Origin: Thalia democratica
Taxonomy: Eukaryota
Assembly (NCBI GenBank): GCA_965202585.1
Contig: OZ241829.1
Location: 14,818,001 to 14,882,000 of the forward strand
Direction: 5' to 3'
Length of the DNA: 64,000 nucleotides
Positions 1 to 64,000 of this stretch are shown here, piece after piece (within the stretch, counting starts at the first letter, position 1; the number at the start of each line of letters is the position of its first letter). Both the position numbers and the translations under genes were made by a program. The notes beneath the pieces were generated by a model. The model ran no database searches, was not told the origin of the DNA, and was given only the letters and a program-made list of their open reading frames with translations.

Positions 1-1127
1 TAAAATTTTTTATGATAGTCATGTCTATAAGTCATATATTATTTACTTTAAGGCACAAATAAAGTTTAATAATGGTTTAAAAAGCTGCCATTTCAAAATA
101 AAGTTGAATGTTTTACAATTACAAAAATTAAATTTGAACTTACCATATTATACTTCTTTTTGTAAGCTAAAGCCAGTTTTGCAATAAATAATGCAACCCT
201 AAATTAATAAATGTCACAAAAAATATCAGAGTTTTACCCTTGCACAAAACTGTGTAAATAAACTGATTTACTAAAAAAATTTGTTAAGTGTTTATGTTTT
301 AAAGTTTTTCGTTTTTTTTTTGATAGACAAATATTAGTTAAAAAATTTTAAAACGGTGTTTTTTTAATTTAGACACTCAAAACATACCAACTAATGTACC
401 TTAATAACTTATACTTTCGTAGCTTACTGCGCACATAATTTATTTTACAGTAGCTTAGCATAACGTTTTTAAAACGTTAAAGGCCACAGGAACATAGTTT
501 AAAGTGAACGAAAAATATTAACACTTAGTAAATAGGTTTAACCTTTTCGATCATAAAGACCCCTGAAAAAGTCTATATGCTTAAAAGAGACTACTGCAAT
601 TATTAAGCAACCTCTTATTCAAATTAAAACTGATGAAAAATTAGACATACCAAGTTTCAGAGGTTCTAAGCACACAAGAAAAAAAACATTGCGAAGAATT
701 TTTTAGAACACAACTTTCCAAACTAATTTTAATAAGTGCCTCTTTTGGTAGAAATAAGGCATAAAAATGTTCCGAATTATCAGTTGTTGCCCTTTTAGTA
801 CTTAAATACTCATTTTTTTACCGATGTTACTTATTTATCCCTGATTAGTACCCAATGAAACTCTGAAGTAAAGTTTACTTCAGAGCTATTGAAATAAAGT
901 CTAAAATAGTAAAACAGAAAACTTAACTATAAAAACTCTATGACTACAACTAGTTTTAGATTAACCCACTGTATTTTAATTACTTGATTATAAGACAAAA
1001 ATATCGAAATTTAAAACAGTTCAACTAATGTAGGTTATTGTCATTAAAATTAATATAGACTAATTAAAAAGCATAACAACTTAAAAAAAATTTAATAAGA
1101 TGTTTATTTTTTTATTTAAAAAAAACC

Positions 1128-2160
1128 CTGTTTGAATTTGAGATTTTCATCAAAAAATAGAACTAAATTAAGAAATTATAGGTCAAAAATAACTAAACAC
1201 AAAAAAAAGTTTTTTTTATTATAAAAATACTTTTTGAGTGGTAAATAAAATGCCCTGGTTACTTAAATACCATAAAAGGGCATATTAAATCAGTAAAATT
1301 AAGAATTAATTTAGAAGATTTATTTCTTATTGTTTTATTTTGAAGATTTTAATATTTAAAATTTTTTAATTTATGAACTTCAAAATACAAATTATTTTAT
1401 TCAAGTTTAAAGTAAATTTTATCAAGCATGTTTAAGTGCTTTTAATTCCTGTTATATATAAAAAAAAATGGGATGCTAAAGATTATACGTAAAAACCTTA
1501 TTTTAGTTTCTGCTGATTCATGGTCTTAGTTGTTTAAATTTGATCAGATAAAACCTATTTTACTCAACAGCTACTCAACCTGGAATTTTTAAGAACTTTA
1601 AAATGTTTAGTAGTAAAATTTAATAAAATTTATTTTTATATATTTATATAAACATATATATTTTTTTTTTTGAAAAACAGTGTTTGAATTTGAGATTTTC
1701 ATTAAAATAGAACTAAATTAAACAAGTATAAGTCAAAAATAACTAAACACAAAAGAAAACCTTTTTTTGTATAAAACTAATTTTTTAGTGATAAATAAAA
1801 AGCCCTGGTACTTAAATAACATAAAAGGCAAATTTAGTCAAAGGCCAATTAAGTCAAAGGCCAGTTTAGTCAAAGGCCAATTTAGTCAAGTCTAGTCAAG
1901 TCAAATCTAGTGAAGTCCTAAATTAAGCTTAATAAAGTTTGAATAAATATTTTAAATTATTATATAACAAGATTTTAATAATAAAATTTTTATTTTTATA
2001 AACTATATACTTAATAAAATATATTATTTTGATTTAATTTCTAAAATTAAAGCACTCATACTTAAGTGATTTTAGTTCCTGTTAATTATCAAACAAAAAA
2101 CGGGTTGTCAGAGATCATATTTAAAAATCTAGTTTTAGTTTCTGCTTATTCATGGTCTTT
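1128..2160 (+). repeat. Diverged local tandem duplication (~550-bp unit, two copies)
   Basis: The blocks TGTTTGAATTTGAGATTTTCAT...AACTAAACAC...GCCCTGG(T)TACTTAAATA and TTTTAGTTTCTGCT(G/T)ATTCATGGTCTT occur at both ~1128-1540 and ~1680-2160. Confidence 0.7.
1831..1915 (+). repeat. Short 16-bp tandem array (AATTTAGTCAAAGGCC-like)
   Basis: Three to four adjacent copies of (A)ATTTAGTCAAAGGCC followed by degenerate AGTCAAGTCT copies. Confidence 0.75.
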
Positions 2161-2229
2161 ATTTTAACATTTCAGTTTAATTCAATAGTTAGTGTTCTTT
2201 AGTTTAATTGTAAAGTTAATACAGACATA

Positions 2230-2681
2230 CGAGGGTTCTCTTTCGCGCAAAGAAATTCTTGTACGGGTTAGAAATTTTAATATTAGTTAGTTTTATTACC
2301 ACTGGTACTTATTTGCCATGTTCAGTAACTTTTTTCTCTGATACACTTTTTATAAAATGTTTTGTTTTTAACTTTACTATAACCTTTGATCAGTAATTTT
2401 GTTTGTAATTATTGTGTTATTTTATAGTTTTACCTTTATTAAAATTTTTAGAATTTTTTATTTTTATTTTGTCTATTTTTTACTTTCACTTTAACTCCTA
2501 ACCCTTACCCTTTGTCGGTAACTGTTTTTTTCTAATTATGTTATTATTCATCATTATTTTATTTTTATTTAATAAATCTCTAGAAAAATGACTATAAGTA
2601 CCAAAGTGACTACTCGTGCAAAAGTGACCATTCGTGCAAATTTGACAACCCTGGTAAAGTGTCTTTATATTTTACCCTTCC
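2230..2681. mobile_element. Degenerate MITE of the family with 17-bp AAAGTGAC..CGTGC subterminal repeats
   Basis: 2600-2680 carries AAAGTGAC-(5 nt)-CGTGCA repeats. The reverse complement of 2490-2680 resembles 51882-52060, including the GTAAGGGTTAAGGG tract. Confidence 0.5.
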
Positions 2682-4020
2682 ACAAATAACAGTATACAAA
2701 CCTAGAATAGATTTTTCTATAAAACGTAGCAATAAAAATAAAGTATTGATACACTGTTTTTTTTTTTAATTCAAATTTGCTAGCATAATTAAGCTAATGT
2801 TAGTCAAGTTATACGTTTGATGTCTTCTATTCTTTATAAGTGTGTTTGGTAATACATTATCAATTTTTAAGTACTTCTGAATTTTTACAGTTATATGTTT
2901 GAAAAAAAAAGAATCAAAACTAGTTTCAAAAGTTTAAATAACATTCTTAAAGATATAAAAAATATAATTAGTTTTACAGTAAAAATTGTACACTTTACAT
3001 TTAATTTTATATAGATTGTGAGTATATAAATTTAAAAAAAGTAATTTACTCAAAAGTACTTTACATTAACTTATTATATTATATTTAGTCTAGAATGGTA
3101 GTTCTTAATTTTAAATATCCAAAGGATAAGTGTATAGAAATTTTACATACCTTACTTAGGGTATAACATAGAGTAAACTATTTTGTAGACATCTTTTTTT
3201 GCAAACGTTGTTAGGTTTTGGAACTCTTACAATCTTCTTTTTCCTTAAATTACTTGTGTATTTTTGTCTATTTTTTACCAGTTAAAAGTTGTTAACTCAT
3301 TAAAAGTTGTATAAAATAGTTTTACTACTATATTAAATTGTTGTATATTTAAATGTTTTTATTTTTTATTTAAAGGATAATTTTATCAAGTTATTTTTAT
3401 ATTTTTATTATATTTAAATTATAATGAACTACAACAGACTTAAAACATAAAAATGCAAAGTAAAAACTCTGGACGCAGTCAAGTTCCAAAACCTTTAAAA
3501 AATCAAAAACTATGATTGCTAAATATGTGAAAACATGCAAAAAAAATTTCACAGCTCGCAATAGTATTGTCGGAAGAGGTTATCATTGTTTTTAATTTTT
3601 ATACTGTAAAATCATAATCTAATAAAAACCTGCTTAAATTGCTGACAAAAATTATTCTACAGAATTATTCAAAAGTTGCATTAAAATTTTTTAGTTTTGT
3701 TTAGTTTTACATTTTGAGAAACACTAGTTTAGTTTTATAAATATAATGTTACTAAACAATTCATTAAAGTCAACAAAGAAATAAATAATATTTACAAGTA
3801 ACTTTAAAAAAATCAACAACAAAAACGACTAAATACTGATCTAAAAACAACAATTATATTTCGTAAAAAAAAATTCTATGATAAAGCTACTTTAATGAAT
3901 GAGGTTTAATTAGTTTACAAAAAACTAGTTGTTGAATTTAACTAAATACTAGACATCTTGTTTTCTTTTTTTTTTTGTTAATATCTAGTCTTAAAAAAAG
4001 CTTTTTTAATTAAAACTGTG

Positions 4021-5430
4021 AGTTTTACAGAAAACCTGATTAAAAATGAGGACAAGCTAATACTTCAAATTAAAACTAACAAGGTTTTATTAGATGAAGT
4101 TGAAGAAAAAAGGATTTCCAAGTTCGCAAATAAAAAGTAAAATGCAAACAACAGTGTGGTTTGTTATTACTTATCAAAGAATTTCAAGCTTTTAAACTTG
4201 AATGAAAGTTCCATGAACTTCGTGGAGAGCTGCTTTCCAATAGTTGCTGAGTCGGACTACTTTTTAGAACTTGATTTCAACTTCATCAAAAAATTATTAT
4301 CGAGCAGCGGATTGAGCGTAGACACGGAAGTGCAAGTATTCAATGCAGCAAACAGGTGGATTAACTATGATGTAACAGAGCGTAGCAAACAAGTGGTACA
4401 CCTCCTGTCTAAAGTTCGACTTCAGCTTCTATCAGCTCCAGCTTTAGCCTATCTCCGAATTGCTTGCAGAGCGTCATCTTTTAGCATTGATGGTAATGAA
4501 TGCACTGAGGTTATTAAAACAGTTTTATTGGACAAGAAACATTCAACCACAACAAATGGCGACGTTAAAACCAGATATTGCAACCAAACTAGTTTTAACA
4601 TAGTTGTTTGTGGAGGGCAAAATATAAATAAATTTAACACCGTTAGTGAAGTAAAACTTTTAAAGAATACCAACTTTCGTGGAATGAAGTATTTGCGGCG
4701 AATGAAAATAGCCCGAGAAAATTTTGGAGCAGTTTGTGTTAAAGGTGAAGTTTATGTGTTTGGTGGAATTGATCTTCATTTAAATTGCATAATGCCAGTT
4801 GAAAAATACTCCCCTCTTACCAACACTTAGGAACACATATCTAACATGTATGATGGTTGTATTTATTTTTCCACTTGTTCTTTTATGGAAAGTGTTTATA
4901 TTGTTGGCGGATCTATTAGTTTTTCATCTACAGCTACGAGTGTTAAATTTAGTACAAAAACCTATGAATGGGAAGAAATCGCCAATATGAACGATGCAAG
5001 AAAGTTTTCAGCTAGTTCCGTATTTGAAGGAAGAATTATCGTATCTGGTGGACGGAATGGTAATGTAACACTAAACAATGTAGAAGCATATGATCATGCA
5101 GCTCATACATGGTCATGAATGCCGGACATGATTGAAAGAAGATACCATCACAAATCAGTTGCAGTAAAAAACAAACTGTTTCAAATTGGTGGTTTAAACA
5201 ACTGTGAAGTTTATGATTCCAATACTGAAGTGTTTACTTTGTTGATAGAACATGAATAAAATATTTTTAGCATGTTTAGCAATGCTATCGAAGCGATCAC
5301 AGTTGGTAGCAAGTTATTTGTTTTTTGCCACGGAGGTAAAGTTATGGTTTACGACTTTGAAATCGATGAATGGTCAGAAAAAAGCTGTTATGCAACAAGA
5401 AATATTGCGAAGTTTTCCTGCGTAAATTAA
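4021..5430 (+). pseudogene. Intronless BACK-Kelch (kelch-like) pseudogene
   Basis: One reading frame gives a BACK region (YFLELDF...VFNAANRWINYD.ERS..LLSKVRLQLL) and Kelch repeats (VYVFGG..VEKYSP, VYIVGG, IIVSGG..VEAYD, LFQIGG..CEVYD). In-frame stops at 4138, 4828, 5116 and 5257; terminal TAA at 5428-5430. Confidence 0.85.
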
Positions 5431-8400
5431 CCTGTAGACTTATAAGTGATAGAAATCTATACAACTACAAAAGAGACATTGTACTTTGTTGTTTCCTTGT
5501 TTGATTTTCATCAGTCTGAACTTCACCATGTGTAAACTTGGTGTGTAATGTATTTGCTAAAGTCGTTCTAATTCCATTTTGTTTTAATGCTACATTTCGA
5601 TTACTTCTTATTCTAAACTAATAACAAAATTAAAGTAATAAAGTTTCTTGAAAATATATTAACAATACAGTTTGCAATAAACTGTTTTGTTTTATTGAAT
5701 GTAGTTTCCAAATGCAATTTTTGTTAAAACACAAGTGCTGATTATTTAGACGTTTATCTTTGAACTAATTTCTAAAAACTCGAACATTTTTTATACTAAT
5801 AATGATTCCTTTATGTATTTACGCTTAATTAAATATTACTTTACAAAATATTTTTTTCTGTTTAGTTTATGTTTCTTAACAGACTCCGTTTTACAGGAGT
5901 GATTGCTTAAATCTATTATCTATATTGTTTTTGTTTATATGTCTTGATAAAGTGTTAGCTATATTAGTGATTTTAATAAATTTCCCTTTAGTTTATACGT
6001 ATTGTCTGTATATTAGGTGAACAGTAACTTAAAAAGAAAGTTTAGTTTTTTCTATTAGTAGAAAGTAAATAAAGTTCATAGTAACAAATGAGTGTAAAAT
6101 ATTAAATTTTAGGAAAAAAAATGAATGTACAGCCTTTTTCTTTCGTTACACTCTTCTGTCAGGTATTTATTTAATATTACCATTAATTGTCCAGCTTAGC
6201 AAACAAGCTTTTTTACTTGTGGTTTATTTGAATTATTTTTTTAGTTGGACAAGTTTACAAACTATACTGATAGATCATTCTTATAAGAGAAAGTTTTGTT
6301 CAATTTTAATATTGATTTTTTCTGCATTGATTAATCTCTTCTGAGTAGAAATAATTTAAGTGTACAAAGATTACAGAGGATTTTACAAGTCTTTCTTATA
6401 GTTTCCAATTGGAACAAGGCTGTTTTTTATGTCATTTAATACTCAAGTCTTCCAAAACTTAGCCTTTATAAACTTTTATTAAGCTATCTTAATTAGGCAG
6501 TTCTAATACACATGCAAACCAAACTTATTTTTTGTAAACATAATTCATTTTAAATTATAATTAATAAGTCTATAAGTTGCATACTTTCAATAAGTAAATC
6601 ATTTCTTCTTAACTAAAATAACATATATCAGATTAAGAGTTTTTGTTATCAGTTAAAGTTTGTAAACTATCTTTCACAAAGTTATTTTCATATAAGACAA
6701 CTAAAACATTCTCCTTGAGTTCAAAATTTTAAAACTCAAAATCTAATCGAGTAAACTTAAGTTTTATTTTTTTTAAAGTGTTTTGATGAATTGAATTTTA
6801 ATAGAAATATAAGAGCCTTGTTTACAGTAGTAATCAAAAACGTTGCCCACAGATCGAATCTGACCCGACCGGAATTCTGTGGCTTGTGACGCATTGTGAC
6901 GTAATGTTAAAGAAAATATTATAGTTTTATTGCAAATTTGAAAAAAAGCTTCTAGCGTAACAGTTATTTAAAAGACAATAAAACTATAACAAACAGTTTT
7001 TAAAAGATATTTTAACTACAAGTTTGCGTCAAAAAATAGTCCAATTAAAAAAAGCGTTTAAATTTACGTTGTTATGTGAGTATTTTTTCTAAGAAAAACT
7101 GGACCGTAATCTACAACAACCTACAACACGCTGACCTAGATCTAGTCTTCATAAAATGTATAACATCTTATAAGCAAAAGTGTATTATTTATATAAAAAA
7201 AATTAAATGCTTTGCCTGTGAAAGTTACACTTAGTATCTTACAAAATTTTTATCAATTCATCACTTTTAGTAAACTTAAGTAGACATCGTGCAAGCGTTA
7301 TTTTTTTTTTCTTGCTTTAGTGTAAAGCTTTATAAAGTTTATTAGTTTATCTATGGTTTCGGTCGGTCTATGCTAATTTTCGTAGGAAAAGTAAATAGTA
7401 ACAGTTTAAATTTTTAATACTTAACTTAGTATTGTTTTGTTGTCTTTATTACAGACATGACGAAAAACGCTAAATATTAGTACAATATATTTAGTTTAAA
7501 CACATAAAAACTTACCAAATTTATCTAATAAAAGTTTTTTTTTTACTTTAATTATAACATATACCAGTTTACTTAACATATATCAAATTATAATCTACAT
7601 ATTATATGTATGGAATGCCTAGTTTTTCCTATTTAATGGATACAATACTTATGTTTATAACTATTAAGGCTTATCAATATTTTCTTAAGCCGTTGTTAGC
7701 CTCAACGAAATAAATTTTCTTGATACAAAAAATTACAGTTTTTATTTTTAAATTTGTTAGCTACAAATCTGTTTGTCCTCTCATAAATTAGTTAATATTT
7801 GACTTGTTATAACTGCATGTAGTTAGTCTATAAAATGTAAGTTATAAAAAGAAAATACAGCAGACAATTGTTTTTGGAAATTCAAACTATATTTTTATAA
7901 AAATATTAATTTTAGTGAGTTTTTTACTTAAAAATTTTGGGAAAGGTGCCACCCGATTTGGGAGTTTTCCCTAAATCGAAACTTAATATATATAATTTAA
8001 GAGAAACTAAAAATTTCGAACTTAAAACGAAACAAAAAATATCTATCGTCACTTTTGCAAATTTTTAGTTTCTGATTAGTTTTATATATTCTATCGGGAG
8101 ATACTGTCATCTTTAATATATTTTAAATGTGAAAACATCTAACAGTGACTTAATGAATTGTTTTAAAACTCATCGGTTTTTAGTAAAGTGTTTTAAAATA
8201 CAATTTCAATAGGATAAAGTATTGTATCTACTTATAGTTAAATTATTTAACCTTCTGATACTATTTGTCTATATCAAATAGCTTACTTATAGAAAATACT
8301 TTATACTTTATACTTAATTGATTTTTTTAACAGTGTAGTAATATATAAAAGCGATTGTATCATTTGCTTTATTTTAAGAATAAAAGCAATTAAATATATA

Positions 8401-11080
8401 AGTTTTATAGGTTTATGATAAAAAAGTTTTATTTATGTATTTATAAAATATAATTTTTAAGCCTATAATTATGGTAAAAAAACAACATTGAACTTCATAT
8501 AATTTTAGCTTGATATTGGTGCAGCATCATTCTAGGTAATTACCGAATTTTTTAATGAAACTTCAATTTTATTGATTAAATTACTTGAAAAGATGTTTTG
8601 TTATAAATATAAGTTTTTCTGGCTCTTTTAGTTTTAATTTATCTAAATTTAATACAGTATAATAAATAAAATTTTTAATACTTTTCCATTACTACTTATA
8701 TATTTTTATTTTTTTCTAAGCAAAAAAAAAAGCATTTTAAACACAAGGTTTTTTGCTAAACACTGCGTACTTAACTAGCAATGCATACCTAAGAAATGCA
8801 TACTTAAGCGGGAAATTAAGAACAAAACAAATTGTGAACCCCCTTTAAAAAAAAGTCTAGACACGCCCCTGGTTAATAATAGTTTAATGTCCAAACATAT
8901 TAACCTTTTTATTAAATTTTTATTATCCTTTTAATTAAGAACTCAACAGTAAATTGAGCAATTTTTACAGTTAAGATAAATACTTATAAAACAAGATACC
9001 GGTACACATTAAATTCTTTTTTATTTTGCAAGCTATACCTAAAAACTTTAGAACATCAATTAAGCATAATGGAAAAACAACCAATGTTGTAATAAGATTT
9101 TAAAGAAGCTAAATTAAAGTTTAAAAAGTAAGAGATATTGTGTCAAAAATTTGTACTTTTTTCTTTAAATAAATTTTACTCTTCCGTAATGTTTGTTTTT
9201 GATGATCATTTTGATGAAACAAAGCTCAATTAACAATAAATGAAGTTTTTCTTTATGTTTCAAACAGTATGATTTATTTTCTATTAACTTAGTGGACCGT
9301 TCTCGTTCGATCTTGATAAAGGAGAGTTTAGTTCAGATAGCTTACAGTTTGAAACTTTGTCAAATTTCTACGCTGTCAATCAAAACCTTCATGTAATAAT
9401 TAAGTTGACAAATAATAGAACTGTAAAATATACTTTATAACATTTGCATCTATGTAATAACAAAGAGTATTAAGATGAAGATTAAAAGTTTGTCAAACAA
9501 CCCCTTATCTCTGTCTGAGGTTGGAAACCCACGTATTGATATAAAGTCTGCATATTTTTATTGAGTCCTGAGAATGACAACCTCTGCTTTTTTTATAAGC
9601 AAAATTTCAAAAATAGTGTTAAAATAAATCTTTTAATTTACCTAAGTAATGTACACTAAACAATGTCTTTAATGATAAAAAGTTAAAAGACTGTATAAGG
9701 CTTTGAACGGGGAAAGACAAAACAAAACTAAAACATCAAAGAATTAATTTTTAAACTTGTTGTTTCAGAAATTGTTAATACTTAAAAGGAAACACAAGCT
9801 TTCTATCGACCTTTGACACACTTTGACCTCCACACTAAGTTTAGTTTTAGGACACGATTTAAAAACAAATACCTTTTTTTTTTAGAATACTTAATTCCAG
9901 ACTTACCATGATCTAATTGTGCAAGAACTAAAGTCTTAGCAAAAAAAAGTTGACGCGGTACATACGTTTAGACAATGGATCTCAACCAATGAAAGTGAAC
10001 TTAATGACCTCGATCTTGAGAGTTCACTCAATTCTGAAGACTCAACCGATCAAGACTTAAAGGGTTTGAAGGTTCAGATTCTTGTGAGTATGAATGGTTT
10101 TGGGACAAAGGAGAACCTCTAAATGCTGCATAGGAAGTAAGAACTTTCAGTACGATAGACTGGTAGACGGTGGTGTGAAATAGAAAAGTCCCAAACTCAA
10201 TGAGGCACCAAAATCTGTTTCTATGTGTGTTTTTTGCAATCCGTAAAGGAACACAGAGAAATATATGGCTCAGCTTTAATTCTAAAATTTTACAAACTTC
10301 TATCCAATTACTTTTTTTATAAATTTAAAAACGTATGAGAATTAACATCAGTATTTTAGTAAAGTATAAAATTAACTTGTATGAAAACACTTTACTGTAT
10401 TATATTATTTAGCTCTTTTTTTTACTATGCAATTAGTAACTACAATATCTTTTTTCAACACAAATAGTTTAGTATGAAGCCTTGTAGTTTTTTAAAAAGA
10501 CAAACTGAAATTAACTAAAAATATTTAAACTTAACCTTGGTTAAGCATTTATGTAAACAAAAAAAAGTTAAGCAAAGTATATAAAAATTTTCATTTTGGT
10601 TTTATTAGTGGATTTGTTTATCCTTAAAATTTTTTTATTAGTATTAAGGAAGAAACAATTAATACAGAATTTCTCAAGTATTTAAACCAAAAAGTATATA
10701 TTTAAAAGATATTATGTTAATGATATGTTTTTTATAATTACTTTTTGTAATTACGTTCTAGATTAATTACCACTCTTGATTTGTCTTTTACAGTAAATAC
10801 TTATTAAATTGTTATTTGATATTTGAAATAATTTTTAATTTGATGAATAAAATTCAATACGTAAATAAGAATGTATTTTAAAAGTTTAAAAATTGCAAGA
10901 ATAAATTATTTTTATATACTTTTGATCTTGACATAAACTATTTTGAATTTTTAGGTTTTTGATCAATTATTTTAGTATATCTTCTACATTTTATATTCAT
11001 TATATCATCATTTAAATAAAGCATTGTTTAAAACCAGAAGATCAAAAAATAAACTTTAGAATGATCAAAGCAATATAATT

Positions 11081-11600
11081 CAGGGTTTGGCAAACTGCGG
11101 CCGGCAAGCATGTAAATTCGGTCCCGCTAAACCAGTTTGTTTACATAAGTTCAAAACTTTGTGCTACAGTAATAAATTTGCTAGTTTAAAAAACTGGCAG
11201 CTATTGTTTTGAGCAACGTGGATTTTCTAAAACTACGAAATGTTTAATCCACATTCAAAGCATACTTAACTTCAACAGAGGGGTCAAAGTTGCTAAAAAG
11301 TTTTTTATTTTTGTTTAAATTTCCAGCTAACTTGTTTTAGAAGAGTAATAATATTTATTTACTGAACTAAATAAAAACGGACAAAACGCTTCACCGGACT
11401 GCTTTTTTTTTGAAACATGTGTCTTGGTAAATTGTTTGTATTCATATTTAAGTATAAACTTTTTCTTAAAAATGACTTCCACATTCTCATTATTTGCAAC
11501 TGAAGAACTACTTTGATATATTTTCCTGACTTAACTCAATCCTCAGCTTTGTTCTTATAAATTAAAGATTTGAAATTATTACTTCAAGCTACTAGAGTAT
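11081..11600. mobile_element. Solo terminus of a hAT (Charlie/SPIN-like) element
   Basis: Starts CAGGGTTTGGCAAACTGCGGCCGG..GCATGTAAA, closely similar to the terminus at 15204. No partner end was found. Confidence 0.5.
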
Positions 11601-12539
11601 AAAAAATAAAATAAATTACATTTAAAAATATACTTACGTACTGAGCAATCTTTAAGTCTTGTTTGCAGAAAATACTTACGTTTCTTGGTCTTTTAAATTC
11701 GGATGTATATTATATCTTAAGAAAATGTAATGAAGATATAACATAAGTTCAGAATTGTAGTTTAAAAATTATTTACTTTTTTTATCATATTTTTGTACGT
11801 AACTATCGTCATTGAAAAATATAAAACCAAATGAGTTAAATAAAAGGTGTACATATTTGTACAGTGAGCTATTCAACACAAAAAATTAGATAGAAACATA
11901 AGATGTTCAAAGAAAATTTAGGTCTATAGACCTGGTTGCACGAGAAGGTTTTTAGTTTTTCGAGCGCATATTATATAAAATTAGTTTATGTTAAACCATT
12001 CCAATTAAGTAATAAAACGAATGACTTAATAAAAAGCAATTCATATAAATTTCTCTTGCAAATAAGATAATTTTCTTTGTACAACGTATATTTGTATGAT
12101 TTAACAATGTTTATCTTACTAATAGAAACAGTTAACATTAGTGTATCGGTTTAGTTTCATTCTTTACCTAATTATATAAATAAAATATAAATGTGCATTT
12201 TTACTAAATGAAAATTAACAACATGTAAACGAAAACAAACATAGTTAAGTCTTTAATATAGCATTTATAACAAACTGTAAACCAGTTAAGAGAAACAAGT
12301 ACTTACATAAGCAAACAATTCAGCTTAATTCAGGATTATTGTCTTTGATAAATAATAAACTTTAAAAAAACTAGTATTACTTGAAAATAGTTTCCCAAAT
12401 AGAAAATGTTACAGTCATTCATATATAAATAATTACAATTGTCTACTCAAGAATTTATACTCATACTATGTTTATAACCAAATAAAGTTTAGAAATTCTA
12501 GATTGTGTTGCACCTATAAACTTTATCCAGTCATTTAAA

Positions 12540-13439
12540 TTACCTGGAAATTCTGTGATACAACTTTATCAATCTTGTGTTTCGAAAAACTGAATACTTT
12601 TGTTTGGAACAGTCAATAGAAATAGTGCAATTGTTTTTAGTTTTTATGTAGCCTACAAAATATTTGAGTGCTTCAATTGCTGCATCTTTTCTTTCATTTG
12701 GTAGTGTATCTACCATACCATCAAAGTCAATTTCTGTCGCTCGATTTTTCGTAGCTGCATTATAATTTCTATCAGCACGACTTTTTCTTGCAGGGTTAGC
12801 TTTGTTATTGGATTTTGAATCTGATTTTTGATTGTAACGTTTTTCTTTTAAAACTACATTTCTATTTGGTTCAGCATTTTTCTTGGTAACAGTTTTGTTT
12901 CTTGTTTTAGTATCTAGATCAATTGTATTAAGGTTTTCTTCTTCATCCAGAAAAAGGTCAAATGATATAGTCAGATTGTTTTTATATTCAATGAAATCAA
13001 TTAATTCAAGGAGTCCTTTAATTTCATCATATCTGCTAACCGGGATAACATCTTCTAGATCATCATTAATAGGCGTAGTGTCAACAGAACTTCTAATTTT
13101 TTCTGTATCGTCAGATTTTTTTAAAAAGTCCTCCTCTAGACCACAATTTTTGTAAGTTTCTTGTACTTCATCAGGTTTTCCTGATAACTTTTCTTCCTTT
13201 GAAAAGATCAAGTCACGAATTTCATTCCACATCGTTTCAACATCCTTATAAAGCTCTGAATGTTTATTCGGTGACATTGCAGTTTTGTATTCAGGATCCT
13301 GAATTGAAAATCCATCCATTCTGTCAAGCAGTCGGTAGAACGTTCTGTCGGAAATTGCAGCAAATAATTGGTTAGATTTTTCGTTAGAAGTTGTAGCGAA
13401 TGTTTGATTTGATTGGTTGAGCTGCTTCTTCGAAGACAT
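12540..13439 (-). CDS. Intact intronless 299-aa hypothetical protein with an internal repeat
   Basis: A 900-nt open frame in very AT-rich DNA, from ATG to TAA, with a TATA-like box upstream. Repeated motif L.E/LIDFIEYKNNLTISFD vs LKYFVGYIKTKNNCTISID. No family recognised. Confidence 0.65.
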   Translation of the reverse strand: MSSKKQLNQSNQTFATTSNEKSNQLFAAISDRTFYRLLDRMDGFSIQDPEYKTAMSPNKHSELYKDVETMWNEIRDLIFSKEEKLSGKPDEVQETYKNCGLEEDFLKKSDDTEKIRSSVDTTPINDDLEDVIPVSRYDEIKGLLELIDFIEYKNNLTISFDLFLDEEENLNTIDLDTKTRNKTVTKKNAEPNRNVVLKEKRYNQKSDSKSNNKANPARKSRADRNYNAATKNRATEIDFDGMVDTLPNERKDAAIEALKYFVGYIKTKNNCTISIDCSKQKYSVFRNTRLIKLYHRISR

Positions 13440-13475
13440 TCTTGCGAGTTTTAGCTTACTTCAGAAAAAAAAGAT

Positions 13476-13510
13476 ACTGTATAAATGCTTAGGTTATTAG
13501 TATATTTATA
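13476..13510 (-). promoter_or_regulatory. Putative TATA box plus initiator for the orphan ORF
   Basis: Minus strand has TATAAATA at 13510-13503 and ACAGT at 13480-13476 (~30 nt downstream), about 40 nt before the ATG. Motif chance is high in AT-rich DNA. Confidence 0.35.
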
Positions 13511-14992
13511 AGGATAAATATATTTACTTATCTTTAAAAATGTTTTAAAATAGCTGAGAAGTATAAAAACGCAGAGATACTTGTGATAGTAACAGAGTAA
13601 TGAAAATTTTTAGTAAATATTTAAAACTGATCAATTTTAATTTTAAACTTTTTTTAAAATCTTATTGAAATAATAACTTTATCAACTCAAATTTGTAACA
13701 AGAAGTTTTAAGTCTCTTAGTGATTAATTAAACATATTTTGTTAGTTAACCGAATGTACATTTTTTAAAGTACTACTAGTATTCGAACTTAGTCGTATAA
13801 TATAGTCGTATACTTTAAAACTACGTTAAACTAGAATAACTATTATTATTTTATGTTGTTAATTTCTTGTTTTAGGCTAAGCACTAGTATGTGTTTCTTT
13901 TTTCTATGTAAGTTATCTGCACTTACGTCTAAGTACTTTTAAACAATTTCTACATAAAACATTTTATAGATGTATAATTAAAAAATAAAGTTTAAAAAAT
14001 TTACAAAATATATTAGCTTTGTATGTTTAATTTTAGTATGACATTAAGATAATTAACCTAACTGACTTTTAATTAAGAACAATTAGTAAACTAGCCTTAT
14101 AAAACGTTTAACTTTAAAATGATTAAATGTGATTTAACAATACATGTACAAATAAGGATTAAGTTTATACTGCGCTATAGTATTTTACTTTAAGAATGCA
14201 AGGCTTTAGAAAAAAGTTGATATCTTTTAAATTAAAATGTACAAACTATTTCATATGAATTAAATTATTTTTTATAAAGGGCACAATTATTTTGAGGTTT
14301 GGAATAAGTTATGTAGTAAATTTTTAAGTACCTAAATGTAAGCAAAAAATGATAAGGCTTTTTTCAAAGATTTTATTGAAGTTAAATAAAGAAAACCATG
14401 CAAAAAATATTTAAGAAAAAATATATTTGTAGTTCAAGCAGATGTAAAAATTCAGTTAAGTTTTAGTAGCTCGCTTGTTAAACTCTTTTAACTAATATAA
14501 GTTAAAAAATGAGTATCTTAAACACTTTCCTTATTTTTTAGAAAGGGTGTAAAATTTTAAAACTTATACTTTTTGCGCACAAAAAACATCATTGACAACT
14601 AATTATAACAGTATTAAAATATATAACATTTACGGTACTAAACTTTGTTTATTTTTTATAAGCCTTCTAGAGCTTCATGTATCATTATGAAAAACTTATT
14701 TCAGGAAACTATACAAAATAGTCATGATTTATTAATGACCAACAAGCTTTTTTACAGGTATACTGTGATAACGAAATTTTGAAATATTCGACACCACAGG
14801 TCTAACAAACACAAGTTTACTACAAAAAATTAAACCAAATAAATTAGAACCTACAAAAGGGGCTAGCTTATTCAAAAACAATGTATAAGTATAGAACTAA
14901 CGTATGTAATAAAATAAAGATCTTTTCTAATTATCCCAATGTTTTTATTCATTATAATGAAACATACTGTTTATATGAAAACCTTTAAGTGA

Positions 14993-15181
14993 AAACCTTT
15001 AAGTTATCGACTCGCACACCACCTGGGTATCTTTCAACGTTGTGTCCAGGACAAGACTTTAAGTTAAAAAATATTAGGATATGCTAAAAATGCAGACAGT
15101 CATAGAAAACTTTTTTTTTCTGACCTATACAAGACGTTAAAAGGTATCCAAGCGGTGTACGACTCGACAACTCAAAGGTTT
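14993..15181. mobile_element. Small MITE with ~48-bp imperfect TIRs
   Basis: Left end AAACCTTTAAGTTATCGACTCGCACACCACCTGGGTATC; reverse complement of right end AAACCTTTGAGTTGTCGAGTCGTACACCGCTTGGATACC. Confidence 0.65.
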
Positions 15182-15203
15182 ATTTGTGCACCAGGTTCTA
15201 GGA

Positions 15204-18200
15204 CAGGAGTCGGCAAACTGCGGCCCGCGAGCACATTTATTTTTTGAATTGAATGTGGCCCGCGAAAAAAAATTATGTGGCCCGTAAGCATGTAAATGTG
15301 GCCCGCTGAGCAAAGTATACTTCTAGTCAATTTTTTTAGGTAGTTTGATTTAATTTGATTAATTTGGCTTTAAGTTCCTATATAACATATCAAAAAATTA
15401 AAAGACTTTACTGATTTGGCTTAAAAATGTGAAAAGGTAGATTAGCATTTGTCTAGTATTTTTTTTACAGTTTCATAATAATTTTCTTTTTAAAACAGCA
15501 AGTTATGATCTGAAACGGAGTTTAAAGAGTGCTTAGATTTAGTAAGTTATATATACAATACTTATTTATTTAAAATATACTAAATGCAAATGTTTTCCAT
15601 TATGTACAAGAGTAATGCACATTAATTAACTAAAATGTCATTTGTTTACAAATTAAATATTTATTTTACATGTAACTTATACCTATGTTTCTTTTACAGA
15701 TGTTTTATAACTATATGTCATGTTTCAATGTACACAAACACTTCAAAATTACATAATAATAAAAACTTGCGTTTATCTTATTTTGGTTTAGATACATTTT
15801 GAGTATTTAGAATATTTTTGTGCACTTAAATTAATTCCTATGAACACAAATGTACTCAAATGCTCATTTTTTGAACCACTTTTTTATTTAACATTTAGTT
15901 ATATAAAGTTAAGTTTGAAATCAATTATTTTTTGTTGTTGTTCCTATAAGTAACAATATATATATATAATATATAACGAAAATAATATATATGATATAAG
16001 TTAAAATAGTTTTTGTTAAGTATAAACTTTCATTTTTCAAACAATATTTTTTGGAAAATTTTTGTTTCTTTTGCCATTATTTTGCGTTTTAAAAAAATTA
16101 TAATACTCCTTAGTTTATAAATAAAAAACGATTTCAATCAAGCTATTGCACGTAGTAAACTTTGTTTGTAAATGTGCGCTACACTTTAACAAAATGTTTA
16201 ACGAAAAAGAAATTATGAAAGTTTTATAGGATCTGAATTTATTTTCTAATAACTTAAGGTCAGAAAGTCGTGTGGAAAATTAGTCTAATAAGTTTTTAAT
16301 TACGTCAAAAAATTCAAAATCTGTTTTTAGTTTGATGTTTTCAAAGTTTGTGGAATTTATTTTTTCTTTTATCTGAAAACCCCATAGTCTTAACTTTGTT
16401 TCAAAATTCGTAATACTGTACCATATTTCATAAAATTTATTTTTTTCTTGTAATACCAAGTTAGGTTTTTAAGTTGCGATTTAAGACAAACCAGAAATGA
16501 TAACATTAGTATCAAATTTTTATCTTTATAAGCAGTAGTAGTTATATTTTTATTTTTAAGTAAAGTTCCAATTTTATTTCTAACTTATACACTCGTTATA
16601 GCATCAAACAAAAACTAAACCTAAGAATAAGCCAAAAGTAAACTAGGTCAACGTATTGGCTTTTTGTTTTTCCACTACTTTTCGAAACTGTCGGTGGTAA
16701 AAATTGTTTGACAAAGTAGTGTTCACTACTTAGATTGTCAATTTCATATTTCTTTAAGCTTGTTGTCTTCGCACAAAATGAGTCCTGGTTTATTATTGAA
16801 CAAAGTTAATTGATAAACAACATAAGTCCAAGATCTGGTTTAAAACAAAATCATATTACCATCATGTATCTAGCAATAATTGCAGTAGCAACATTGTTTA
16901 CAAAAAACTTAAAAACACATTGAAATATTTATCTATTAATGTACTTTGCATTGGAATAAAACCTAGAAATTCTTCAAAAATTTTAAAATTAGTAAAAACA
17001 CCTCTTATAAAAATTCTCAGATGAGCAGTATCTGTTGTATCACGTCTCTCATCTTAACAGATTGATTAACGTCCTAATTTGATTTTTGCGACTTTATAAT
17101 CTTCAGAAATCTTATAAACACGAATTATTGTTGTCATTGAAGAAATAAACAAAAATCTTCTACTACCGCCAACGCATTTTCTTGAAAACAGTTTTTAGTT
17201 TTTAACGTTATCTCCTTTTTAGTAACTACTATTGCTACTTTATAATTTGCCTTAACAATTTTTTATGATCATTCTGTAGTTCCAGGAAAATTATCATGTG
17301 ATTTATTATTTCTGACTTAGACAATTTGTTTTTTATTTATTTAGTATCTTGCAATAACTCTTAAGTAACGTTTTTTAATTCTCATTGCCTGTTTTACATT
17401 TCACGTCTACCCTTTTTAAACGCAATATTTTATTGCAGATAAAGCATTGCTATAATGCTCAACAAAAAAATCTACTTCATTAACGGCTTATTGAATTTTT
17501 ATACTTTAATTAAAAATATATAAGAAACTTAATAATCCATTCAAGCTGACTTCATATATATTTTTAGATATGTTTAATTGATAAATGATAAACTTTTTTA
17601 TCTCTTTTTTTTTTTGTGAATTCTATTCTAAACAGGTTTGCTAACAATCAGGATAGTTTATAAATTTGAAAAACTCTGATTAAGCTAAACCGGTTTAGGA
17701 CACTTTTAAAACTTAGGTGTGTGTAAAAATTTTATTTTTAAACACTTTGAATAGATCTTCGAATTATCATAACAGTTTTTATGACTGTAGTCTAACTTAT
17801 TAATTGTATTTTTTAATGCCTACTTTATATTATGTACTTTTTTGTAATGATGATATTTTAATTAGGTGTTTAAGTTTGATTTACAGCAAGTTTTAAGCTT
17901 TTTAACTTTTAATAAACTTAGACTGGTTTGATAAAAATAAGTAATTTTTGCTTTTTAAATACCAACCATGTAAAAAACTAACTTATTTTTGTTAAGTTAT
18001 TTTATCAAAATATTTAAGTATTAATTATTAAAAAATAAATTAGTATTCTAACTTACAAATAGATATAAGTTTTATGTAGTTTACTAACTAATTAAATTTT
18101 TAAAACTATTTAAAACAAAAAATTATATTTAAAAGTTAATATTTTCAAAAATATGAAAAGCGGTTCATTATGTAAAAAATGCCCAAAAAAAAATTATTCA

Positions 18201-18512
18201 AGCTCAGTTTTCATAGAGAAGTAGATTGAAAGTAAAATTTAAATTTTTTTAAGTTTAACTTATTAAGTATCTAACACAAAATGTAGTTTGTTAAAACTTA
18301 AGTATATTAGTCAATTTAAAATTTATTCCAATTAATATGTATTATGTGTAGTTAAAAGTTAATTAAAATAATAAATTATAAAAGTAAAACATCCTTTAAA
18401 GTGACTCAAACTAAAAGATTATTTAAAGGTCACTAAAACTAAAACTGTGTCCCGCGAAGATTTTGGAAACTTGATACTTGGCCCCCGAGCACCAACTGCC
18501 TGCCGACCTCTG
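15204..18512 (-). mobile_element. Decayed hAT transposon (Buster/SPIN/GTF2IRD2-like transposase)
   Basis: TIRs CAGGAGTCGGCA / CAGAGGTCGGCA and 8-bp TSD TTCTAGGA / TTCTAAGA. Minus-strand remnants FFVEHYSNAL (~17470) and DERRDTTDTAHLRIFIRGVFTNFKIFEEFLGFIPM (~16950-17050), matching the DESTD..DTAQL.IFIRG motif. Confidence 0.85.
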
Positions 18513-19760
18513 TTCTAAGACTATACAATGTGAGCGCTTTTTATTTTGTTCGGTAAACGACATGTATTAGAAGTGCTATACATCTATTTTTCATCAAAAG
18601 GGTATACTCATTTGTAATAATAAAAACTTTTTCGTTTTCTTTACTTAAATGCAATATTATATATTATAGATGCAATTAAAAGCTTATTATTAACTATTTT
18701 AGATTTTTGTTAATGAACGAGTCTTTGGTCATAAACTTAATTCTTTTTTTATTCTTTTCTATTTAATTAATTATATTTTTTTTATAACTAATATATAGCA
18801 ACTCAGAAATAGATTTACAAAATATAAAAATCAATATTAAACTATACTTTATAAAAAAAAAAGATTGCGAGACTTAAACTGAAACAATAAACATTATTTA
18901 TTTATTTATTTTTAATTTTTATATAACTTATTCAAAATTATTTTGTTTTTGTTTCATTCAAAAAATATTTGTTTAGCAAACATTTAACTCACAATGTACG
19001 TAATCTACGTCATCAGAAGATTAGTTTGAAAATGAGCATAACAAATACTTAAGTAAATAGTATATAAACGGAGAAAATAAATTTGTACGTTTTGCATATA
19101 TATATAATGACTGTAACTGAAGACTTAACTTAAAAAAATTAAGTTCTTATTATGTCTTAAATAAGCTTGAATTTTTTTTTATTAAACACATGCGTATTAC
19201 ATACATGAACTACAACTAGAAGTTGTATTCATGATATAAATCGGTATAAATTTTCTATTAAAATATAACAGTTTTGTTTAACTTATATCTTAATTCCTTA
19301 TCATTTAAATAAATAAAAGACACTGTTGTTTTTTTATATAAAACATAGAAAAACGCTTAATTACATTTACTAATAAGCATAACACGTATTAAAGAAAATA
19401 AATTGACTAATCATAAAGTAACCTAAGCTTTTTTAATTAAACTAATTGTCAATAAAGCATTAATTTTTAAAGAAGCTTTTCCAATATTTCGCTAAAATTG
19501 ATTATAGAAAGAAGTGGGTGGTATTATTGGCAGATTACTCTGCCCTCCATTGCTTCCCACTTGAATGTAATTTCTTACTCTAGGGAAATACCCTTCTGGG
19601 CTTCGAAAGTCATTTGCTCTGAAGCCTGTTAAAATTTTCATTGTTTAATTGCAATTTTTTGTATTCAAAAACGTCCATTGTTTTAAATTGAAAACAGTAT
19701 TTTAACAACCGATACAAAAATAAAATCTACAACATAAGATCATATTTAATTTTTAATTAC

Positions 19761-21234
19761 CTGCAAACATACTGCTTCTATTATAACCTTGAGTGCTCTC
19801 TAATAACGACTGCTTGGCAAACTCATGATAGTTGTAAGCATTATTAAATGGGTAATTATACATGTGATCATCATTGTGTGGTTACTAGTATTTCCAACAA
19901 CAGATGGTAGCATAGTTATTGTGTTGAAATTGAATTTGTATGTGTACCGCTTTTTAGTTACTTTTGACATAATGCCATTTTCGTAGTAATACCTAAAAAA
20001 ATTATCACATTAGTGAACATATTGTCAATATAAGCTTTTAATAAGTTTTAAAAAATTATAAATTGTAGATATTAATGTTTATTTTGATATTTAGAGTTTT
20101 AATTTGTTAAACAGTGAAACAGGCATAACTAACTTTAGCTATTTTCTAAAAGGTTTGTCAGAATTTCTATAAAGTTAAAAATAATAGAATTCATTTTATT
20201 CTAGATTTTACTTAATTAGTTAGAAAGATCAGTATGAATTTCATTTTTTTATTTTGTAATGTCTATTTTGAACTAAATATGAAAATTTAAAACTTTTATT
20301 TTTAAAACCAGTTTATTTTTAACTGTTTTGTAGATCATTTTAAAATTTCGTTATAAACAAAGCAAGATATTTTATACTTTTTTACAAAGAAAAATAATGG
20401 GGAAGTTGAGTGCTACTTATTTATTTGTTCATTAACAATGGAAAAAAAATGTGGAAAATTTTTATATATTAAAAATATAAACTGGTTATTCAAGCTTAAA
20501 TATAAATAGTTGCACAATTTACTAAAAGTCTAAACTACAAATAGTTAAGCACAACTAAAAACTAATTGAAGCAAAAGTTAACGAACTTAAATTTTAAAAA
20601 TTTAAGTCAAACAAATAAAAGTTTAATAAGTTATTTTTAACACAATTGTTAGTAACTGCAATAATGACATTTCAACTATTTACCTCAGAGCCCTGCTAAA
20701 CTTTTCATAATTCAATTTCGGTCTTTTTTTCTTCTCTCCCCATCTTTTTGCAACGTTCTCAGGATTATATATCTTGAATTCCCCATCCATTCCTATTAAG
20801 TCAATTAGCTTCAGTTAAGCAAAACTAAGGTAAAATGCACAAATTAAAGTGTAGACTGTTAAAAAGATTCATTCAGAAAAAAAAAAAAGTGTACAATAAA
20901 TGCGCATTCAAAAACGATATCACTGTATTTTTTAAAGGAATTAAAAGAAGAATTTACGTCAAAATTTATACGCAGTCTGTGAATAAAAAATTGTCACTTA
21001 AATAGTTACAAAAATATGTGAGATTTTATTGACATTTCCAACTACTAAATATAGAGGTGGACGGATTTCTTAAAAGTTCTGAAAAATTTTGTAAAAATTA
21101 TATGTTAAATAAACATAAAAAACTTTAATTACCTTCCCAAGCAATGGAATATAAGTTAGATGGTTCGCTAAAAAGTTCCAGTAGAAATTGCCACAATTGA
21201 ATCTGAGCATTTCCCTGGCTACTAAATCTTTTAA
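19761..21234 (-). pseudogene. Three ETS-domain exons (21234-21133, 20792-20684, 19992-19761)
   Basis: Exon phases join cleanly to give a complete winged-helix ETS domain with the LWQFL, WG and RALRYYY motifs. Confidence 0.9.
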
Positions 21235-22059
21235 CTGTTTGAAAAATATGTTCTTTATGTTTTTACAAATCAAAATAAGTTGTTAATACAAATAAAATTG
21301 TTTTGTTCTTAAGTTTAAAGTAAGACTTTTTTTATTGATTAGACTTTTCAACTTTAAATAAGAAAATAAACAAAATTAGCTAATAAATTATTTGTCATGC
21401 TGCTATTGCTCTAGCAAAACTAGTTTTATTTTATAAACCGTATTTGTTTTAACGTAAAAGAAAATAACTTTAGACAGTAATATTATTAAAATTATTTATA
21501 CAATTTCAATTATATTAAATTTACACAGAATTCTTTCTTTATTAAACTAACACATGTTTCTGTGTAACACAGAAAAATATATTAGTTTTATTAAAAAAGT
21601 CTACTTTTTAAATTTGTTGTTATATATTCCATTAAAATTGTTTCGCTAGGATCTCTATTGGCAAAGGATTTCACTTTAACTTTCAGATAGTTATGCAATT
21701 TAATACACTTTGTAAATAAAAAATACGTTAAAACATACCAGTGTCCCTGAATTTAGCGTAAGCATCAACTTCCGAATCACCGAAAAATGTTTTATTCGAC
21801 TGATTTGCTGAACTACATTTTGTTTGTTGAACGGTATTATCTGTTACAATAAATACTTTTTCAATAACTATTGATTGATCTTAATAATAATAATAATAAG
21901 TTTTTTGTGTTTAATTTTTTTCTTTCAAGACAAGCAAGCTGCTTGATGAAGAAAAAATATACAATTTCAAAACCTACTGGTGTTATATTTTATTACAAGT
22001 AATATAAATTGGTTAGATAAACCAGCTTAAAGTAAACTAACTTGGCATTTAATTAAAAG

Positions 22060-23120
22060 GGGAACGGGTCAGAAAAGCACGGCGTCACCTTTGCATGGAG
22101 TGACACTTTAGCATGGAGTGATATTTTAGCACAGAGTGACACTTTTGCACAGAGAGACACTTTAGCACGGAGTGACACTGTCACACTTTATCACAGATTT
22201 ATTTTTTGCAATTATATTTTTCTGTGCTTTAACAAAATGTGTACTAATACGTTTAAAATTAATAAAGTGAATTATCAAAAACTAAAAGTTAACAAGCTTT
22301 AAATGTGTAACAAATTTAGGCTTAAACTAAAACTAAAGTAAAAGTAAACTTCAAAATTTTACCAACTGTTTTTCTATAGAACTTTTAAAGAAAATATTTT
22401 GGTACTTGTAGTTTCATATTTTCGACCAAAAACTATTTTTATAAACTAAGCAATATAGGCAAACTCTAGGTTTCTTAAAACTTTTTTACAAAACTTAAAT
22501 TAGTTTTGTTAGTTTTTTAATTTAAGCGTAAATTTTAAACAAAGGATGAGATATATAAGGATTAATTGATATTTATATACCATTTTCCTTTGTTTTTTAA
22601 AAACTCTGTTAACTTATTTCTACAGGCGTGCGTCTCGCATTTTTTTAATACTTTACTGTGTGTTATAAAAACTATGTAAAGACTACTTTAATGGTAATTA
22701 ACTTTAATCAAAAAATTGTTCTCCTTTTATAGCTTTATAGCTTTATTATTACTTTTATTGTTTTAACAGTTTAAGAAACAGCTCAATTTAAAAACCTACT
22801 AGTATAAAATTTTCTAGAGAATTTTGTTATCATGATATACTTGAAAGTGTTAGAACTAGTTTTTGTATTTTTTGTTTGTTAACTTAATGTTTAATGAGGA
22901 GTTGAGCATCATTTAAATAAACACCTTAAAAGATCTAAAATTATTCCGTGCTTAAATGACACTCCGTGCTAAACTGTCACCCGTTGTAAGTGTCACTCTA
23001 TGCTAAAGTGACGCCTTATTAAAGTGACAATCCGTGATAAAGTGACACTCCGTGCTAAAGTGAAACCGTGCTAAAGTGACACCGTGCTCAAGTGACGCTG
23101 TGCTTTTCTGACACCTACCC
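22060..23120. mobile_element. MULE/Foldback-like MITE in an ETS-gene intron
   Basis: TIRs GGGAACGGGTCAGAAAAGCACGGCGTCAC / GGGTAGGTGTCAGAAAAGCACAGCGTCAC, 9-bp TSD AATTAAAAG / AATTTAAAG, and arrays of ~17-bp GAGTGACACTTTAGCAC repeats inverted at the two ends. Confidence 0.85.
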
Positions 23121-24166
23121 AATTTAAAGTGGGTTGTAACTTGTGTTTAAGTAGACAAGTAAGTAAAAATACTTCGAAAAATAGTTACTAAACAAAACAT
23201 TGTTTACTCAGAAGTCTACTGTATATAAAAATTAAAAGTTTGTTAATTATTAAATAAGCACACTAATTTTAACACACATATAAAAACATGCATACTATGC
23301 GTACTGTTATATAATAACTAAGAATTATAATGTGTAAGAGGAGTAAAAATTTTGTAATTATTTTAATAAATACAATAATATTAACAAACATACACAAATA
23401 GGCAAATTGTGTGTTTTTATCGTATGTATACTTGTTGTTTGAAATACTAACTGTAGTTTCCACTGAAATTTATGCTTCTTCTTACAACATCTTGGTAACT
23501 ACGATGGGAATTACCCCTACTTAAATTACTTAGAGAATTGCCTCTGCTTAAGGTTGGTGTAAATGCGGTAACACTTCGTTCACCTGGACCTTGAAGTTGT
23601 GAATCTGTAGGTGATGTACTTGGACTGTTTTGTTGCTTTGCTGTTATATCTGAAATAAGTTACATTTCGTTACTTGTTTAACATATAATTTGTATTAAAT
23701 TTAAAATTACTTCATATGTTTTTTTTGGTTAATCTTATAGTGCATAAATTTTAAAGTAGAAATATTCAGTTTCTACAGTTAGGAGTATTAAGTAATAAAT
23801 TATTCAAAAATTGCGTTTAACGTCAGAACCGTTTTATTGATTTTATTAATAAATATGTAGTATTTATGATGCAGAAAGCAACAAAACTAATAAATGGAAC
23901 TTATCGCTTTTAAATAATGCTTACATTAGAAATATTTTAACCAGTTATTTTTTACTTGACTTTCTTTTGTCAAAATTTGATATTTATACTTGGTCTGAAT
24001 TTTTTAGTCTAAATACATCTCTGTTATTTTTCAACTCTTTTGCTTTGACTATATATTAGATTTTTCACAGTTACCAAAAAAACTCAAACCCTCCACTTTA
24101 CAGAAGATTAATTTTAAACATTAAAAGCTTTTTTTGATTAATTTTCAAATTATAACTACAACTAAC

Positions 24167-24385
24167 TTGTTTTCTCAACTCCTCTCAAAAAGTTCAGATG
24201 TTCTATAAAGATTTTACCCGACTTCTCATCTTTGGTGATATCTGCGAAATCTTCTTTTGTCAACTCGCACAAATTTTCCCAAACGAAACCCTCAAACAAT
24301 TGTGACGTCACACTACGTAGATCGTACTCCGCGATGACCCAATCAACCCAAGCTCTGACGTGTTCCTCGCTCTACAGTTCCGGTT
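24167..24385 (-). pseudogene. Pointed (SAM-PNT) domain exon of the ETS gene
   Basis: PEL*SEEHVRAWVDWVIAEYDL...LCELTKEDF...GKIFIEHLNFLR, with a CAG acceptor and GTTAGT donor. Confidence 0.85.
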
Positions 24386-25576
24386 CTGTGTAATGAAAGT
24401 TTAAATGTTTAATTTTATTGTTACATTTTAGGTTGTTTTACGTCAAAGATGTTGTTTAACTATCAATCTGCAACCAGATTTCTATTTCTTTATAAATCAA
24501 AGTATAATATATGAAGTTTTCTCAAATCTACCTGTTCTAAAGTGCATAGTCGTTTACCTCCTGCCCTTAAGGGTCAACGTTGCCTATTTTGTCCTGGTTT
24601 AATAAGTATTTAGTCAAAAGTAAGTATTAAATATTATAATAATTCAATAAACTGCTATAAAATATATCAGTTTAAAAGAAAAGTCTAAAATATATATTTT
24701 TATATTTAAAGATTTAGAAAAAGGAACAGGGCGGGCAATGGCCCAAGCTGTTGAAGACGTTTTTCAAATAAATAGTTTACAAGTAGAAATCTTATTGGTA
24801 TATGTAAGTGTGATTATTTGGATTCAAATTTATCTTAGTACTTTATAGTCTGTTTATACATTTGTAAAATTTGTAATAAAACTTAATCTAAATATATTTG
24901 AAAAAAGTTTAAAACTTGTATTTTAAGCAAATTAAGTATAACATGCAAAAAAAGGTTATACGTATACATTGTAACGCTGTACTAATGAAATAATTTTCGA
25001 AAGTAGTTAATTTTAGTTCTGTTAATCATCTCAAACAATTAAACAGTATTATCAAAATCTGTTTAATCAGTAGATTCAAAAATTGTATGAATAAATTGTT
25101 AATGGTTTGAATTTTGTTTTGTTACTTTAATTGCTCTTGTTCATGCACTTTTCATAATAAGTATATATAGATTAAAGGGGGCATAATTACTTTTTATATT
25201 GTTTAGATTGATATGAAAAATACTACCAATGATAGAATAACTTTAAATATGGGGATTGAACTTTAAAAATACATGTTATTTTTATTTTAAAGATTCTTAT
25301 TCATGAACAGTTTTTAACAAGTTAATAAAACCAATAACCGAATAAAACTTAAACAATGGTTAGTAAAATTACATTCTTTTTTTTTTTAGTGTCAACAGCT
25401 TAAGTGATAATAACCATTTTGTTACAAATATGGTGTAGCTGAAGAATAAAAAGAAGAAACTTTGTAAAAATAGTAAGAGATACATTAAATGCAGTTATGA
25501 AAGTAAAACTTTTACCCTGAACAGCTTGTAGCTAGATAAAACGAACCTAACAGAGATAACGATACTTCATTCCTAG

Positions 25577-25893
25577 TTGCAGATAGGAAAACAGTACTGG
25601 GGTATTGATGCCACGGAAGAGGATGGTAGTTTGGGTCGCTTATTGGATGACTAGTTAAAAGTTTTAGCCAAGGGTGAGACCTAAGCTTTGCACTACCGGT
25701 TTATATCATAGCCGCCAAAACCCAAACTGCCAAATGAAGCTGTAGTAGCTTTTACCGTTACAAGTTCCAGTATAGTATGATACGATGCCACACTCATATT
25801 TTGTGGCTTCGGCTGACATAGCTAAGGGGGTAAGAACTGAGATGGAACTATGGGGAACCCAAACTTAAATCTCTCATTTGGCTAAAACTTTAA
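25577..25893 (+). pseudogene. SET8/KMT5A-like SET-domain fragment (copy A)
   Basis: YWGIDATEEDGSLGRLL ... HSRQNPNCQMKL ... PHSYFVASADIAKG(E)ELRWNYGEPKLKSLIWLKL*; matches the SET8 C-terminal pattern DAT..GRLINHS..NC..PHL..A..DI..GEEL.YDYG...PWL. Contains stops and frameshifts. Confidence 0.8.
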
Positions 25894-26059
25894 ACTAGTC
25901 ATTTATAACTCTGGTAGTGTAATTGTTTTACTGGGAACAAATTGAATGTGTAGTGAATAAAGGAAATAATACATTTAAAACAAGTGCAAGTAAACAAGAA
26001 GCAGAAATGAGGTCAGCTGTATAATGAAATAGTTTCTCAATAACAAGTCTATATACTTT

Positions 26060-26600
26060 AACAAAGACAAAACGATTGTGAATATACTTGCTCAAACTGG
26101 TTGCAACTTATAATATGGTTGGTGTTGAAACTATTTTCCGCAAATAAAACTCACATATAGTAACTGTTTCATGCACATGCCTCTCAACTAGCTTGTGCAA
26201 CTGCAACTAAGGACAAAATACCAAAAGTAATTATGAATGTCAGTTGATGAGTTGTATTTGTAAATGTGGATATAATTTTTTTCTAAAATACTAATTTGTT
26301 GGAACTATAAGATTTCTAATTAAATAAATAAAAGAACATGTTAAAAAACAATGTCCAGTTAGCACAGGGTGAAACTCAGAAAAAGGTCAAAAAAGGCTTC
26401 TAGAGAAATGTCTACCCATTTATCAGTTAACTAAACGGAAAAGAACTTATAAATATATAAAATGATGAGTTTATATTCGCAGTACATTTTCTTGGCGGAC
26501 TATATGATTAAGCTACACTTGGCGGACTATATGAGTGCTGATAGAGTGTATATTTGTAAAAAATATGAAGTAGTAGAATAACATATTAAGTATTTAACAT
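26060..26600 (+). mobile_element. Decayed hAT transposase mid-region (M.G and CxxH motifs)
   Basis: NMVGVETIFRK*NSHIVTVSC then, after a frameshift, HASQLACATATKDKIPKV; resembles the hAT A..M.G....C.CH.L.L region. Paralog at ~62170-62700. Confidence 0.5.
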
Positions 26601-27159
26601 TTTTTATTTTTAGAGCTCAACCTGTAACGAAAAAAATCAAATGCAAGATATTTGGTTTAACAATTTTATCAGAAAGAAAAAAAAATAGAGTATTTAAATG
26701 AAGCATCTTTATAAAAAACGTTAAAAATTCTTAAAGCCATAATTAAAATGCCTTATATGATTAGGCTCGACTTGCCTACAGACTTATGACAAAGAAAACA
26801 TTCCGTTGAAAACCTTCTTTTATCTGCTTTTAATGGAGAAAAGTTGGGGGAAATAAAAAGTATCTGAAGGTGTAAAATACTGTTATAAGGATTATTATTG
26901 TAAAATAGGCAATAATATGATTAGGCTCCGTTGTGATGGACCCTGAAAAATTTTCCAAGGAATTGATAAAATAATAGTAATTCAGAAAAGGCAGAAATCC
27001 AATTAATTGTTTATATAATTAAAGTTAACGAAATCAACTTCGAAAAATTTGTTACCAAAATTATTGGTTTGTAGCTTTCCAACTTTTTGTCTCTAAGTTT
27101 CGCTTGAAAACTAAATTTTTAATTTTCTATTTATTGTATAAAACTAATTTATAAAATTT

Positions 27160-27550
27160 TGTTTTGTCAGTAAGAAAGGTGCGGTTAACAGTCCCCATCG
27201 CTAAAGGTAATTTTATAAGTATACCGGGCGTCATTAAACCCTCAGCAATTGAAAGAAAGATCGAGCAGGAAAGATAAAGATGGCACTTCCTAAGAGTCTC
27301 TAAATAGGAAACAACTTCAGGGCGTTGATGCCACCACGAAAGAGGATAGCAGTTTGGGATGTTGAACCACAAAACCTAAATGACATAATGAATCTGAAGT
27401 GGCTTGTTAACTCCGAAAAGTTTTCTGGAAATTCGAATTCGATGTCACTCGCATATTTTGTAACATAAGGTAACATAACAAAGCGAGAAGAGCTGAAATG
27501 GAGCTACGGGGAAACACGTTTTTCAAAACCAAAGTCTCAAAACTGGCTAA
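27160..27550 (+). pseudogene. SET8-like SET-domain fragment (copy B)
   Basis: VPIAKGNF..., GVDA(T)TKEDSSLG, AYFVT...REELKWSYGE...QNWLK. Homologous to copies A and C, multiply frameshifted. Confidence 0.7.
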
Positions 27551-28169
27551 AAATTGTTAATAATTATGTGCACGTCAGTAATCAGTTTGAAACATTTGAA
27601 ACTTACAAAATCTTACAAAATATGTTTTTTTTTATACTTTACTTGTGTAATTCTACATTTACAGAATGAAAATTCCCATATGACACCATTGTAGATTTGG
27701 CAATGAAGTTAGTTGAAAAGACTTTTGATTTCCAAACCGTTAGCAGACGTCTATAAATCAATCATAACACTGTTAAACAAGGGATTTTGAGTTTTTTTTA
27801 TTTATTTTGAATAAGTGGTACAAAGGTAAGTTAGCGAAAAATGAAATTATAACCCATATATGATCTGCACTTATAATAAAAGCTCTAGCGAGTTATGTTA
27901 GGATTTCAACTGACGTTTCATGCTAAAAATTACTTTACAAACGCTTTCTTGTAAACATGGTTTAATAGTGTAATTTTGGTTGTAAAAAGCAGTTTGTACT
28001 TTAGTTCAAACCCTACATAACAAAACAATTTAATAATTTTGTTTTATTAATTTTTTTTGTAACAGGTTTTTTTTTAAAGCTGTAACACTAGAAGTTTTTT
28101 CATTAATTAGTTAATTAAAACACTTGCTAAAAAATAAGTTTACAATACTTTTTTTATAAATTTTCCCAG

Positions 28170-28450
28170 GTTTAGTTTTGAGGCCAAATTTTAAGTTTAG
28201 ACAGTGTGTACACTTTGATCAAACTCATGAAATTGATGAAGCAGCCTTAAAATTTCAACTTAGATTACCTACAGAATTAATTCCAATTAAAAACTTTCCA
28301 GCTGGGGACTGTTTGTTCAAGGCTATTTCCAAGTCACTATATGGTACTGAAAACCATCACTAAAACCTAGGGCTCCAAGATTTTATTTGGATGTTGCAAA
28401 ACTAAAGAAAATGCTGTCCAAATTAAAAGACTGTTCATACTAAAGTTGTT
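28170..28450 (+). pseudogene. OTU-like cysteine protease fragment (paralog at ~35960-36240)
   Basis: LIPIKNFPAGDCLFKAISKSLYGTENHH matches the OTU/vertnin-type G.CLFRA.S..LYG.E..H motif; follows a CCCAG acceptor-like site. Confidence 0.65.
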
Positions 28451-29339
28451 TCACTGAATTTGATTTCTCTTAACTATCATTGGTGATAGATGGAGAACAA
28501 GCTCTAATAAATTTAGTATACAAAATATTTCCTAAAAGTTTAGATCCTAATTTAAAGATTAGGTGAAAGTTTAAAGTTTAGATTTAAAATAAGAGGATAA
28601 TATAAATATTGGAAAACCAAACAATAGCTTTAGAAATTAGTAAAATAATTTCTTTCTAATTTAAGTAGTTTTTTGAAAGTAGTTAAGTTTTGTTAACTTG
28701 TATATCTTATAATATAAAGTTTCACTATTATATTTCAAACTATTCATTTATTTTGTTGTAATTTGAAGAAAAAAAAAATTGTCTGATGTAAGTTTGTTTG
28801 TCCTATACTGTTTTACTTTTTAATAAAATTTTTTTAGAGGTAATTAAAAAGACTGAAACCATCAAACATTCAAGCAAAATTCTTATCTGACGATAAAAAG
28901 CTATCTTAATTAAAACAGCATATACTTTGATTAATATCTCCTTACAGAGTTGCTGACTGGTAAGGGAATGCAGATTTAAGCAACAGGGTATTATAAAAGA
29001 AGTAAATGAAGCTAGTTGATTAAATAATAAAAAAGTCTTCAAATACATAAAGTTTATTGACTGAATTGCATTTTGTTATAAACAAAACTTAAGTTAAAAA
29101 GTAAGAATTTTAACAAGGAGAAATTACTAGTTGTTCTAAGCATACTTCAAACAAAATTCTTAGCTGAAGATAAAAAATCTTTATTAGATTAATATTTAAA
29201 AAATCACAAGCAAGAATATAGCTCCGATTGCTGACTTTTAAAAGGTAAGAATGCGTGTTTCAACAGGTTGCTTGATTATAAAATCAATGTAAATTTCTGT
29301 TACGCCACACTAATTAACAGCATTGCTGTTTGATAAAAA

Positions 29340-29762
29340 ACACAAAAGTTGTTGAAAAAAAATCTCTACGAATTGATAACAACTCTTTTGAATTTGTGTT
29401 AACTAAAACTGTTCAAATACAATCTGTAGAGACTGATAATAACTCTTTTGATTTTGTGTTAAATGATGTTGTTGAAATACAATCTGTAAGTACTGCTAAT
29501 AACTGTTTTGATTTGTGTAAAACTGTAAAATAAAGTTGTTGAAAAAAATCTGTAGGGACTGATAACAACTCTTTTGATTTTTTGTTAAATAAATTTGTTG
29601 ATAAATCTGTAGAGACTGATAATAACTCTTTTTATTTTGTGTAAAATAAATTTGTTGAAAAAAATATATAGAGACTGATAATAACTCTTTTGATTTTGTG
29701 TTAAATAAAGTTGCTGAAATACAATCTGTAAATACTGATAATAACTTTTTCAATTTTTTGTT
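29340..29762 (+). repeat. 60-bp minisatellite (~7 copies) encoding a 20-aa repeat
   Basis: Unit ~AAATAAAGTTGTTGAAATACAATCTGTAGAGACTGATAATAACTCTTTTGATTTTGTGTT translates as (N)KVVEIQSVETDNNSFDFVL. Confidence 0.85.
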
Positions 29763-29869
29763 ATATAGAAATTTTACATGAAAAGAAAAACTTAATAACA
29801 ATAAACTATATGTTAATACTGATGCTGCTAGTAGCTTTACTAAATTCATTGACCTGCAAGGAATAACAA

Positions 29870-30280
29870 ATTTTAAGTACAATGCGACAAATGCCTGAAA
29901 TGGTATCACAGATGGTATCTTGAAATGTTGCCCAAACAATTTAAAAAATAAAAGCCTATAAATCTGTGTTGGAGTTGCTCATTATGTGAATATATGTCAG
30001 ATGCTAATAATTCATAAGTATCTGCCACAAATGCTATAGGCAAGTTATAGAAATTGTAAAGAAGATAATTAAAGATAATAGTGGTTGGTTAAGTGAACTA
30101 AACTTTACTGCTTAGTAGATTTTTGTTTTAAAATATAAGTTTATAAAAACCAAGATCGAGTTGTTTAGATTAACAAATTTCAGGTACACTGTGACGATTG
30201 CTTGAAATGTTATAATAGATGCAGTCTTGAAAATCTGTCTAAACAGTTTAACAAAATTCAAGACCTAAAGTTTCAACAGT
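29870..30280 (+). pseudogene. Two PHD-finger-like half domains (third copy at ~33450-33550)
   Basis: VQCDKCLKWYHRW and VHCDDCLKCYNRCS resemble the PHD C..C..W.H..C motif. Confidence 0.55.
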
Positions 30281-31079
30281 TTTGTCATTTTTTAGAAATT
30301 TTTTACTGTGTATTAATCTCATGAAAAGTACTGTGTATGTTTGCCTATAATATGAACAGCAAGTAAAAGTTTCTGGCTGGAGAGGGTGAATAGCAGTCCA
30401 TGTATGAATTTCATGAAATATTATAAATAAACAATAATCAATGTAAAATTTGTAAAAAAAATAATTTAGAATCTAACATGATCACTATAACTGTCAAAGT
30501 TAGGAGACATCTACGTGGTCAAACAACAACTGAACAATTTTAGAGAATTCTAGAGGGTTGATATTTTAGAGATGATTGTAAACTGTAATCTGTTAATCAA
30601 TGGAGGAGGTCATCTAGAATTTGTTCACTTTATACAGTTTCTTTTCCATTTTTTAACTATTTGTTTTTTTTTAAGTCTAATTTTCATACGATGTGGTATA
30701 AGTTTTGATTAAATTAATTCATATAATTAATTTAATTTAGGAACTTGATTATAGTCTACAAAAAGGAATTTAACCTTTTTTTGAGAAATTCTATTAATGA
30801 TACTGAACAAAAAGATAGCCATGGTGAAAGTAAATTCACCAGTTAAAAAATTTGGACCAGTGAATTTGCCAGGGCCTGAAGTAAACAAGACATCTTTCAG
30901 GTTAAATGAGTCGTTTTCCAACATGAATATTGAAAGTCAGGCGTCACATATGCTAGATTTGAAGAAAACTTTTAAACTCAATGTCTCAAATTTCAGTTTT
31001 ACTTACTACGAAAAATAAGTAATGTTGCCTTACTAGGAAATAAAATTGCAGCAGTAATAAAACTGACAAAGTGCTAAGA

Positions 31080-31503
31080 ATTGTTAGTGATACTTTTGCT
31101 TTGCTACTCTCAATTCGATCACGACTGCTCCTTGAGATTTCCTAACGTCAAATGTGATCGCCTGAACGTTATATGCGAGAAACTGAGAGTAGTATATATG
31201 GAAATCTGCAAATATGTTTTATACCACATTTGCACAGTAACCAAAAATAGAAGATTAAAAAGGGTCATTCTACAAACTTCAAACTTTATTGTCGAAAGGT
31301 GACACACGCCTAGAAGATGTTATGCAGAAAATAGGTAGTGTTCATGACACAGCATCCTTAAAACGAACAAAATGTACAAAAATTATAACTAACACTATTG
31401 CACCTATATTCAGAAAACTAATTATAACTGATATGATGGGAAAGAACTGTAGTTTTTACATAGATGACAGCACAGACAAATCAGGATGCAGTTTTCTGGG
31501 CTA
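31080..31503 (+). mobile_element. hAT transposase N-terminal catalytic fragment (paralog at ~35165-35680)
   Basis: KRTKCTKIITNTIAPIFRKLIITDMMGKNCSFYIDDSTDKSGCSFLG matches the hAT RTKCT.II.N.IAP...FS..IDESTD.S motif. Confidence 0.75.
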
Positions 31504-31803
31504 AATGATTTTTAATAATTTTTAACATTTTTTGTTTTTAATGTTTAGTCTACCAACATTTTTTTGAAAACATGGTTTAATAGTGAAGTTTTGTTTGTAA
31601 AAAGCAACTTGTACCTTAGTTCAAACCCTACATAATAAAATAATTTAATAATTTTGTTTTATTAAATTCTTCGTAACAGGTTTCTTTTACAACAGCTATA
31701 ACATTAGAAGTTTTTTCATTAATTAGTAAATTTAAACACTTGCCAGAAAATGAGTTTACAAAACTTTTTTAGGGAGTTTCCCAGGTTTAGCTTTAAGGCC
31801 ACA

Positions 31804-33233
31804 GTAAATATTCAGAGGTTTTGAGTTAATGATAGCTGAGCAGTAAAAGTTGGTCACATCCCAAAATGCAGAATTTTTAGAAACTGAGGTAGAGCTAACT
31901 AATAGGATCATGAAATTCAATAAACAATAAAAAGTATACAATAAAAAAGTTACTGAAATGAATAAAGTCAGATTAACACCCAATGAGATAGTCAAGGCAG
32001 ATTGTATTAAGAAGTGGGATAGAAATTGGGAGACTAAATATAGAGGTGCTCAAAGGGAAATTAGAAAAAACATGGACAAAATTGACGGTTTTGAGGGCAA
32101 AATCATACCTGCAGGAGAGGGCAATAAATATGTTGATATTCCACAGCTGAGTGCAGGGCCAGGTATGGTTAAAAAGTACAGAAAGAAATTTGATGCTGGA
32201 TCAACTTCTAGTACTTTTTCACAGCAAGTCGTCGTTAGAAACCAATTGGCAATGGACAAATTCACAGATTACCACAAGAAGATTAGCAATGACATGAAAA
32301 TGGAAGAATTCAAGGGTCAGATCAGTATGGCTGACATTGACTTCTACTCCTATGACCGGGGTCAAGTTTTTAAGAAGATCTGGAAGTGTGCTGACGAAAA
32401 TTCCATGATCGCCAAGATGAGCGATAAAGAATTCGCTGCCGATGTTACTGATGTTCATATGGTTAGTTAGAGGAACTAACTTTGAGCGAATTAAGAAAGG
32501 ACTGAGTCAAAGAACTCAAGATCGCATAAATGTCTTAATGAATAGGTACGGGTTTAAAACTCGTAAAAAAGATGATACAACCAAGGCGATGGTAAGGCTA
32601 CAAAATGACGACTTAACAGTCTCAAGATTTTGTGATCTGTACCCGATGAGAGTCTGGGCCATTTGGCATAATACTGATAAAGCTCAGAGACCTAGTTTCC
32701 TAACACATACAAATTTAACAGATGAAGAGATAGAACTGGCTAGAAGTCTTCGATGTCCTTCATTACCCTATTTGTGCTCTAAAACCCTACGAGATGGATC
32801 CAAGGATTGTTTTGATTTTAAAAACCTTTTATCCTTTCATTCTATTTTCCTCCTCGACTTCGACTGTCTGATGTTCTCTTGGGTAAAAGGTAGGCCTAAC
32901 ATGCCGGACACTTTTAAGCCACGACTTGGTCTGATTTGCCAAATCGTGAAAAAGAAGGTCATGGCCAAAGATTTTGTGCCTAAAGATGAAAATAAGTTTG
33001 AATCTCTCAATAAAGCAAACCTTATTGTAGGAAATGATCACACTGAAATGAGAGAAAGCCCTGATTTGATCAAGAAGCTTGTGCCCATTGCTGAAAAGAT
33101 TCTCACTGCAGTGATGAACGAACAGGATGCAATTGAAAACTCACTAGAGAATATTTTGAATGACCTCAGAAATAAGAAAGAATTGCCTATTTTAAGGCCT
33201 AGTAAATCCTTAGGTTGTAATGTAAGTAAGTAA
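31804..33233 (+). pseudogene. Endogenous viral element: phenuivirus-like (Bunyavirales) nucleocapsid N gene
   Basis: ORFs 31958-32470 and 32442-33233 join through one frameshift at ~32444. Collinear matches to phlebovirus/tenuivirus N motifs (recalled): DFYSYDRGQVFKKI ~ FAYQGFD.RRV; WLVRGTN ~ ALTRGNK; INVLMNRYGFK ~ VEALINKYKLK; NDDLTVSRF ~ RDELTLSRV; RCPSL ~ MHPSF; FHSIFLLDF ~ AHSLYLLQF. The frame continues upstream to 31808 with two stops. Confidence 0.8.
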
Positions 33234-34291
33234 ATTTTCTTTCTTTATCTTTCCTTCAACTGCCAAACGTTCGTCATTCCAGTTTCATTCTAAGTGCCTT
33301 TTGTTCCACCATTAGACATTCCTCTTAGCTGTACATGACTGTAGGTAAGATTTTATTTCGTTTTTTAGTGCTGCTATACTTAATAGTTCTTTGATTATGT
33401 AGATTCATTGGGAGTTCAATAAAAAAATAATCGTTTAGATTAACAAATTTTAGGTATACTGTGACGATTGCTTGAAATGGTATAATAGATGCAGTCTTGA
33501 AATTCTGCCTAAACAGTTTAACAAAATTCAAGACCTAAAGTTTAAACAGCTTTGTCATTTTTTAGAAATTTTTTACTGTGTATTAATCTCATGAAATGTA
33601 CTGTGTATGTTTGCCTACAATATGAACAGCAAGGAAAAGTTTCTGGCTAGAGAGGATGAATAGCAGTCCATGTATGAATTTTATGTAAAATTATAAATAA
33701 ACAATAATCAATGTAAAATTTGTAAAAACAATAATTTAGAATCTAACATGATCACTATAACTGTCAAAGTTAGGAGACATCTACGTGGTCAAACAACAAC
33801 TGAATAAATTTAGAGAATTCTAGAGAGTTGATATTTTAGAGATGATTGTATACTGTAATCTGTTAATCAATGGAGGAGGTCATCTAGCATTTCTTCACTT
33901 TATACAGCTTCTAAACAAGCCTATATAGTACGAAATCATGAAATTTAATGTAAAAAGTACACTTTTTATTTTTTTAACTATTTATTTTATTTTATTAAAT
34001 CTAATTTTAGTATGATATGGTATAAATAGAGTTACTAATTCAAATTAGGAACTTAACAAAAAAGTCTACAAGAAGGAATTAATGTTTTTTAGAGAAATTC
34101 TTTCATTGATACTGGACAAAAAGGGAGCCATGGTGAAATCAAATTCATCAGTTAAAAAATTTGGACCAGTGAATTTGTGAGGTCCTGAAGTAAACACAAC
34201 ATCTTTCAGGTTACATGAGTCGTTTTCCAACATGGATATTTGAAGTCAGGCGTCACATATGCTAATTTGAAGAAAACTTTTAAACTCAATG

Positions 34292-35159
34292 CAGGGTTCG
34301 TGCGCGAATTATTTCTTTATTTAGCCTGAATGAGACCAATTTAGCCTGACATTTTTTCAAAGTAAGGGAAATACCCTTTAGAAATCATTCAAGGTATTGA
34401 GGGACAGGGACATGGTTAGTACTATTGTAGTCTTCAACTTCAACCAGCTTTATCTCCAAAATATTTTGAGCTTTAAAAATCTGCAAAAAGCAACTCATAC
34501 CTTAGTTATACATCAATAAAATAATACTAAATTGTAAAAAAGGTGATTGACCCCCCTATGCACTAAACATAACAAATTCAGTGATAAGTTTTTAAATAAG
34601 AGTTATGTATAATCTATTATTAGTGTAAAAATTTAATATATAATACTAAACACAATTGTTCAATTTAATTAATCACTAAGTAAAAAAACTATAACCAGAA
34701 GATTTTTATTAAAACGACGTGGTGTTTTATTAAAATTCAAAATGAAACGCTTACAAGAGTATAAAAATTCAAACAAACAGCTAAGTTGTTGAACTAAACT
34801 TTAATGTTTAAACTGTATTTGTTTACTGAACTTTCATAATTATGACATATATAATCTACTCAAAACAAAATAATGAAGATTCTTAAAAAAATTTTAGAGA
34901 TTTAACAAACGGTTCTAAGCATTTGTTTTTACAAATACTGACTAATTTTGTCTTTAATAACTAAATCTTTATTTAGAAATAAATTCACATCTTAATTTGA
35001 TCTTAAAAAGATTTCTCAACTTTTTTTAATAAAAAAATTTCAAGCATTTTAACTGAGAAAAACTGATATTCTCAAATTTTTAAATAAAAAACTGATTTAG
35101 CCTGAAGTTTTTCAACTTTTTTCAAAGAAACTGATTTAGCCTGACGCGCACGAACCCTG
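34292..35159. mobile_element. Non-autonomous DNA transposon with 15-bp perfect TIRs and 6-bp TSD
   Basis: TIR CAGGGTTCGTGCGCG at both ends and TSD TCAATG. The empty site AAACTCAATGTCTCAAA is present in the paralogous unit at ~30975. TTAGCCTGA subterminal repeats occur near both ends. Confidence 0.9.
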
Positions 35160-36872
35160 TCAATGTCTCAAATTTCAGTTTTATTTACTACGAAAAATAA
35201 GTAATGTTGCCTTACTAGGAAATAAAATTGCAGCAGTAATAAAACTAACGAAGTGCTAAGAATTGTTAGTGACAATTTTGCTATTCTACTCTCAATCCTA
35301 TCACCGATTGCTCCTTGATATTTCCTAACATCAAATTTTATCGCCTGAACGCTATGTGCGACAAACTGAAAGTTGAAAATGTGAAAATCTGCAAATGTCT
35401 TACGCCATATTTGCACGGTAACCAAAAATAAAATATTAAAAAGGGTCCTTCTACAAACTCAAAAACTATGTCGAAAGGTGGCACATACATAGTAGATGTT
35501 ATAAGAAAATAAGTTGTGGTCATGACACAGCTACCTCAAAACGAACAAAGTGTACAAAAATTGCAACTAACTTTCTTGCACCTATACTCAGAAAACTAAT
35601 TATAACTGATATGATTGGAAACAGTTGTAGTTTTTACATAGATGACAGCACAGACAAATCAGGATGCAGTTTTCTGGGTTAAATAATTTTTTATAATCTT
35701 TAAAAAATTTTTGTTTTTATTGTTTACTCTACCAAAACTTTGTTGAAAACATGGTTTAATAGTGTAGTTTTGTTTGTAAAAAACAGCTTGTACCTTAGTT
35801 CAAAGCCTCCATAACAAATAAATTAATAATTTTGTTTTATTAAATTTTTCGTAACAGGTTTCTTTTACAAAAGCTATAACATTAGAAGTTTTTTATTAAT
35901 TAGTAAATTGAAATACTTGCCAGAAAATGAGTTTAAAAAAACTTTTTTTAGTGAGTTTCTAAAGTTTAGTTTTAAGGCTACATTTTAAGTTAAGACAGTG
36001 TGTACACTTTGATCAAACTCATGAAATTGATGAAGCAGCCTTAAAGTTTCAACTTAGATTGCCTACAGAATTAATTCCAATAAAAACTTTCCAGCTGGGG
36101 AAAGTTTGTTCAAGGCTATATCCAAGTCACTATATGGTACTGAAGACCATTACTAAAACCTAAAACTCCAAGTTTCTATTTGGATGTTGCAAAATAAAGA
36201 AACTGCTGTCCAAATTAAAAGACTGTTCATACTTAAGTTATTTCACTGAATTTGATTTCTCTAAGCTATTATTAGTGACATGTGTATACAAGCTATAATA
36301 AACTTAGTTTACAAAATATTTTCTGACAGTTAAAAGTTTAGATCCCAATTTAACGATTAGATGAAAAATTTTTAAATAAGAAGATAATATAAATTTTAGA
36401 AAACCAAACAAAAGCTTTAGAAATTAATGAACTAATGTTCTTTTTAATTTAAGTAATTATATGAAAGTAGTAAAGTTTTGTCAACTTATATATCCTATAA
36501 TATAAAATCTTTCATATTATATTTTAAATAATTTATTTATTTTGTTGTAATCTTAAGTTTTTGTCTGATGCAAGTTTGTTTGTCCTATATTATTTTACTC
36601 TTTAATAAAACTTTTCAGAGGTAGTTATTAAAGATTAAAACCATCAAACATTCAATCAAAAGTCTTGTCTGACGAAAGCATTACTGTTTGATAAAAAACA
36701 CAAAAGTAAAAAAATATTGAGTGTAGTAGGTATATTCTATTGAGCATATTACTGAATAACATACTCATTACTTGTTCCATGGTTGCCATAAGTTTTGGCA
36801 AATTTTCTCTAGGTTTTCGAAATTTCCTTTAGTTTTTTAAGTACACCTATTGGGACTATTGTTAGTTTAAAG

Positions 36873-37591
36873 CAGGGGTTGCCAACCAGGGATGCAAGAT
36901 TGCTTATCATTTTTGTTTGATAAATAAGGAGATTTCACTCTCTGATAAAGTTTACAAAGTTAAAAAGTACATTTTGTTATAAAAAGAAGTTGGCGCTAAT
37001 TTTCTGAATAAATTAATTTTGGAAACTTGAACCATTTATAAACCATTTAGAAATACTATCCAAGTCATTTGACGGATATTTTAAAATAGGAGAACTGGAA
37101 ATTTCTGGAGAATGGATAATAAATCCATATTCTTTTAATTTGAATCACATGTCCGATGATGAGTCGTTAAAAGATGAACTTATTGAATTATGCATTTCTC
37201 AAAATGCAGTTTGAAAGCAAAACTCTTGAACAATATTGGTGTTGTTGAATGAATATGTTTCAAAAACTTGGTGAAAAAGCACTAAGTACTCTCATTCCAT
37301 TCGCGACGACTTACTTGTGCGAGTCTCTGGATTTAGTACTCTTTTGTCAATAAAAACTAAATCTAGAAACCGCTTTATGTTTAATTGTTATGTTTTTAAA
37401 TTTACAAGTATTTTAATTTTGTTAGTATAGTACACTATCATAAAAATCAAAATACAAATTATGAATTAATGAAATCAATGACTTTATAATCAAATTATTA
37501 ATAAATAATTATGGCATATAGCGTTAGGGGGTGCGAGATCAAATTAAGAGACTTTAGGGGTGCGGGGCATTAAAAAGGTTGGGAACCACTA
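36873..37591 (+). mobile_element. Internally deleted hAT (Charlie/Buster-type) element
   Basis: TIRs CAGGGGTTGCCAACC / TAGTGGTTCCCAACC and perfect 8-bp TSD GTTTAAAG. Dimerisation-domain remnant ALSTLIPFATTYLCES(GFS)TLLSIKTKSRNRF at ~37260-37378. Confidence 0.9.
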
Positions 37592-38649
37592 GTTTAAAGT
37601 AAAATAATGTGTTAAATAGTATAAAAGTATTAAAAAGACACTGTAAAGCTACTTTAAATGTGATTTTAATAAAAAAAAATTGATGATGAAATAAAATTTT
37701 AATCTTGATTTCTACTTAACATGTAAAAATTGTTTAACAATTCTAGGTTTTTCCAAGATTGCAGGTTTTTTGGCAACCCTGTCTTCAAATAAGACTTGAC
37801 AGTAGTTTTTTTTTCGGATATTTCAAAATTAAACAAAACTTTTTGAATTCAAGATTAAAAAATTGGCTAAAAAATATAATACTTCTGTAACATAATAATA
37901 TAGTTGATCGTTTGCTCAAGCAACCGAAAAAACTAAGACTAAATAAACTTAATATTTTCTGTGTAAAATAATTTTAAACAAGTTTAAAATCTTACCAACA
38001 GAGTCAATGGTGAATAAGGTAAAACAGAAACAAGTGAACCTTAAGCGCTTTGTTTTAAACTTCTCTTTTAATAATTATAACTTAACCAACATCTATAAAA
38101 TCTACAGCAAACTGACAACTTTCAATGTAAGTGCAATAATTTACATTTTAATAATTGGATGAAAAATAGGAGAAATCTAGAGTAAAAGTGTTGGAAAAGA
38201 CAGCAAAAAAAATTCTTGATAAAGTAGTTTTTATTATGTCAATAAAGAATAATTGGTTTTACACTCATTAAATAAAAAAAAATCGGTGAAAATTTGACTT
38301 AATAAAAACAATCTAATAAATAGATTACAATTATCTGAATGTTAAAAAAAGTACAAACAGAAACTCATGCAGTAGCGTTATAAACTTAAACAGTTTAGTT
38401 ACAGATATATCTATTTAATAAAAACAAATATGAGAAGTTTAAGAAATAATACTATTAGCACAGTAGAAAAAAGGAAATCGGGTTTAACACTTAATGGTAA
38501 ACAATGACAAAATCACATCAAAAAAATTCAATACCTAAAGCATTGATTGGTTTGTAGCTTTCAAATTTTGTAGTATGTAATTTTTTTTTTAAAGATATAC
38601 ATTTATTGATTAATCGTGTAAAATTTTTTATTTATAAAAACTAGTTTTG

Positions 38650-39038
38650 ACAGGAAGAGGGGTTCAACATCCCCCATCTCTAAAGATTATTGTTGTTCGT
38701 GTTGCCGGGACTTTATTAAATCCTCAGCAATTGAAGGTATAACGAATTTAACAAAGAAAATAAAGATGATACTTGGTTTTACTTAATCTCTAAATAGGAA
38801 ACGCACACTGAGGAGTTGATGCCACGGAAGAAGATGGCAGTTTGATGTTGAACCGCCAAAACCTAAACGGCCAAATGAAACTGAAGTGGCGTATTATGCC
38901 TGACAAGTTTCCTTGAATTCAAGAACTTGCCTACTTTGTGGCATCAGCTGACATAGTCATAGGAGAAGAGCTGATATGGAGCTTCGTTGGGAGACCAGTA
39001 GTTCCAAACTAAAGTCTAACCCTTGGCTAAAACTTTAA
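38650..39038 (+). pseudogene. SET8-like SET-domain fragment (copy C)
   Basis: TGRGV..., GVDATEEDGSL, AYFVASADIVIGEELIWSF, SNPWLKL*. Confidence 0.75.
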
Positions 39039-39099
39039 ACTAATCATTTGTAACTTTGATATTATAATTTTTTTAAAGCCTAATGTTACCAGAAGAAAA

Positions 39100-39297
39100 A
39101 ATTCTTGTAGTTTACAAGTTTAAATGCTACTGTGAAAATAGCGACATTGGACAAATTTCCCGTCACCTAAAAACAAGAATAAATGATCATGTTCCAAAAT
39201 GCTTTACGTATTACATCAGAGACAAAAAGATAAAATGAGCGTAGCAGTCAAAAATGCGATAAGAAAATCAGCTATAGCTAAACAGATACAATCATAA
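39100..39297 (+). mobile_element. Penelope-like element GIY-YIG endonuclease fragment
   Basis: VVYKFKCYCENSDIGQISRHLKTRINDHVPKC then, after a frameshift, VAVKNAIRKSAIAKQ; matches the PLE VVYKF.C.C...YIGQT.R.L.TRI.EH....SAIA.H pattern. Confidence 0.75.
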
Positions 39298-40299
39298 GGT
39301 CAAAGAAGAGAAACATCGTTAAATTATAAAAATAAGGTAGACCACATAATCAACAATTTTTAAAGTATTTTGCTATCTTTAGATTACTGTTAGTTGTTTT
39401 AACCTAAATGTAAAACAAATTAAAATATTTAAAGATACAATCATGAAGACAAAGAAGATAAACATCGTTAAAAGAGAAGAATAAGGTAGACCAATAAGAA
39501 ACAGCACCAACATATTGTAACTGATTTGAACAATTATCATGAAAAAAAAAATTTGACAAAGAGTTTAATTCTCTCTCTTTAACAAAGACTCCAAGTCTGA
39601 AGGTTGTGCTAGCATTGGAAATTTAGATTTGGTAAATGTTAAATGTTTGCATTTAAGTTCAAGAGCTTTAAGCGAAAAGAATATCGTTTGGACGAGTTCT
39701 ATTTTGAACACTGAAAGGTTATCAATTTTCATATACTCCACCGACGTCGATTCACCTACAATAGCTTCCAGTATAATTTAAACGAATATTAACAGTGGCT
39801 AGCTGTTGTTAAGTAAGATGCTGAAAACTAAATAGTAAAAAAAGAAAACTATCTATTTTACTAACTATTTAAACACAAATGAAACTTTTCAAAGGCATTT
39901 GTCGAAGACAAATGCCTTCTTTTTACCAACTTTTTATTTTTAATAAATTTTGTCTGAATTGACATATTCATATTAACATCAAGTTTATCACAAAAAGCAT
40001 GATACATTATTTAAAGAAAGTATTAAAAAGGCAAAAATTCAAGTTGTAATAAATAAAAGCAGTATGTAGTATTTACCTTCATTCAATTTTTTGTTATACA
40101 GTGTCGAAAGATGAAATTAAAACACTTCAGGGAAAAATTATATAGAAAACATCTTAGTACAGCTGTATTAGTTTAAGTTTGATTTAATTGCTGAGTATAT
40201 TCAGTATATAAGTTTTATACGAAGCAGTGGCAAATATCAAACCTAACATAATTATCTGCACGGATATGTCCACGGATAAGCATTAAAGGTGCATAATGA

Positions 40300-42600
40300 A
40301 AAACCAAATGAGATGAAAAAGAGTTTCTTTGAAAGGGATTGGATCAAGACTTTTATTATCTAGCTGCCATAGGAGTGGAAGTAGGCGTTAGCATGAATAC
40401 TTTTGTCAGGAATGATAATGAATTCCTGCTGAAAAGTCTTTTAGAGTACAACATATAGTTGGTTTTAAAACCTTGTAGAAAAAGTTAATACACCTTTGTC
40501 ACATACATGATACCAAGATAACAGGAAATGAAATACTGTGAATGCAGCTTGTCTAAGAATGATAGAATTACAAACTTTTTATTCTCTGATTAGGTTTCAT
40601 TTGACAGTAACAGATTCGAAAACTTGATAAAGGTTCCGCAGTTGATACAGAATTACCATAATAAACCTAAAAGGAGTCCTATTGAAAAAAGTTAATGTCA
40701 AAGATGTGTAATCTAGCCTTTCTTGCTCATCTTGAGGACAAAACCAGCACAAAGGAAGCAATAACCAATACACGGTACGTGACAATGAATGTACTTTAAA
40801 TAAATAAAGACGGTTCCGTGATGAAATTAATCAAAAAGTTTACAAAGATGACAATATAAAGGTTGAAACTGCTTGCAAGTCTAATGATTGCACTTCAGGT
40901 TGGAGATCATCTGTTTAGGGAGGTTGGAGAAGATGCTGTGTGAGACATGAAACACCCAATATTTGGTGATCCCATGGACCAGCCACAAGATGTTATTGGC
41001 GGCTTTTATGTAGGGTACTTCAAGGATAAAAACATTAAGAACGAACAAAATGCTGAGTATGCATTGGCTGGCAAACTGGCACTTGCAGAAGAAAAGTTGG
41101 AGAGTTGCGATCCTGAATTTTTAGGTGATAAAGGCAATTAATCTTTTAACTTTTACAGAATTTTCCCTTAAAAATTTTGTTGCCCGTGGTGCGATGACAA
41201 AGAAAATAATAGCACGGAATCATAGCGGTGACCCTGACATCAAAATAGAGAGAACAATATATCATTATATGAGCAGGATATCATGAGATGAACTTCAGAC
41301 ATCATTCATTACAGATGAGACACGGGAAAGCAATAAAAAAGCACACCGAGAGCCATGGTCTCCGTTGCTAAAGTTGCAACAGACGATGAACAATAAACCC
41401 ATTTATGAATGCTTGGGTGGATTACTTGAAATGTTTGAAAACAAGATGGAATACTTGTTGATTTATTTAATGAACACCAGAATGGGGGTAATGATTAAAT
41501 ATATGTTCTGGATGGAATATCCAGAGTCATACAGGCTATATGCGAAAGAATAGACAAATCAGTGTGCAGCCTTCTTTCTTCAGAGATCATGACTTACCCA
41601 AAAAATAAACAAAAACTGCAGACTGATCATCACAGCAAACCCAGACAGTACTTTGACAAGCCGTGCACTTATGAATTCTAGCAATGATTTTCAGGGTTGT
41701 GTCACACTAACTTAGTCACCAAATAATGACCGCATACATGCTGTCAATTGTTCCTAAAAGGTAGAGAGATTTTATAGAGAGGGCCTTTTCCATGTGAAAG
41801 AAAAAATAAATTTATCTTCAGACAGGCTTCTGCAATAAGCTCATAAATGATGTACACAAGTGTAAACCAAAAAAAGAGAGAGTTAACATGATCATGGAAG
41901 CACACAGAGGGGATTGTACAGTCTATTAGATGAAGAAGGAAGGTTTTGTCTATACAGCTCGTTCTGGCATGATGCAAGGAAATCCTTAATTTTTAGTCAT
42001 CATCCTTTTACGTTAGTTTCACTATAACAAATAAATGTCTTGAAGTGAACCTGATTGGGAACTACCCAACAAGGGATAATTGATAAATTTGAGGACAACT
42101 AGGAAAAAAAGAATGTCTTTCAACCTTGGGGAAAAAGAGAGAGGCAAAGTGTCAACAATACTATACTGTTTTGCATCAGGTTCTTGATAATGTTTCTTAC
42201 ATTGACACAGTGAGAGATGTACAGTTTGGTCAGATGTATGTACATTACAAATCACTAGGAAATAGTATAAATCACCTATTCCCTGACATGATGACTAGAA
42301 TGGCAATGACAAGAGCTCCTGACATGGGTTGGTTTCTTATAGATCATCCTAATGCAGTTGGAGTATTTGGGCTCAATTACATTATATACAGGAAAATTAT
42401 GTCAACCAAGATATTCAGGAGGATATTGACAATGGCAATTGGGAATAAGAGGAAAAATTTTGAAGATAGAAATTCTTCATAAAACATCAGGGTTAAAATT
42501 GATAAAGGGAAGAAACTTCAGGCTTTAAGAGACAAAATGGATGAAATAAATGAGTATGTAAATAAAAAAGTCTATGTGTACTCTGGCAGCAGGCCTTGAT
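40300..42600 (+). pseudogene. Endogenous viral element: phenuivirus-like L (RdRp) gene fragment, heavily decayed
   Basis: Collinear L motifs across frameshifts and stops: AIGVEVGVSMNTFVRNDNEFLLKSL..LVLKP..TFVTY (40357-40510); FLAHLEDKTSTKEAITNTRYVTMN (40704-40799); HPIFGDP...FYVGYFKDK (40947-41141); motif F LFNEHQNGGND*IYVL...ERIDKSVC...PKNK (41451-41620); motif A SSND (41677); motif B SGMMQG/ILNF*SS (41963-42005); QMYVHYKSLG...PDMGWFLIDHPNAVGVFG (42126-42482); GKKLQALRDKM (~42500-42540). Confidence 0.88.
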
Positions 42601-45357
42601 GAGCAATCACCTTTTACTTTATCCTAGTTGTTACCTCGATGAGCAGTAATATTTTGTTTTCAAGTTGTACATTTATTTTACATTTATTGTTTTTAGCATG
42701 CTTCAGAAAGTTAGATCTTCAATTAGATCTAATTTGAAACATTAAAAAAAGAAAATATTGAATCTCTACAGGAATTTGAGCTAATTGAAAAAAAAGTAGT
42801 GGTAGTATAAAGTTTATGTCTTATTTCAGTAAAAATATAAATTATGCCGCTAAAATACACCAAACAAAATTTGATCACAATTGAAAAATATTTAACAGAC
42901 CAAAAAATGGTTTTAAAGACTTAAAAAAACAAGTTTGTTTGCGAAATCCTCGAAACATTTATAAACAATTATTTTAAGAATATTAACAATATACGATATA
43001 GTAGTTTATTTGGTAATTATTGTGTCCCAAATTAAAAAACAATACGCATAAACTACTAAATACAACAATAAACAACATAAACTGTAAAGCAAAACTACTA
43101 TTCAACAAAAATCAGATAATAAAAATAGTTGAATGTAGTGCATAAATATCAATAAACCATAAGTAAGGATCTTTTCAATCCATATAAATTTTTTGAAAAG
43201 GATCTAGCCGGATACAAATCAATATAGCTATAAACTAAGTTACATCTAGATTACAATTTTTTTTTTGGAAAAATATCATTTCTAAAACAAACAAATGTTC
43301 AGCTCCCAAACAACTTTTCATAAATTTGAGAAAAATAGAATTCAATATGTTTAGCAATAAGAAATTATTTGAGAGGAAAAACATAATAAAAAAAGTTAAT
43401 GTAAATAGTTTTCAAGTTACACAAAATAATGAAAGTGTCATAGAATGTATGCAATTAAGGAAGGAAAATAATTTCAACCACATAATAAAGAGAAATTTAA
43501 TCACAAATATTTTCTGAAGAATCAAATCAAATTACCTCTGTATTGTCAAACTATTTAATCATTTCAAATAAATTCATTTTCTTTAATTGACTTTGAATAA
43601 ATGGCTTTAGCAAAAGGTAATGTTGGAAAAATCTGCAACTAAATCTTTGGTACTTTTGCAATAATTGTTGCAAAACCAAAAAAGACATTAATATAAAATT
43701 ATATAATAATTTATAGTTAATACCACAACAACAGATGTATATTTAATTTTTTTAATAAATAAAGCAGATTGGCAAAAACTTGATTTAACCTATGTTTACT
43801 AATGTATCAAATGTTATATAGCTATCATATATGAAGTTAAAAATATCAGAAACAACATACCTAGTACTTTTTAAAAAAAAATTTTAATTATATTTTTTTT
43901 ATTGAACAAAACTTCTTGATTTCAATGTCTATAAAACTATTTAAAAATATAATATTTTGTCTGCTTGTAATGCTCGTGTTTTAAAAACTCTTAAGCCTAA
44001 GTTTTAGTTCTATGAATACACAAGAATTCATAAACGAAACAACCTCTTAGACCTGAAAAAACTGCTTGATCAAGGTGTTTCTCCTCATCAACCACACTCA
44101 ATGAAAGGTGTCTCCCCTCTACAGCAACAATAATGAGAGGATGGTACATGAAACTAGGTGAGCCAACAAGGGGTGGATCAATTTGCTAGTTCTTTTGACC
44201 AACTTGGTACTTCTTGAACCTGCAAGTAAATTGTCTTAGGGTTCATAAAAGAAGCATTCTATTATCATTAATATATACATTTTTTAATCAGTAATTAAAG
44301 ATTTTTGTTATAAATTTTATGAAATTTTTTTTTAAATATTCATTAAACTTCTGAATATTATAACAAGTCTATATAAAGTTTTATTACTGCTAAGAAAATT
44401 GAATCAAATTAACCTTTAGGTTTTGATTGATTGTATTCCATTTTTTTAATGAACACTTTAGTCCAAACTATACATTGTATTAAAGGCTAACAAAAAAAGC
44501 TTATACGCCAGCAAAAATAAGAAAACATCAATAAACTATTTTAGATTTTTGGTATTTTTTATAAAATATAATGTAAATCAATACATAATACTATATATAT
44601 ATAACTTAAATTACAAACTTTGGTAACTTTGACATTATTAGATTTCATACAAAAAATGTTATGGAAGGTAAAACTTTTTTTAATTAAAATCTTTAAAAAA
44701 TTCGTTAAAAAGCTGAAGCATTACAAAAAACTTGAGTTTTAATTATTTTAAATTTCAAAGGAGACTCATCTAAGGCCATAAGGGGTTTAACCATTTTTAT
44801 TACTAAAATCAACTTTAGTCCTAAATGAAAGCTTAGTTTATAAACAAAGAAACTTTTCACAAAGTATATAAATTATTAAGTTTTTGTAACATAGTTAATT
44901 ATGTAAAATGTTTCTGATACAAACATTAAAATATTTTTTTATATTGCTGGTTTTCTTGGAATTTTGTAAAAAACTATTAAATCGTTATTCTCCTTTACTT
45001 TTTATCAAATAAACTTAAACTTTCATGTAATATTTCTTGCATTTATAGAAAAAAGCCCACTCTAATGATATTATTAAAATTTAAAAAAACTTAAGAATTT
45101 GATGACTGATAAGTAAAATAGCAAATCAATTTTTTTAGAAAATGAAAATCTTAATTTAAATTATAAACTATTAAAATAGCATTGCTTTAACTTATAAGTT
45201 TCAGAACTATTGATTAAAAACTGTAAGAGGAGAAATATTTCTAATAAATAGTCTTATTCACATTGGTACTTTCATAAGGAACCTATTAAACTCTCTAACT
45301 ATATAATCTTAATATCGAAAACTAGTTTGATATTTACTAAGCGGTAAAATGCAACTA

Positions 45358-46107
45358 CAGTAATCTCTCGCTTATTTACGCACATTGTGTCCACAGAAAA
45401 AGTTTGAAAGATATGAGAGATGGTAAAGATACGAGAGGTACCAAATATACTTACTACAATGGCTGTATTTTTATTTTGCTTCTAGTTAAAAGCAGACTGG
45501 GGACTTTCCCACTTTTAACAATTTGTTTACTTTATTTATAAATATGAAATCAAAATATAAAACTCTACATATTTAAAAAAAAAGATTTAAATTTATATAA
45601 AATAATAATACTTATAGAAAAGTTTTACTAATTTTAACAATAAGTAGATTTTAATTTTATCTTTATTTATATGTGACTTTTTTAATAATTAACATTTATA
45701 ATCTACTACTTAGCAAATTCAATTTATAATTAAACAGTTGTTTACAATTAAGAAATAGTGTCTATATATATCTATGTTAACATTTTAAACTCTCATTATT
45801 TTATTATACTTTCATTATTTACACAGTTATATTACTTTCCAAAATTTAATTTAATATCTTATTGTTAACAAAATTTCTGATATACTGAGGTATACTAAAT
45901 GTTTATCAATTAGTCAAGGAACATAATTTAACAAATTTTAAAAATATAGAGAGGTGAGTTAACATTTAAAAACATATTTTAAATTGAAAATATACAATAA
46001 ACCTAATTTGTGCAATATTAAAATAAATTTAAATTTTTATATTTTGAATTTTGGAATTCTAAAATGCGTAACTAAACGAGAGTGCGTAAAGATGCGAGAG
46101 GTTACTG
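45358..46107. mobile_element. Tc1/mariner (pogo/Tigger-like) MITE
   Basis: 26-bp TIRs CAGTAATCTCTCGCTTATTTACGCAC / CAGTAACCTCTCGCATCTTTACGCAC flanked by TA on both sides. Confidence 0.85.
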
Positions 46108-46734
46108 TAGCAGATAAGTTAAAAAGCTTTAAATAAGATCAACATGTAAAAAATAATTTTCTTCTGGTACGACTTTAAACTATATTAGTTTATATATTTT
46201 TGTTTGAAAAACTTATATTTTTAACTAAGTCAAAATAAAATAGATATTCAATTTTGGAAGAGGTTTAATACAAAGAGGATCTCAAAAAGAATATTTTTGT
46301 AGTGTAAATATGCTGTTATAAAACAGAAAAGCATACATGAATCAACTGCAGAAGTTTAAGTATCTCAATGGGCTGTTGGGTGGAAATTTATTTTTTTGTG
46401 ACTAAATATAAACTAAGTTTTTTGTTATATTTGGTAGAGCTTAGCTCTTCATTTCGTAACTATTTGCTTTTAAAAGTATTCTAGGAGTAAAAATTAAATT
46501 TGTAATGCTTATTTTTTCTTTTCTTTTTTGTAAAAAATACTGAAAATGCTACATGTTTAATGTCAAAACTAAGGTATTCGACAACTACATAAAGATACCT
46601 GAATTAATCATACATGATTATTCTTTATACCAGCTCTATCTTTTTGGCTTTCTGTTTTTGGAAATATTGAGTTGTGAGTATTTTTTTGTAATTAATTTTT
46701 ACTTTTATAAAAATTAAGGGTTTTTACAAAATTT

Positions 46735-46952
46735 CAGGATGTACTCAAGAAAAGAACAAGTCACTTTTGAACAAATTGTCACTTTCACAAAAGTGGTAAC
46801 ATTTGCACAAGGTTAGAGTTAGGGTCTGGCTTAGGGTCATAGTTAAAGGTTAAAGCTAGGGTCCTTGTAATGTGAATGTGCAAATATTACTGCTTATGGA
46901 AAATAACCCTTTGTACAAAAGTGTGCCTTTGAGTAAAAATGACGACCTACCC
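46735..46952. mobile_element. Small degenerate MITE with 17-bp GTCACTTT repeats and TTAGGG-like core
   Basis: GTCACTTTTGAACAAATTGTCACTTTCACAA repeats, core GGTTAGAGTTAGGG..TTAGGG..GCTAGGG, and right end ..GACCTACCC resembling the 23120 terminus. Confidence 0.5.
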
Positions 46953-48729
46953 ATTAAGGACATATAGCTCTACAACTAAGCATCCCCATATTACATCTTT
47001 GTTTATAAGTACACAAGATAAGTTAAAAAAAAGTATAGTGAATAGTGTCTTTTGAACAACCAACTTTAAGGTTCTTGTAAAGCAATATCTTAATTTTTTA
47101 ATGTCTATTAATTTAATTTCAATTTTTTAAGCAACTTGAACAATAATTTTCTATAAAAACTATATCAAACTAGAGAAAACCATAATAAAAAACAAATTAC
47201 AGGTGTCTGTGTCTGAATTTTTTTGTTAGCTAGCAAACCATTTTTAGATATAACTTATAGATAATTTTGAGTAAGTTGAACTGACCATCTACAAAATTCA
47301 ACAACTTATGAAATTCTTAAAAATAAAATATAAAATATAATTTTCAAAGGACCTCATTTATGAACCATTCAACTAATTTTATTATAGTTTTATTGCTATG
47401 TCAAATCAAAAATGTCAATATCTGCATTAACCCACTTTCTCAGCTCACTGTGCAACACCATCAATGTATTTACTTCAGCTTAGTTATTAGTACAGTGTTT
47501 CAGCCTTTTATTAAGTAAAAAGTCCAGCTTGAGTCGGCCCAAGTTGGTTAAAAAATCAAAAAATTTTTTGAGTTAAATACTTTAGCTACTTTTTGACCTA
47601 GATATAAACTTTAGAATAATTAAAATACAAAATTTTATACACTTATTGGATAAATTTAACTTTATACATATGATGATCTATCAGTTATTAAAACTAAATC
47701 AATTAAACTTTTATAAAATAAAATGTAATTATATAATAAAGTTATTAAATATTACTAAGTTACAGTGGGACAACAACTCACATACAGATATATTTCAAGT
47801 TTATTTACTTATACTTTATCATGTGTGAACAGCATTCCATAGTAGGTACTTCATATTGTTGAGTGCAAGGAAATAAAGTGAGCAAAGAATGTTTAAGAAC
47901 TTTGTGAAGATGTTTCCAATTTTTTATTAAACTTTATAAGTAGGAGAAAAGGGTTTTTTGGTCATCCAATTTAAACCAGGGTTGAACTTACGATACTTTA
48001 ATCCGTTTGTAGTACACTTGTAGTGATTACAAATAAAATTTTCATAATGAAAAATTAAGAAATTTATAAAACTAACTTTAAACTAATAAAACACAAGAAA
48101 ACGTTTAGATAAAATTATAAAAATATTTCAAATTTGTAAGATTATTGTTTGTTTTACTATGGTTTTATTAGAAAAACTTATCGTATGGCTTAACAGAAAT
48201 TTAGAAACTAGTGTTACTTTTGTTTTAAAAATACATTATAAACTACTGGAAGGTTTAAAACGCTTATAGGTTATTTAAATGCTAATTTGTACTTTTTAGC
48301 AAAAGGTAGTCTTATAAATAAAAGACATGTTTTGGTTATATTAATATTTTCATGGTGTAAAACTCAACACTAACCATTGTACAAGCAATATTACAAGAAT
48401 TTTTTTTTAATGTATAGTAACTTTTACATTTTAATATAGACTAATCTTAAAATAGTTTTTTTATCTGAAATAGTTAATATTCTATTAGCTTCAAAGTTAT
48501 AAGGTTTTTCTTTTATTTAGATATTATAGAAAAACAAAAACTTTTATTTAACATTTACAAATTAAAAACAAGACACTTAAAAACTAAAAATAGTAGTTTA
48601 TTAATAAAATCAACAAAATCGGCGAAAGTCTGCAGAACAAGTCCGGACTTTCGTTTGCCGTGAGACAAGCTCAAATTTAACAAAAGGGTTGATCATGCCA
48701 ATTCGATCATCAGACCACAAGTTTCGGTA

Positions 48730-48772
48730 GACTGAGACCGGTTTCGTCCTTATTAGGACTCATCAGTCAGTC
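48730..48772 (-). ncRNA. Type I hammerhead ribozyme
   Basis: Minus strand reads GACUGA-CUGAUGA-GUCC-UAAUAA-GGAC-GAAA-C-CG-G-UC/UCAGUC. Confidence 0.9.
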
Positions 48773-49057
48773 ACAACCGAAAAACTTGTAGTCGTCAATC
48801 TACAAACGGTTTATCATGCTTTCGCATGAAGCTACCATTTGCTGGCAATGATTAGTGACGTCAGCATTGTCTTTGCCGTGCAACGTTTAAAACATTGTCC
48901 ACTAGGCAAGACATCTGGTACGCTCGTTTTAGTACAATCAACAAAATCGGCGAAAGTCTGCAGAACAAGTCCGGACTTTCGTTTGCCGTGAGACAAGCTC
49001 AAATTTAACAAAAGGGTTGATCATGCCAATTCGATCATCAGACCACAAGTTTCGGTA

Positions 49058-49100
49058 GACTGAGACCGGTTTCGTCCTTATTAGGACTCATCAGTCAGTC
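49058..49100 (-). ncRNA. Type I hammerhead ribozyme
   Basis: Identical copy, +328 bp. Confidence 0.9.
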
Positions 49101-49385
49101 ACAACCGAAAAACTTGTAGTCGTCAATCTACAAACGGTTTATCATGCTTTCGCATGAAGCTACCATTTGCTGGCAATGATTAGTGACGTCAGCATTGTCT
49201 TTGCCGTGCAACGTTTAAAACATTGTCCACTAGGCAAGACATCTGGTACGCTCGTTTTAGTACAATCAACAAAATCGGCGAAAGTCTGCAGAACAAGTCC
49301 GGACTTTCGTTTGCCGTGAGACAAGCTCAAATTTAACAAAAGGGTTGATCATGCCAATTCGATCATCAGACCACAAGTTTCGGTA

Positions 49386-49428
49386 GACTGAGACCGGTTT
49401 CGTCCTTATTAGGACTCATCAGTCAGTC
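49386..49428 (-). ncRNA. Type I hammerhead ribozyme
   Basis: Identical copy, +656 bp. Confidence 0.9.
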
Positions 49429-49713
49429 ACAACCGAAAAACTTGTAGTCGTCAATCTACAAACGGTTTATCATGCTTTCGCATGAAGCTACCATTTGCTG
49501 GCAATGATTAGTGACGTCAGCATTGTCTTTGCCGTGCAACGTTTAAAACATTGTCCACTAGGCAAGACATCTGGTACGCTCGTTTTAGTACAATCAACAA
49601 AATCGGCGAAAGTCTGCAGAACAAGTCCGGACTTTCGTTTGCCGTGAGACAAGCTCAAATTTAACAAAAGGGTTGATCATGCCAATTCGATCATCAGACC
49701 ACAAGTTTCGGTA

Positions 49714-49756
49714 GACTGAGACCGGTTTCGTCCTTATTAGGACTCATCAGTCAGTC
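49714..49756 (-). ncRNA. Type I hammerhead ribozyme
   Basis: Identical copy, +984 bp. Confidence 0.9.
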
Positions 49757-50227
49757 ACAACCGAAAAACTTGTAGTCGTCAATCTACAAACGGTTTATCA
49801 TGCTTTCGCATGAAGCTACCATTTGCTGGCAATGATTAGTGACGTCAGCATTGTCTTTGCCGTGCAACGTTTAAAACATTGTCCACTAGGCAAGACATCT
49901 GGTACGCTCGTTTTAGTACAATCAACAAAATCGGCGAAAGTCTGCAGAACAAGTCCGGACTTTCGTTTGCCGTGAGACAAGCTCAAATTTAACAAAAGGG
50001 TTGATCATGCCAATTCGATCATCAGACCACAAGTTTCGGTAGACTGAGGCCGATTTTGTTGATTGTACTAAAACGAGCGTACCAGATGTCTTGCCTAGTG
50101 GACAATGTTTTAAACGTTGCACGGCAAAGACAATGCTGACGTCACTAATCATTGCCAGCAAATGGTAGCTTCATGCGAAAGCATGATAAACCGTTTGTAG
50201 ATTGACGACTACAAGTTTTTCGGTTGT

Positions 50228-50270
50228 GACTGACTGATGAGTCCTAATAAGGACGAAACCGGTCTCAGTC
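50228..50270 (+). ncRNA. Type I hammerhead ribozyme
   Basis: Stem I GACUGA/UCAGUC, core CUGAUGA (50234-50240), stem II GUCC/GGAC, GAAA, minimal palindromic stem III ACCGGU; predicted cleavage after GUC at 50264. Confidence 0.92.
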
Positions 50271-50555
50271 TACCGAAACTTGTGGTCTGATGATCGAATT
50301 GGCATGATCAACCCTTTTGTTAAATTTGAGCTTGTCTCACGGCAAACGAAAGTCCGGACTTGTTCTGCAGACTTTCGCCGATTTTGTTGATTGTACTAAA
50401 ACGAGCGTACCAGATGTCTTGCCTAGTGGACAATGTTTTAAACGTTGCACGGCAAAGACAATGCTGACGTCACTAATCATTGCCAGCAAATGGTAGCTTC
50501 ATGCGAAAGCATGATAAACCGTTTGTAGATTGACGACTACAAGTTTTTCGGTTGT

Positions 50556-50598
50556 GACTGACTGATGAGTCCTAATAAGGACGAAACCGGTCTCAGTC
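50556..50598 (+). ncRNA. Type I hammerhead ribozyme
   Basis: Identical copy, +328 bp; predicted cleavage after 50592. Confidence 0.92.
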
Positions 50599-51881
50599 TA
50601 CCGAAACTTGTGGTCTTTATTAATAAAAGTAACAAATATAAATTACTTAAAAATGAATTAAACTTCATTACAATAATTTGAAACCGAAACGATGAATGTT
50701 AAGTTCTTCTCTGTATCTGTTATCAGAAATAAAGGTTTTTAAAGTTGATAAATCTAGTATTTATGTGAACTGCTTCTATTGTAAAGTATGTATACAAGTA
50801 TATTTTGAATGTTGTACTACTCTTAAAAAACTTTGAACTAATAAAACTTTCTGGAAAAATAGAAATTCAGAAATATACTTATGCTTATGTCGAAATGCTA
50901 TACAACCAGAATAGAAAAATAATTACGACATTCACTTTTTTGAAACAATCTGAAAAACATCAAGACGGCTTTATTCACAAATAACGAAAAGTATAGAGAA
51001 TAAAACTGGAATTTTCAACAAAGTATTTATATTAACAAATTATTAAGTACTTTTCTATTTTACTTATTTTAAAGTTAAAAAAAATTGCTTAAGTTTTCCA
51101 ACTACAAAGTAAAGTTTGTAATGATACCATCATACACTTTTTTTGTATGTTTGACATATACATTGATCATAGTGGCAGCTGATTATTTTAGAAACTTTTT
51201 TCAGGTTCTTTTACAGTTTCCTTGTTTCTTGTTAGTAGCAAATTAAAAATAAGGTTAAAACTGTATTATAGTTACTGAAAAGATTCTGTAGTACTACTTT
51301 TTTGTGTTAAAAAGTAAACAAAGTTTTACAAAATTAAAACCTTTTAATGAACGAAGTTGAGATAGTTTTCATTTTATCTGAAAGAGTACGGATAGATGAT
51401 TTCTAGAATTATGTGTCTTTTTCTATTTAAAATTTATCAATATTATGATGAACTTATTTTATAAAACCTACTTTAATAGCAAAAACAAATTGTGTGAAAC
51501 TGGTTAACAGCATTCACTGTACATTGGAGGCTAACACGAAGTTGATGTGAAAAAATAAAAAAACTTTATAAAATCCTTTCGCAGGTCGATGAAACTCTTT
51601 TGCAAGCCGCTGCCAGAAGAGAAACTTTCAAGCGACCTCCTAGAGACCTAGATGTTCCTTTCTTAATAAAATCGAGTCGAGGCTAAGATCAGAGATCTAC
51701 ACTGACAGTAGAGAAGTTACTGCAACAATACGGATTATTTTTGCTCATTCATTGACCTTAAAAGCGAATTTTTATTAACTTTTGAAATGTTTTACTCAAG
51801 TAGACGGGGATATTTATTTAAAATGTAAGCGGTAGAAGTATTTCGTTCCATCTGTAGTTAAACATGCCCGCTACGAGAACC

Positions 51882-52395
51882 GGGAAAGGGAAAATATGCA
51901 CTAATGGACTTTTTTGTTCAAAGAAACTTTTGCACGAAGATTCACTTTTGCATAGAGGGTCATTTTTGCACGAGAATGAAAAGATTTAAAAAAAACAACT
52001 AACTAAAAAGTAAAATAAAGAAAAAAAAAGTTACCAACCAAGAGTAAGGGTTAAGGGTAACAAGGATAGTATATATTAAATTAAATTTTAATTAAAAATA
52101 ACGAAAACAAAAAATTTTTAATAAAAAATAAAATCTAAAAATTCAATAAAAAAAAGATAAAAATAAAAAAGTTACTGATCGATGATAATGGTTACCGATA
52201 AAAGTGATAGCAAAAAAAACCTTACAAAATTATTAAATAAGAAATAAAAACACAGGCAAATAAAATTACCGACCGAGAGTAAGGGGTGATAGTAAAAAAA
52301 ATTATTAATTAATTAATTAAAGTTAATAAAACATAATATTTCAAAAATTTTTCAATACGTGCAAAAGTGTACCTTTGTGCATTTTAGACTCCTAC
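51882..52395. mobile_element. Degenerate MITE (same family as 2230-2681)
   Basis: CACTTTTGCACGA-type 17-bp repeats and the AGTAAGGGTTAAGGG tract; inverted partial repeat at ~52355-52385. Confidence 0.5.
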
Positions 52396-53369
52396 TCACA
52401 AAAACCATATAATAAAAGTATCTGGTGTCACTGAAGACCGCCACGCCAAGCAATTCTTCAGAAAAGTTTTAAATACTATTTATTAGGTAAATTAATAAAG
52501 GTAAAATAAGCTTAAATTATTTTTCTTTTTTATACGGTCCTACCTAACCATGACATCGACAAGAACGTGTTGCTCTCTGAAGCACACAGTTTTAAGATAA
52601 GAAAATAAAACTGGTTGAATGCAACTAAGGACCGCCCAATACCGCATGTAATCATTTTTATAGCATTTGCTACATTTGTACCCAAATTGTACATAATGAT
52701 ACTAATTATCTGCAAATTGCCCATAATTCTTAAGTTTCAACATTTTTTGAATCGATGTAAGCTGAAATGTACCTAATACGAGGGGCGCATAACATGAACA
52801 GCTTGAAAAAGTTTTCGGCAGGATAAAGTTGAAGAAGAGTGAATATATGATTTTAATTAACGCAGAATCTTTAAAATATTAAATGTAGAATTTGTTATAT
52901 AACAAATATGCAACATGCAATATTAACTACTACTTTACATTGAAACTTTTATTTGAATTTATAAGGCTAATCGAGACAGTTTCCCTGCGTTTTTTATACT
53001 GCTTGATAGTTCAAGCGAATTGACTAAAAGAAGATCTTGAAATGTTAAATTATGTTAAGGTTTTTAAATTTAAAAACATGGGAATGTATTCCATCATCAA
53101 TAGAAAAACTTAAATAAATTTGGTACAGTTAATAATAAGTTATTTTCAGCTAGATTAAGTCACGATAATCTATTTTAGAGCATTGTGACAACATAAATAA
53201 TTCATTTACATTTATTCATCTAGGCAATACCAAATGCTACAACTATTAATTAATTTAGTTTAGGCACTGAAATAGTTGAACAACTGTTAAAAGTTAAGAA
53301 ACATCTATATGGGTGATTGACGCAGTGTCCCTACATATTTGCTAGCATGTGGTTCTACTTTAACTAGCT

Positions 53370-53700
53370 CTAGTAAATTAAGAAGAAAAAAATCTTGGAA
53401 CTATAGAAACTTGAACAAATGCCGAAAAAACTTAAACCTGGAGCAATTACCAAAGAAAGGTACTAGAAAGCTGAATAAAACAATCTATCAAAGTTAACTC
53501 TGGATGATTATCAAAATCAAATGAGTTAAATGTGCAAGGATGGTTAAGAAAATATGTCTGAAAACACCGACTTCAAGACACTAACAATATATATTACAAA
53601 TACTGCAAAGGGCATAGTTCATGAAAATACCAAAAGAGAGGAATTACTTGAGAAATGTCTGCTTGAAACTGCTAGGAAGTTGATGGAACGTCAATATTAG
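53370..53700 (+). mobile_element. Possible decayed RTE-like non-LTR retrotransposon fragment
   Basis: Fragmented translation KLRRKKSWN...TLTIYITNTAKGIV..KREELLEKCLLETARKLMER resembles the region between endonuclease and RT domains. Confidence 0.35.
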
Positions 53701-55876
53701 ATCTAAAATGTTAACCTTAAACGTTTTTTATTTTAATTAAATCTGTTAAGAGTTTAAATAAACGCTAAAGCTGTGTTTCCGAGACTATAACTAAAAAATA
53801 AATAATCGAAAAAGTCTAGTTGTTTAGGAAGATTTTGTGTTTTTACTTGGGAAAAACTGAACAAAATCCGACACATAACTTAACTGGTTAGGATTTAAAA
53901 AGTTCAAACATCATAGCCATTTATACGAAAATACCTTTGTTAAAAGATTTGACTTTTTGAATTTTATCTCTATCTTAATAAGTAAGTCAAGGTTTTATTT
54001 ATATTAAACTTTATTAAAGAACACTTTTGAGTATTATTTAGCAAGTTTAAACTATTGAAACTTTTACAACAAACTCTGGACGCGGAATATTTTTACAGTA
54101 TGCAGTTTATAAATGTTAAAACACTAAAAAGAATTTACTTTAAGTTTTGATGCTTTTTGAAAACTATTAATAACTGCAAGCACTTTTGTATTACTTTCTT
54201 CCATATTTCTTAGTTTAAATGTATATTAAATCAAATTTATATGTAACATTTTTACAATTATTTTAAGTTTATTATTAAATTTAAAATTTCTCAAATTTTA
54301 AAAAGCTTTAAGTTTGTGTCGAACCGCAAAGTTTCAACTTGTCTTTCAAAAGACCAAAAAAGTTTGTGCAGGTATTATTTATTAAAACTTTAGAGTTAAG
54401 TTTGCTAACCAAACAGAGAAAAGAATGCAGAGAGGTTGTAATATACTTTAAAAAAGAAAAAATTCAAAATTGTGTTTGTTATTCAGTATGGATAAAATAA
54501 TTGTTTGAGTTTATTAACGCATAATCACCGTTGATAGTAATCAATGACAGGTTACAAACTAAATTTAAAAGCTCATATTAAAACATAATTAAAGCACTAC
54601 TTGTTAAAAGAATTTTTTAGTAAGTTTTAAAGTTAGTATTTAAACATAATAAAGTACTTTATTTTACGTTAAGAAGTAATCTGTAAAAATTAAACTATAA
54701 ATTAGTGTTAACAAAACGTAATTACTTTATTTAAAAAAAATAAAAATTTAAATCTATAGAATTTATAACAAATTTACATTTCATTTAAGTAAATTACTTA
54801 AAATGCGTAATTAAAATTACTTTTAAATCAATTTCCTAATGTATCACTTAAATAATTTTATCTACTTTTTTTTCTGTGTTCTTTGTTTTAAACTCGTTAT
54901 AAAAACTTGTCAAGCGTTATTTTTTTATTAAAATACACATTTAATATATATCAATATTTTTTTGTTTTAAAAACGTAATTACCATAGACAAAACATTTAT
55001 CTTGATTAACGACATTTTACCGTTACAAAATTTAAAAACATTTAATTTACTTAATTAAGGTTTAAAGTTATTCTTAGTGTTAAACTTTAAACATTTTTGA
55101 TGTAATATTTATTACAATAAGTTCATCAGTTTGCAGACAACGTAAAGACATAAACATTTAAATTTTTACTTCTTTATTATTTATCGACAAACTAAAACTA
55201 CAACTAACTTGATTTTAATTATTTAAATTTTCACTTTACAACTCTACAATTTTCAAATATTATACTATAGATCAAGATATTACATATAAAGTTCGAAAAA
55301 TAATAAATTCAAGATTGTTTAAATATGAATAAATTATTTTATTATTTACTCTTTTTAATTTAACATTCAATTTAAGCTAAATTTATATTCCTTCACCATA
55401 CTTACGCTAATTATTTTTTTTAAGTCTTAACCTATATAAGGTATTAACTTCTTATAAAAGTATTCTACTGTTTTTTGACAAATTTCAAGTTATTATGCGT
55501 CAAACAATCTTATACTTAGTATTTGGAAAAATAATATTTTTTTACATCACGTGTTGTTTTAAATTAACATAGTGTATTGAGCTGACATCAATAGTTAGCG
55601 TAAATAAATGAATTTGTTTCAAAAAAATTAGTAATTTTTATACTTAGAAAAAATATGTATAATAACAAAAGTCTTCAACTAAATTTTTATCAATGTTAAA
55701 TTTCTAAAGTCAGAAAGATATACACAGAATAGAAAAAAAACTATTGTTAAAAACTTAGAATAATAATTTCAGAAATCATTACAAGTTGAATTGTAGAGTA
55801 AAAGCTAAAAAGTTAAAACAAAAATAAATTATTTAGATTTAAAAGTACATGACTTTTAAAAGATAAAGGTAGAAGT

Positions 55877-58204
55877 TTAGAATATTAAATTCTTCATTTC
55901 ACACAAACCATGGAAATCAGCTCCATTGGAAGTCACTCCGCAGTCAACATCATTGAGTTTACCATATTTCATCCAAAAATGCACGCAGTCTTCATTACCT
56001 CCATAATTGTTTGGTTCACCCGATTTGAAATAGTACAAAAAGGGTTGGTCTTCGATTACATTCACTGTCTGCCCATTCACATATCTGAAAAATCCTTCGG
56101 TTTGGCGATCCGTTATTCCAACCCAGACGTTTTTTCCTGACGACTCTACCATTTTTCGGATTTTCCTTTGTTAAAATACAAATTGTTTAAAAACATATGT
56201 GACATAAAAAACTTTTTGAGGCTTTTTTTAATGAAAAAAACTACTAAATTACATTAATTGTTTTTATTTCGACTAGTTTTTTTATATTTTTTAGATTATT
56301 TAAATTTTTTTGACTAATTTATTACACTAATTTATAGCACAAAGAATTAATATACGTAGCTCATTTGTTAATTAACAAATACATTTTTGATATAATGAAT
56401 ATTTATCATCAAACTTAAATTAAGTTGTTTAATATTTAGAAATACCAAAAATCTCTTTATTTTACTAGGTTAATCTAAAGGTAATTCTCAACTAACGAAT
56501 GATACTTAATACCATTTTCACCAAAACTCTCATGTATTAAATCACCGCCCATAGCTTGACATTGCTTGCGACACTCTTCAAAGGTTCCTCTGTATGGTGT
56601 TATCTTGAATGTGTAGTCAAAAGCTGTTTTGAAAAATTGCGAGTTGAAATTAAATCTAAGAACATTTTTTAGTATGAGTATAAGAAGTACATGTTAGACA
56701 TTCTTGTGGAAAAAAATGTTACCTCATTAATGAATATTATAAATTATTTTAAAATATCTTCAAAAAAAGTGGTTTAACGTAAAATTTGTAGTCTTATACA
56801 TTTGTTAATCCACTTATAAGTATAAAATATAAGTGAAAATAATAAGATTGTTTTTATAGAAACTTTCTAACAAGTTTCATTTAGTATTGCTACGATTTTC
56901 TCAACAGTATGCTCCAATGTCGAAATTTGCTTATTCAGCATTTCTATTATGGGTATGACGTCACAATTAGCATCTAAACCTCCTTTTTCACCTGAAAGTA
57001 AGTTATGTATATATTGCTATAGTATTAAATTAACAAACAGGTTTTTGCTTTGGTTTATAACTATAAGTTTCAACTTAACTTTGGCAACGGTTTTTGTCGG
57101 CAAGCAATGTGTAGAAAAAATTATTTCTTATTAGGTCTATGAATTTCAATAACTGTTAATTTACAAAAATTACTTAAATATCTATTTCATTTCAAAAATA
57201 CTATATTTATATATGACTTTTTTTCTATTATACCTAGTTTAAACCTCAAATCACCCATTAAATATGCCTATTGTCTCTTTCATTATTGTGTTTTTTAATC
57301 CCAGATTACCTAGCTTAAATTTAAAAGTTTAGTTTAGCGGGCTAGATTCAAATACTTGCAAAGGCATTATTTACTTTAACGGGCCATATTCCACTAACGT
57401 TTTTTAACTGCGTTCTTCATTTTCTGGTGCACGACAACTCAAATTTGGACAGTTCAAATTCCGCCAATTTTAATCGACCTTAACTAAAAAAGTAATGTGT
57501 ATGTTTTAAAAATAAAATATTTTTGTATAAGTAGTGTTAAGATCTACAGGCAATGGTTTTATTATTGAAAAGTTTTAAGTATTTTTTGAGATATATCTAA
57601 AATAAGCATAAAAATATAGTTATTTATAGTAGTTTAATAATATCTTAAGAAATGTTTAAAATTTTGTGAAAAAGAAAAAAACTGCCTGTAGATATTAATA
57701 GCTTTTGAGATATGATTTTTAAACATTTTTTAAGGATTTGAGTTGTCGGAATTTAAATTGTCGGAATTAGAATTGTCATTTAAACGTCATTTTCGCATCT
57801 GGCCCACGAGTCGTATGTTGCCCACCCCTAGGTTAGACCAAATATCTAGAGTTAATTTTTCTTTTTGAAGCAACCGTTTATAAAAAATAGTTTAGTTTAT
57901 TCATAAATCATTTAAAACAAATTAATAAAAACAACTACTTGAAGTTTTGATAAAAAAATCTTTGTTAGAAATAAGATACATATTTAATGCTTAAAGATAA
58001 TAGAAATATATTTTTATCCAAAAAATTAAATACATTTACAAAGTTAAACAAAAGTATAAAACCTTCAGGGTTATTAGTATTTGTGGTATTGTTGCAAAAA
58101 AGTTTTCTAGCTGCAGCAAGTGTTGATTTGTCATCATCGTAAGTTGTTATTTCACTTACAACCACGTGAAAGTAAATTATGAAAATTGGAAACAAGAGCT
58201 TCAT
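55877..58204 (-). CDS. Secreted C-type lectin domain protein (185 aa, 3 exons: 58204-58063, 56623-56497, 56165-55877)
   Basis: Signal peptide MKLLFPIFIIYFHVVVS. Phase-compatible GT-AG joins give TFEECRKQCQAMGGDL...VWVGITDR..EGFFRY...GEPNNYGGNEDCVHFW..GKLNDVDC...GLCE*, with an EPN sugar-binding motif and no stops. Confidence 0.9.
57335..57830. mobile_element. Degenerate hAT-like MITE end with a nested TTCCGACAA subterminal-repeat element
   Basis: Right end TGGCCCACGAG..GTTGCCCACCCCTA at 57830; inverted arrays GACAACTCAAAT.. (57434) and ..GAGTTGTCGGAATTTAAATTGTCGG (57740-57778). Confidence 0.45.
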
Positions 58205-61012
58205 TGTAATAAACCTATAAAATCTCTACGTTTTTTAACTTAGTTAATAGTTATTTAAACTGTATTAAAATCATAACAATTATGTTAGTTATGTTAATAT
58301 TTGAGGACATAGTATTAAATGCTTTATAAACTATTTACTATATAATAAAAGTGTAAACCAACAGAAGAAAATTTAAAACATAAGTGTCTTAATATTATAC
58401 ATTTAAATTTTACTTTACATTAATTACAATAAAATCTTTGAAGTATTGAAGATAAAAAAAAAATTTAAAGAAGGCTGTTTACAAGTACAATTTTCACTAC
58501 AAACAACTTTCATTAGACACATATGACAAATTAGTATTGACATAGTAACATAATTATGTCACGTAAGAATTAAAAAAAACGAAAAAATTTATAAGAAATT
58601 TTTAAATATTTTTAAAAATGTTATATAGTTGCTGCTTGACTTTTAACAACTTTTTATTTCTTTTTACGACAAACCAACACAAATTTCTAATAGTAAAACG
58701 TATATAACTGTTCATGTAGTTAAGTGTATAGCTTTAGTGCACAACTCAAAATGTTGAACAATTATTATTTAATACTAATAGTTAAAAGTATACTTTTTAA
58801 ATTTATTTCATCTGATTGTATTTGTTTAAAGTAAAAATTACAAACAAAGTTTGTTTCTCTTAGGCCGACACGCTTTTTCTTGTATGTTTACAAAAATAAA
58901 AACTAGCAGTAGCCTTAACATTTATTGTAGCATAAAAAAAAAACTTGTAAAATTGTTTAATTTTCCTCTAAGTATGGCGTATTTTTGTAAACTTTTTGTA
59001 GAAAAATCTGCCATAAGGTTATACTACAGCGGTGCACTACATTAACTCCGTGCTTTTTGAGTCTAAATTCCTATGAAGTTATAAAATTTTTCCTAATGGA
59101 GTATATCATTAACATCGGTGCGCACCGAATCAGTATGCCGGGTAATTTCCCTAACTTGTCACTAATTGGTATTCAAAATTTCGTTAAACTTTTTGAATAC
59201 TAAATAAACATAGTTGAAAAAAGACAAATTAATCAGAAAAAATAAACAATAAAGGATAAAGATATAACATTCTTATTTATTACTACTTCTCTTTTTTTTT
59301 GGGTGGCACGCATGCGCCAGTGTTTGCGTATACCCATTATTTTTTTACTTTTCTTAATATTTTATTAATTTCAATGGCATCAAGTAGATTATTTTCTTTA
59401 GCTTCAGCTCTACATCTACAACAAATAATTAACAATAAGAAATTATTTTAAAACAGTTTACAATCTAGCGCGGTGTCTTATGCCTTAATTAGTAGCTCTT
59501 AGTTTAAGTTTTAAATTTTACACTCTATTATTTATGTTAACTTAAATTTTATTACTTACTTTATCAGTACCGCGCTTGGATCAACAAACTGCAGCCCTCA
59601 AAGCAAAAATTTACGGCTCGCTAAGTAATTTTTGGCTGAAAACGTTTTCTTTTAACATTAAAAAAAAGCTTACAGTTTAGTTTTTAACTAATAATGACTG
59701 AACTTTACAAGTGCTCTGCTGTGGTTTATTTTTGTACAATTAGGTTTAAAAATGATTTTCATATCGTTGCTAGACTTAAAAATAATTGTTGAAGCAAAAT
59801 GTTTTCAATCTCATTCACTTACAGAAACTTATAGAAAAACTTGTCGGCTGCTTCTAAAAAGCTGCCGACCCTCCATCTAGTTAGATGCTACTACATTTGA
59901 AAAAAAAAATTTTTTTTGGTAGAGCAAATATAAGTTTTTAACATTTAGCAAAGTAAGTCAAAACCTAATGAGTTTCCTAAACATTTTGTTTTTTTATACG
60001 TAAAATAAACTTGTAAATTTCGTAGAAGCAAGTTTTTTAATGACAAGTTAGTTAAAATCTTGAAAAAACAATTAAGTTTGCTAATGAATAGGTCTTAGAT
60101 ACCTTTATAATACTTTTTGATTGTTATTAATTTTGTCTGTAAACTAAATTTAGTAGTTATATAATTTAGTTTTTATGAGCATAGTTTAATTAGTTTAATA
60201 AAATCTTCACAGTAGTATATTGCTCATGAAATAAATTCATACAGTATACCCATTTCAAACTTGTTCAAAAATTTAAACAAATAAAATTATTTTGTTGAAT
60301 AAAACGCACTTTTGTATAAGTTATAATTCTGGTATTTTTTAGTATACTTTTAAGCTTCATATATAAAGTTTTGCACAGATTTGCATAGGACATAATTAAC
60401 ACTTTTTTAAAGACAAGTCATGTCTAACTAAAAGCATTACTAATAAAAACTATCAAAATTCAAATTAGAGATAATTTTAAGTACTTATAGAAGTAAAAAG
60501 TTTAAAAAATGTATATAAAACAAAATAGATTTAAAACTAAAACCTGTTTCTAATGTAAGCTATCAGTTCTATCAAACTAAAAATTTAAAGATTAAACTAG
60601 CTTCGTACTTTCGTTTATATAGCAAATATACACTGATTACGTAACTTAAGTTGTGTAAAGATGCTGTTCTTATTTCCTTGTATATAATTATGTAGTTGTT
60701 TAAAGTTTCCCGATGTATAATTATGTTGATACAATTACGGAAGAAACTTGCATGAACTTTTGTTGGTGCATTTAGTTTTTAGTTAGTTTACTTTTAATGT
60801 AAAAGTTATTTTCTGAAAATGTCTTTTTTGCTTAGTACTATTTACAACTATAACCTAAAAATATTCAAAGTTAATGTGTAAATCTTAGTATAAAGATATA
60901 TTTATTTATATATAAATGTATTCAATTTCAAAATACGTATAAACTAAATTAAGTTTCAAAGTAATTAGCTATATCATAAGTAAACTAATAAAATTACTTT
61001 AGCAGTTAAAAC

Positions 61013-61250
61013 TAGTGATAAACCGGACTCCCTATCCGGGTCCGGCCGGATATTGCCATTTTTGTCTGATGTCCGGATCCGGCCGGATTCTAATTTGAAA
61101 GAAAGTCCAGATCCGGTTCCGGCCGGATTCTAATTAAAAAAAAAAAAGTCCGGGTCCGGTTCCGGCCGGATTCTAATTTGAAAAAAAAATCCGGATCCGG
61201 GTCCGGCCGGATCCTAACAGAGATCCGGCTGGACCCGGATCTAGTTAGTA
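61013..61250 (+). repeat. CpG-rich ~40-bp repeat island (CCGGATCCGG.TCCGGCCGGATTCTAAT), probable solo hAT-type terminus
   Basis: Four to five copies of the TCCGGCCGGAT core following TAGTGATAAACCGG. Confidence 0.65.
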
Positions 61251-61613
61251 AAAAAGATCATACTGAAAAGTATTTTTTCAAAAACAAACCCTGTGTAAAC
61301 TAATAAGAGTTATTTTTGTCAGTTAGAATTAAACACCTACCATGATTGGCTCATTTTGTACACGTGACTAATTTACATTTGTTTACATTTAAACTATGAA
61401 ATAAACATTTCATGAAGTGCAACTCTTTACATATGTTGTAAAATTGAAAACTTTGGAATGAATACTTGCATTATTTATTGTTTAACGTTGAACTCAGAGA
61501 ATATTTAGAGTTAATACGGTTGAATGTACAAGCCAATGAGAATCATATGACGAAATGTTTCAAACTAAATACTGATGCAACAAAACATCATAACATGACA
61601 GGCAGTTTATATG

Positions 61614-64000
61614 TTACCCTGAACAGCTTGTGGCTAGATAAAACGAACCTAACAGAGATAACGATACTTCATTCCTAGTAGGAGATAGGAGAATAGTACT
61701 GGGACATTGATGCCACGGAAGATGATGGTAGTTTGGGTCGCTTATTGGATGATTAGTTAACAGTTTTAGCCAAGGGTGAGACCTAAGTTTTGCACTACCG
61801 GTTTATATCATAGCCGCCAAAACCCTAACTGCCAAATGAAGCTGTAGTAGCTTTTACCGTTACAAGATTCCAGGATAGTATGATACGATGCCACACACGT
61901 ATTTTGTGGCTTCGGCTGACATAGCTAAGATAAGGGGATAAGAACTGAGATGGAACTATGGGGAACCCAAACTTAAATCTCTCATTTGGCTAAAACTTTA
62001 AACTAGTCATTTATAACTCTGGTAGTGTAATTGTTTTACTGGGAACAAATTGAATGTGTAGTGAATAAAGGAAATAATACATTTAAAACAAGTGCAAGTA
62101 AACTAAAAGCAGAAATGAGGTCAGCTGTATAATGAAATAGTTTTTCAATAACAAGTCTATTTACTTTAACAAAGACAAAACGATTGTGAATATACTTGCT
62201 CAAGCTAGTTGCAACTTATAATATGGTTGGTGTTGAAACTATTTTCCGCAAATAAAACTCACATATAGTAACTGTTTCATGCACATGCCTCTCAACTAGC
62301 TTGTGCAACTGCAACTAAGGACAAAATACCTAAAGTAATTAAGAATGTCTAATGAGTTGTATTTGTAAATGTAGATGTAATTTTTTTCTAAAATACTTAT
62401 TTGTTGGAACTATAAGACTTTTAATTAAATAAATAAAAGAACATGTTAAAAAACAATGTCAAGTTAGCACAGGGAGAAACTCATAAAAAGGTCAAAAAAG
62501 GCTTCTAGAGAAATGTCTACCCAGCTATCAGTAAACTAAACGGAAAAGAACTTGATAATAAATATATAAAATGATGAGTTCATATTCGCAGTACATTTTC
62601 TTGAGCTACAATTGGCGGACTATATGAATGCTGATACGAGTGTATATTTGTAAAAAACATGAAGTAGTAGAATTACATGTAAAGTATTTAAGATTTTTAA
62701 TTTTTAGAGCTCAACCTGTAACGAAAAAAATTAATAGCAAGATATCTATAGTTTAAGAATTTTATCGGAAAGAAAAAAAAAAGATAGAGTATTCAAATAA
62801 AGCATCTTCATAAAAAACGTTAAAAATTCTTTAAGCTATAATTAAAATGACTTATATGGTTAGGCTCGACTTGCCTACTGACTTATGACAAAGAAAACAT
62901 TACGTTGAAAACCTTCTTTTATCTGCTTTTAATGGAGAAAAGTTCGGGGAAATAAAAAGTATCTGAAGGGGTATAATATTGTTATAAGGATTATTATTGT
63001 AAAACCGGCAATAATATGATTAGGCTCAGTTGTGGTGGACCCTGAAATTTTTCCAAGGAATTGATAAAATAATAGCAATTCAGAAAAGGCAGAAATCCAA
63101 TTAATTGTTCATATAATTAAAGTTAACGAAATCAACTTCGAAAAATTTGTTACCAAAAATATTGGTTTGTAGCTTTCCAACTTTTTGTCTTTAACTTTCG
63201 CTTGAAAACTAAACTTCTAATTTTCTATATATCGTATAAAAATTTAAATTTATAAAATTTAATTTTGTCAGTAAGAGAAGTACGGTTAACAGTCCCCATC
63301 GCTAAATGTAATTTTGTAAGTGTGCTAAGGACGTCATTAAATCCTAAGCAATTGAAAGAAAGATCGAGCGCATCAGAAAAGTTAAAGATGGTACTTCCTG
63401 AGTCTCTAAATAGGAAACAACTACTGGGTGTTGATGCCACGGAAGAGGATTGCAGTTTGGGATATTGAACCACAAAACTTTAATGACAAAATGAATCTGA
63501 AGTTGCTCGTTAACCCCGAAAAGTTTCCTGGAAATTCAGATCCGATGTCACACGCATATTTTGTAACATAAGGTCACATAACCAAGCGAGAAGAGCTGAA
63601 ATGGAGCTTTTCGAAACCAAAGTCTCAAAACCAGCTAAAAGTTTTTGATAACTATGTGCACGTCATAATCAGTTAGAAAAATTTTAAATCAAAAATTAAA
63701 CAAAATCTTACTAAATACGTTTTTTTTTTCATGCTTTACTTGTGTTATTCTACATTTACAGAATGAAAACTCCCATATGACACCAATGTAGATTTGGCAA
63801 TGGAGTTAGTTGAAAAGACTTTTGATTTCGAAACCGTTAGCAGACGTCTATAAGTCAATCATAACACTGTTAAATAAGGGATAGTGAGTTTTTTTTTTCT
63901 TATTTTGAATAGGTGGTACAAAGGAAAGTTAGGGAATGATGAAATTATAACCCATATATGATCTGCACTTATAATAAAAGCTCTGGTGAGTTATGTAAAG
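61614..64000 (+). repeat. Direct segmental repeat, copy 2 (SET-A 61678-62001, hAT mid-fragment, SET-B ~63265-63640); runs off the window end
   Basis: Collinear with 25512-27902, including the same SET fragments and the same internal inverted duplication. Confidence 0.9.

Follow-up and report, generated by a model that had tools for sequence, protein, structure and literature searches.

We identified on chromosome C5 of the tunicate Thalia democratica (14.8 of 85.7 Mb) a block of about 17 kb in which two bunyavirus-like EVEs lie among transposon scraps, co-oriented on the plus strand, and we read this block, with a probability of about 0.6, as a putative uni-strand piRNA cluster. The features of the window (the whole 64,000-nucleotide stretch that was analyzed) are given in Table 1. 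A cellulose-synthase test of the tunicate placement, which has a separate basis, gave no match. Taken alone, co-orientation within the block is weak evidence; the argument developed below draws on sister blocks and on unlinked domains of the same genome.

Table 1. Features in and around the debris block (positions in the window).
Feature	Position	Strand	Basis or remark
ETS-family host gene (SAM_PNT and Ets exons)	19800..24600	-	Pfam SAM_PNT E 5e-11, Ets E 9e-5
Two SET-like scraps	25512..27555	+	motifs by eye only; third scrap at 38520-39075
OTU-like scrap	28160..28363	+	Pfam OTU E 0.035 (weak); second copy 35957-36160
Minisatellite, 60 bp unit, 7 copies	29345..29773	.	sequence repeat
Duplicated unit (PHD-like cysteine motifs by eye, hAT piece, repeat)	30163..31803	+	copy 33433-35982
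hAT transposase exon piece	31300-31540	+	genome-wide hAT family, 137 matches
Dispersed repeat, 205 bp	31597-31803		within duplicated unit
Phenuivirus-like nucleoprotein (N) EVE, single copy, two breaks	31820..33233	+	Pfam Tenui_N E 4e-4
Internally deleted Charlie-type hAT element	36873..37591	+	terminal inverted repeats, 8-bp target duplication
Penelope-like GIY-YIG endonuclease scrap	39107..39300	+	tblastn to Penelope-like open frames, same genome
Decayed phenuivirus-like L polymerase EVE	about 40270..42600 (well supported 40686-42482)	+	Bunya_RdRp pieces
Non-coding block, candidate precursor leader	43450..48153	.	same side of debris in 6/6 sister blocks
Candidate non-coding exon	43861..44219	-	acceptor AG|GTT and donor GTAT in 6/6 paralogues
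C-type lectin host gene	55877..58225	-	Pfam Lectin_C E 7e-11

Both EVEs combine homology to an RNA virus with integration into host DNA, as expected of non-retroviral EVEs, and both are homologous to Phenuiviridae, through N (PF05733) and L (PF04196), respectively. The N EVE is 86% identical to database protein P0001 and matches P0151 in two frames (67% and 87% identity); its frame is broken near 31930, by a stop or length-variable spot, and near 32460, by a single frameshift. It is present in the DNA-like runs X1-X3, and an X3 contig (33022-33600) spans its 3' junction with the host. Coverage of its 5' part in run X3 consists solely of a depth-2 contig, with no contig joining across. The L EVE has a longest open frame of 129 aa and falls about 230 nt below the expected length between 41499 and 42210, its Bunya_RdRp pieces are collinear (E 0.067, 0.31, and 6e-4), and it matched bunyavirus-type L proteins in the PDB (E 1e-4 and 0.03). 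The PDB entries homologous to the bunyavirus-like EVEs (6y6k, 7eei, and 9qtb) are presumably of the SFTSV/RVFV type. The L EVE was also present in DNA-like runs (two samples for both EVEs), with an X3 contig (42129-43460) bridging its 3' junction. A search for longer L relatives found none, and scans of virus contigs and metagenomes for relatives of N and L returned no matching virus contig.

The prediction that the two EVEs were captured independently and at different times held up. Two duplicates of the L EVE lie 44 and 162 kb downstream and, because the three copies differ neutrally, L capture predates the duplications of the array in which the block sits, while the N EVE was found in one block of that array only. 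A single integration of N and L was ruled out by their unequal decay, their copy number, and the 7 kb of unrelated debris between them. Genome-wide, N copies form at least five separate lineages whose synonymous sites are saturated or nearly so, and the copies are therefore not duplicates of one another, in agreement with the proposed recurrent bunyavirus. These N proteins form a clade on a long branch, about 530 aa in length with an N-terminal extension, whose relatives here are ENA/Logan proteins only. A genome-wide search with the Bunya_RdRp profile gave 0 matches and missed even the L EVE of the window, so that our EVE counts are lower bounds.

The original prediction had all parts of the block coding-sense on the plus strand, which stands for the N and L EVEs, the hAT piece, the Charlie-type element, and the Penelope-like scrap, while the identities of the OTU, SET, and PHD parts are weak. 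Pfam gave 0 families for SET and PHD in 96 read-through frames and the PDB gave no SET match; SET-like copies are confined to this C5 array, and no source element was found for them. What had been listed as SET, OTU, PHD, and hAT fragments comprises a hAT piece, a weak OTU match, and SET and PHD motifs seen by eye, mostly copies of one locally duplicated unit. The Charlie-type element is an independent insertion, given its terminal inverted repeats and target duplication, and it has a 90% match in the same orientation inside an EVE domain on C6. The GIY-YIG scrap, which precedes the L EVE by about 1 kb, and the open frames that it matches are taken by us to be Penelope-like from their motifs. 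A single giant transposon carrying SET, OTU, PHD, and hAT was considered and rejected: the hAT match ends after about 234 bp, the flanks are unlike those of dispersed hAT copies, and the repeat unit takes in the host kelch and lectin genes. Two unexplained ORFs, each folded from its single sequence, gave pLDDT values of 33 and 36.

The ETS-family gene forms the left border of the debris. Neighboring host genes had been placed on the minus strand, which is correct for the nearest, ETS and the C-type lectin, but not for a kelch gene on the plus strand (4141-5118); in sister blocks, too, a plus-strand kelch gene adjoins the block. A 45-60-kb duplication array, in which most scraps are repeated, includes the block as one of its units, and about 5 to 7 independent insertions remain in the block after allowing for local segmental duplication. 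The non-coding block beyond the L EVE recurs in the six sister blocks, two of them inverted, and nowhere else in the genome; its similarity is even (about 68-72%), as expected of an old duplication. Within it, the candidate minus-strand exon appears to have kept its splice sites in all six paralogues despite frame-breaking indels. Other captures, again co-oriented and in the block's own orientation, are found in the inverted sister blocks of this chromosome, namely a picorna-like RdRp (RdRP_1, E 4e-16 and 7e-17; the sole such locus found in the genome) and a reovirus-like VP3 (E 7e-6).

The same layout recurs on other chromosomes; EVEs outside the block include those at C5:15.19-15.27, C6:67.113-67.134, C8:30.137-30.18, and C8:56.333-56.37 Mb. 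A domain on C6 places a rhabdovirus N (E 2e-44) next to two bunyavirus N copies, and C8 carries a reovirus-like VP1 (RdRp, E 1e-41) and a picorna-like RNA helicase (E 1e-9). The archive thus covers four virus groups on three chromosomes, more than had been stated originally. Out to 12 kb from 18 EVE anchors, two reovirus anchors included, 20 of 21 class-by-locus transposon units lie on the EVE strand after duplicates are collapsed (p 2e-5, an optimistic value, since the transposon library derives partly from the same loci and units may share origins), and all seven neighboring EVE pairs within 45 kb are co-oriented (7/7). Counting sister and unlinked domains in this way, the strand bias exceeds that expected from tandem duplication. 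The debris seen comprises Penelope, hAT, and MULE elements, in a transposon library that barely represents LTR elements. An unfiltered tally of long ORFs gave 18 on the same strand versus 17 on the opposite strand, 12 of the latter 17 being host-gene frames; in clustered domains alone it gave 13 versus 3. EVEs also cluster genome-wide beyond chance, a point that the original prediction had left to be checked: 4 of 14 independent captures, from an EVE list that is a lower bound, have another within 15 kb (simulated P about 1e-5 under uniform placement), an enrichment in few loci as in an Aedes-type EVE-trap cluster. Finally, the block has a purine skew of 0.065-0.072 (0.057-0.062 with the EVEs removed), above all 41 control stretches of 10 kb (sd 0.021, maximum 0.052), and its minus strand is 37% U.

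We propose that a long RNA of the minus strand would run into the debris from the conserved non-coding sequence (43.4-48.2 kb), read all content antisense, and be processed to U-first piRNAs that the host's PIWI protein would take up. An open frame of the PIWI clade is present at C8:51.63 Mb (E 1e-222; best PDB matches Piwi and PIWIL2), and Ciona ovaries are reported to contain 26-30-nt U-first antisense RNAs (PMC5897368). Viral mRNA would be reverse-transcribed by a host retroelement, for which Penelope-like elements may be the best local candidate; insertions antisense to the transcript would be retained, and the cassette would spread by segmental duplication, each copy gathering its own content. 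Two results speak against such a transcript: 545 polarized substitutions showed no strand asymmetry (all p above 0.3), and AATAAA is not depleted on the minus strand beyond composition. The main target would probably be transposons, and the silencing of viruses might be a further use. An antiviral role of this locus is a tentative proposal, less sure than the cluster reading; in mice, knockout of piRNA-making EBLNs is reported to have left susceptibility unaltered (PMC12112416). Doubtful again is the broadest version, a genome-wide heritable small-RNA memory of viruses built from duplicated one-strand cassettes with a non-coding leader, fed by Penelope-like reverse transcriptase, and making piRNAs against living phenui-, rhabdo-, picorna-, and reo-like viruses.

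A major question is whether the orientation could arise passively. A minus-strand transcript might cross the block as an intron or by read-through (a non-coding RNA, read-through from the lectin gene, a possible source, or a far 5' ETS exon), with antisense insertions tolerated and sense insertions purged for adding splice and poly(A) signals, no piRNAs being made. Isolated EVEs at dynein, GPN1, and trypsin-like loci do lie antisense to ordinary host genes, explicable by passive selection without piRNAs; ETS and lectin are both on the minus strand, the candidate exon is compatible with this account too, and AATAAA is twice as dense on the plus strand as on the minus strand (3.75 versus 1.87 per kb). 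However, passive tolerance leaves the pile-up of different viruses in the same few domains unexplained, no comparable skew is seen in the dynein stretch or across the ETS and lectin genes, and no ETS coding exons were found beside the sister blocks. We consider it unlikely, though a real rival.

A further alternative, improbable in our view, is that Penelope-like reverse transcriptase co-captured these sequences by template switching or 3' transduction, so that head-to-tail laying and not selection set their orientation. A Penelope-like piece lies within 3 kb of 8 of the 18 EVEs, as it does for 22% of background points (p 0.03), 14 of the 18 share their strand with the nearest such piece, and the rotifer Terminons, giant Penelope-like retroelements, are described as head-to-tail arrays with captured genes (PMC6431247), a likeness to the present loci. 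Yet the Charlie-type element came by cut-and-paste and the hAT piece extends about 30 bp into its intron, both co-oriented nonetheless, and, unlike Terminons, the loci gave no hammerhead or other Rfam match, lie away from contig ends, the block itself being non-telomeric, and yielded no coherent element boundaries. Such co-capture may account for the acquisition of the sequences while being compatible with a piRNA cluster. Least probable of all is duplication plus chance, in which a few scraps and two EVEs that aligned by chance were multiplied, or else the region is transcribed on the plus strand from the ETS promoter: the array and the recurrence of piece 24554-24843 along the left margin of four further debris stretches speak for it, but non-duplicated content in the inverted blocks, C6, and C8 obeys the same rule, the N copies are saturated or nearly so at synonymous sites, and the collapsed strand tally largely refutes duplication alone.

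Read as a candidate piRNA cluster, the block resembles the core uni-strand clusters of Aedes, reported to be enriched in antisense nrEVEs (bioRxiv 10.1101/2022.08.22.504762): in both, fragments of many unrelated RNA viruses share one orientation, are interspersed with transposon debris, and follow a host gene of the same strand, and the content is renewed whereas the upstream part persists. It differs in its chordate host, in its debris of Penelope, hAT, and MULE elements as far as the library shows, in its segmentally duplicated cassette with a non-coding border block, and in being known from genomic layout. Mammalian EBLNs, derived from nucleoprotein mRNA, are described as lying antisense in one-strand pachytene piRNA loci above chance (PMC4574747), and likewise are N-derived EVEs in chordate one-strand loci; they represent one virus family and few elements, whereas the loci described here span four virus groups, include both N and polymerase genes, and show repeated capture of one clade. 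A rhabdo-like EVE of the dog whelk and parvo-like EVEs of starfish and anemone, also non-arthropod marine invertebrates, are tied to piRNA-like 5'U antisense small RNAs on transcript contigs (PMC6085071), whereas what is known of the tunicate locus is its genomic layout. The claim of novelty outside arthropods was thus overstated, given the antisense EVE piRNAs reported in rodents and primates (PMC4574747) and in the dog whelk (PMC6085071); a prior report of such loci in tunicates, the host group here, was not found in open-licence PMC and bioRxiv texts.

These loci bear on whether immune memory by EVE-derived piRNAs is general among animals or peculiar to mosquitoes, a question for which mammals offer few bornavirus cases and one reported negative knockout (PMC12112416). 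Multi-virus, strand-polarized loci allow that question to be put to an invertebrate chordate, and predictions are already in place for the strand, the entry block, and the virus clades that would be targeted. They also bring to light a bunyavirus-like N clade, not described before, that entered the germline of this lineage at least five times, and point to Penelope-like elements as a possible route of RNA-virus integration. If the broadest version above is true, a mosquito-style antiviral archive would exist in the sister group of vertebrates.

The bunyavirus-like N and L EVEs, phenuivirus-like nucleoprotein and polymerase segments respectively, are real constituents of the 802-Mb host genome, the setting of the window (C5:14818001-14882000) and of our genome-wide searches. 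A GPN1 exon places the host among the tunicates: its best named hits are in Clavelina, Ciona, Phallusia and Styela, with every other named animal ranking below them. Both are present in three DNA-like sequencing runs from two samples, and contigs from one of these (X3) span the 3' junction of each, so neither is an assembly artefact; as the original prediction had it, both lie on the plus strand. The N EVE is 86% identical to the ENA protein P0001 and matches a second database protein, P0151, at 67% and 87%, split over two frames. Two breaks interrupt it: one near 31930, where the length differs from sample to sample, and a frameshift near 32460. Searching 1.84 billion proteins with an N profile recovered 25 relatives, the distant ones clearly Tenui_N proteins. 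The L EVE matches solved bunyavirus-type L proteins (E = 1e-4 and 0.03), is internally shortened and has a longest frame of 129 aa.

Features of the window (plain coordinates) and of other fetched stretches of the host genome (L numbers; C, chromosome)
Feature	Position	Strand	Observation
Bunyavirus-like N EVE	31820-33233	+	Tenui_N (Pfam), E = 4e-4
Pyrimidine-rich stretch directly after N	33233-33432		200 bp; skew opposite to the block's; no match in other fetched DNA; may be part of an ambisense viral gene
Decayed bunyavirus-like L EVE	~40270-42600	+	Three collinear Bunya_RdRp pieces
Candidate exon	44219-43861	-	Acceptor and donor kept in 6/6 paralogues; frame-breaking indels inside
Non-coding block	43450-48153		4.7 kb; six paralogues, four on +, two inverted
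Site of absent segment	48153-48163		~13 kb with kelch gene in sister blocks, missing here
Tandem array	48601-50616		328-bp unit, 99% alike, one inverted arm
Second purine-skewed stretch	52001-54000		Between satellite and lectin gene
Frame without Pfam family	12540-13460	-	306 aa; retroelement ORF1-like by eye
In-frame stop in ETS gene	24372-24374		Just before SAM/Pointed frame, at a position we take from the motif to be usually tryptophan; possibly a pseudogene or null allele
Divergent bunya N frame	L025:4196-5389 (C8:63.72 Mb)		398 aa; in dynein heavy chain intron, antisense to gene
Rhabdovirus-like N frame	L014:3074-4456 (C6:67.128 Mb)		Uninterrupted; 0.7 kb from bunya N EVE; 11 matches genome-wide; either a recent capture or host-kept
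Reovirus-like RdRp frame	L023:7327-9999 + L144:3-3834 (C8:30.162-30.169 Mb)		891 aa, then related long frames; duplicated frame with cold-shock domain at end
Co-oriented frames in skewed domains	L127:2-874, L128:5477-6166, L129:9054-9821, L014:8395-8970		190-290 aa; no Pfam match, no PDB match for two tried; possibly further viral captures

Three L copies, every one inside the local array, have diverged neutrally (dN 0.06, dS 0.09 to the far copy), whereas N is present there once. This agrees with the proposal of independent captures at different times, and we infer that L is probably older than the duplications and N a later arrival. The virus had also been proposed to be recurrent. Ten N-like matches are spread over C5, C6 and C8; between lineages, dS exceeds 1.2 or is saturated and dN is 0.17-0.73 (10 comparisons), and in a tree of 17 rows several genomic copies each pair with different database proteins. 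Divergences and pairings together indicate that one bunyavirus-like clade was captured at least five times. Intact N proteins of 527-530 aa from the same clade (the P0123 cluster, six ENA/Logan members on contigs of 2.7-4.6 kb) may come either from a segment of a living virus or from an EVE that has been conserved. The two C6 copies (L003 and L004, at 67.117 and 67.130 Mb) differ by dN 0.02 and dS 0.10, a hint that closely related viruses were captured twice or that the frame is under selection.

The scraps around the EVEs, labelled SET, OTU, PHD, hAT, Charlie and Penelope-like element (PLE), do all lie on the plus strand as claimed, but they are largely duplicated. Self-comparison finds 30163-31803 again at 33433-35982, with further repeated pieces at 27930 and 35724, and the whole block is a single unit, kelch and lectin genes included, of a ~400-kb duplication array. 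SET-like scraps were found in this local C5 array only; because none of 96 read-through frames matched a Pfam family, the SET and PHD labels are by-eye motifs, while the hAT piece (~234 bp of a dispersed family) and the Charlie element (TIRs and an 8-bp target duplication) stand. About five to seven independent insertions remain, all on plus, for which simple arithmetic puts the block's own orientation bias at no better than p about 0.02-0.06.

The orientation question is decided by the wider genome. Of 21 transposon units located no more than 12 kb from one of 18 EVE anchors, 20 lie on the strand of the EVE (50-protein library from fetched frames, units collapsed by class and locus family; p = 2e-5, optimistic in that the library was drawn partly from the EVE loci themselves), and all seven EVE pairs within 45 kb are co-oriented. 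A library-free tally of long ORFs gives 18 on the same strand versus 17 on the opposite one, 12 of the latter being host-gene frames near isolated EVEs; for clustered domains only, the tally is 13 versus 3. Purine skew, likewise library-free, reaches 0.065-0.072 in the block (0.057-0.062 with EVEs removed), and 15 selected stretches of the domains gave 0.064-0.105; in 41 controls hand-chosen from fetched DNA the maximum was 0.052 (sd 0.021). Four of 14 independent captures lie no more than 15 kb from a further one (P = 1e-5 under uniform placement).

The non-coding block lies on the same side of the debris in all six paralogues and was not found elsewhere in the genome. Its inverted copies are adjoined by other captures, oriented as the block itself: a picorna-like RdRp (E = 4e-16 and 7e-17), the sole such locus found in the genome, and a VP3-like capture (E = 7e-6 to 7xr2, which we take to be a reovirus protein). 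Further domains combine two bunya N with a rhabdo N frame of 461 aa (C6:67.113-67.134 Mb), bunya N with a reovirus-like VP1 (E = 1e-41; C8:30.14-30.18 Mb) and, in a paralogue of the latter, bunya N with a picorna-like helicase (C8:56.33-56.37 Mb).

Insert orientation by itself does not point to the transcribed strand. The best hint of minus-strand reading is the candidate exon; the closest genes on either side are also on minus, so the placement originally claimed for neighbouring host genes is right for the nearest on each flank. Counting against such reading, the non-coding block is evenly 68-72% alike between paralogues, as expected of old duplicates. Polarised substitutions (n = 545) showed no strand asymmetry, and AATAAA is no scarcer on minus than composition predicts. 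Since a plus-strand kelch gene follows in sister blocks, the non-coding block may be that gene's upstream region.

We favour a uni-strand piRNA cluster, at a probability of roughly 0.6 on the sequence data. A minus-strand precursor would read all inserts antisense, insertions in this orientation would be retained, and the cassette would have spread through duplication, each copy gathering new content. Several Piwi-domain loci exist in the genome (26 matches), including a PIWI-clade locus on C8 (E = 1e-222). Viral cDNA was possibly made by a Penelope-like RT, for which the presence of a PLE piece within 3 kb of 8 of 18 EVEs (22% background, p = 0.03) is suggestive only. An antiviral role would be a further step, and a doubtful one. 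The isolated EVEs that run antisense to dynein, GPN1 and a trypsin-like gene are as expected if antisense insertions were retained passively beneath any minus-strand transcript; EVE clustering does not fit this reading, which we regard as unlikely. PLE co-capture as the only cause could draw on the same proximity, yet fails on the cut-and-paste Charlie insertion and is improbable. Duplication plus chance, or plus-strand reading, is slightly more improbable still.

The arrangement resembles the Aedes core clusters in what is described of them (10.1101/2022.08.22.504762), the likeness here being one of genomic layout alone. The suggested rarity outside arthropods needs narrowing: antisense EVE piRNAs are described for EBLNs (PMC4574747) and, in a dog whelk, for a rhabdo-like EVE (PMC6085071). 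Knocking out EBLNs is reported to be without effect in one infection model (PMC12112416). For tunicate EVE clusters we found no report in open-licence PMC and bioRxiv articles. Ciona ovaries are reported to contain antisense U-first RNAs of 26-30 nt (PMC5897368), and tunicate metatranscriptomes, as described, hold bunya-, picorna-, reo- and rhabdo-like viruses, the same four groups as among the EVEs here (10.1101/2024.12.15.628590); the cognate viruses may be named in that preprint's supplementary material. The first reading is partly supported and widened: this is a real feature, a family of tunicate loci that combine several viruses and are polarised by strand, and one that makes a sharp and cheap test possible.

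Follow-up and report, generated by a model that had tools for sequence, protein, structure and literature searches.

The window, by which we mean the whole 64,000-nt stretch of DNA analysed here, contains an endogenous fragment of a phenui-like bunyavirus L (RdRp) gene at 40250..42560 on the + strand. The L matches form collinear blocks that correspond to reference aa ~490-1375 of ~2100 and are broken by stops, ~8-10 frame changes and an internal deletion. The initial annotation had put this element at 40300..42600; the location stands, its start is moved to near 40250, where the copy L002 further along the same contig starts to match, and the viral matches stop at ~42560. GC content is 0.30-0.40 within the element vs 0.20-0.27 downstream of it. 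An endogenous Tenui_N-like nucleocapsid (N) gene is located between direct repeats at 31804..33432 (+) and is less decayed than L.

All L blocks are on the + strand, spread over its three frames, and are given relative to reference P0007. Upstream of the polymerase core, 40351..40650 matches aa 521-619 (38.5 bits in the profile search). It is followed by 40674..41126 (aa ~644-790), found in the PDB, tblastn and profile searches; the profile domain 40674-41642 is the strongest with 162.9 bits. The next block, 41146..41442 (aa ~806-910), is split over frames and scores a weak 2.3 bits in the window copy, which lacks 14 nt near 41305 that are present in the other two copies; the overlapping block of copy L003 scores 43.7 bits. 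The motif F block lies at 41445..41663 (Pfam, tblastn) and agrees with P0043, a 248-aa ENA protein without a name, in 36 of 68 columns. The motif itself reads HQNGG..*IYV at 41475-41507 (+), with a stop inside it in the window copy. A motif A remnant occupies 41671..41688, its NSSND (41674-41688) being identical in letters to that of P0043; this piece alone scores 10.7 bits, within the range of shuffled sequences, and the call rests on its position and on the NSSND in P0043. The block after motif A through motif B (41726..41980; 25.2 bits) ends with GMMQG at 41966-41980. The last block (42147..42554; aa 1223-1374; profile 71.7 bits, also PDB) comprises the downstream motif G.FL.D.P..G as GWFLIDHPNAVG at 42327-42362 (+). 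The letters F, A, B, C and E are labels that we assume for these motifs, which were positioned by alignment to real references.

Motif B and the last block are separated by 166 nt (41981..42146, +) in each of the three copies, vs 133 codons (~400 nt) in the reference, so that ~235 nt are gone. No trace of motifs C (SDD), D and E was detected here: SDD is absent from every frame of 41981-42146, and the best segment scores 10.2 bits, which is not above shuffled sequences (median 9.9, maximum 17.0). This loss had escaped the initial annotation. Its further description was accurate, namely about eight collinear blocks (roughly 8-10 in our count, short frame pieces included), motifs F, A, B and G.FL.D.P..G in L-protein order on the + strand at the positions claimed, and an element mostly invisible among the open reading frames, as a single + strand frame of ≥ 100 aa (42093-42482) overlaps it. 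Given its 12 stops, its frame changes and the missing motifs C-E, the element cannot yield a polymerase and is not an active RdRp gene.

The window also holds a BACK/kelch gene whose two frames are separated by an in-frame stop (4141-5118, +), a 306-aa open frame without Pfam match (12540-13460, -), a C-type lectin exon (55877-56170, -) and a 328-bp satellite (48601-50616) with copies 98-99% identical and an orientation switch near 50035. A block at 25512-31364, which contains what are presumably decayed transposon-like coding remnants, is repeated at ~90% from 61614 onward. The decayed stretch at 39077-39500, ~0.8 kb upstream of L, resembles what we take to be a Penelope-like GIY-YIG endonuclease; Pfam returned no match for it. 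A dispersed repeat of roughly 125 bp (39589-39715) lies at the edge of the duplicated block described below and has many copies of 81-85% identity on many contigs (40 of 128 candidates scored).

Homology to viral L proteins

A search of 1.84 billion representatives yielded 248 proteins that match the element at E ≤ 1e-3, 157 of them at E ≤ 1e-10, with a best value of 8e-31. Identity to full-length matches is 23-34%, and among the 150 matches listed, 148 exceed 1500 aa. Names were looked up for 29 of these 150 and for P0043. The named top matches comprise Aphalara polygoni bunya-like virus, Ips phenui-like virus 2, Yichang insect virus, Cumuto virus, Fushun hierodula phenuivirus and Reticulitermes phenuivirus. 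Eight of the first ten matches checked are named. Among these are six bunya-like, phenui-like or insect viruses, together with an RdRp recorded for a crayfish and a 'hypothetical' entry.

One frame of 40203-42602, with X at stops, scores 34 bits against Pfam Bunya_RdRp (PF04196; cut-off 25), and the other two + frames of this stretch gave no Pfam match. In the PDB the same frame finds six L/replicase sequences (E 3.5e-21 to 8.2e-19); on 6y6k, query residues 167-479 pair with chain residues 643-968 and query residues 649-755 with 1214-1322. The block picture of the profile search, for which a profile was built from 145 of the 150 listed matches, is reproduced by tblastn with the top 30 references, and tblastn with five of these 30 found nothing at E < 0.05 elsewhere in the window. 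In the profile controls, 84 of 100 triplet-shuffled sequences gave some domain, with a maximum of 2.4 bits. The element had been expected to match L proteins of negative-strand RNA viruses best and to keep their motif order. Both expectations were borne out, the first by the agreement of PDB, PF04196 and named phenui-like viruses, the second by profile and tblastn blocks that follow the L-protein order. The element resembles a virus protein without cellular equivalent and, given its phenui-like L homology, stops, frame changes and host flanks, is a fossil of a viral polymerase segment as proposed.

No more L homology was found 5' of 40250 or 3' of ~42560 in the region scanned around the three copies, nor any other L or N piece of this kind across the 164 kb scanned there. 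The conserved terminal octamer is absent from the window, and the element is an internal fragment. The glycoprotein search (PF07245), run without a positive control, was blank. A PF04196 search of the element's own genome gave 0 matches, a false negative that overlooks the known locus itself; genome-wide counts are therefore lower bounds.

Copies, junctions and decay

Three copies of the element (100%, 97% and 95% identity) are located on contig C5, an 85.7-Mb contig with host BTB-kelch and C-type lectin frames inside the window. The host segment 39589..48153 (+) was duplicated together with the element, with copies ~44 kb and ~162 kb downstream; for the far copy, the duplicated block spans ~35160-48153. 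Pairwise differences between the copies are 2.3%, 4.3% and 4.7% over ~2290 aligned bases. Nine of the 12 window-copy stops are common to all three copies (homologous frames, six zones). Of the other three, two recur in L002 alone and one is confined to the window copy, and L003 has three stops of its own. The internal deletion is common to all three as well. Because flanks, stops and deletion are shared, we infer one insertion, then long decay, then host duplication. pN/pS between copies amounts to 0.81, 0.71 and 0.77 on 30, 54 and 62 differences, small counts with transitions uncorrected, and these values, a little under 1, suggest that change since the duplication was likely neutral. Shared stops, a shared deletion, duplication with flanks and a pN/pS of 0.7-0.8 together indicate decay and inheritance as host DNA.

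The joining to host DNA is seen in the large contig and in junction-crossing contigs beyond one assembly. Contigs from run X1, which may be the source sample, span both junctions. A contig from run X3 (other study, other organism label) spans the 3' junction (42129-43460) with 70 differences in 1328, a divergence no greater than that of copy L003. Runs X4 and X5 contained only short, low-depth pieces and were not used for habitat or host. A flank search of the genome revealed neither an unoccupied (pre-insertion) site nor a target-site duplication, which leaves the junctions placed no more precisely than ~50 nt. Besides the three copies, it returned a stretch of C7 that matches the 3' flank at 66% but not the 5' flank, a 72% match of 142 bp on C5 and the roughly 125-bp high-copy repeat. 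An absolute age would require either a rate or an orthologue, and dating becomes feasible with the duplicated copies and the X3 carrier.

Nucleocapsid companions

The N gene of the window is split by one frame change into two open frames, 31931-32470 and 32421-33233 (+), and lies 7 kb upstream of L. It is single-copy in the genome, and its two frames are 75% and 86% identical to P0004, an unnamed ENA protein. Against Tenui_N it scores 20.4 bits, below the cut-off; P0004 reaches 33.4 bits and locus L026 28.5 bits, both over it, and P0005 24.1 bits. Since window N is far less decayed than the L fossil and not part of the duplicated block, it was likely inserted independently and at a later time. 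The X3 depth is 16.6 over the 5' half of window N vs 142.8, which may reflect polymorphism.

P0005 finds at least 11 matches in the genome at 28-61% identity, which correspond to ~six places after merging split and duplicated copies; in viral contigs it has no relatives. A profile of the N-like proteins retrieved only nucleocapsid/NP chains from the PDB (10 of 10 rows, E 0.017-0.91). For N, the predicted structure is poor (pLDDT 44). Its top 19 listed fold rows are phlebo- and bandavirus N at E 0.047 or weaker, with no fold match at E ≤ 0.001 and no usable match in the ESM Atlas.

Several N-like loci were recorded individually. L026:1414-2607 (-) on C8 (~63.72 Mb) is a 398-aa stop-free frame, ~29% like the other N copies; an exon of a dynein heavy chain lies ~2.6 kb away from it on the opposite strand. 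L019, L021, L023, L024, L025 and L029 are N-like fragments on C6 and C8, with two locally duplicated pairs (94% and 99%). On C6 (~67.128 Mb, +), L070:8074-9456 is a 461-aa frame matching rhabdovirus nucleocapsid (PF00945, E 2.1e-44), and a phenui-like N fragment ~0.7 kb from it makes this a mixed RNA-virus cluster.

A second L insertion with tandem arrays

P0043 also matches contig C1, where a second L insertion has its motif-F stretch amplified in tandem. An array of 19.6 × 122 bp (L044:366-2738, equal to C1:23310969-23313341, -) repeats the L motif F stretch, in which up to 20 of 22 residues agree with P0043, and a related array of 4.6 × 128 bp is located ~193 kb off in the opposite orientation (C1:23117438-23118024, +, in L068). 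The best match to the C1 array is the reference's own motif F for 121 of 145 references. The array and P0043 share a motif-F lysine that is absent from 127 of the 127 references in which the pattern was found, and a collinear upstream L piece lies 3.3 kb from the array (17.6 bits). Going by their sequence, the C1 arrays are a minisatellite made from an RNA-virus polymerase gene; the literature searched, mostly outside subscription papers, held no report of satellites derived from such a gene. Since the C1 insertion is just ~73% like the window element over 60-74 nt, it records a different virus.

Host

COX1 on contig C1833 has 23 AGA and 10 AGG in 480 codons, largely at conserved glycines, among them those of the GGG and FFGH motifs. 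We take the reading of AGA/AGG as Gly to be the tunicate mitochondrial code (NCBI table 13), which makes the host a tunicate. The chromosome-scale contig C4 holds nuclear copies of that mitochondrion, 79% identical, which tie the mitochondrion to the host. L017 and L018 (C4, ~56.8-56.9 Mb) are old nuclear copies of at least 3-4 kb of mitochondrial DNA at this identity. Marine metagenomes with a low share were not used as evidence on the host.

Phylogenetic placement

FastTree, run on 147 rows in which the fragment is represented by 302 residues from one frame, pairs the fragment with P0043 (0.971) and gives the pair no supported position. IQ-TREE (LG+C20+F+G4, 639 columns) was run on 40 of these rows, which were the fragment, P0043 and 38 others, 22 with and 16 without a name. 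There the pair is supported at 99/97 on a stem of 1.14, and a starred clade of 34 rows (99/96) unites it with Salehabad, Ramu stunt and Cumuto viruses; the pair falls loosely (81/99) with a goukovirus/nematode-virus grade. The sister group shifts between runs, with a support of 0.41 in FastTree, 81 in a quick tree that puts the pair elsewhere and 81/99 in IQ-TREE. Across trees, the stem of the pair measures 1.14-1.26 changes per column. All tree references come from the element's own match list, with limited outgroups. According to the ICTV profile (PMC12641553), phenuivirid L proteins group in the family tree, genera are monophyletic by L phylogeny, and Phenuiviridae have a nucleocapsid protein of phlebo/tenui type and 2-8 negative-sense or ambisense segments, with a glycoprotein in many and conserved termini. 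The fragment falls in the 34-row clade on 302 residues and limited outgroups, and it joins no single genus, the smallest supported set being the pair with P0043. Word-index searches for longer proteins with P0003 and P0043 gave 0 matches, and P0043 has no relatives in metagenome contigs.

From these trees, the source virus is probably a phenuivirid. As far as sequence can place it, it is on a long branch that no sampled genus fits and that has no named member. The fossil had been announced as usable for phylogenetic placement, and this is true within the phenui-like radiation; the placement is only coarse, on a long branch of its own.

That long stem would also suit an unnamed sister family in the same order, outside Phenuiviridae proper, as would an identity of at most 32% to any full-length reference and a companion N of ~390-430 aa, vs ~250 aa in solved phlebovirus N, that often scores below the Tenui_N cut-off. 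However, the pair is nested in the clade with Salehabad, Ramu stunt and Cumuto viruses, and an AU test rejects its grouping with three mycobunya-like outgroup rows (p 0.0038; the group was named after the trees had been seen). The N proteins moreover match only phlebo- and bandavirus N, by profile in 10 of 10 rows and weakly by fold. We consider the sister family rather unlikely and retain a probable phenuivirid as the source.

Interpretation

Very probably, the element is a non-coding fossil of the middle of an L segment that entered the germ line in one insertion, likely aided by a retrotransposon, decayed in a likely neutral manner and is now present in three copies. Reverse transcription is the established route for non-retroviral endogenous elements. 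By this general knowledge, a host retrotransposon reverse transcriptase would have copied viral RNA into DNA, which would have integrated once in the germ line, decayed without selection, mostly before duplication, and been duplicated by the host together with its flanks. No reverse transcriptase was found beside the element, and Pfam was blank for 38900-39800. The N genes at ~six places and the second L insertion suggest that the unnamed virus lineage likely entered the germ line of this chordate several times. The element itself is most likely dead DNA.

A broken frame would be irrelevant if the element were kept as immune memory acting through piRNA-type small RNAs. Small RNAs from such elements are described in arthropods in the available text of PMC10675110 and PMC6580184. 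The surroundings also fit: the element sits among dispersed repeats and duplicated units with an N-like copy 7 kb away, phenui-like and rhabdovirus N lie ~0.7 kb apart on C6, and two sites on C1 carry amplified copies of the conserved motif-F stretch. Nevertheless, the element evolves at roughly the pace of neutral DNA, the two viral pieces of the window share the coding orientation, and the co-duplication of host flanks means that duplication was not specific to the viral part. We judge immune memory unlikely for this element. A broader proposal, in which tunicates host their own deep phenui-like lineage and captured pieces in repeat-rich clusters act as heritable antiviral memory, with the motif-F arrays yielding small RNAs, is a quite improbable speculation.

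The virus might instead have belonged to a parasite, symbiont or food organism, its sequence reaching the tunicate germ line indirectly. The closest relatives that carry a name were recorded from insects, nematodes and fungi and in one crayfish entry, and tunicate-associated Bunyavirales contigs grouped with non-vertebrate viruses in the available text of 10.1101/2024.12.15.628590. Yet the N-like insertions at ~six places and the two distinct L insertions all appear to belong to one lineage, and such repeated germ-line entry fits a virus replicating in this animal, which makes an indirect source very improbable. The chance that the sequence is an error of assembly or contamination from a modern virus is negligible. 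Only the general risk in marine samples speaks for it, and against it stand the host flanks of three copies that have diverged from each other on an 85.7-Mb contig, the 12 stops, the loss of the active site and the contigs of independent runs that cross the junctions.

We keep to a decayed germ-line insertion, probably of a virus of this animal. Tunicates are the closest invertebrate relatives of vertebrates, and the phenui-like family includes Rift Valley fever and SFTS viruses. Because a tunicate filters seawater, a virus seen in its transcriptome cannot easily be assigned to the animal itself, but a fossil in the germ line establishes this link. The fossil thus extends phenui-like viruses to an invertebrate chordate and marks a branch without a named member. 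The N pieces and motif-F arrays make a small-RNA memory, as proposed for arthropods, testable in tunicates.

Comparison with known systems

With the L proteins of Phenuiviridae (Cumuto, Yichang insect, Aphalara polygoni bunya-like and Salehabad viruses; 6y6k, 7eei), the fossil shares block order and spacing over ~890 aa; it differs from them as a 23-34% identical fragment with stops and frame changes and without motifs C-E. Its closest L relative is P0043, and P0004 and P0005 are the corresponding N proteins; all three are nameless ENA proteins, either viral or endogenous.

Among chordates, the nairovirus element of the Etruscan shrew (PMC11521997, available text) is likewise bunyaviral sequence in a genome, but it is from another family, an N gene and in a vertebrate host. 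This vertebrate survey has one nairovirus element in its available text, and 'phenui' and 'tunicate' occur 0 times in the main text; 'bunya' occurs 0 times in the amphioxus survey PMC10145014. The tunicate-associated Bunyavirales contigs of 10.1101/2024.12.15.628590 are alike as bunya-like sequences found with tunicates; they are transcriptomic, were set aside as non-vertebrate-like and, in the available text, are not described as endogenous. No report of bunyaviral endogenous elements in tunicates was present in the literature searched, which lay mostly outside subscription papers.

Bunya-like endogenous elements have been reported in ticks, within the text available, and in crustaceans, where they account for 103 of 210 elements in the available text of PMC4573495. 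The crustacean elements (Armadillidium, Daphnia) are alike in that L and N fragments occur in an invertebrate genome, some duplicated after insertion and some from lineages without a known virus. Unlike them, the present elements reside in a chordate tunicate and include motif-F tandem arrays on C1; the likeness does not imply a shared lineage. The L element is thus a real fossil of an ordinary, well-known kind, and what is new is its host group, its unnamed lineage and its unusual companions.

Follow-up and report, generated by a model that had tools for sequence, protein, structure and literature searches.

A hammerhead-bearing non-LTR retrozyme in Thalia democratica, very probably inserted by a Penelope-like enzyme

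The window considered here is a stretch of 64,000 nucleotides from Thalia democratica (assembly GCA_965202585.1, contig OZ241829.1, positions 14,818,001 to 14,882,000 of the forward strand). A repeat insertion of about 2 kb occupies its positions 48610–50615. Tandem Repeats Finder recognised a period of 328 bp from 48601 to 50056 (4.4 copies, 99% matches), which bears out the period given in a first-pass annotation; the single array assumed there did not stand, since the insertion is made of two opposed arms of 4.4 and 1.7 units that face each other head to head. In arm 1 (48610–50048, 4.39 units) the ribozyme sense is on the minus strand, in arm 2 (50049–50615, 1.73 units) on the plus strand. 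Their junction at 50048/50049 is blunt and free of filler; unit position 328 of arm 1 here meets unit position 113 of arm 2. A Rfam match to MIR6440 at 49888–50096 is an artefact of the palindrome at this junction.

Both arms together are enclosed exactly by a perfect target-site duplication of 13 bp (TTTATTAATAAAA; left copy 48597–48609, right copy 50616–50628). The final two nucleotides (AA) of the left copy and the initial T of the right one can be assigned to the element instead. Assemblies are known to go wrong at perfect palindromes, and the structures of Penelope-like elements (PLEs) trouble assemblies (PMC8557442). That a chimeric or palindromic read created the inversion, the true locus being a simple direct array, is nevertheless very improbable: the duplication brackets the two arms precisely, and 27 of the 40 family loci show two head-to-head arms of this kind, with matching duplications on both sides. 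Such two-armed insertions are perfect inverted repeats of hundreds of base pairs and, if transcribed through, would yield long double-stranded RNA.

The sense 5' end of arm 1 is C328 at 50048, one nucleotide upstream of the ribozyme cleavage site. Its sense 3' end at unit position 126–128 (start site B) adjoins the left flank. The segment next to this flank (48610–48681, minus strand, unit positions 55 to 126/128) is present at the left insertion end only; the clustering of flank ends across the family and the comparison with published PLEs mark it as a probable tail. Arm 2 starts at unit 113, and its 3' end at unit 23/24 adjoins the right flank. The latter end is atypical, the usual site being near unit 54, and this counts against the PLE model presented below.

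Six hammerheads are distributed over the two arms. With an E-value threshold, Rfam returned six matches to RF02275 (HH9), each with 38.8 bits and an E-value of 9.5e-8, four of them on the minus and two on the plus strand. At the gathering threshold Rfam gave no match: the gathering score is 52 bits, which the hammerheads fail to reach because the helix III loop is missing. On the minus strand they lie at 48714–48784, 49042–49112, 49370–49440 and 49698–49768, with predicted cuts between 48736 (C17) and 48735 and at 49064/49063, 49392/49391 and 49720/49719, respectively. Those on the plus strand lie at 50216–50286 and 50544–50614, with predicted cuts at 50264/50265 and 50592/50593. The type I core is complete in all six (CUGAUGA, GAAA, GUC), helices I and II are complementary, and helix III is the palindrome ACCGGU. 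The first-pass annotation had read the same six intact type I ribozymes from the letters and had proposed the Rfam scan that now agrees with it. The long stem I helix and the GNRA-capped hairpin UCAUGC-GAAA-GCAUGA that it described both form in the predicted fold; every unit has one such hairpin, an example being that at 50171–50186 on the plus strand.

Because helix III consists of nothing but the palindrome ACCGGU, we infer that two of the predicted ribozymes would have to pair in order to cut. Co-folding of two ribozyme segments yielded an extended duplex, not a helix III dimer, by an energy model that is unable to judge a catalytic fold. A short palindromic helix III, which implies a dimer, is shared with the type I hammerheads of PLE pseudo-LTRs and of metazoans (Cervera and de la Peña 2014, PMC4209133), and so are dual motifs close together on opposite strands. 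The minimal PLE layout of the same paper has a helix II of 7–8 bp and a short helix I. The ribozyme here is canonical instead: its helix I comprises 6 bp, followed by an internal loop with UAC, and its helix II 5 bp. In a full-text search of papers the ribozyme sequence had no match, and the hammerhead core, searched for in JGI metagenome contigs, turned up in only one unrelated contig, where the identical 33-nt core is embedded in other sequence.

The unit stands out from its surroundings by a GC content of 43% versus 26% in the flanks. It is highly structured (z of −6.2, 68% of the nucleotides paired in the predicted fold). No frame of a unit multimer contains a reading frame longer than 62 codons, in line with the earlier statement that it holds no useful ORF. 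All 6.1 units of both arms are identical. They also share a private variant, an A at unit position 231, where 33 of 36 other loci have a T, and the family differs by about 0.6%. Judged from these sequences, the insertion is very young, as the first reading had it. Marine metatranscriptome (RNA-library) runs include contigs that contain the unit, continue round its end and read across the cut site; such contigs are blind to RNA ends, and carry-over of DNA is possible.

A genome-wide search for copies, which had likewise been suggested, revealed 650 exact hammerhead 41-mers. At 40 separate loci the ORF-less 328-bp repeat occurs alone. The insertion statistics given here are based on these 40 insertions, the duplication lengths on 34 oriented ones. 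Target-site duplications of at least 10 bp (10–17 bp) are seen in 36 of the 40, and the repeat arrays directly abut them. Their length is 13 bp at 14 and 14 bp at 13 of the oriented loci. The target is characterised by a stagger of 13–14 bp and by a dyad-like signature, AC(A)...TGT.

PLE pseudo-LTRs bear hammerheads, too, and form tandem and inverted structures. The locus might then be the remnant pseudo-LTR of a coding PLE that lost its ORF on site by deletion or recombination and is not independently mobile, a case which the first-pass annotation had itself named as fatal to its view. This explanation is largely refuted and can hardly be believed any more: the 40 loci consist of the 328-bp unit only, none of them with an ORF, the units are near-identical across loci, and in 36 cases the insertion has a duplication of its own, mostly of 13–14 bp, placed right at the repeat ends. 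The low divergence of the family and the lack of any internal difference in the present copy support, as originally proposed, a recently active non-autonomous retroelement.

The ends that face the flanks are not random. They cluster at unit positions ~54 and ~128. In 25 of the 27 two-armed insertions one end falls at unit 123–132 and the other at 51–68; 11 of the 13 one-armed insertions end at 123–132. A motif common to both start sites, TTTTGTT, is present in both regions; it was dropped, being out of register with the ends. Foldback elements resemble head-to-head arms of tandem subrepeats, and the arms could be regarded as the terminal inverted repeats of a foldback-type DNA transposon, or the whole as a satellite that expands by recombination. 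Such an origin is highly unlikely in view of outer ends at differing unit positions (~128 versus ~54), unequal arm lengths, 5'-truncation at the inner ends and the one-armed third of the insertions, which displays the same duplication length.

The inner ends of the arms pile up at unit 321–328. Most of them carry 1–7 nucleotides upstream of the cut (C, TC, GTC, GGTC, ACCGGTC), and the cDNAs therefore ran past the cleavage site. Cutting of the template at the hammerhead before copying is rejected as a general rule for the same reason. At 24 loci the arms join head to head in a perfect junction with ACCGGT at its centre; another, longer palindrome of the unit (12 nt) forms the centre at a single locus. 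The control pattern used was anchored at unit 150. Another anchor at unit 213 was discarded; it gave zero matches because the private variant at unit 231 falls inside it.

The structured unit, its GC content and the lack of an ORF fit the animal non-LTR retrozymes described by de la Peña, Ceprian and Cervera (2020, PMC7229834). Common to both are one type I hammerhead per unit, a GC content below 45–50%, the lack of LTRs and ORFs, short tandem repeats (about 150–450 bp, here 328 bp), dispersed copies, duplications of more than 4 bp and a highly self-paired unit. The published retrozymes give rise to unit-length RNA, both linear and circular, whereas the present element is known from DNA and from RNA-library contigs. 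Inverted arms, a tail and fixed start sites, in turn, occur in the family here and are absent from that description. The LTR retrozymes of plants (Cervera et al. 2016, PMC4918200) are also non-autonomous units bounded by hammerheads, for which a circular RNA is expected. Their hammerheads, however, are of type III, they possess LTRs, their duplications measure 4 bp and their mobility depends on Gypsy elements; the element here differs in all these points. The plant units further carry a polypurine tract and a primer binding site.

Partial tandems, an adjacent inverted and 5'-truncated copy and a tail at one end are marks of PLEs (Craig et al. 2021, PMC8557442). PLEs also use two internal start sites of reverse transcription that bound the tail, and both strands of the target are cleaved and extended (Frangieh et al. 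2024, PMC11167929). The family shares with the PLEs of these papers the partial tandems with an inverted 5'-truncated copy (27 of 40 loci being two-armed), the one-end tail, two internal start sites downstream of the hammerhead cut, AT-rich targets and priming on both strands. This match of the insertion scars argues for integration of the PLE type. The unit differs from PLEs in having no ORF. The tail measures 74 nt versus 30–40 bp in published PLEs, which counts against the PLE model. So does the use of the start sites: they almost always differ between the ends, each end having its own in 25 of 27 two-armed insertions, while the anole PLE enzyme in vitro started at no different site on the one strand than on the other (PMC11167929).

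A different reverse transcriptase, that of a LINE or of another non-LTR element, might have produced the inversion by L1-style twin priming, with PLEs not being involved at all. Twin priming is indeed known for L1, and the sampled PLE loci and contigs offer no sequence link to the unit. We yet consider this route improbable. Neither end has a poly(A) or simple-repeat tail; the combination of two fixed internal start sites with a one-sided tail is described as unique to PLEs (PMC8557442, PMC11167929), and the literature ties hammerheads of this kind to PLEs.

The genome contains 568 GIY-YIG candidates and many reading frames that combine a reverse transcriptase with a C-terminal GIY-YIG domain, often as head-to-head pairs; in the L056 reading frame, for instance, RVT_1 precedes a GIY-YIG domain at the C-terminus. 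A GIY-YIG scan of the genome supplied 30 PLE loci (3.2 kb each, 3' halves of one abundant family), in which neither a hammerhead nor similarity to the unit was detected by BLAST with the unit, by a regular expression for the hammerhead or by Rfam. Two near-full-length metagenome contigs of the same PLE family, retrieved by protein search, also contain no hammerhead and nothing similar to the unit. The outcome in these 30 loci and two contigs counts against the PLE model; as the sampling covered the 3' halves of one PLE family, the autonomous partner of the retrozyme may have been missed.

The explanation that we consider very likely is a single recent retrotransposition of a non-coding, hammerhead-bearing “non-LTR retrozyme” that was integrated in trans by the reverse transcriptase-endonuclease of a PLE. 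Both target strands were cut, 13 bp apart. The free 3' ends each bear a cDNA arm that was begun internally, at unit 126–128 on the left and at 23/24 on the right, and spans 328-nt repeats; the arms meet head to head one nucleotide from the ribozyme cleavage site. One RNA species would have served as template for both arms, either a 328-nt circle that is copied over several rounds or a homogeneous multimer left uncleaved. It would be transcribed from an array already present. Paired hammerheads would cut the array transcript, and a host ligase would close the circle. The element encodes nothing and would require the PLE enzyme.

A more specific version may be added, although it is unlikely to be correct. 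The helix III palindrome ACCGGU might double as the preferred site where both cDNAs stop and are joined in a double-primed integration, with the RNA dimer guiding resolution at the DNA level. The arrays would result from rolling-circle reverse transcription of the 328-nt circle, with a dimeric PLE enzyme priming at two fixed sites. The role of the palindrome as a joining site is supported by the 24 junction loci versus one and by the inner ends at unit 321–328.

The element clearly belongs to a known class, the animal non-LTR retrozymes, and does not found a new one. A preprint by Li, Clavereau and Pollet (2026, 10.64898/2026.07.22.740005) likewise concludes that the retrozymes of animals are related to PLEs and non-autonomous. 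The foundations differ. Li et al. build on co-occurrence and pseudo-LTR phylogeny in vertebrates; here the basis is the scars that insertions left in a marine animal with AT-rich DNA, and the PLE family sampled in this genome (one family, 3' halves) is not similar to the unit and offers no link of sequence. The value of the Thalia family lies in its clean material: it is young, with a divergence of about 0.6% and intact duplications, and the integration scars are fully legible for this very reason. Priming from both DNA ends, two fixed internal start sites and a stagger of 13–14 bp with AC(A)...TGT make these scars direct structural evidence, independent of phylogeny, that Penelope-type target-primed reverse transcription inserts animal retrozymes. 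Two regularities, the strict pairing of a tailed with an untailed end and the concentration of junctions at the palindrome of the ribozyme, place testable constraints on a poorly understood mechanism.

The 328-bp unit repeats over window positions 48610-50615 without a single internal difference. Unit positions are numbered 1-328, the predicted ribozyme cut lying between C328 and U1. The Rfam hammerhead model HH9 (RF02275) matches the insertion six times (38.8 bits, E 9.5e-8), four times on the minus and twice on the plus strand; none of the six matches reaches the Rfam gathering score, because helix III lacks a loop. The catalytic core is complete (CUGAUGA, GAAA, GUC). Helix I (GACUGA/UCAGUC) is followed by an internal loop, which has UAC on its 3' side as does the HH9 consensus, and then by a further long stem; helix II (GUCCU/AGGAC) is closed by AAUA. 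Helix III is the palindrome ACCGGU and nothing more. It cannot close on itself, and pairing of two ribozymes would therefore be needed. Such pairing is described for most type I hammerheads of metazoans, with which the present ribozyme shares the palindromic helix III (PMC4209133). The unit folds far better than its shuffled versions (z -6.2), with 68% of its bases predicted to be paired, and has a GC content of 43%, as compared to 26% in the flanks. The first-pass annotation had described the unit correctly: six type I hammerheads with an intact core, a minimal palindromic helix III, a stem I extending into a long helix, a GNRA hairpin, identical copies and no useful ORF. The longest frame has 62 codons. 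Every unit also contains, at 201-208 (e.g., window 50137-50144 and 50465-50472), the perfect palindrome TGACGTCA, which we take to be the consensus cAMP-response element, and at 155-165 TTGCCTAGTGG, which presumably resembles a Pol III A box. Judged by sequence, the two are possible internal promoter elements.

The same annotation had seen a single array. Instead, two opposed arms lie within one target-site duplication (TSD), a perfect 13-bp direct repeat, TTTATTAATAAAA, on both sides of the whole. Arm 1 (48610-50048, 4.39 units) has the ribozyme sense on the minus strand, arm 2 (50049-50615, 1.73 units) on the plus strand. They join head to head and bluntly: C328 of arm 1, 1 nt upstream of a cleavage site, adjoins G113 of arm 2. 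The left flank end, at unit 126-128, is typical of the family; the right one, at unit 23/24, is atypical. Between 48712-50048 and 50049-50615 there is a perfect 567-bp inverted repeat with a spacer of 0. If a transcript were to read through it, a long double-stranded RNA would form, from which small RNAs directed against the family might arise.

Elsewhere in the window, at 5.3 kb from the insertion, an ORF that looks like an exon codes for a C-type lectin domain (55880-56152, minus strand; Pfam Lectin_C, E 4e-10). A second ORF, which has BACK and Kelch domains (4156-4830, plus strand; Pfam E 5e-21), probably belongs to a KLHL-type gene as one of its exons. A 16-18-bp repeat forms two oppositely oriented arrays (AGCACGGAGTGACACTTT and its reverse complement; 22076-22179 and 22945-23104), about 770 bp apart, which resemble the terminal inverted arrays of foldback or MITE-like elements. 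Tandem repeats of 41-43 bp, with GC-rich palindromic cores TCCGGTTCCGGCCGGA and A runs between them, and of 60 bp, in 7 copies, occupy 61071-61217 and 29345-29773, respectively.

In the 802-Mb genome, a 41-nt stretch covering the ribozyme has 650 exact copies and a 40-nt stretch from the unit body 239; the reversed patterns of both yielded 0 genome-wide. BLAST with the unit gave 2244 candidates, and insertions were compared at 40 separate loci. A TSD of 10-17 bp was found at 36 of the 40; among the 34 orientable insertions it measured 13 bp in 14 and 14 bp in 13. The insertions sit in AT-rich targets whose signature is dyad-like: TGT directly follows the TSD in 12/34 (about 0.6 expected by our own estimate from an AT-rich base composition), and the bases before it tend to be AC or ACA. 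Loci diverge by 0.6% on average. The family represents a mobile element that is dispersed and very young; the youth claimed earlier for the present copy, whose units are identical, agrees with this. It is no satellite. Nor is the unit a pseudo-LTR belonging to a coding element, since the repeat stands alone, with no ORF, at 40 loci, of which 36 have their own TSDs. The element belongs to the animal non-LTR retrozymes (PMC7229834). Its dispersed, ORF-less insertions with TSDs support the proposed non-autonomous ribozyme retroelement.

How such elements insert can be read from their scars. Two opposed arms occur in 27 of the 40 insertions, the present one included. The flank-side ends of the arms, i.e., the sense 3' ends, form two narrow clusters, at unit ~128 (123-132) and ~54 (51-68), and 25 of the 27 have one end of each. 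If each arm picked its start site independently with equal odds, the probability of this pairing would be about 3e-6. The pairing implies a 74-nt extension (unit 55-128) at one end that is absent from the other. One-armed insertions end at ~128 in 11 of 13 cases. In the fold given by energy prediction, the start sites flank one closing stem (unit 40-48 with 122-130). For Penelope-like elements (PLEs), Craig et al. described copies in partial tandem beside an inverted copy that is 5'-truncated, and a "tail" that often only one of the ends carries (PMC8557442). Frangieh et al. showed, with a purified PLE enzyme, that both strands are cut and extended and that reverse transcription begins internally, downstream of the hammerhead cut, at two sites between which the tail lies (PMC11167929). 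Two-arm layout, one-sided tail and two internal start sites are all seen in the present family; its scars match those published for PLEs. The case that animal retrozymes derive from PLEs has been made from phylogeny (Li, Clavereau, Pollet, 10.64898/2026.07.22.740005). Scars of this kind are described neither in that preprint nor in PMC7229834, and so they support the PLE origin independently.

The genome has hundreds of GIY-YIG endonuclease matches. In the PLE frames examined, a reverse transcriptase is followed by a GIY-YIG domain at the C terminus, and many of the frames are paired head to head; the genome thus contains PLE machinery. One abundant PLE family (loci L056-L084) has open frames of up to 918 aa, often paired head to head (e.g., G000:C1:110353667 and 110355667; G000:C2:73105746 and 73108293). 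Over the 1.4 kb downstream of its endonuclease no hammerhead could be detected, and neither a hammerhead nor likeness to the unit was found in 30 PLE loci of this family, sampled over their 3' halves (3.2 kb each), or in two near-full-length metagenome contigs of the same family. A marine metagenome contig (L085; study PRJEB4352, presumably Tara Oceans) encodes a protein 97% identical to this family. The 33-nt core of the present ribozyme (helix II, GAAAC, CCGGTC) recurs in a JGI metagenome contig that is AT-rich and unrelated (L087; Ga0164294_10174981, 192-224), where the helix I flanks differ and pair poorly.

As to the template, unit position 231 is A in all 6.1 units of both arms and T in 33 of the 36 other loci. 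It follows that a single RNA species served as the template of both arms, in one event, and that this RNA was homogeneous across 4.4 units or more. Repeated reading of a 328-nt circle would be the simplest explanation; an uncleaved transcript of a homogeneous array would be the alternative. Inner arm starts fall within unit 316-328, 4% of the unit, in 10 of 67 arms (40 loci). Genome-wide, the 22 nt following the cut site occur in 152 copies in which the base expected 13 nt upstream is missing. Among the 100 listed, about three quarters are true breaks, which mostly begin GGTC, GTC or ACCGGTC; the count for a control window was 28, with copies there roughly one third as numerous. Head-to-head junctions are centred exactly on the ACCGGT palindrome at 24 loci; the unit has another palindrome, longer at 12 nt, and only 1 locus has such a junction there. 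These counts indicate that helix III is a frequent place for cDNAs to stop or join. Most of the inner ends contain 1-7 nt upstream of the cut, and the template was therefore, as a rule, uncut there during copying. The junction TTGTACAAT|GGTCTCAGTC recurs at at least 13 loci among the 100 listed (e.g., G000:C1:15792005-15792039). It is too uniform for a random flank, and may mark either a derivative that arose by deletion or a composite element now multiplying in its own right.

Contigs assembled from marine metatranscriptomes carry the unit at 99-100% identity and wrap its end (joints going back 328); one bridges the cut site. They fit tandem or circular RNA, but do not prove transcription nor display RNA ends. 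One run of the likely source organism has a huge summed depth, with many relatives at 90-95%. Depth is highest over the ribozyme core and roughly 90 nt after it, which suggests a module common to related families. Of the unit 31-mers, 73-94% are present in five organisms with different labels (runs X7/X8, organism A; X9, X10 and X12, organisms B, C and E; and organism D). The unique 3-kb flank (45500-48500) is present in organisms A (0.57-0.58) and D (0.21) only. Either coverage is low, or species that have diverged in their unique DNA share a near-identical retrozyme. The latter, if true, would suggest horizontal transfer or strong constraint.

Follow-up and report, generated by a model that had tools for sequence, protein, structure and literature searches.

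A young two-armed insertion of a 328-nt hammerhead ribozyme repeat inside a single target-site duplication in Thalia democratica

The stretch of Thalia democratica DNA analysed here (64,000 nucleotides, hereafter the window) contains an array of about 2 kb, including its target-site duplication (TSD), in which six hammerhead copies lie in two arms arranged head-to-head, and we confirmed in the assembled sequence that both arms are enclosed by one TSD. We propose, with a probability of roughly 0.55, that the array goes back to one recent event in which a Penelope-like enzyme would have retrotransposed a non-coding repeat of 328 nt containing a hammerhead, running off the template in the main arm at a ribozyme-cleaved end. 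The insertion is very young, since its units, which follow each other with a period of 328, display no mismatch within or between the arms (100% identity).

All features are listed in Table 1, with unit position 1 being the first base past the predicted cleavage point (GGUC/UCAGUC). The 13-bp TSD, TTTATTAATAAAA, is exact, its plus-strand sequence matches nowhere else in the 64-kb window, and a 13-nt identity would arise by chance with a probability of about 1.6e-7 given the local base composition; as this single duplication spans both arms, the view of the first-pass annotation that the array arrived in one event is supported. The main arm comprises unit position 328, four full 328-nt units and positions 1-126, whereby the AA at 48608-48609 could equally have been templated by unit 127-128, and the inverted arm comprises positions 113-328, one full unit and positions 1-23, with the T at 50616 being possibly unit 24. 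The junction between them is sharp, exhibiting neither filler bases nor microhomology. The array has a G+C content of 43% compared with 25-27% in its flanks, and no further copies of the family were found within the 64-kb window. Read from the unit coordinates, both arms have, as previously noted, a 3' end of the ribozyme strand on their outer side, and the microhomology between these ends and the target amounts to only 1-2 nt, which argues that both target nicks served as primers. The separate second template that had been invoked along with them is not needed, as both arms can be accounted for by a single RNA that is circular or has a length of at least 6.07 units. Likewise, the main arm does exceed four units with ribozymes inside, but this is no proof of rolling reverse transcription, because the unit number could have risen after insertion.

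Table 1. Coordinates of the insertion and of its sequence features in the window
Feature	Position	Strand	Remarks
Left TSD copy	48597..48609	no strand	TTTATTAATAAAA; first 12 bp form a perfect palindrome
Left (main) arm	48610..50048	-	1439 nt, 4.39 units; ribozyme sense on - strand
Hammerhead motif	48714..48784	-	predicted cut 48736/48735
Hammerhead motif	49042-49112	-	predicted cut 49064/49063; identical to motif 48714..48784
Hammerhead motif	49370-49440	-	predicted cut 49392/49391; identical to motif 48714..48784
Hammerhead motif	49698-49768	-	predicted cut 49720/49719; identical to motif 48714..48784
Head-to-head junction	50048..50049	no strand	antisense unit 328 meets sense unit 113
Right arm (inverted, 5'-truncated)	50049..50615	+	567 nt, 1.73 units; sense on + strand
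Hammerhead motif	50216..50286	+	predicted cut 50264/50265
Stable hairpin (predicted)	50340..50380	+	unit 76-116; recurs in every unit
Best-conserved block	50402..50474	+	unit 138-210; recurs in every unit
Hammerhead motif	50544..50614	+	predicted cut 50592/50593; right arm end 23 nt further
Right TSD copy	50616..50628	no strand	13 bp

The six motifs, four on the minus and two on the plus strand, match the Rfam family HH9 with 38.8 bits (E 8.7e-8), which does not reach the gathering score of 52, and at gathering thresholds Rfam yielded no matches in the window. The top match at relaxed thresholds, MIR6440 (49888-50096), was dismissed as spurious, being the hairpin that both arms form across the junction. 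In all six motifs the catalytic core of a type I hammerhead is intact (CUGAUGA...GAAA...GUC/, with a helix I of 6 bp), and helix III consists of the palindrome ACCGGU without a loop, which assigns the ribozyme to the minimal, dimer-dependent type. In the literature, such minimal hammerheads lacking a helix III loop are associated with Penelope-like elements and cleave poorly in vitro. The monomer fold is stable (z = -4.8). The longest ORF inside the unit has 59 aa, the protein-database relatives of the ORFs carry no Pfam domain, no LTR surrounds the array, and coding capacity, LTR, PBS and PPT are all missing, as is characteristic of a retrozyme. Marine metatranscriptome contigs (three records) match the unit exactly, cut site included, with carry-over of DNA being possible.

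A comparison with 10 related loci from marine metagenome assemblies, providing 11 arm 5' ends and five independent 3' ends, revealed where such arms usually begin and end. Six of the 11 5' ends lie at unit 100-129 (clustering p = 1.8e-4), the family's 5' ends thereby clustering at the predicted hairpin and just 3' of it. The 3' ends were found at ~124, 125 and 125-128 (three of five), plus 56 and 60; with the two arms of the window added, 4/7 are located at 124-128 and 2/7 at 56-60. The usual start zone of reverse transcription, at about unit 125, adjoins the zone of the 5' ends. Since the ends of the related loci cluster at these positions, the 5' end of the right arm (113) and the 3' end of the left arm (126) are the family's usual ends, and such ends are shared by the simple, non-inverted copies L016 and L018. 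For this reason, the 14-nt overlap of the two arms (unit 113-126) was dropped as a twin-priming signature of one linear template. Arm ends carried no A-tail, neither in the window nor in the related loci. Termination by Pol III at the T-run around unit 118-121 was discarded as an explanation for the 3' ends, as the unit contains several other T4-T5 runs, and a palindromic target was rejected as a rule of the family, as the TSD of L018 is not palindromic. Unit 138-210 retains 95-97% identity across the related loci, matching the conservation of the ribozyme core. By its position directly 3' to where reverse transcription usually starts, and by analogy with the Penelope-like protein studied in vitro, it represents a candidate protein-recognition element.

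Other arrays are inverted as well: head-to-head arms occur again at L002/L008, L005 and L007 in independent assemblies, and 464 head-to-head joints were detected in short Logan contigs from three runs. Of these, 21 were readable, all of them at unit 193-328 or 1-67, where contig coverage is far denser, so that no enrichment test near the cut was possible; three of the 21 permit an end at unit 1 or 328 if microhomology is counted. Many contigs match the unit at 294-328 only and break exactly after C17, and the cut site may thus also be a recombination point between families. The motif GTAGGTTGT, which follows C17 in many contigs, is absent from the window and from the fetched loci. Exact-pattern scans returned a single contig from the JGI metagenomes (L001), sharing just the 33-nt ribozyme core, and no matches in bacterial and archaeal genomes or in viral contigs. 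In one contig of run X3 (record 32), read in part, the match ends exactly at 50616 and is followed by 51 unlike letters, a structure which resembles an empty site, although this is unproven.

As the first-pass annotation had recognized, the 5' end of the main arm lies at most 1 nt from the predicted cleavage point: its terminal base, position 50048, corresponds to C17 and precedes the cut by one base. The accompanying prediction that 5' ends pile up at this site in other copies was not supported as a rule, as none of the 11 related-locus ends, and no arm in any of the eight loci with readable 5' ends, terminates there (95% upper bound for such a class, 24%). The cut-site end is therefore a single case, caused either by run-off on self-cleaved RNA or by chance. 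It is quite possible, though short of probable, that the same two-primer, Penelope-style event took place and that the main arm ended by random truncation or because the folded ribozyme core stalled the enzyme, with self-cleavage uninvolved. The empty count at the cut site in the related loci speaks for this, as do the joints of other copies, which are scattered over many unit positions, and the in vitro insertion assay of a Penelope-like element, in which hammerhead cleavage was dispensable and no reads started at the cut site (Frangieh et al. 2024, PMC11167929). Moreover, the end is off by one base: cleaved RNA would begin at U1.1, not at C17, so that an end at C17 requires either that a G was added without a template or that the template was uncleaved. 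The poor in vitro cleavage of minimal hammerheads likewise counts against run-off. On the other side, an arm end falls within one base of the cut by chance in only about 1.2% of cases (~1-2% per junction), and animals contain cleaved linear retrozyme RNAs in abundance, wherefore some run-off ends would be expected. The exact TSD, the 6.1 identical units, the intact loop-less hammerhead and the recurring head-to-head arms speak for the favoured retrotransposition as a whole. Taken by itself, the statement that the main arm owes its 5' end to the hammerhead cut, the Penelope-like enzyme having copied either a self-cleaved multimer or a circle cut while being copied, appears rather unlikely to us, if far from negligible.

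The retrotransposition that we favour may have proceeded as follows. A Penelope-like reverse transcriptase/endonuclease would introduce a 13-bp staggered cut into the AT-rich palindromic target, and both target 3' ends would then act as primers. From the top-strand end, synthesis would start at the usual internal site, about unit 126, and copy 4.39 units from an RNA that was either multimeric or circular; from the bottom-strand end, it would start at the unusual unit 23/24, copy 1.73 units and halt in the usual stop zone (113). Most likely, the main arm would halt at a template 5' end produced by hammerhead self-cleavage, with one base added. Finally, blunt joining of the two cDNA 3' ends would yield the head-to-head arms within one TSD.

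An improbable alternative is that an insertion of one orientation was later rearranged at the DNA level, its 5' part having been inverted while 14 bp (unit 113-126) were duplicated, or its unit number having changed by unequal crossing-over or slippage, or both. The presence of unit 113-126 at both the inner end of the right arm and the outer end of the left arm is what a staggered-break inversion leaves, and tandem arrays do vary in copy number. However, one inversion breakpoint would have to hit the TSD boundary exactly, the unchanged units leave little time for such events, the head-to-head shape reappears at unrelated loci, and the ends 113 and 126 are usual even in simple copies such as L018. 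Very improbable is an assembly artefact of a high-copy repeat affecting the inverted join or the arm lengths, for although Penelope-type structures trouble assemblies (Craig et al. 2021, PMC8557442) and no short Logan contig spans the whole stretch, fold-back chimeras mirror outward from the join whereas here unit 328 pairs with 113, the differing flanks carry an exact 13-bp TSD, and head-to-head joins are common in independent data.

Several traits link the array to Penelope-like elements, whose insertions leave a scar of tandem copies with an adjoining inverted, 5'-truncated copy (Craig et al. 2021, PMC8557442). Both target strands were cleaved and extended by a purified Penelope-like protein acting at AT-rich targets, and for the anole element reverse transcription was found to begin internally, at a distance of ~85-92 nt in the 3' direction from the hammerhead cut (Frangieh et al. 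2024, PMC11167929). The array shares the shape of the scar, the AT-rich target, the extension of both strands, the loop-less hammerhead, and internal starts without target homology, and its family displays such Penelope-style starts in the absence of poly(A). In contrast to these elements, it lacks an ORF and the starts of its family lie ~58 and ~125 nt past the cut instead of ~85-92 nt as in anole; furthermore, its target is complementary at 7/9 positions to the RNA just 3' of the start, unlike that of the anole element, and an end at the ribozyme cut, as in the main arm, was not seen in the 2024 anole study (PMC11167929). No partner element encoding a reverse transcriptase and GIY-YIG endonuclease and sharing the hammerhead and 3' region was found in the window, for which six ORFs of at least 110 aa were listed and four of them scanned.

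The event works like twin priming, yet it is not that of LINE-1. Twin priming of LINE-1, attributed to Ostertag and Kazazian in 2001, reportedly leaves a single TSD around two arms that both have a 3' end on the outside, with a short stretch duplicated where they are inverted. In LINE-1-type twin priming, the poly(A) tail is primed at a T-rich nick made by an APE-type endonuclease. The array shares with it the single TSD, the outer 3' ends on both arms and the short duplication at the inversion point (unit 113-126), but differs in enzyme class and shows neither T-rich priming nor poly(A), its arms ending at unit 126 and 23/24. In addition, 113 is a usual end in copies that lack an inversion, too, and the overlap therefore does not point to twin priming in particular.

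Animal non-LTR retrozymes are tandem arrays of non-coding units that measure ~170-400 nt and contain one type I hammerhead apiece; their G+C content is below 50% and their TSDs are longer than 4 bp (PMC7229834, PMC7761336). The array agrees with these in its tandem non-coding 328-nt units, the hammerhead in each unit, the G+C content, the TSD and the stable monomer fold, and is another insertion of this already known type. When the copied retrozyme RNA is circular or multimeric, cDNAs longer than one unit are to be expected (Cervera and de la Pena 2020, PMC7229834; de la Pena et al. 2020, PMC7761336). Whereas these 2020 papers presented no motif indicating a helper element, the starts of the family at ~125 and 58, the stop at 100-129 and the inverted arm within one TSD suggest a Penelope-like helper. 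The hammerhead satellites of newts, Schistosoma and cave crickets resemble the array in unit length (about 330 nt), in having a type I hammerhead that depends on dimers and in the tandem arrangement, but the array is no long satellite block: it is dispersed, very young and flanked by a TSD.

The route by which animal retrozymes and Penelope-like elements insert has been termed undefined (PMC8557442), and the role of their hammerheads is unsettled in the literature, PMC11167929 included. A young, unmutated insertion keeps every junction and thereby reveals which start and stop positions on the RNA were used. Its main value lies in the pattern of the family, namely fixed starts, a stop zone by the hairpin and a conserved block by the start, more than in the coincidence at the cut site; start sites, stop zone and conserved block are candidate signals read by the helper enzyme. 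Should the hammerhead cut indeed have fixed the end of the main arm, this finding, taken with the start sites, the stop zone and the conserved block of the family, would amount to the first in vivo map of the starts and stops of such an enzyme on retrozyme RNA, as well as the first genomic trace of ribozyme cleavage in such insertions. Were some 5' ends of the family to be confirmed at the cut site, even as a minority, the ribozyme would have a defined function in the insertion cycle.

The insertion of 328-nt hammerhead repeats (units) at 48597-50628 is as the first-pass annotation had described it, an inverted array within an exact 13-bp target-site duplication (TSD), with 3' outer ends and one 5' end near the ribozyme cut. 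The TSD, TTTATTAATAAAA, occurs on the + strand at 48597 and 50616 only in the 64-kb window, and the chance of a 13-nt identity at the window's base composition is ~1.6e-7. Between its copies lies an array of period 328 divided into two arms, the right matching left-arm sequence exactly in reverse complement. All units of the array are identical (zero base differences between any two), its G+C content is 43% against 25-27% in the flanks, and no further unit copies were found outside it in the 64-kb window. With unit position 1 set immediately 3' of the predicted cut (GGUC/UCAGUC), the right arm comprises 113-328, one full unit and 1-23, base 24 being common to the TSD, while the left arm, on its sense (-) strand, comprises 328, four full units and 1-126, bases 127-128 being common to the TSD; thus, the ribozyme strand has its 3' end at the outer side of either arm. 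The head-to-head junction at 50048/50049 (unit 328/113) is sharp, without filler or shared base, and C17, 1 base upstream of the predicted cut, forms the 5' end of the left arm.

Arms of the insertion (window coordinates) and arm ends in related metagenome loci (unit coordinates)
Sequence	Feature	Position	Ribozyme sense	Length	Units
Window	left arm	48610-50048	-	1439 nt	4.39
Window	right arm	50049-50615	+	567 nt	1.73
L002	3' end against flank	~124			
L007	3' end against flank	56			
L011	3' end against flank	125-128			
L016	3' end against flank	60			
L018	3' end against flank	125			
L003	5' end against flank	102			
L004	5' end against flank	100			
L006	5' end against flank	72			
L016	5' end against flank	118			
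L018	5' end against flank	118			
L002	head-to-head junction	245 with 57			
L005	head-to-head junction	129 with 31			
L007	head-to-head junction	120 with 180			

Every unit contains a hammerhead. Six Rfam HH9 matches were found in the array, four on the - and two on the + strand, each at 38.8 bits (E 8.7e-8) and so short of the curated gathering score (52). The hammerhead, with an intact catalytic core, a helix I of 6 bp, a helix II of 5 bp and a helix III formed by the palindrome ACCGGU without a loop, is of the minimal, dimer-dependent type described for Penelope-like elements, and the monomer RNA folds far better than shuffled controls (z = -4.8). At the target, two features go beyond the first-pass annotation. 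Bases 1-12 of the TSD, TTTATTAATAAA (48597-48608), form a perfect palindrome, such as starts at only 0.1% of window positions; it would fit a dimeric endonuclease that cuts symmetrically. Furthermore, 7 of the 9 target bases at 48601-48609 are complementary to unit 127-135, immediately 3' of where the left arm starts.

Pattern scans of public collections for the unit were nearly empty, and related contigs were instead pulled from marine metagenome assemblies via short ORFs that happen to fall within it. These gave ten independent loci (L002=L008, L003=L010, L004=L009, L005, L006, L007, L011-L015, L016=L017 and L018), 79-95% identical to the unit, in which 3 of 5 3' ends fall at unit 122-128 (p = 9e-5) and 6 of 11 arm 5' ends at unit 100-129 (p = 1.8e-4). 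On these data, reverse transcription in the family usually starts near 125, with a second start near 58, and usually stops at 100-129. Of the four arm ends in the window, two follow this pattern, namely 126 (3', left arm) and 113 (5', right arm); the other two, 23/24 (3', right arm) and the cut-site 5' end of the left arm, are unusual. A hairpin is predicted at unit 76-116, the usual stop zone lying at and just 3' of it. Just 3' of the usual start lies the best-conserved stretch, unit 138-210 (~70 nt, e.g. window 50402-50474), which at 95-97% identity across loci otherwise at 79-95% equals the ribozyme core in conservation and may be an element recognised by the helper enzyme.

At L018, a simple copy of 1.03 units extends from 118 to 328 and on from 1 to 125, within an imperfect TSD of ~16 bp that is not palindromic, unlike the target at 48597-48608; as it holds an uncut 328-to-1 join, its template was a circle or multimer. 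An older related copy (L011:150-345, L015:150-285) is scrambled in its 5' part, where short stretches in antisense (about unit 55-26 and 92-72) precede sense 244-305 and, after that, 12-328, so that some insertions are more complex than two arms.

Short Logan contigs from three sequencing runs, labelled with two organisms, were aligned to window 48000-51200, with ~8,000 family contigs placed per run. The first-pass annotation had considered that the inversion might be an assembly artefact; 464 antisense-to-sense unit joints in these contigs establish that head-to-head joins as such are genuine and frequent in the family rather than a product of this assembly. Among the 21 joints read, none lies exactly at unit 1/328, 3 are compatible with it once microhomology is counted, and several fall within 25 nt of the cut; since all 21 lie in unit 193-328 or 1-67, zones with far more contigs, they are no test of enrichment near the cut. 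In run X3, one contig match ends exactly at 50616 and continues into 51 unlike letters, the pattern that a candidate empty allele would give. Metatranscriptome contigs match the unit exactly, also across the cut site, which is compatible with its expression, short of proof. Across runs X1-X30, near-identical unit copies (0.80-0.94 of sampled words) occurred under the labels of five different organisms and also in marine and fish-gut metagenomes and marine metatranscriptomes; the flanks were present as well in only three of the runs.

Some contigs match the unit in the ribozyme region alone. Between 11 and 39 per run, in all three runs, do so at about 294-328 (unit 328 being window 48736 and 50264, unit 294 window 48770 and 50230), diverging before unit 294 on one side and exactly after C17, at the cut site, on the other, into partly conserved sequence starting GTAGGTTGT, a motif absent from the window and the fetched loci. 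They represent either a further family that has just the ribozyme module in common with this one, or chimeras with the cut site as their join. A JGI metagenome contig of another AT-rich eukaryote (L001:192-224) carries an identical 33-nt ribozyme core, its similarity likewise stopping exactly at the cut site, and its helix I is unable to form. Elsewhere in the window, an ORF at 4156-4830 (+) with BACK and Kelch domains (E 5e-21) probably represents a host BTB-Kelch exon, and a 263-aa ORF at 32442-33233 (+), weakly matching a tenuivirus/phlebovirus nucleocapsid family (E 5.5e-4, 20 bits vs a cut-off of 25), may be an endogenous viral fragment.

As described in 2020, animal non-LTR retrozymes consist of hammerhead repeats of 170-400 nt in tandem, with TSDs > 4 bp; they are expressed both as linear and as circular RNA, and a helper element could not then be named (PMC7229834, PMC7761336). 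In Penelope-like insertions, copies lie in tandem and are often accompanied, at the 5' end, by one that is inverted and 5'-truncated; the cycle producing them was termed still undefined (PMC8557442). Opposite-strand hammerhead pairs were already remarked on in 2014, when hammerhead-cut, ligated circles were proposed as templates for more-than-unit cDNAs; a 2026 preprint, which did not analyse junctions, used phylogeny to tie vertebrate retrozymes to Penelope pLTRs. In 2024, a purified Penelope-like protein was found to cut both strands of an AT-rich target and to extend them, starting reverse transcription from internal sites ~85-92 nt downstream of its hammerhead cut; insertion also occurred with hammerhead mutants, and zero reads started at the cut site (PMC11167929).

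A single TSD, 3' outer ends, identical units, a sharp 328/113 join and fixed start and stop zones of the family are established. In our model, a Penelope-like enzyme would have cut the target with a 13-bp stagger and used both 3' ends as primers; the main cDNA, begun at the usual site, would have covered 4.39 units, the second would have extended from 23/24 to a stop in the usual zone, and the two cDNA 3' ends would then have been bluntly joined. The main arm's stop at the cut site would most simply reflect a template whose 5' end was self-cleaved, with run-off there and the addition of one G; a stop caused by the folded ribozyme core, or plain chance, may instead account for it. The first-pass annotation had proposed testing whether 5' ends of other copies pile up at the cut site; 0 of 11 arm 5' ends in the related loci lie there (95% upper bound on such a class, 24%), and a cut-site rule finds no support beyond the window's single locus. 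As template, circle and multimer both fit and are indistinguishable at this locus, where the unit number may have changed after insertion. The reading as one insertion with two primed ends, of which the insertion-scar part was tested on independent related loci, is supported, and it matches both the known Penelope-like insertion scar and the known biochemistry.
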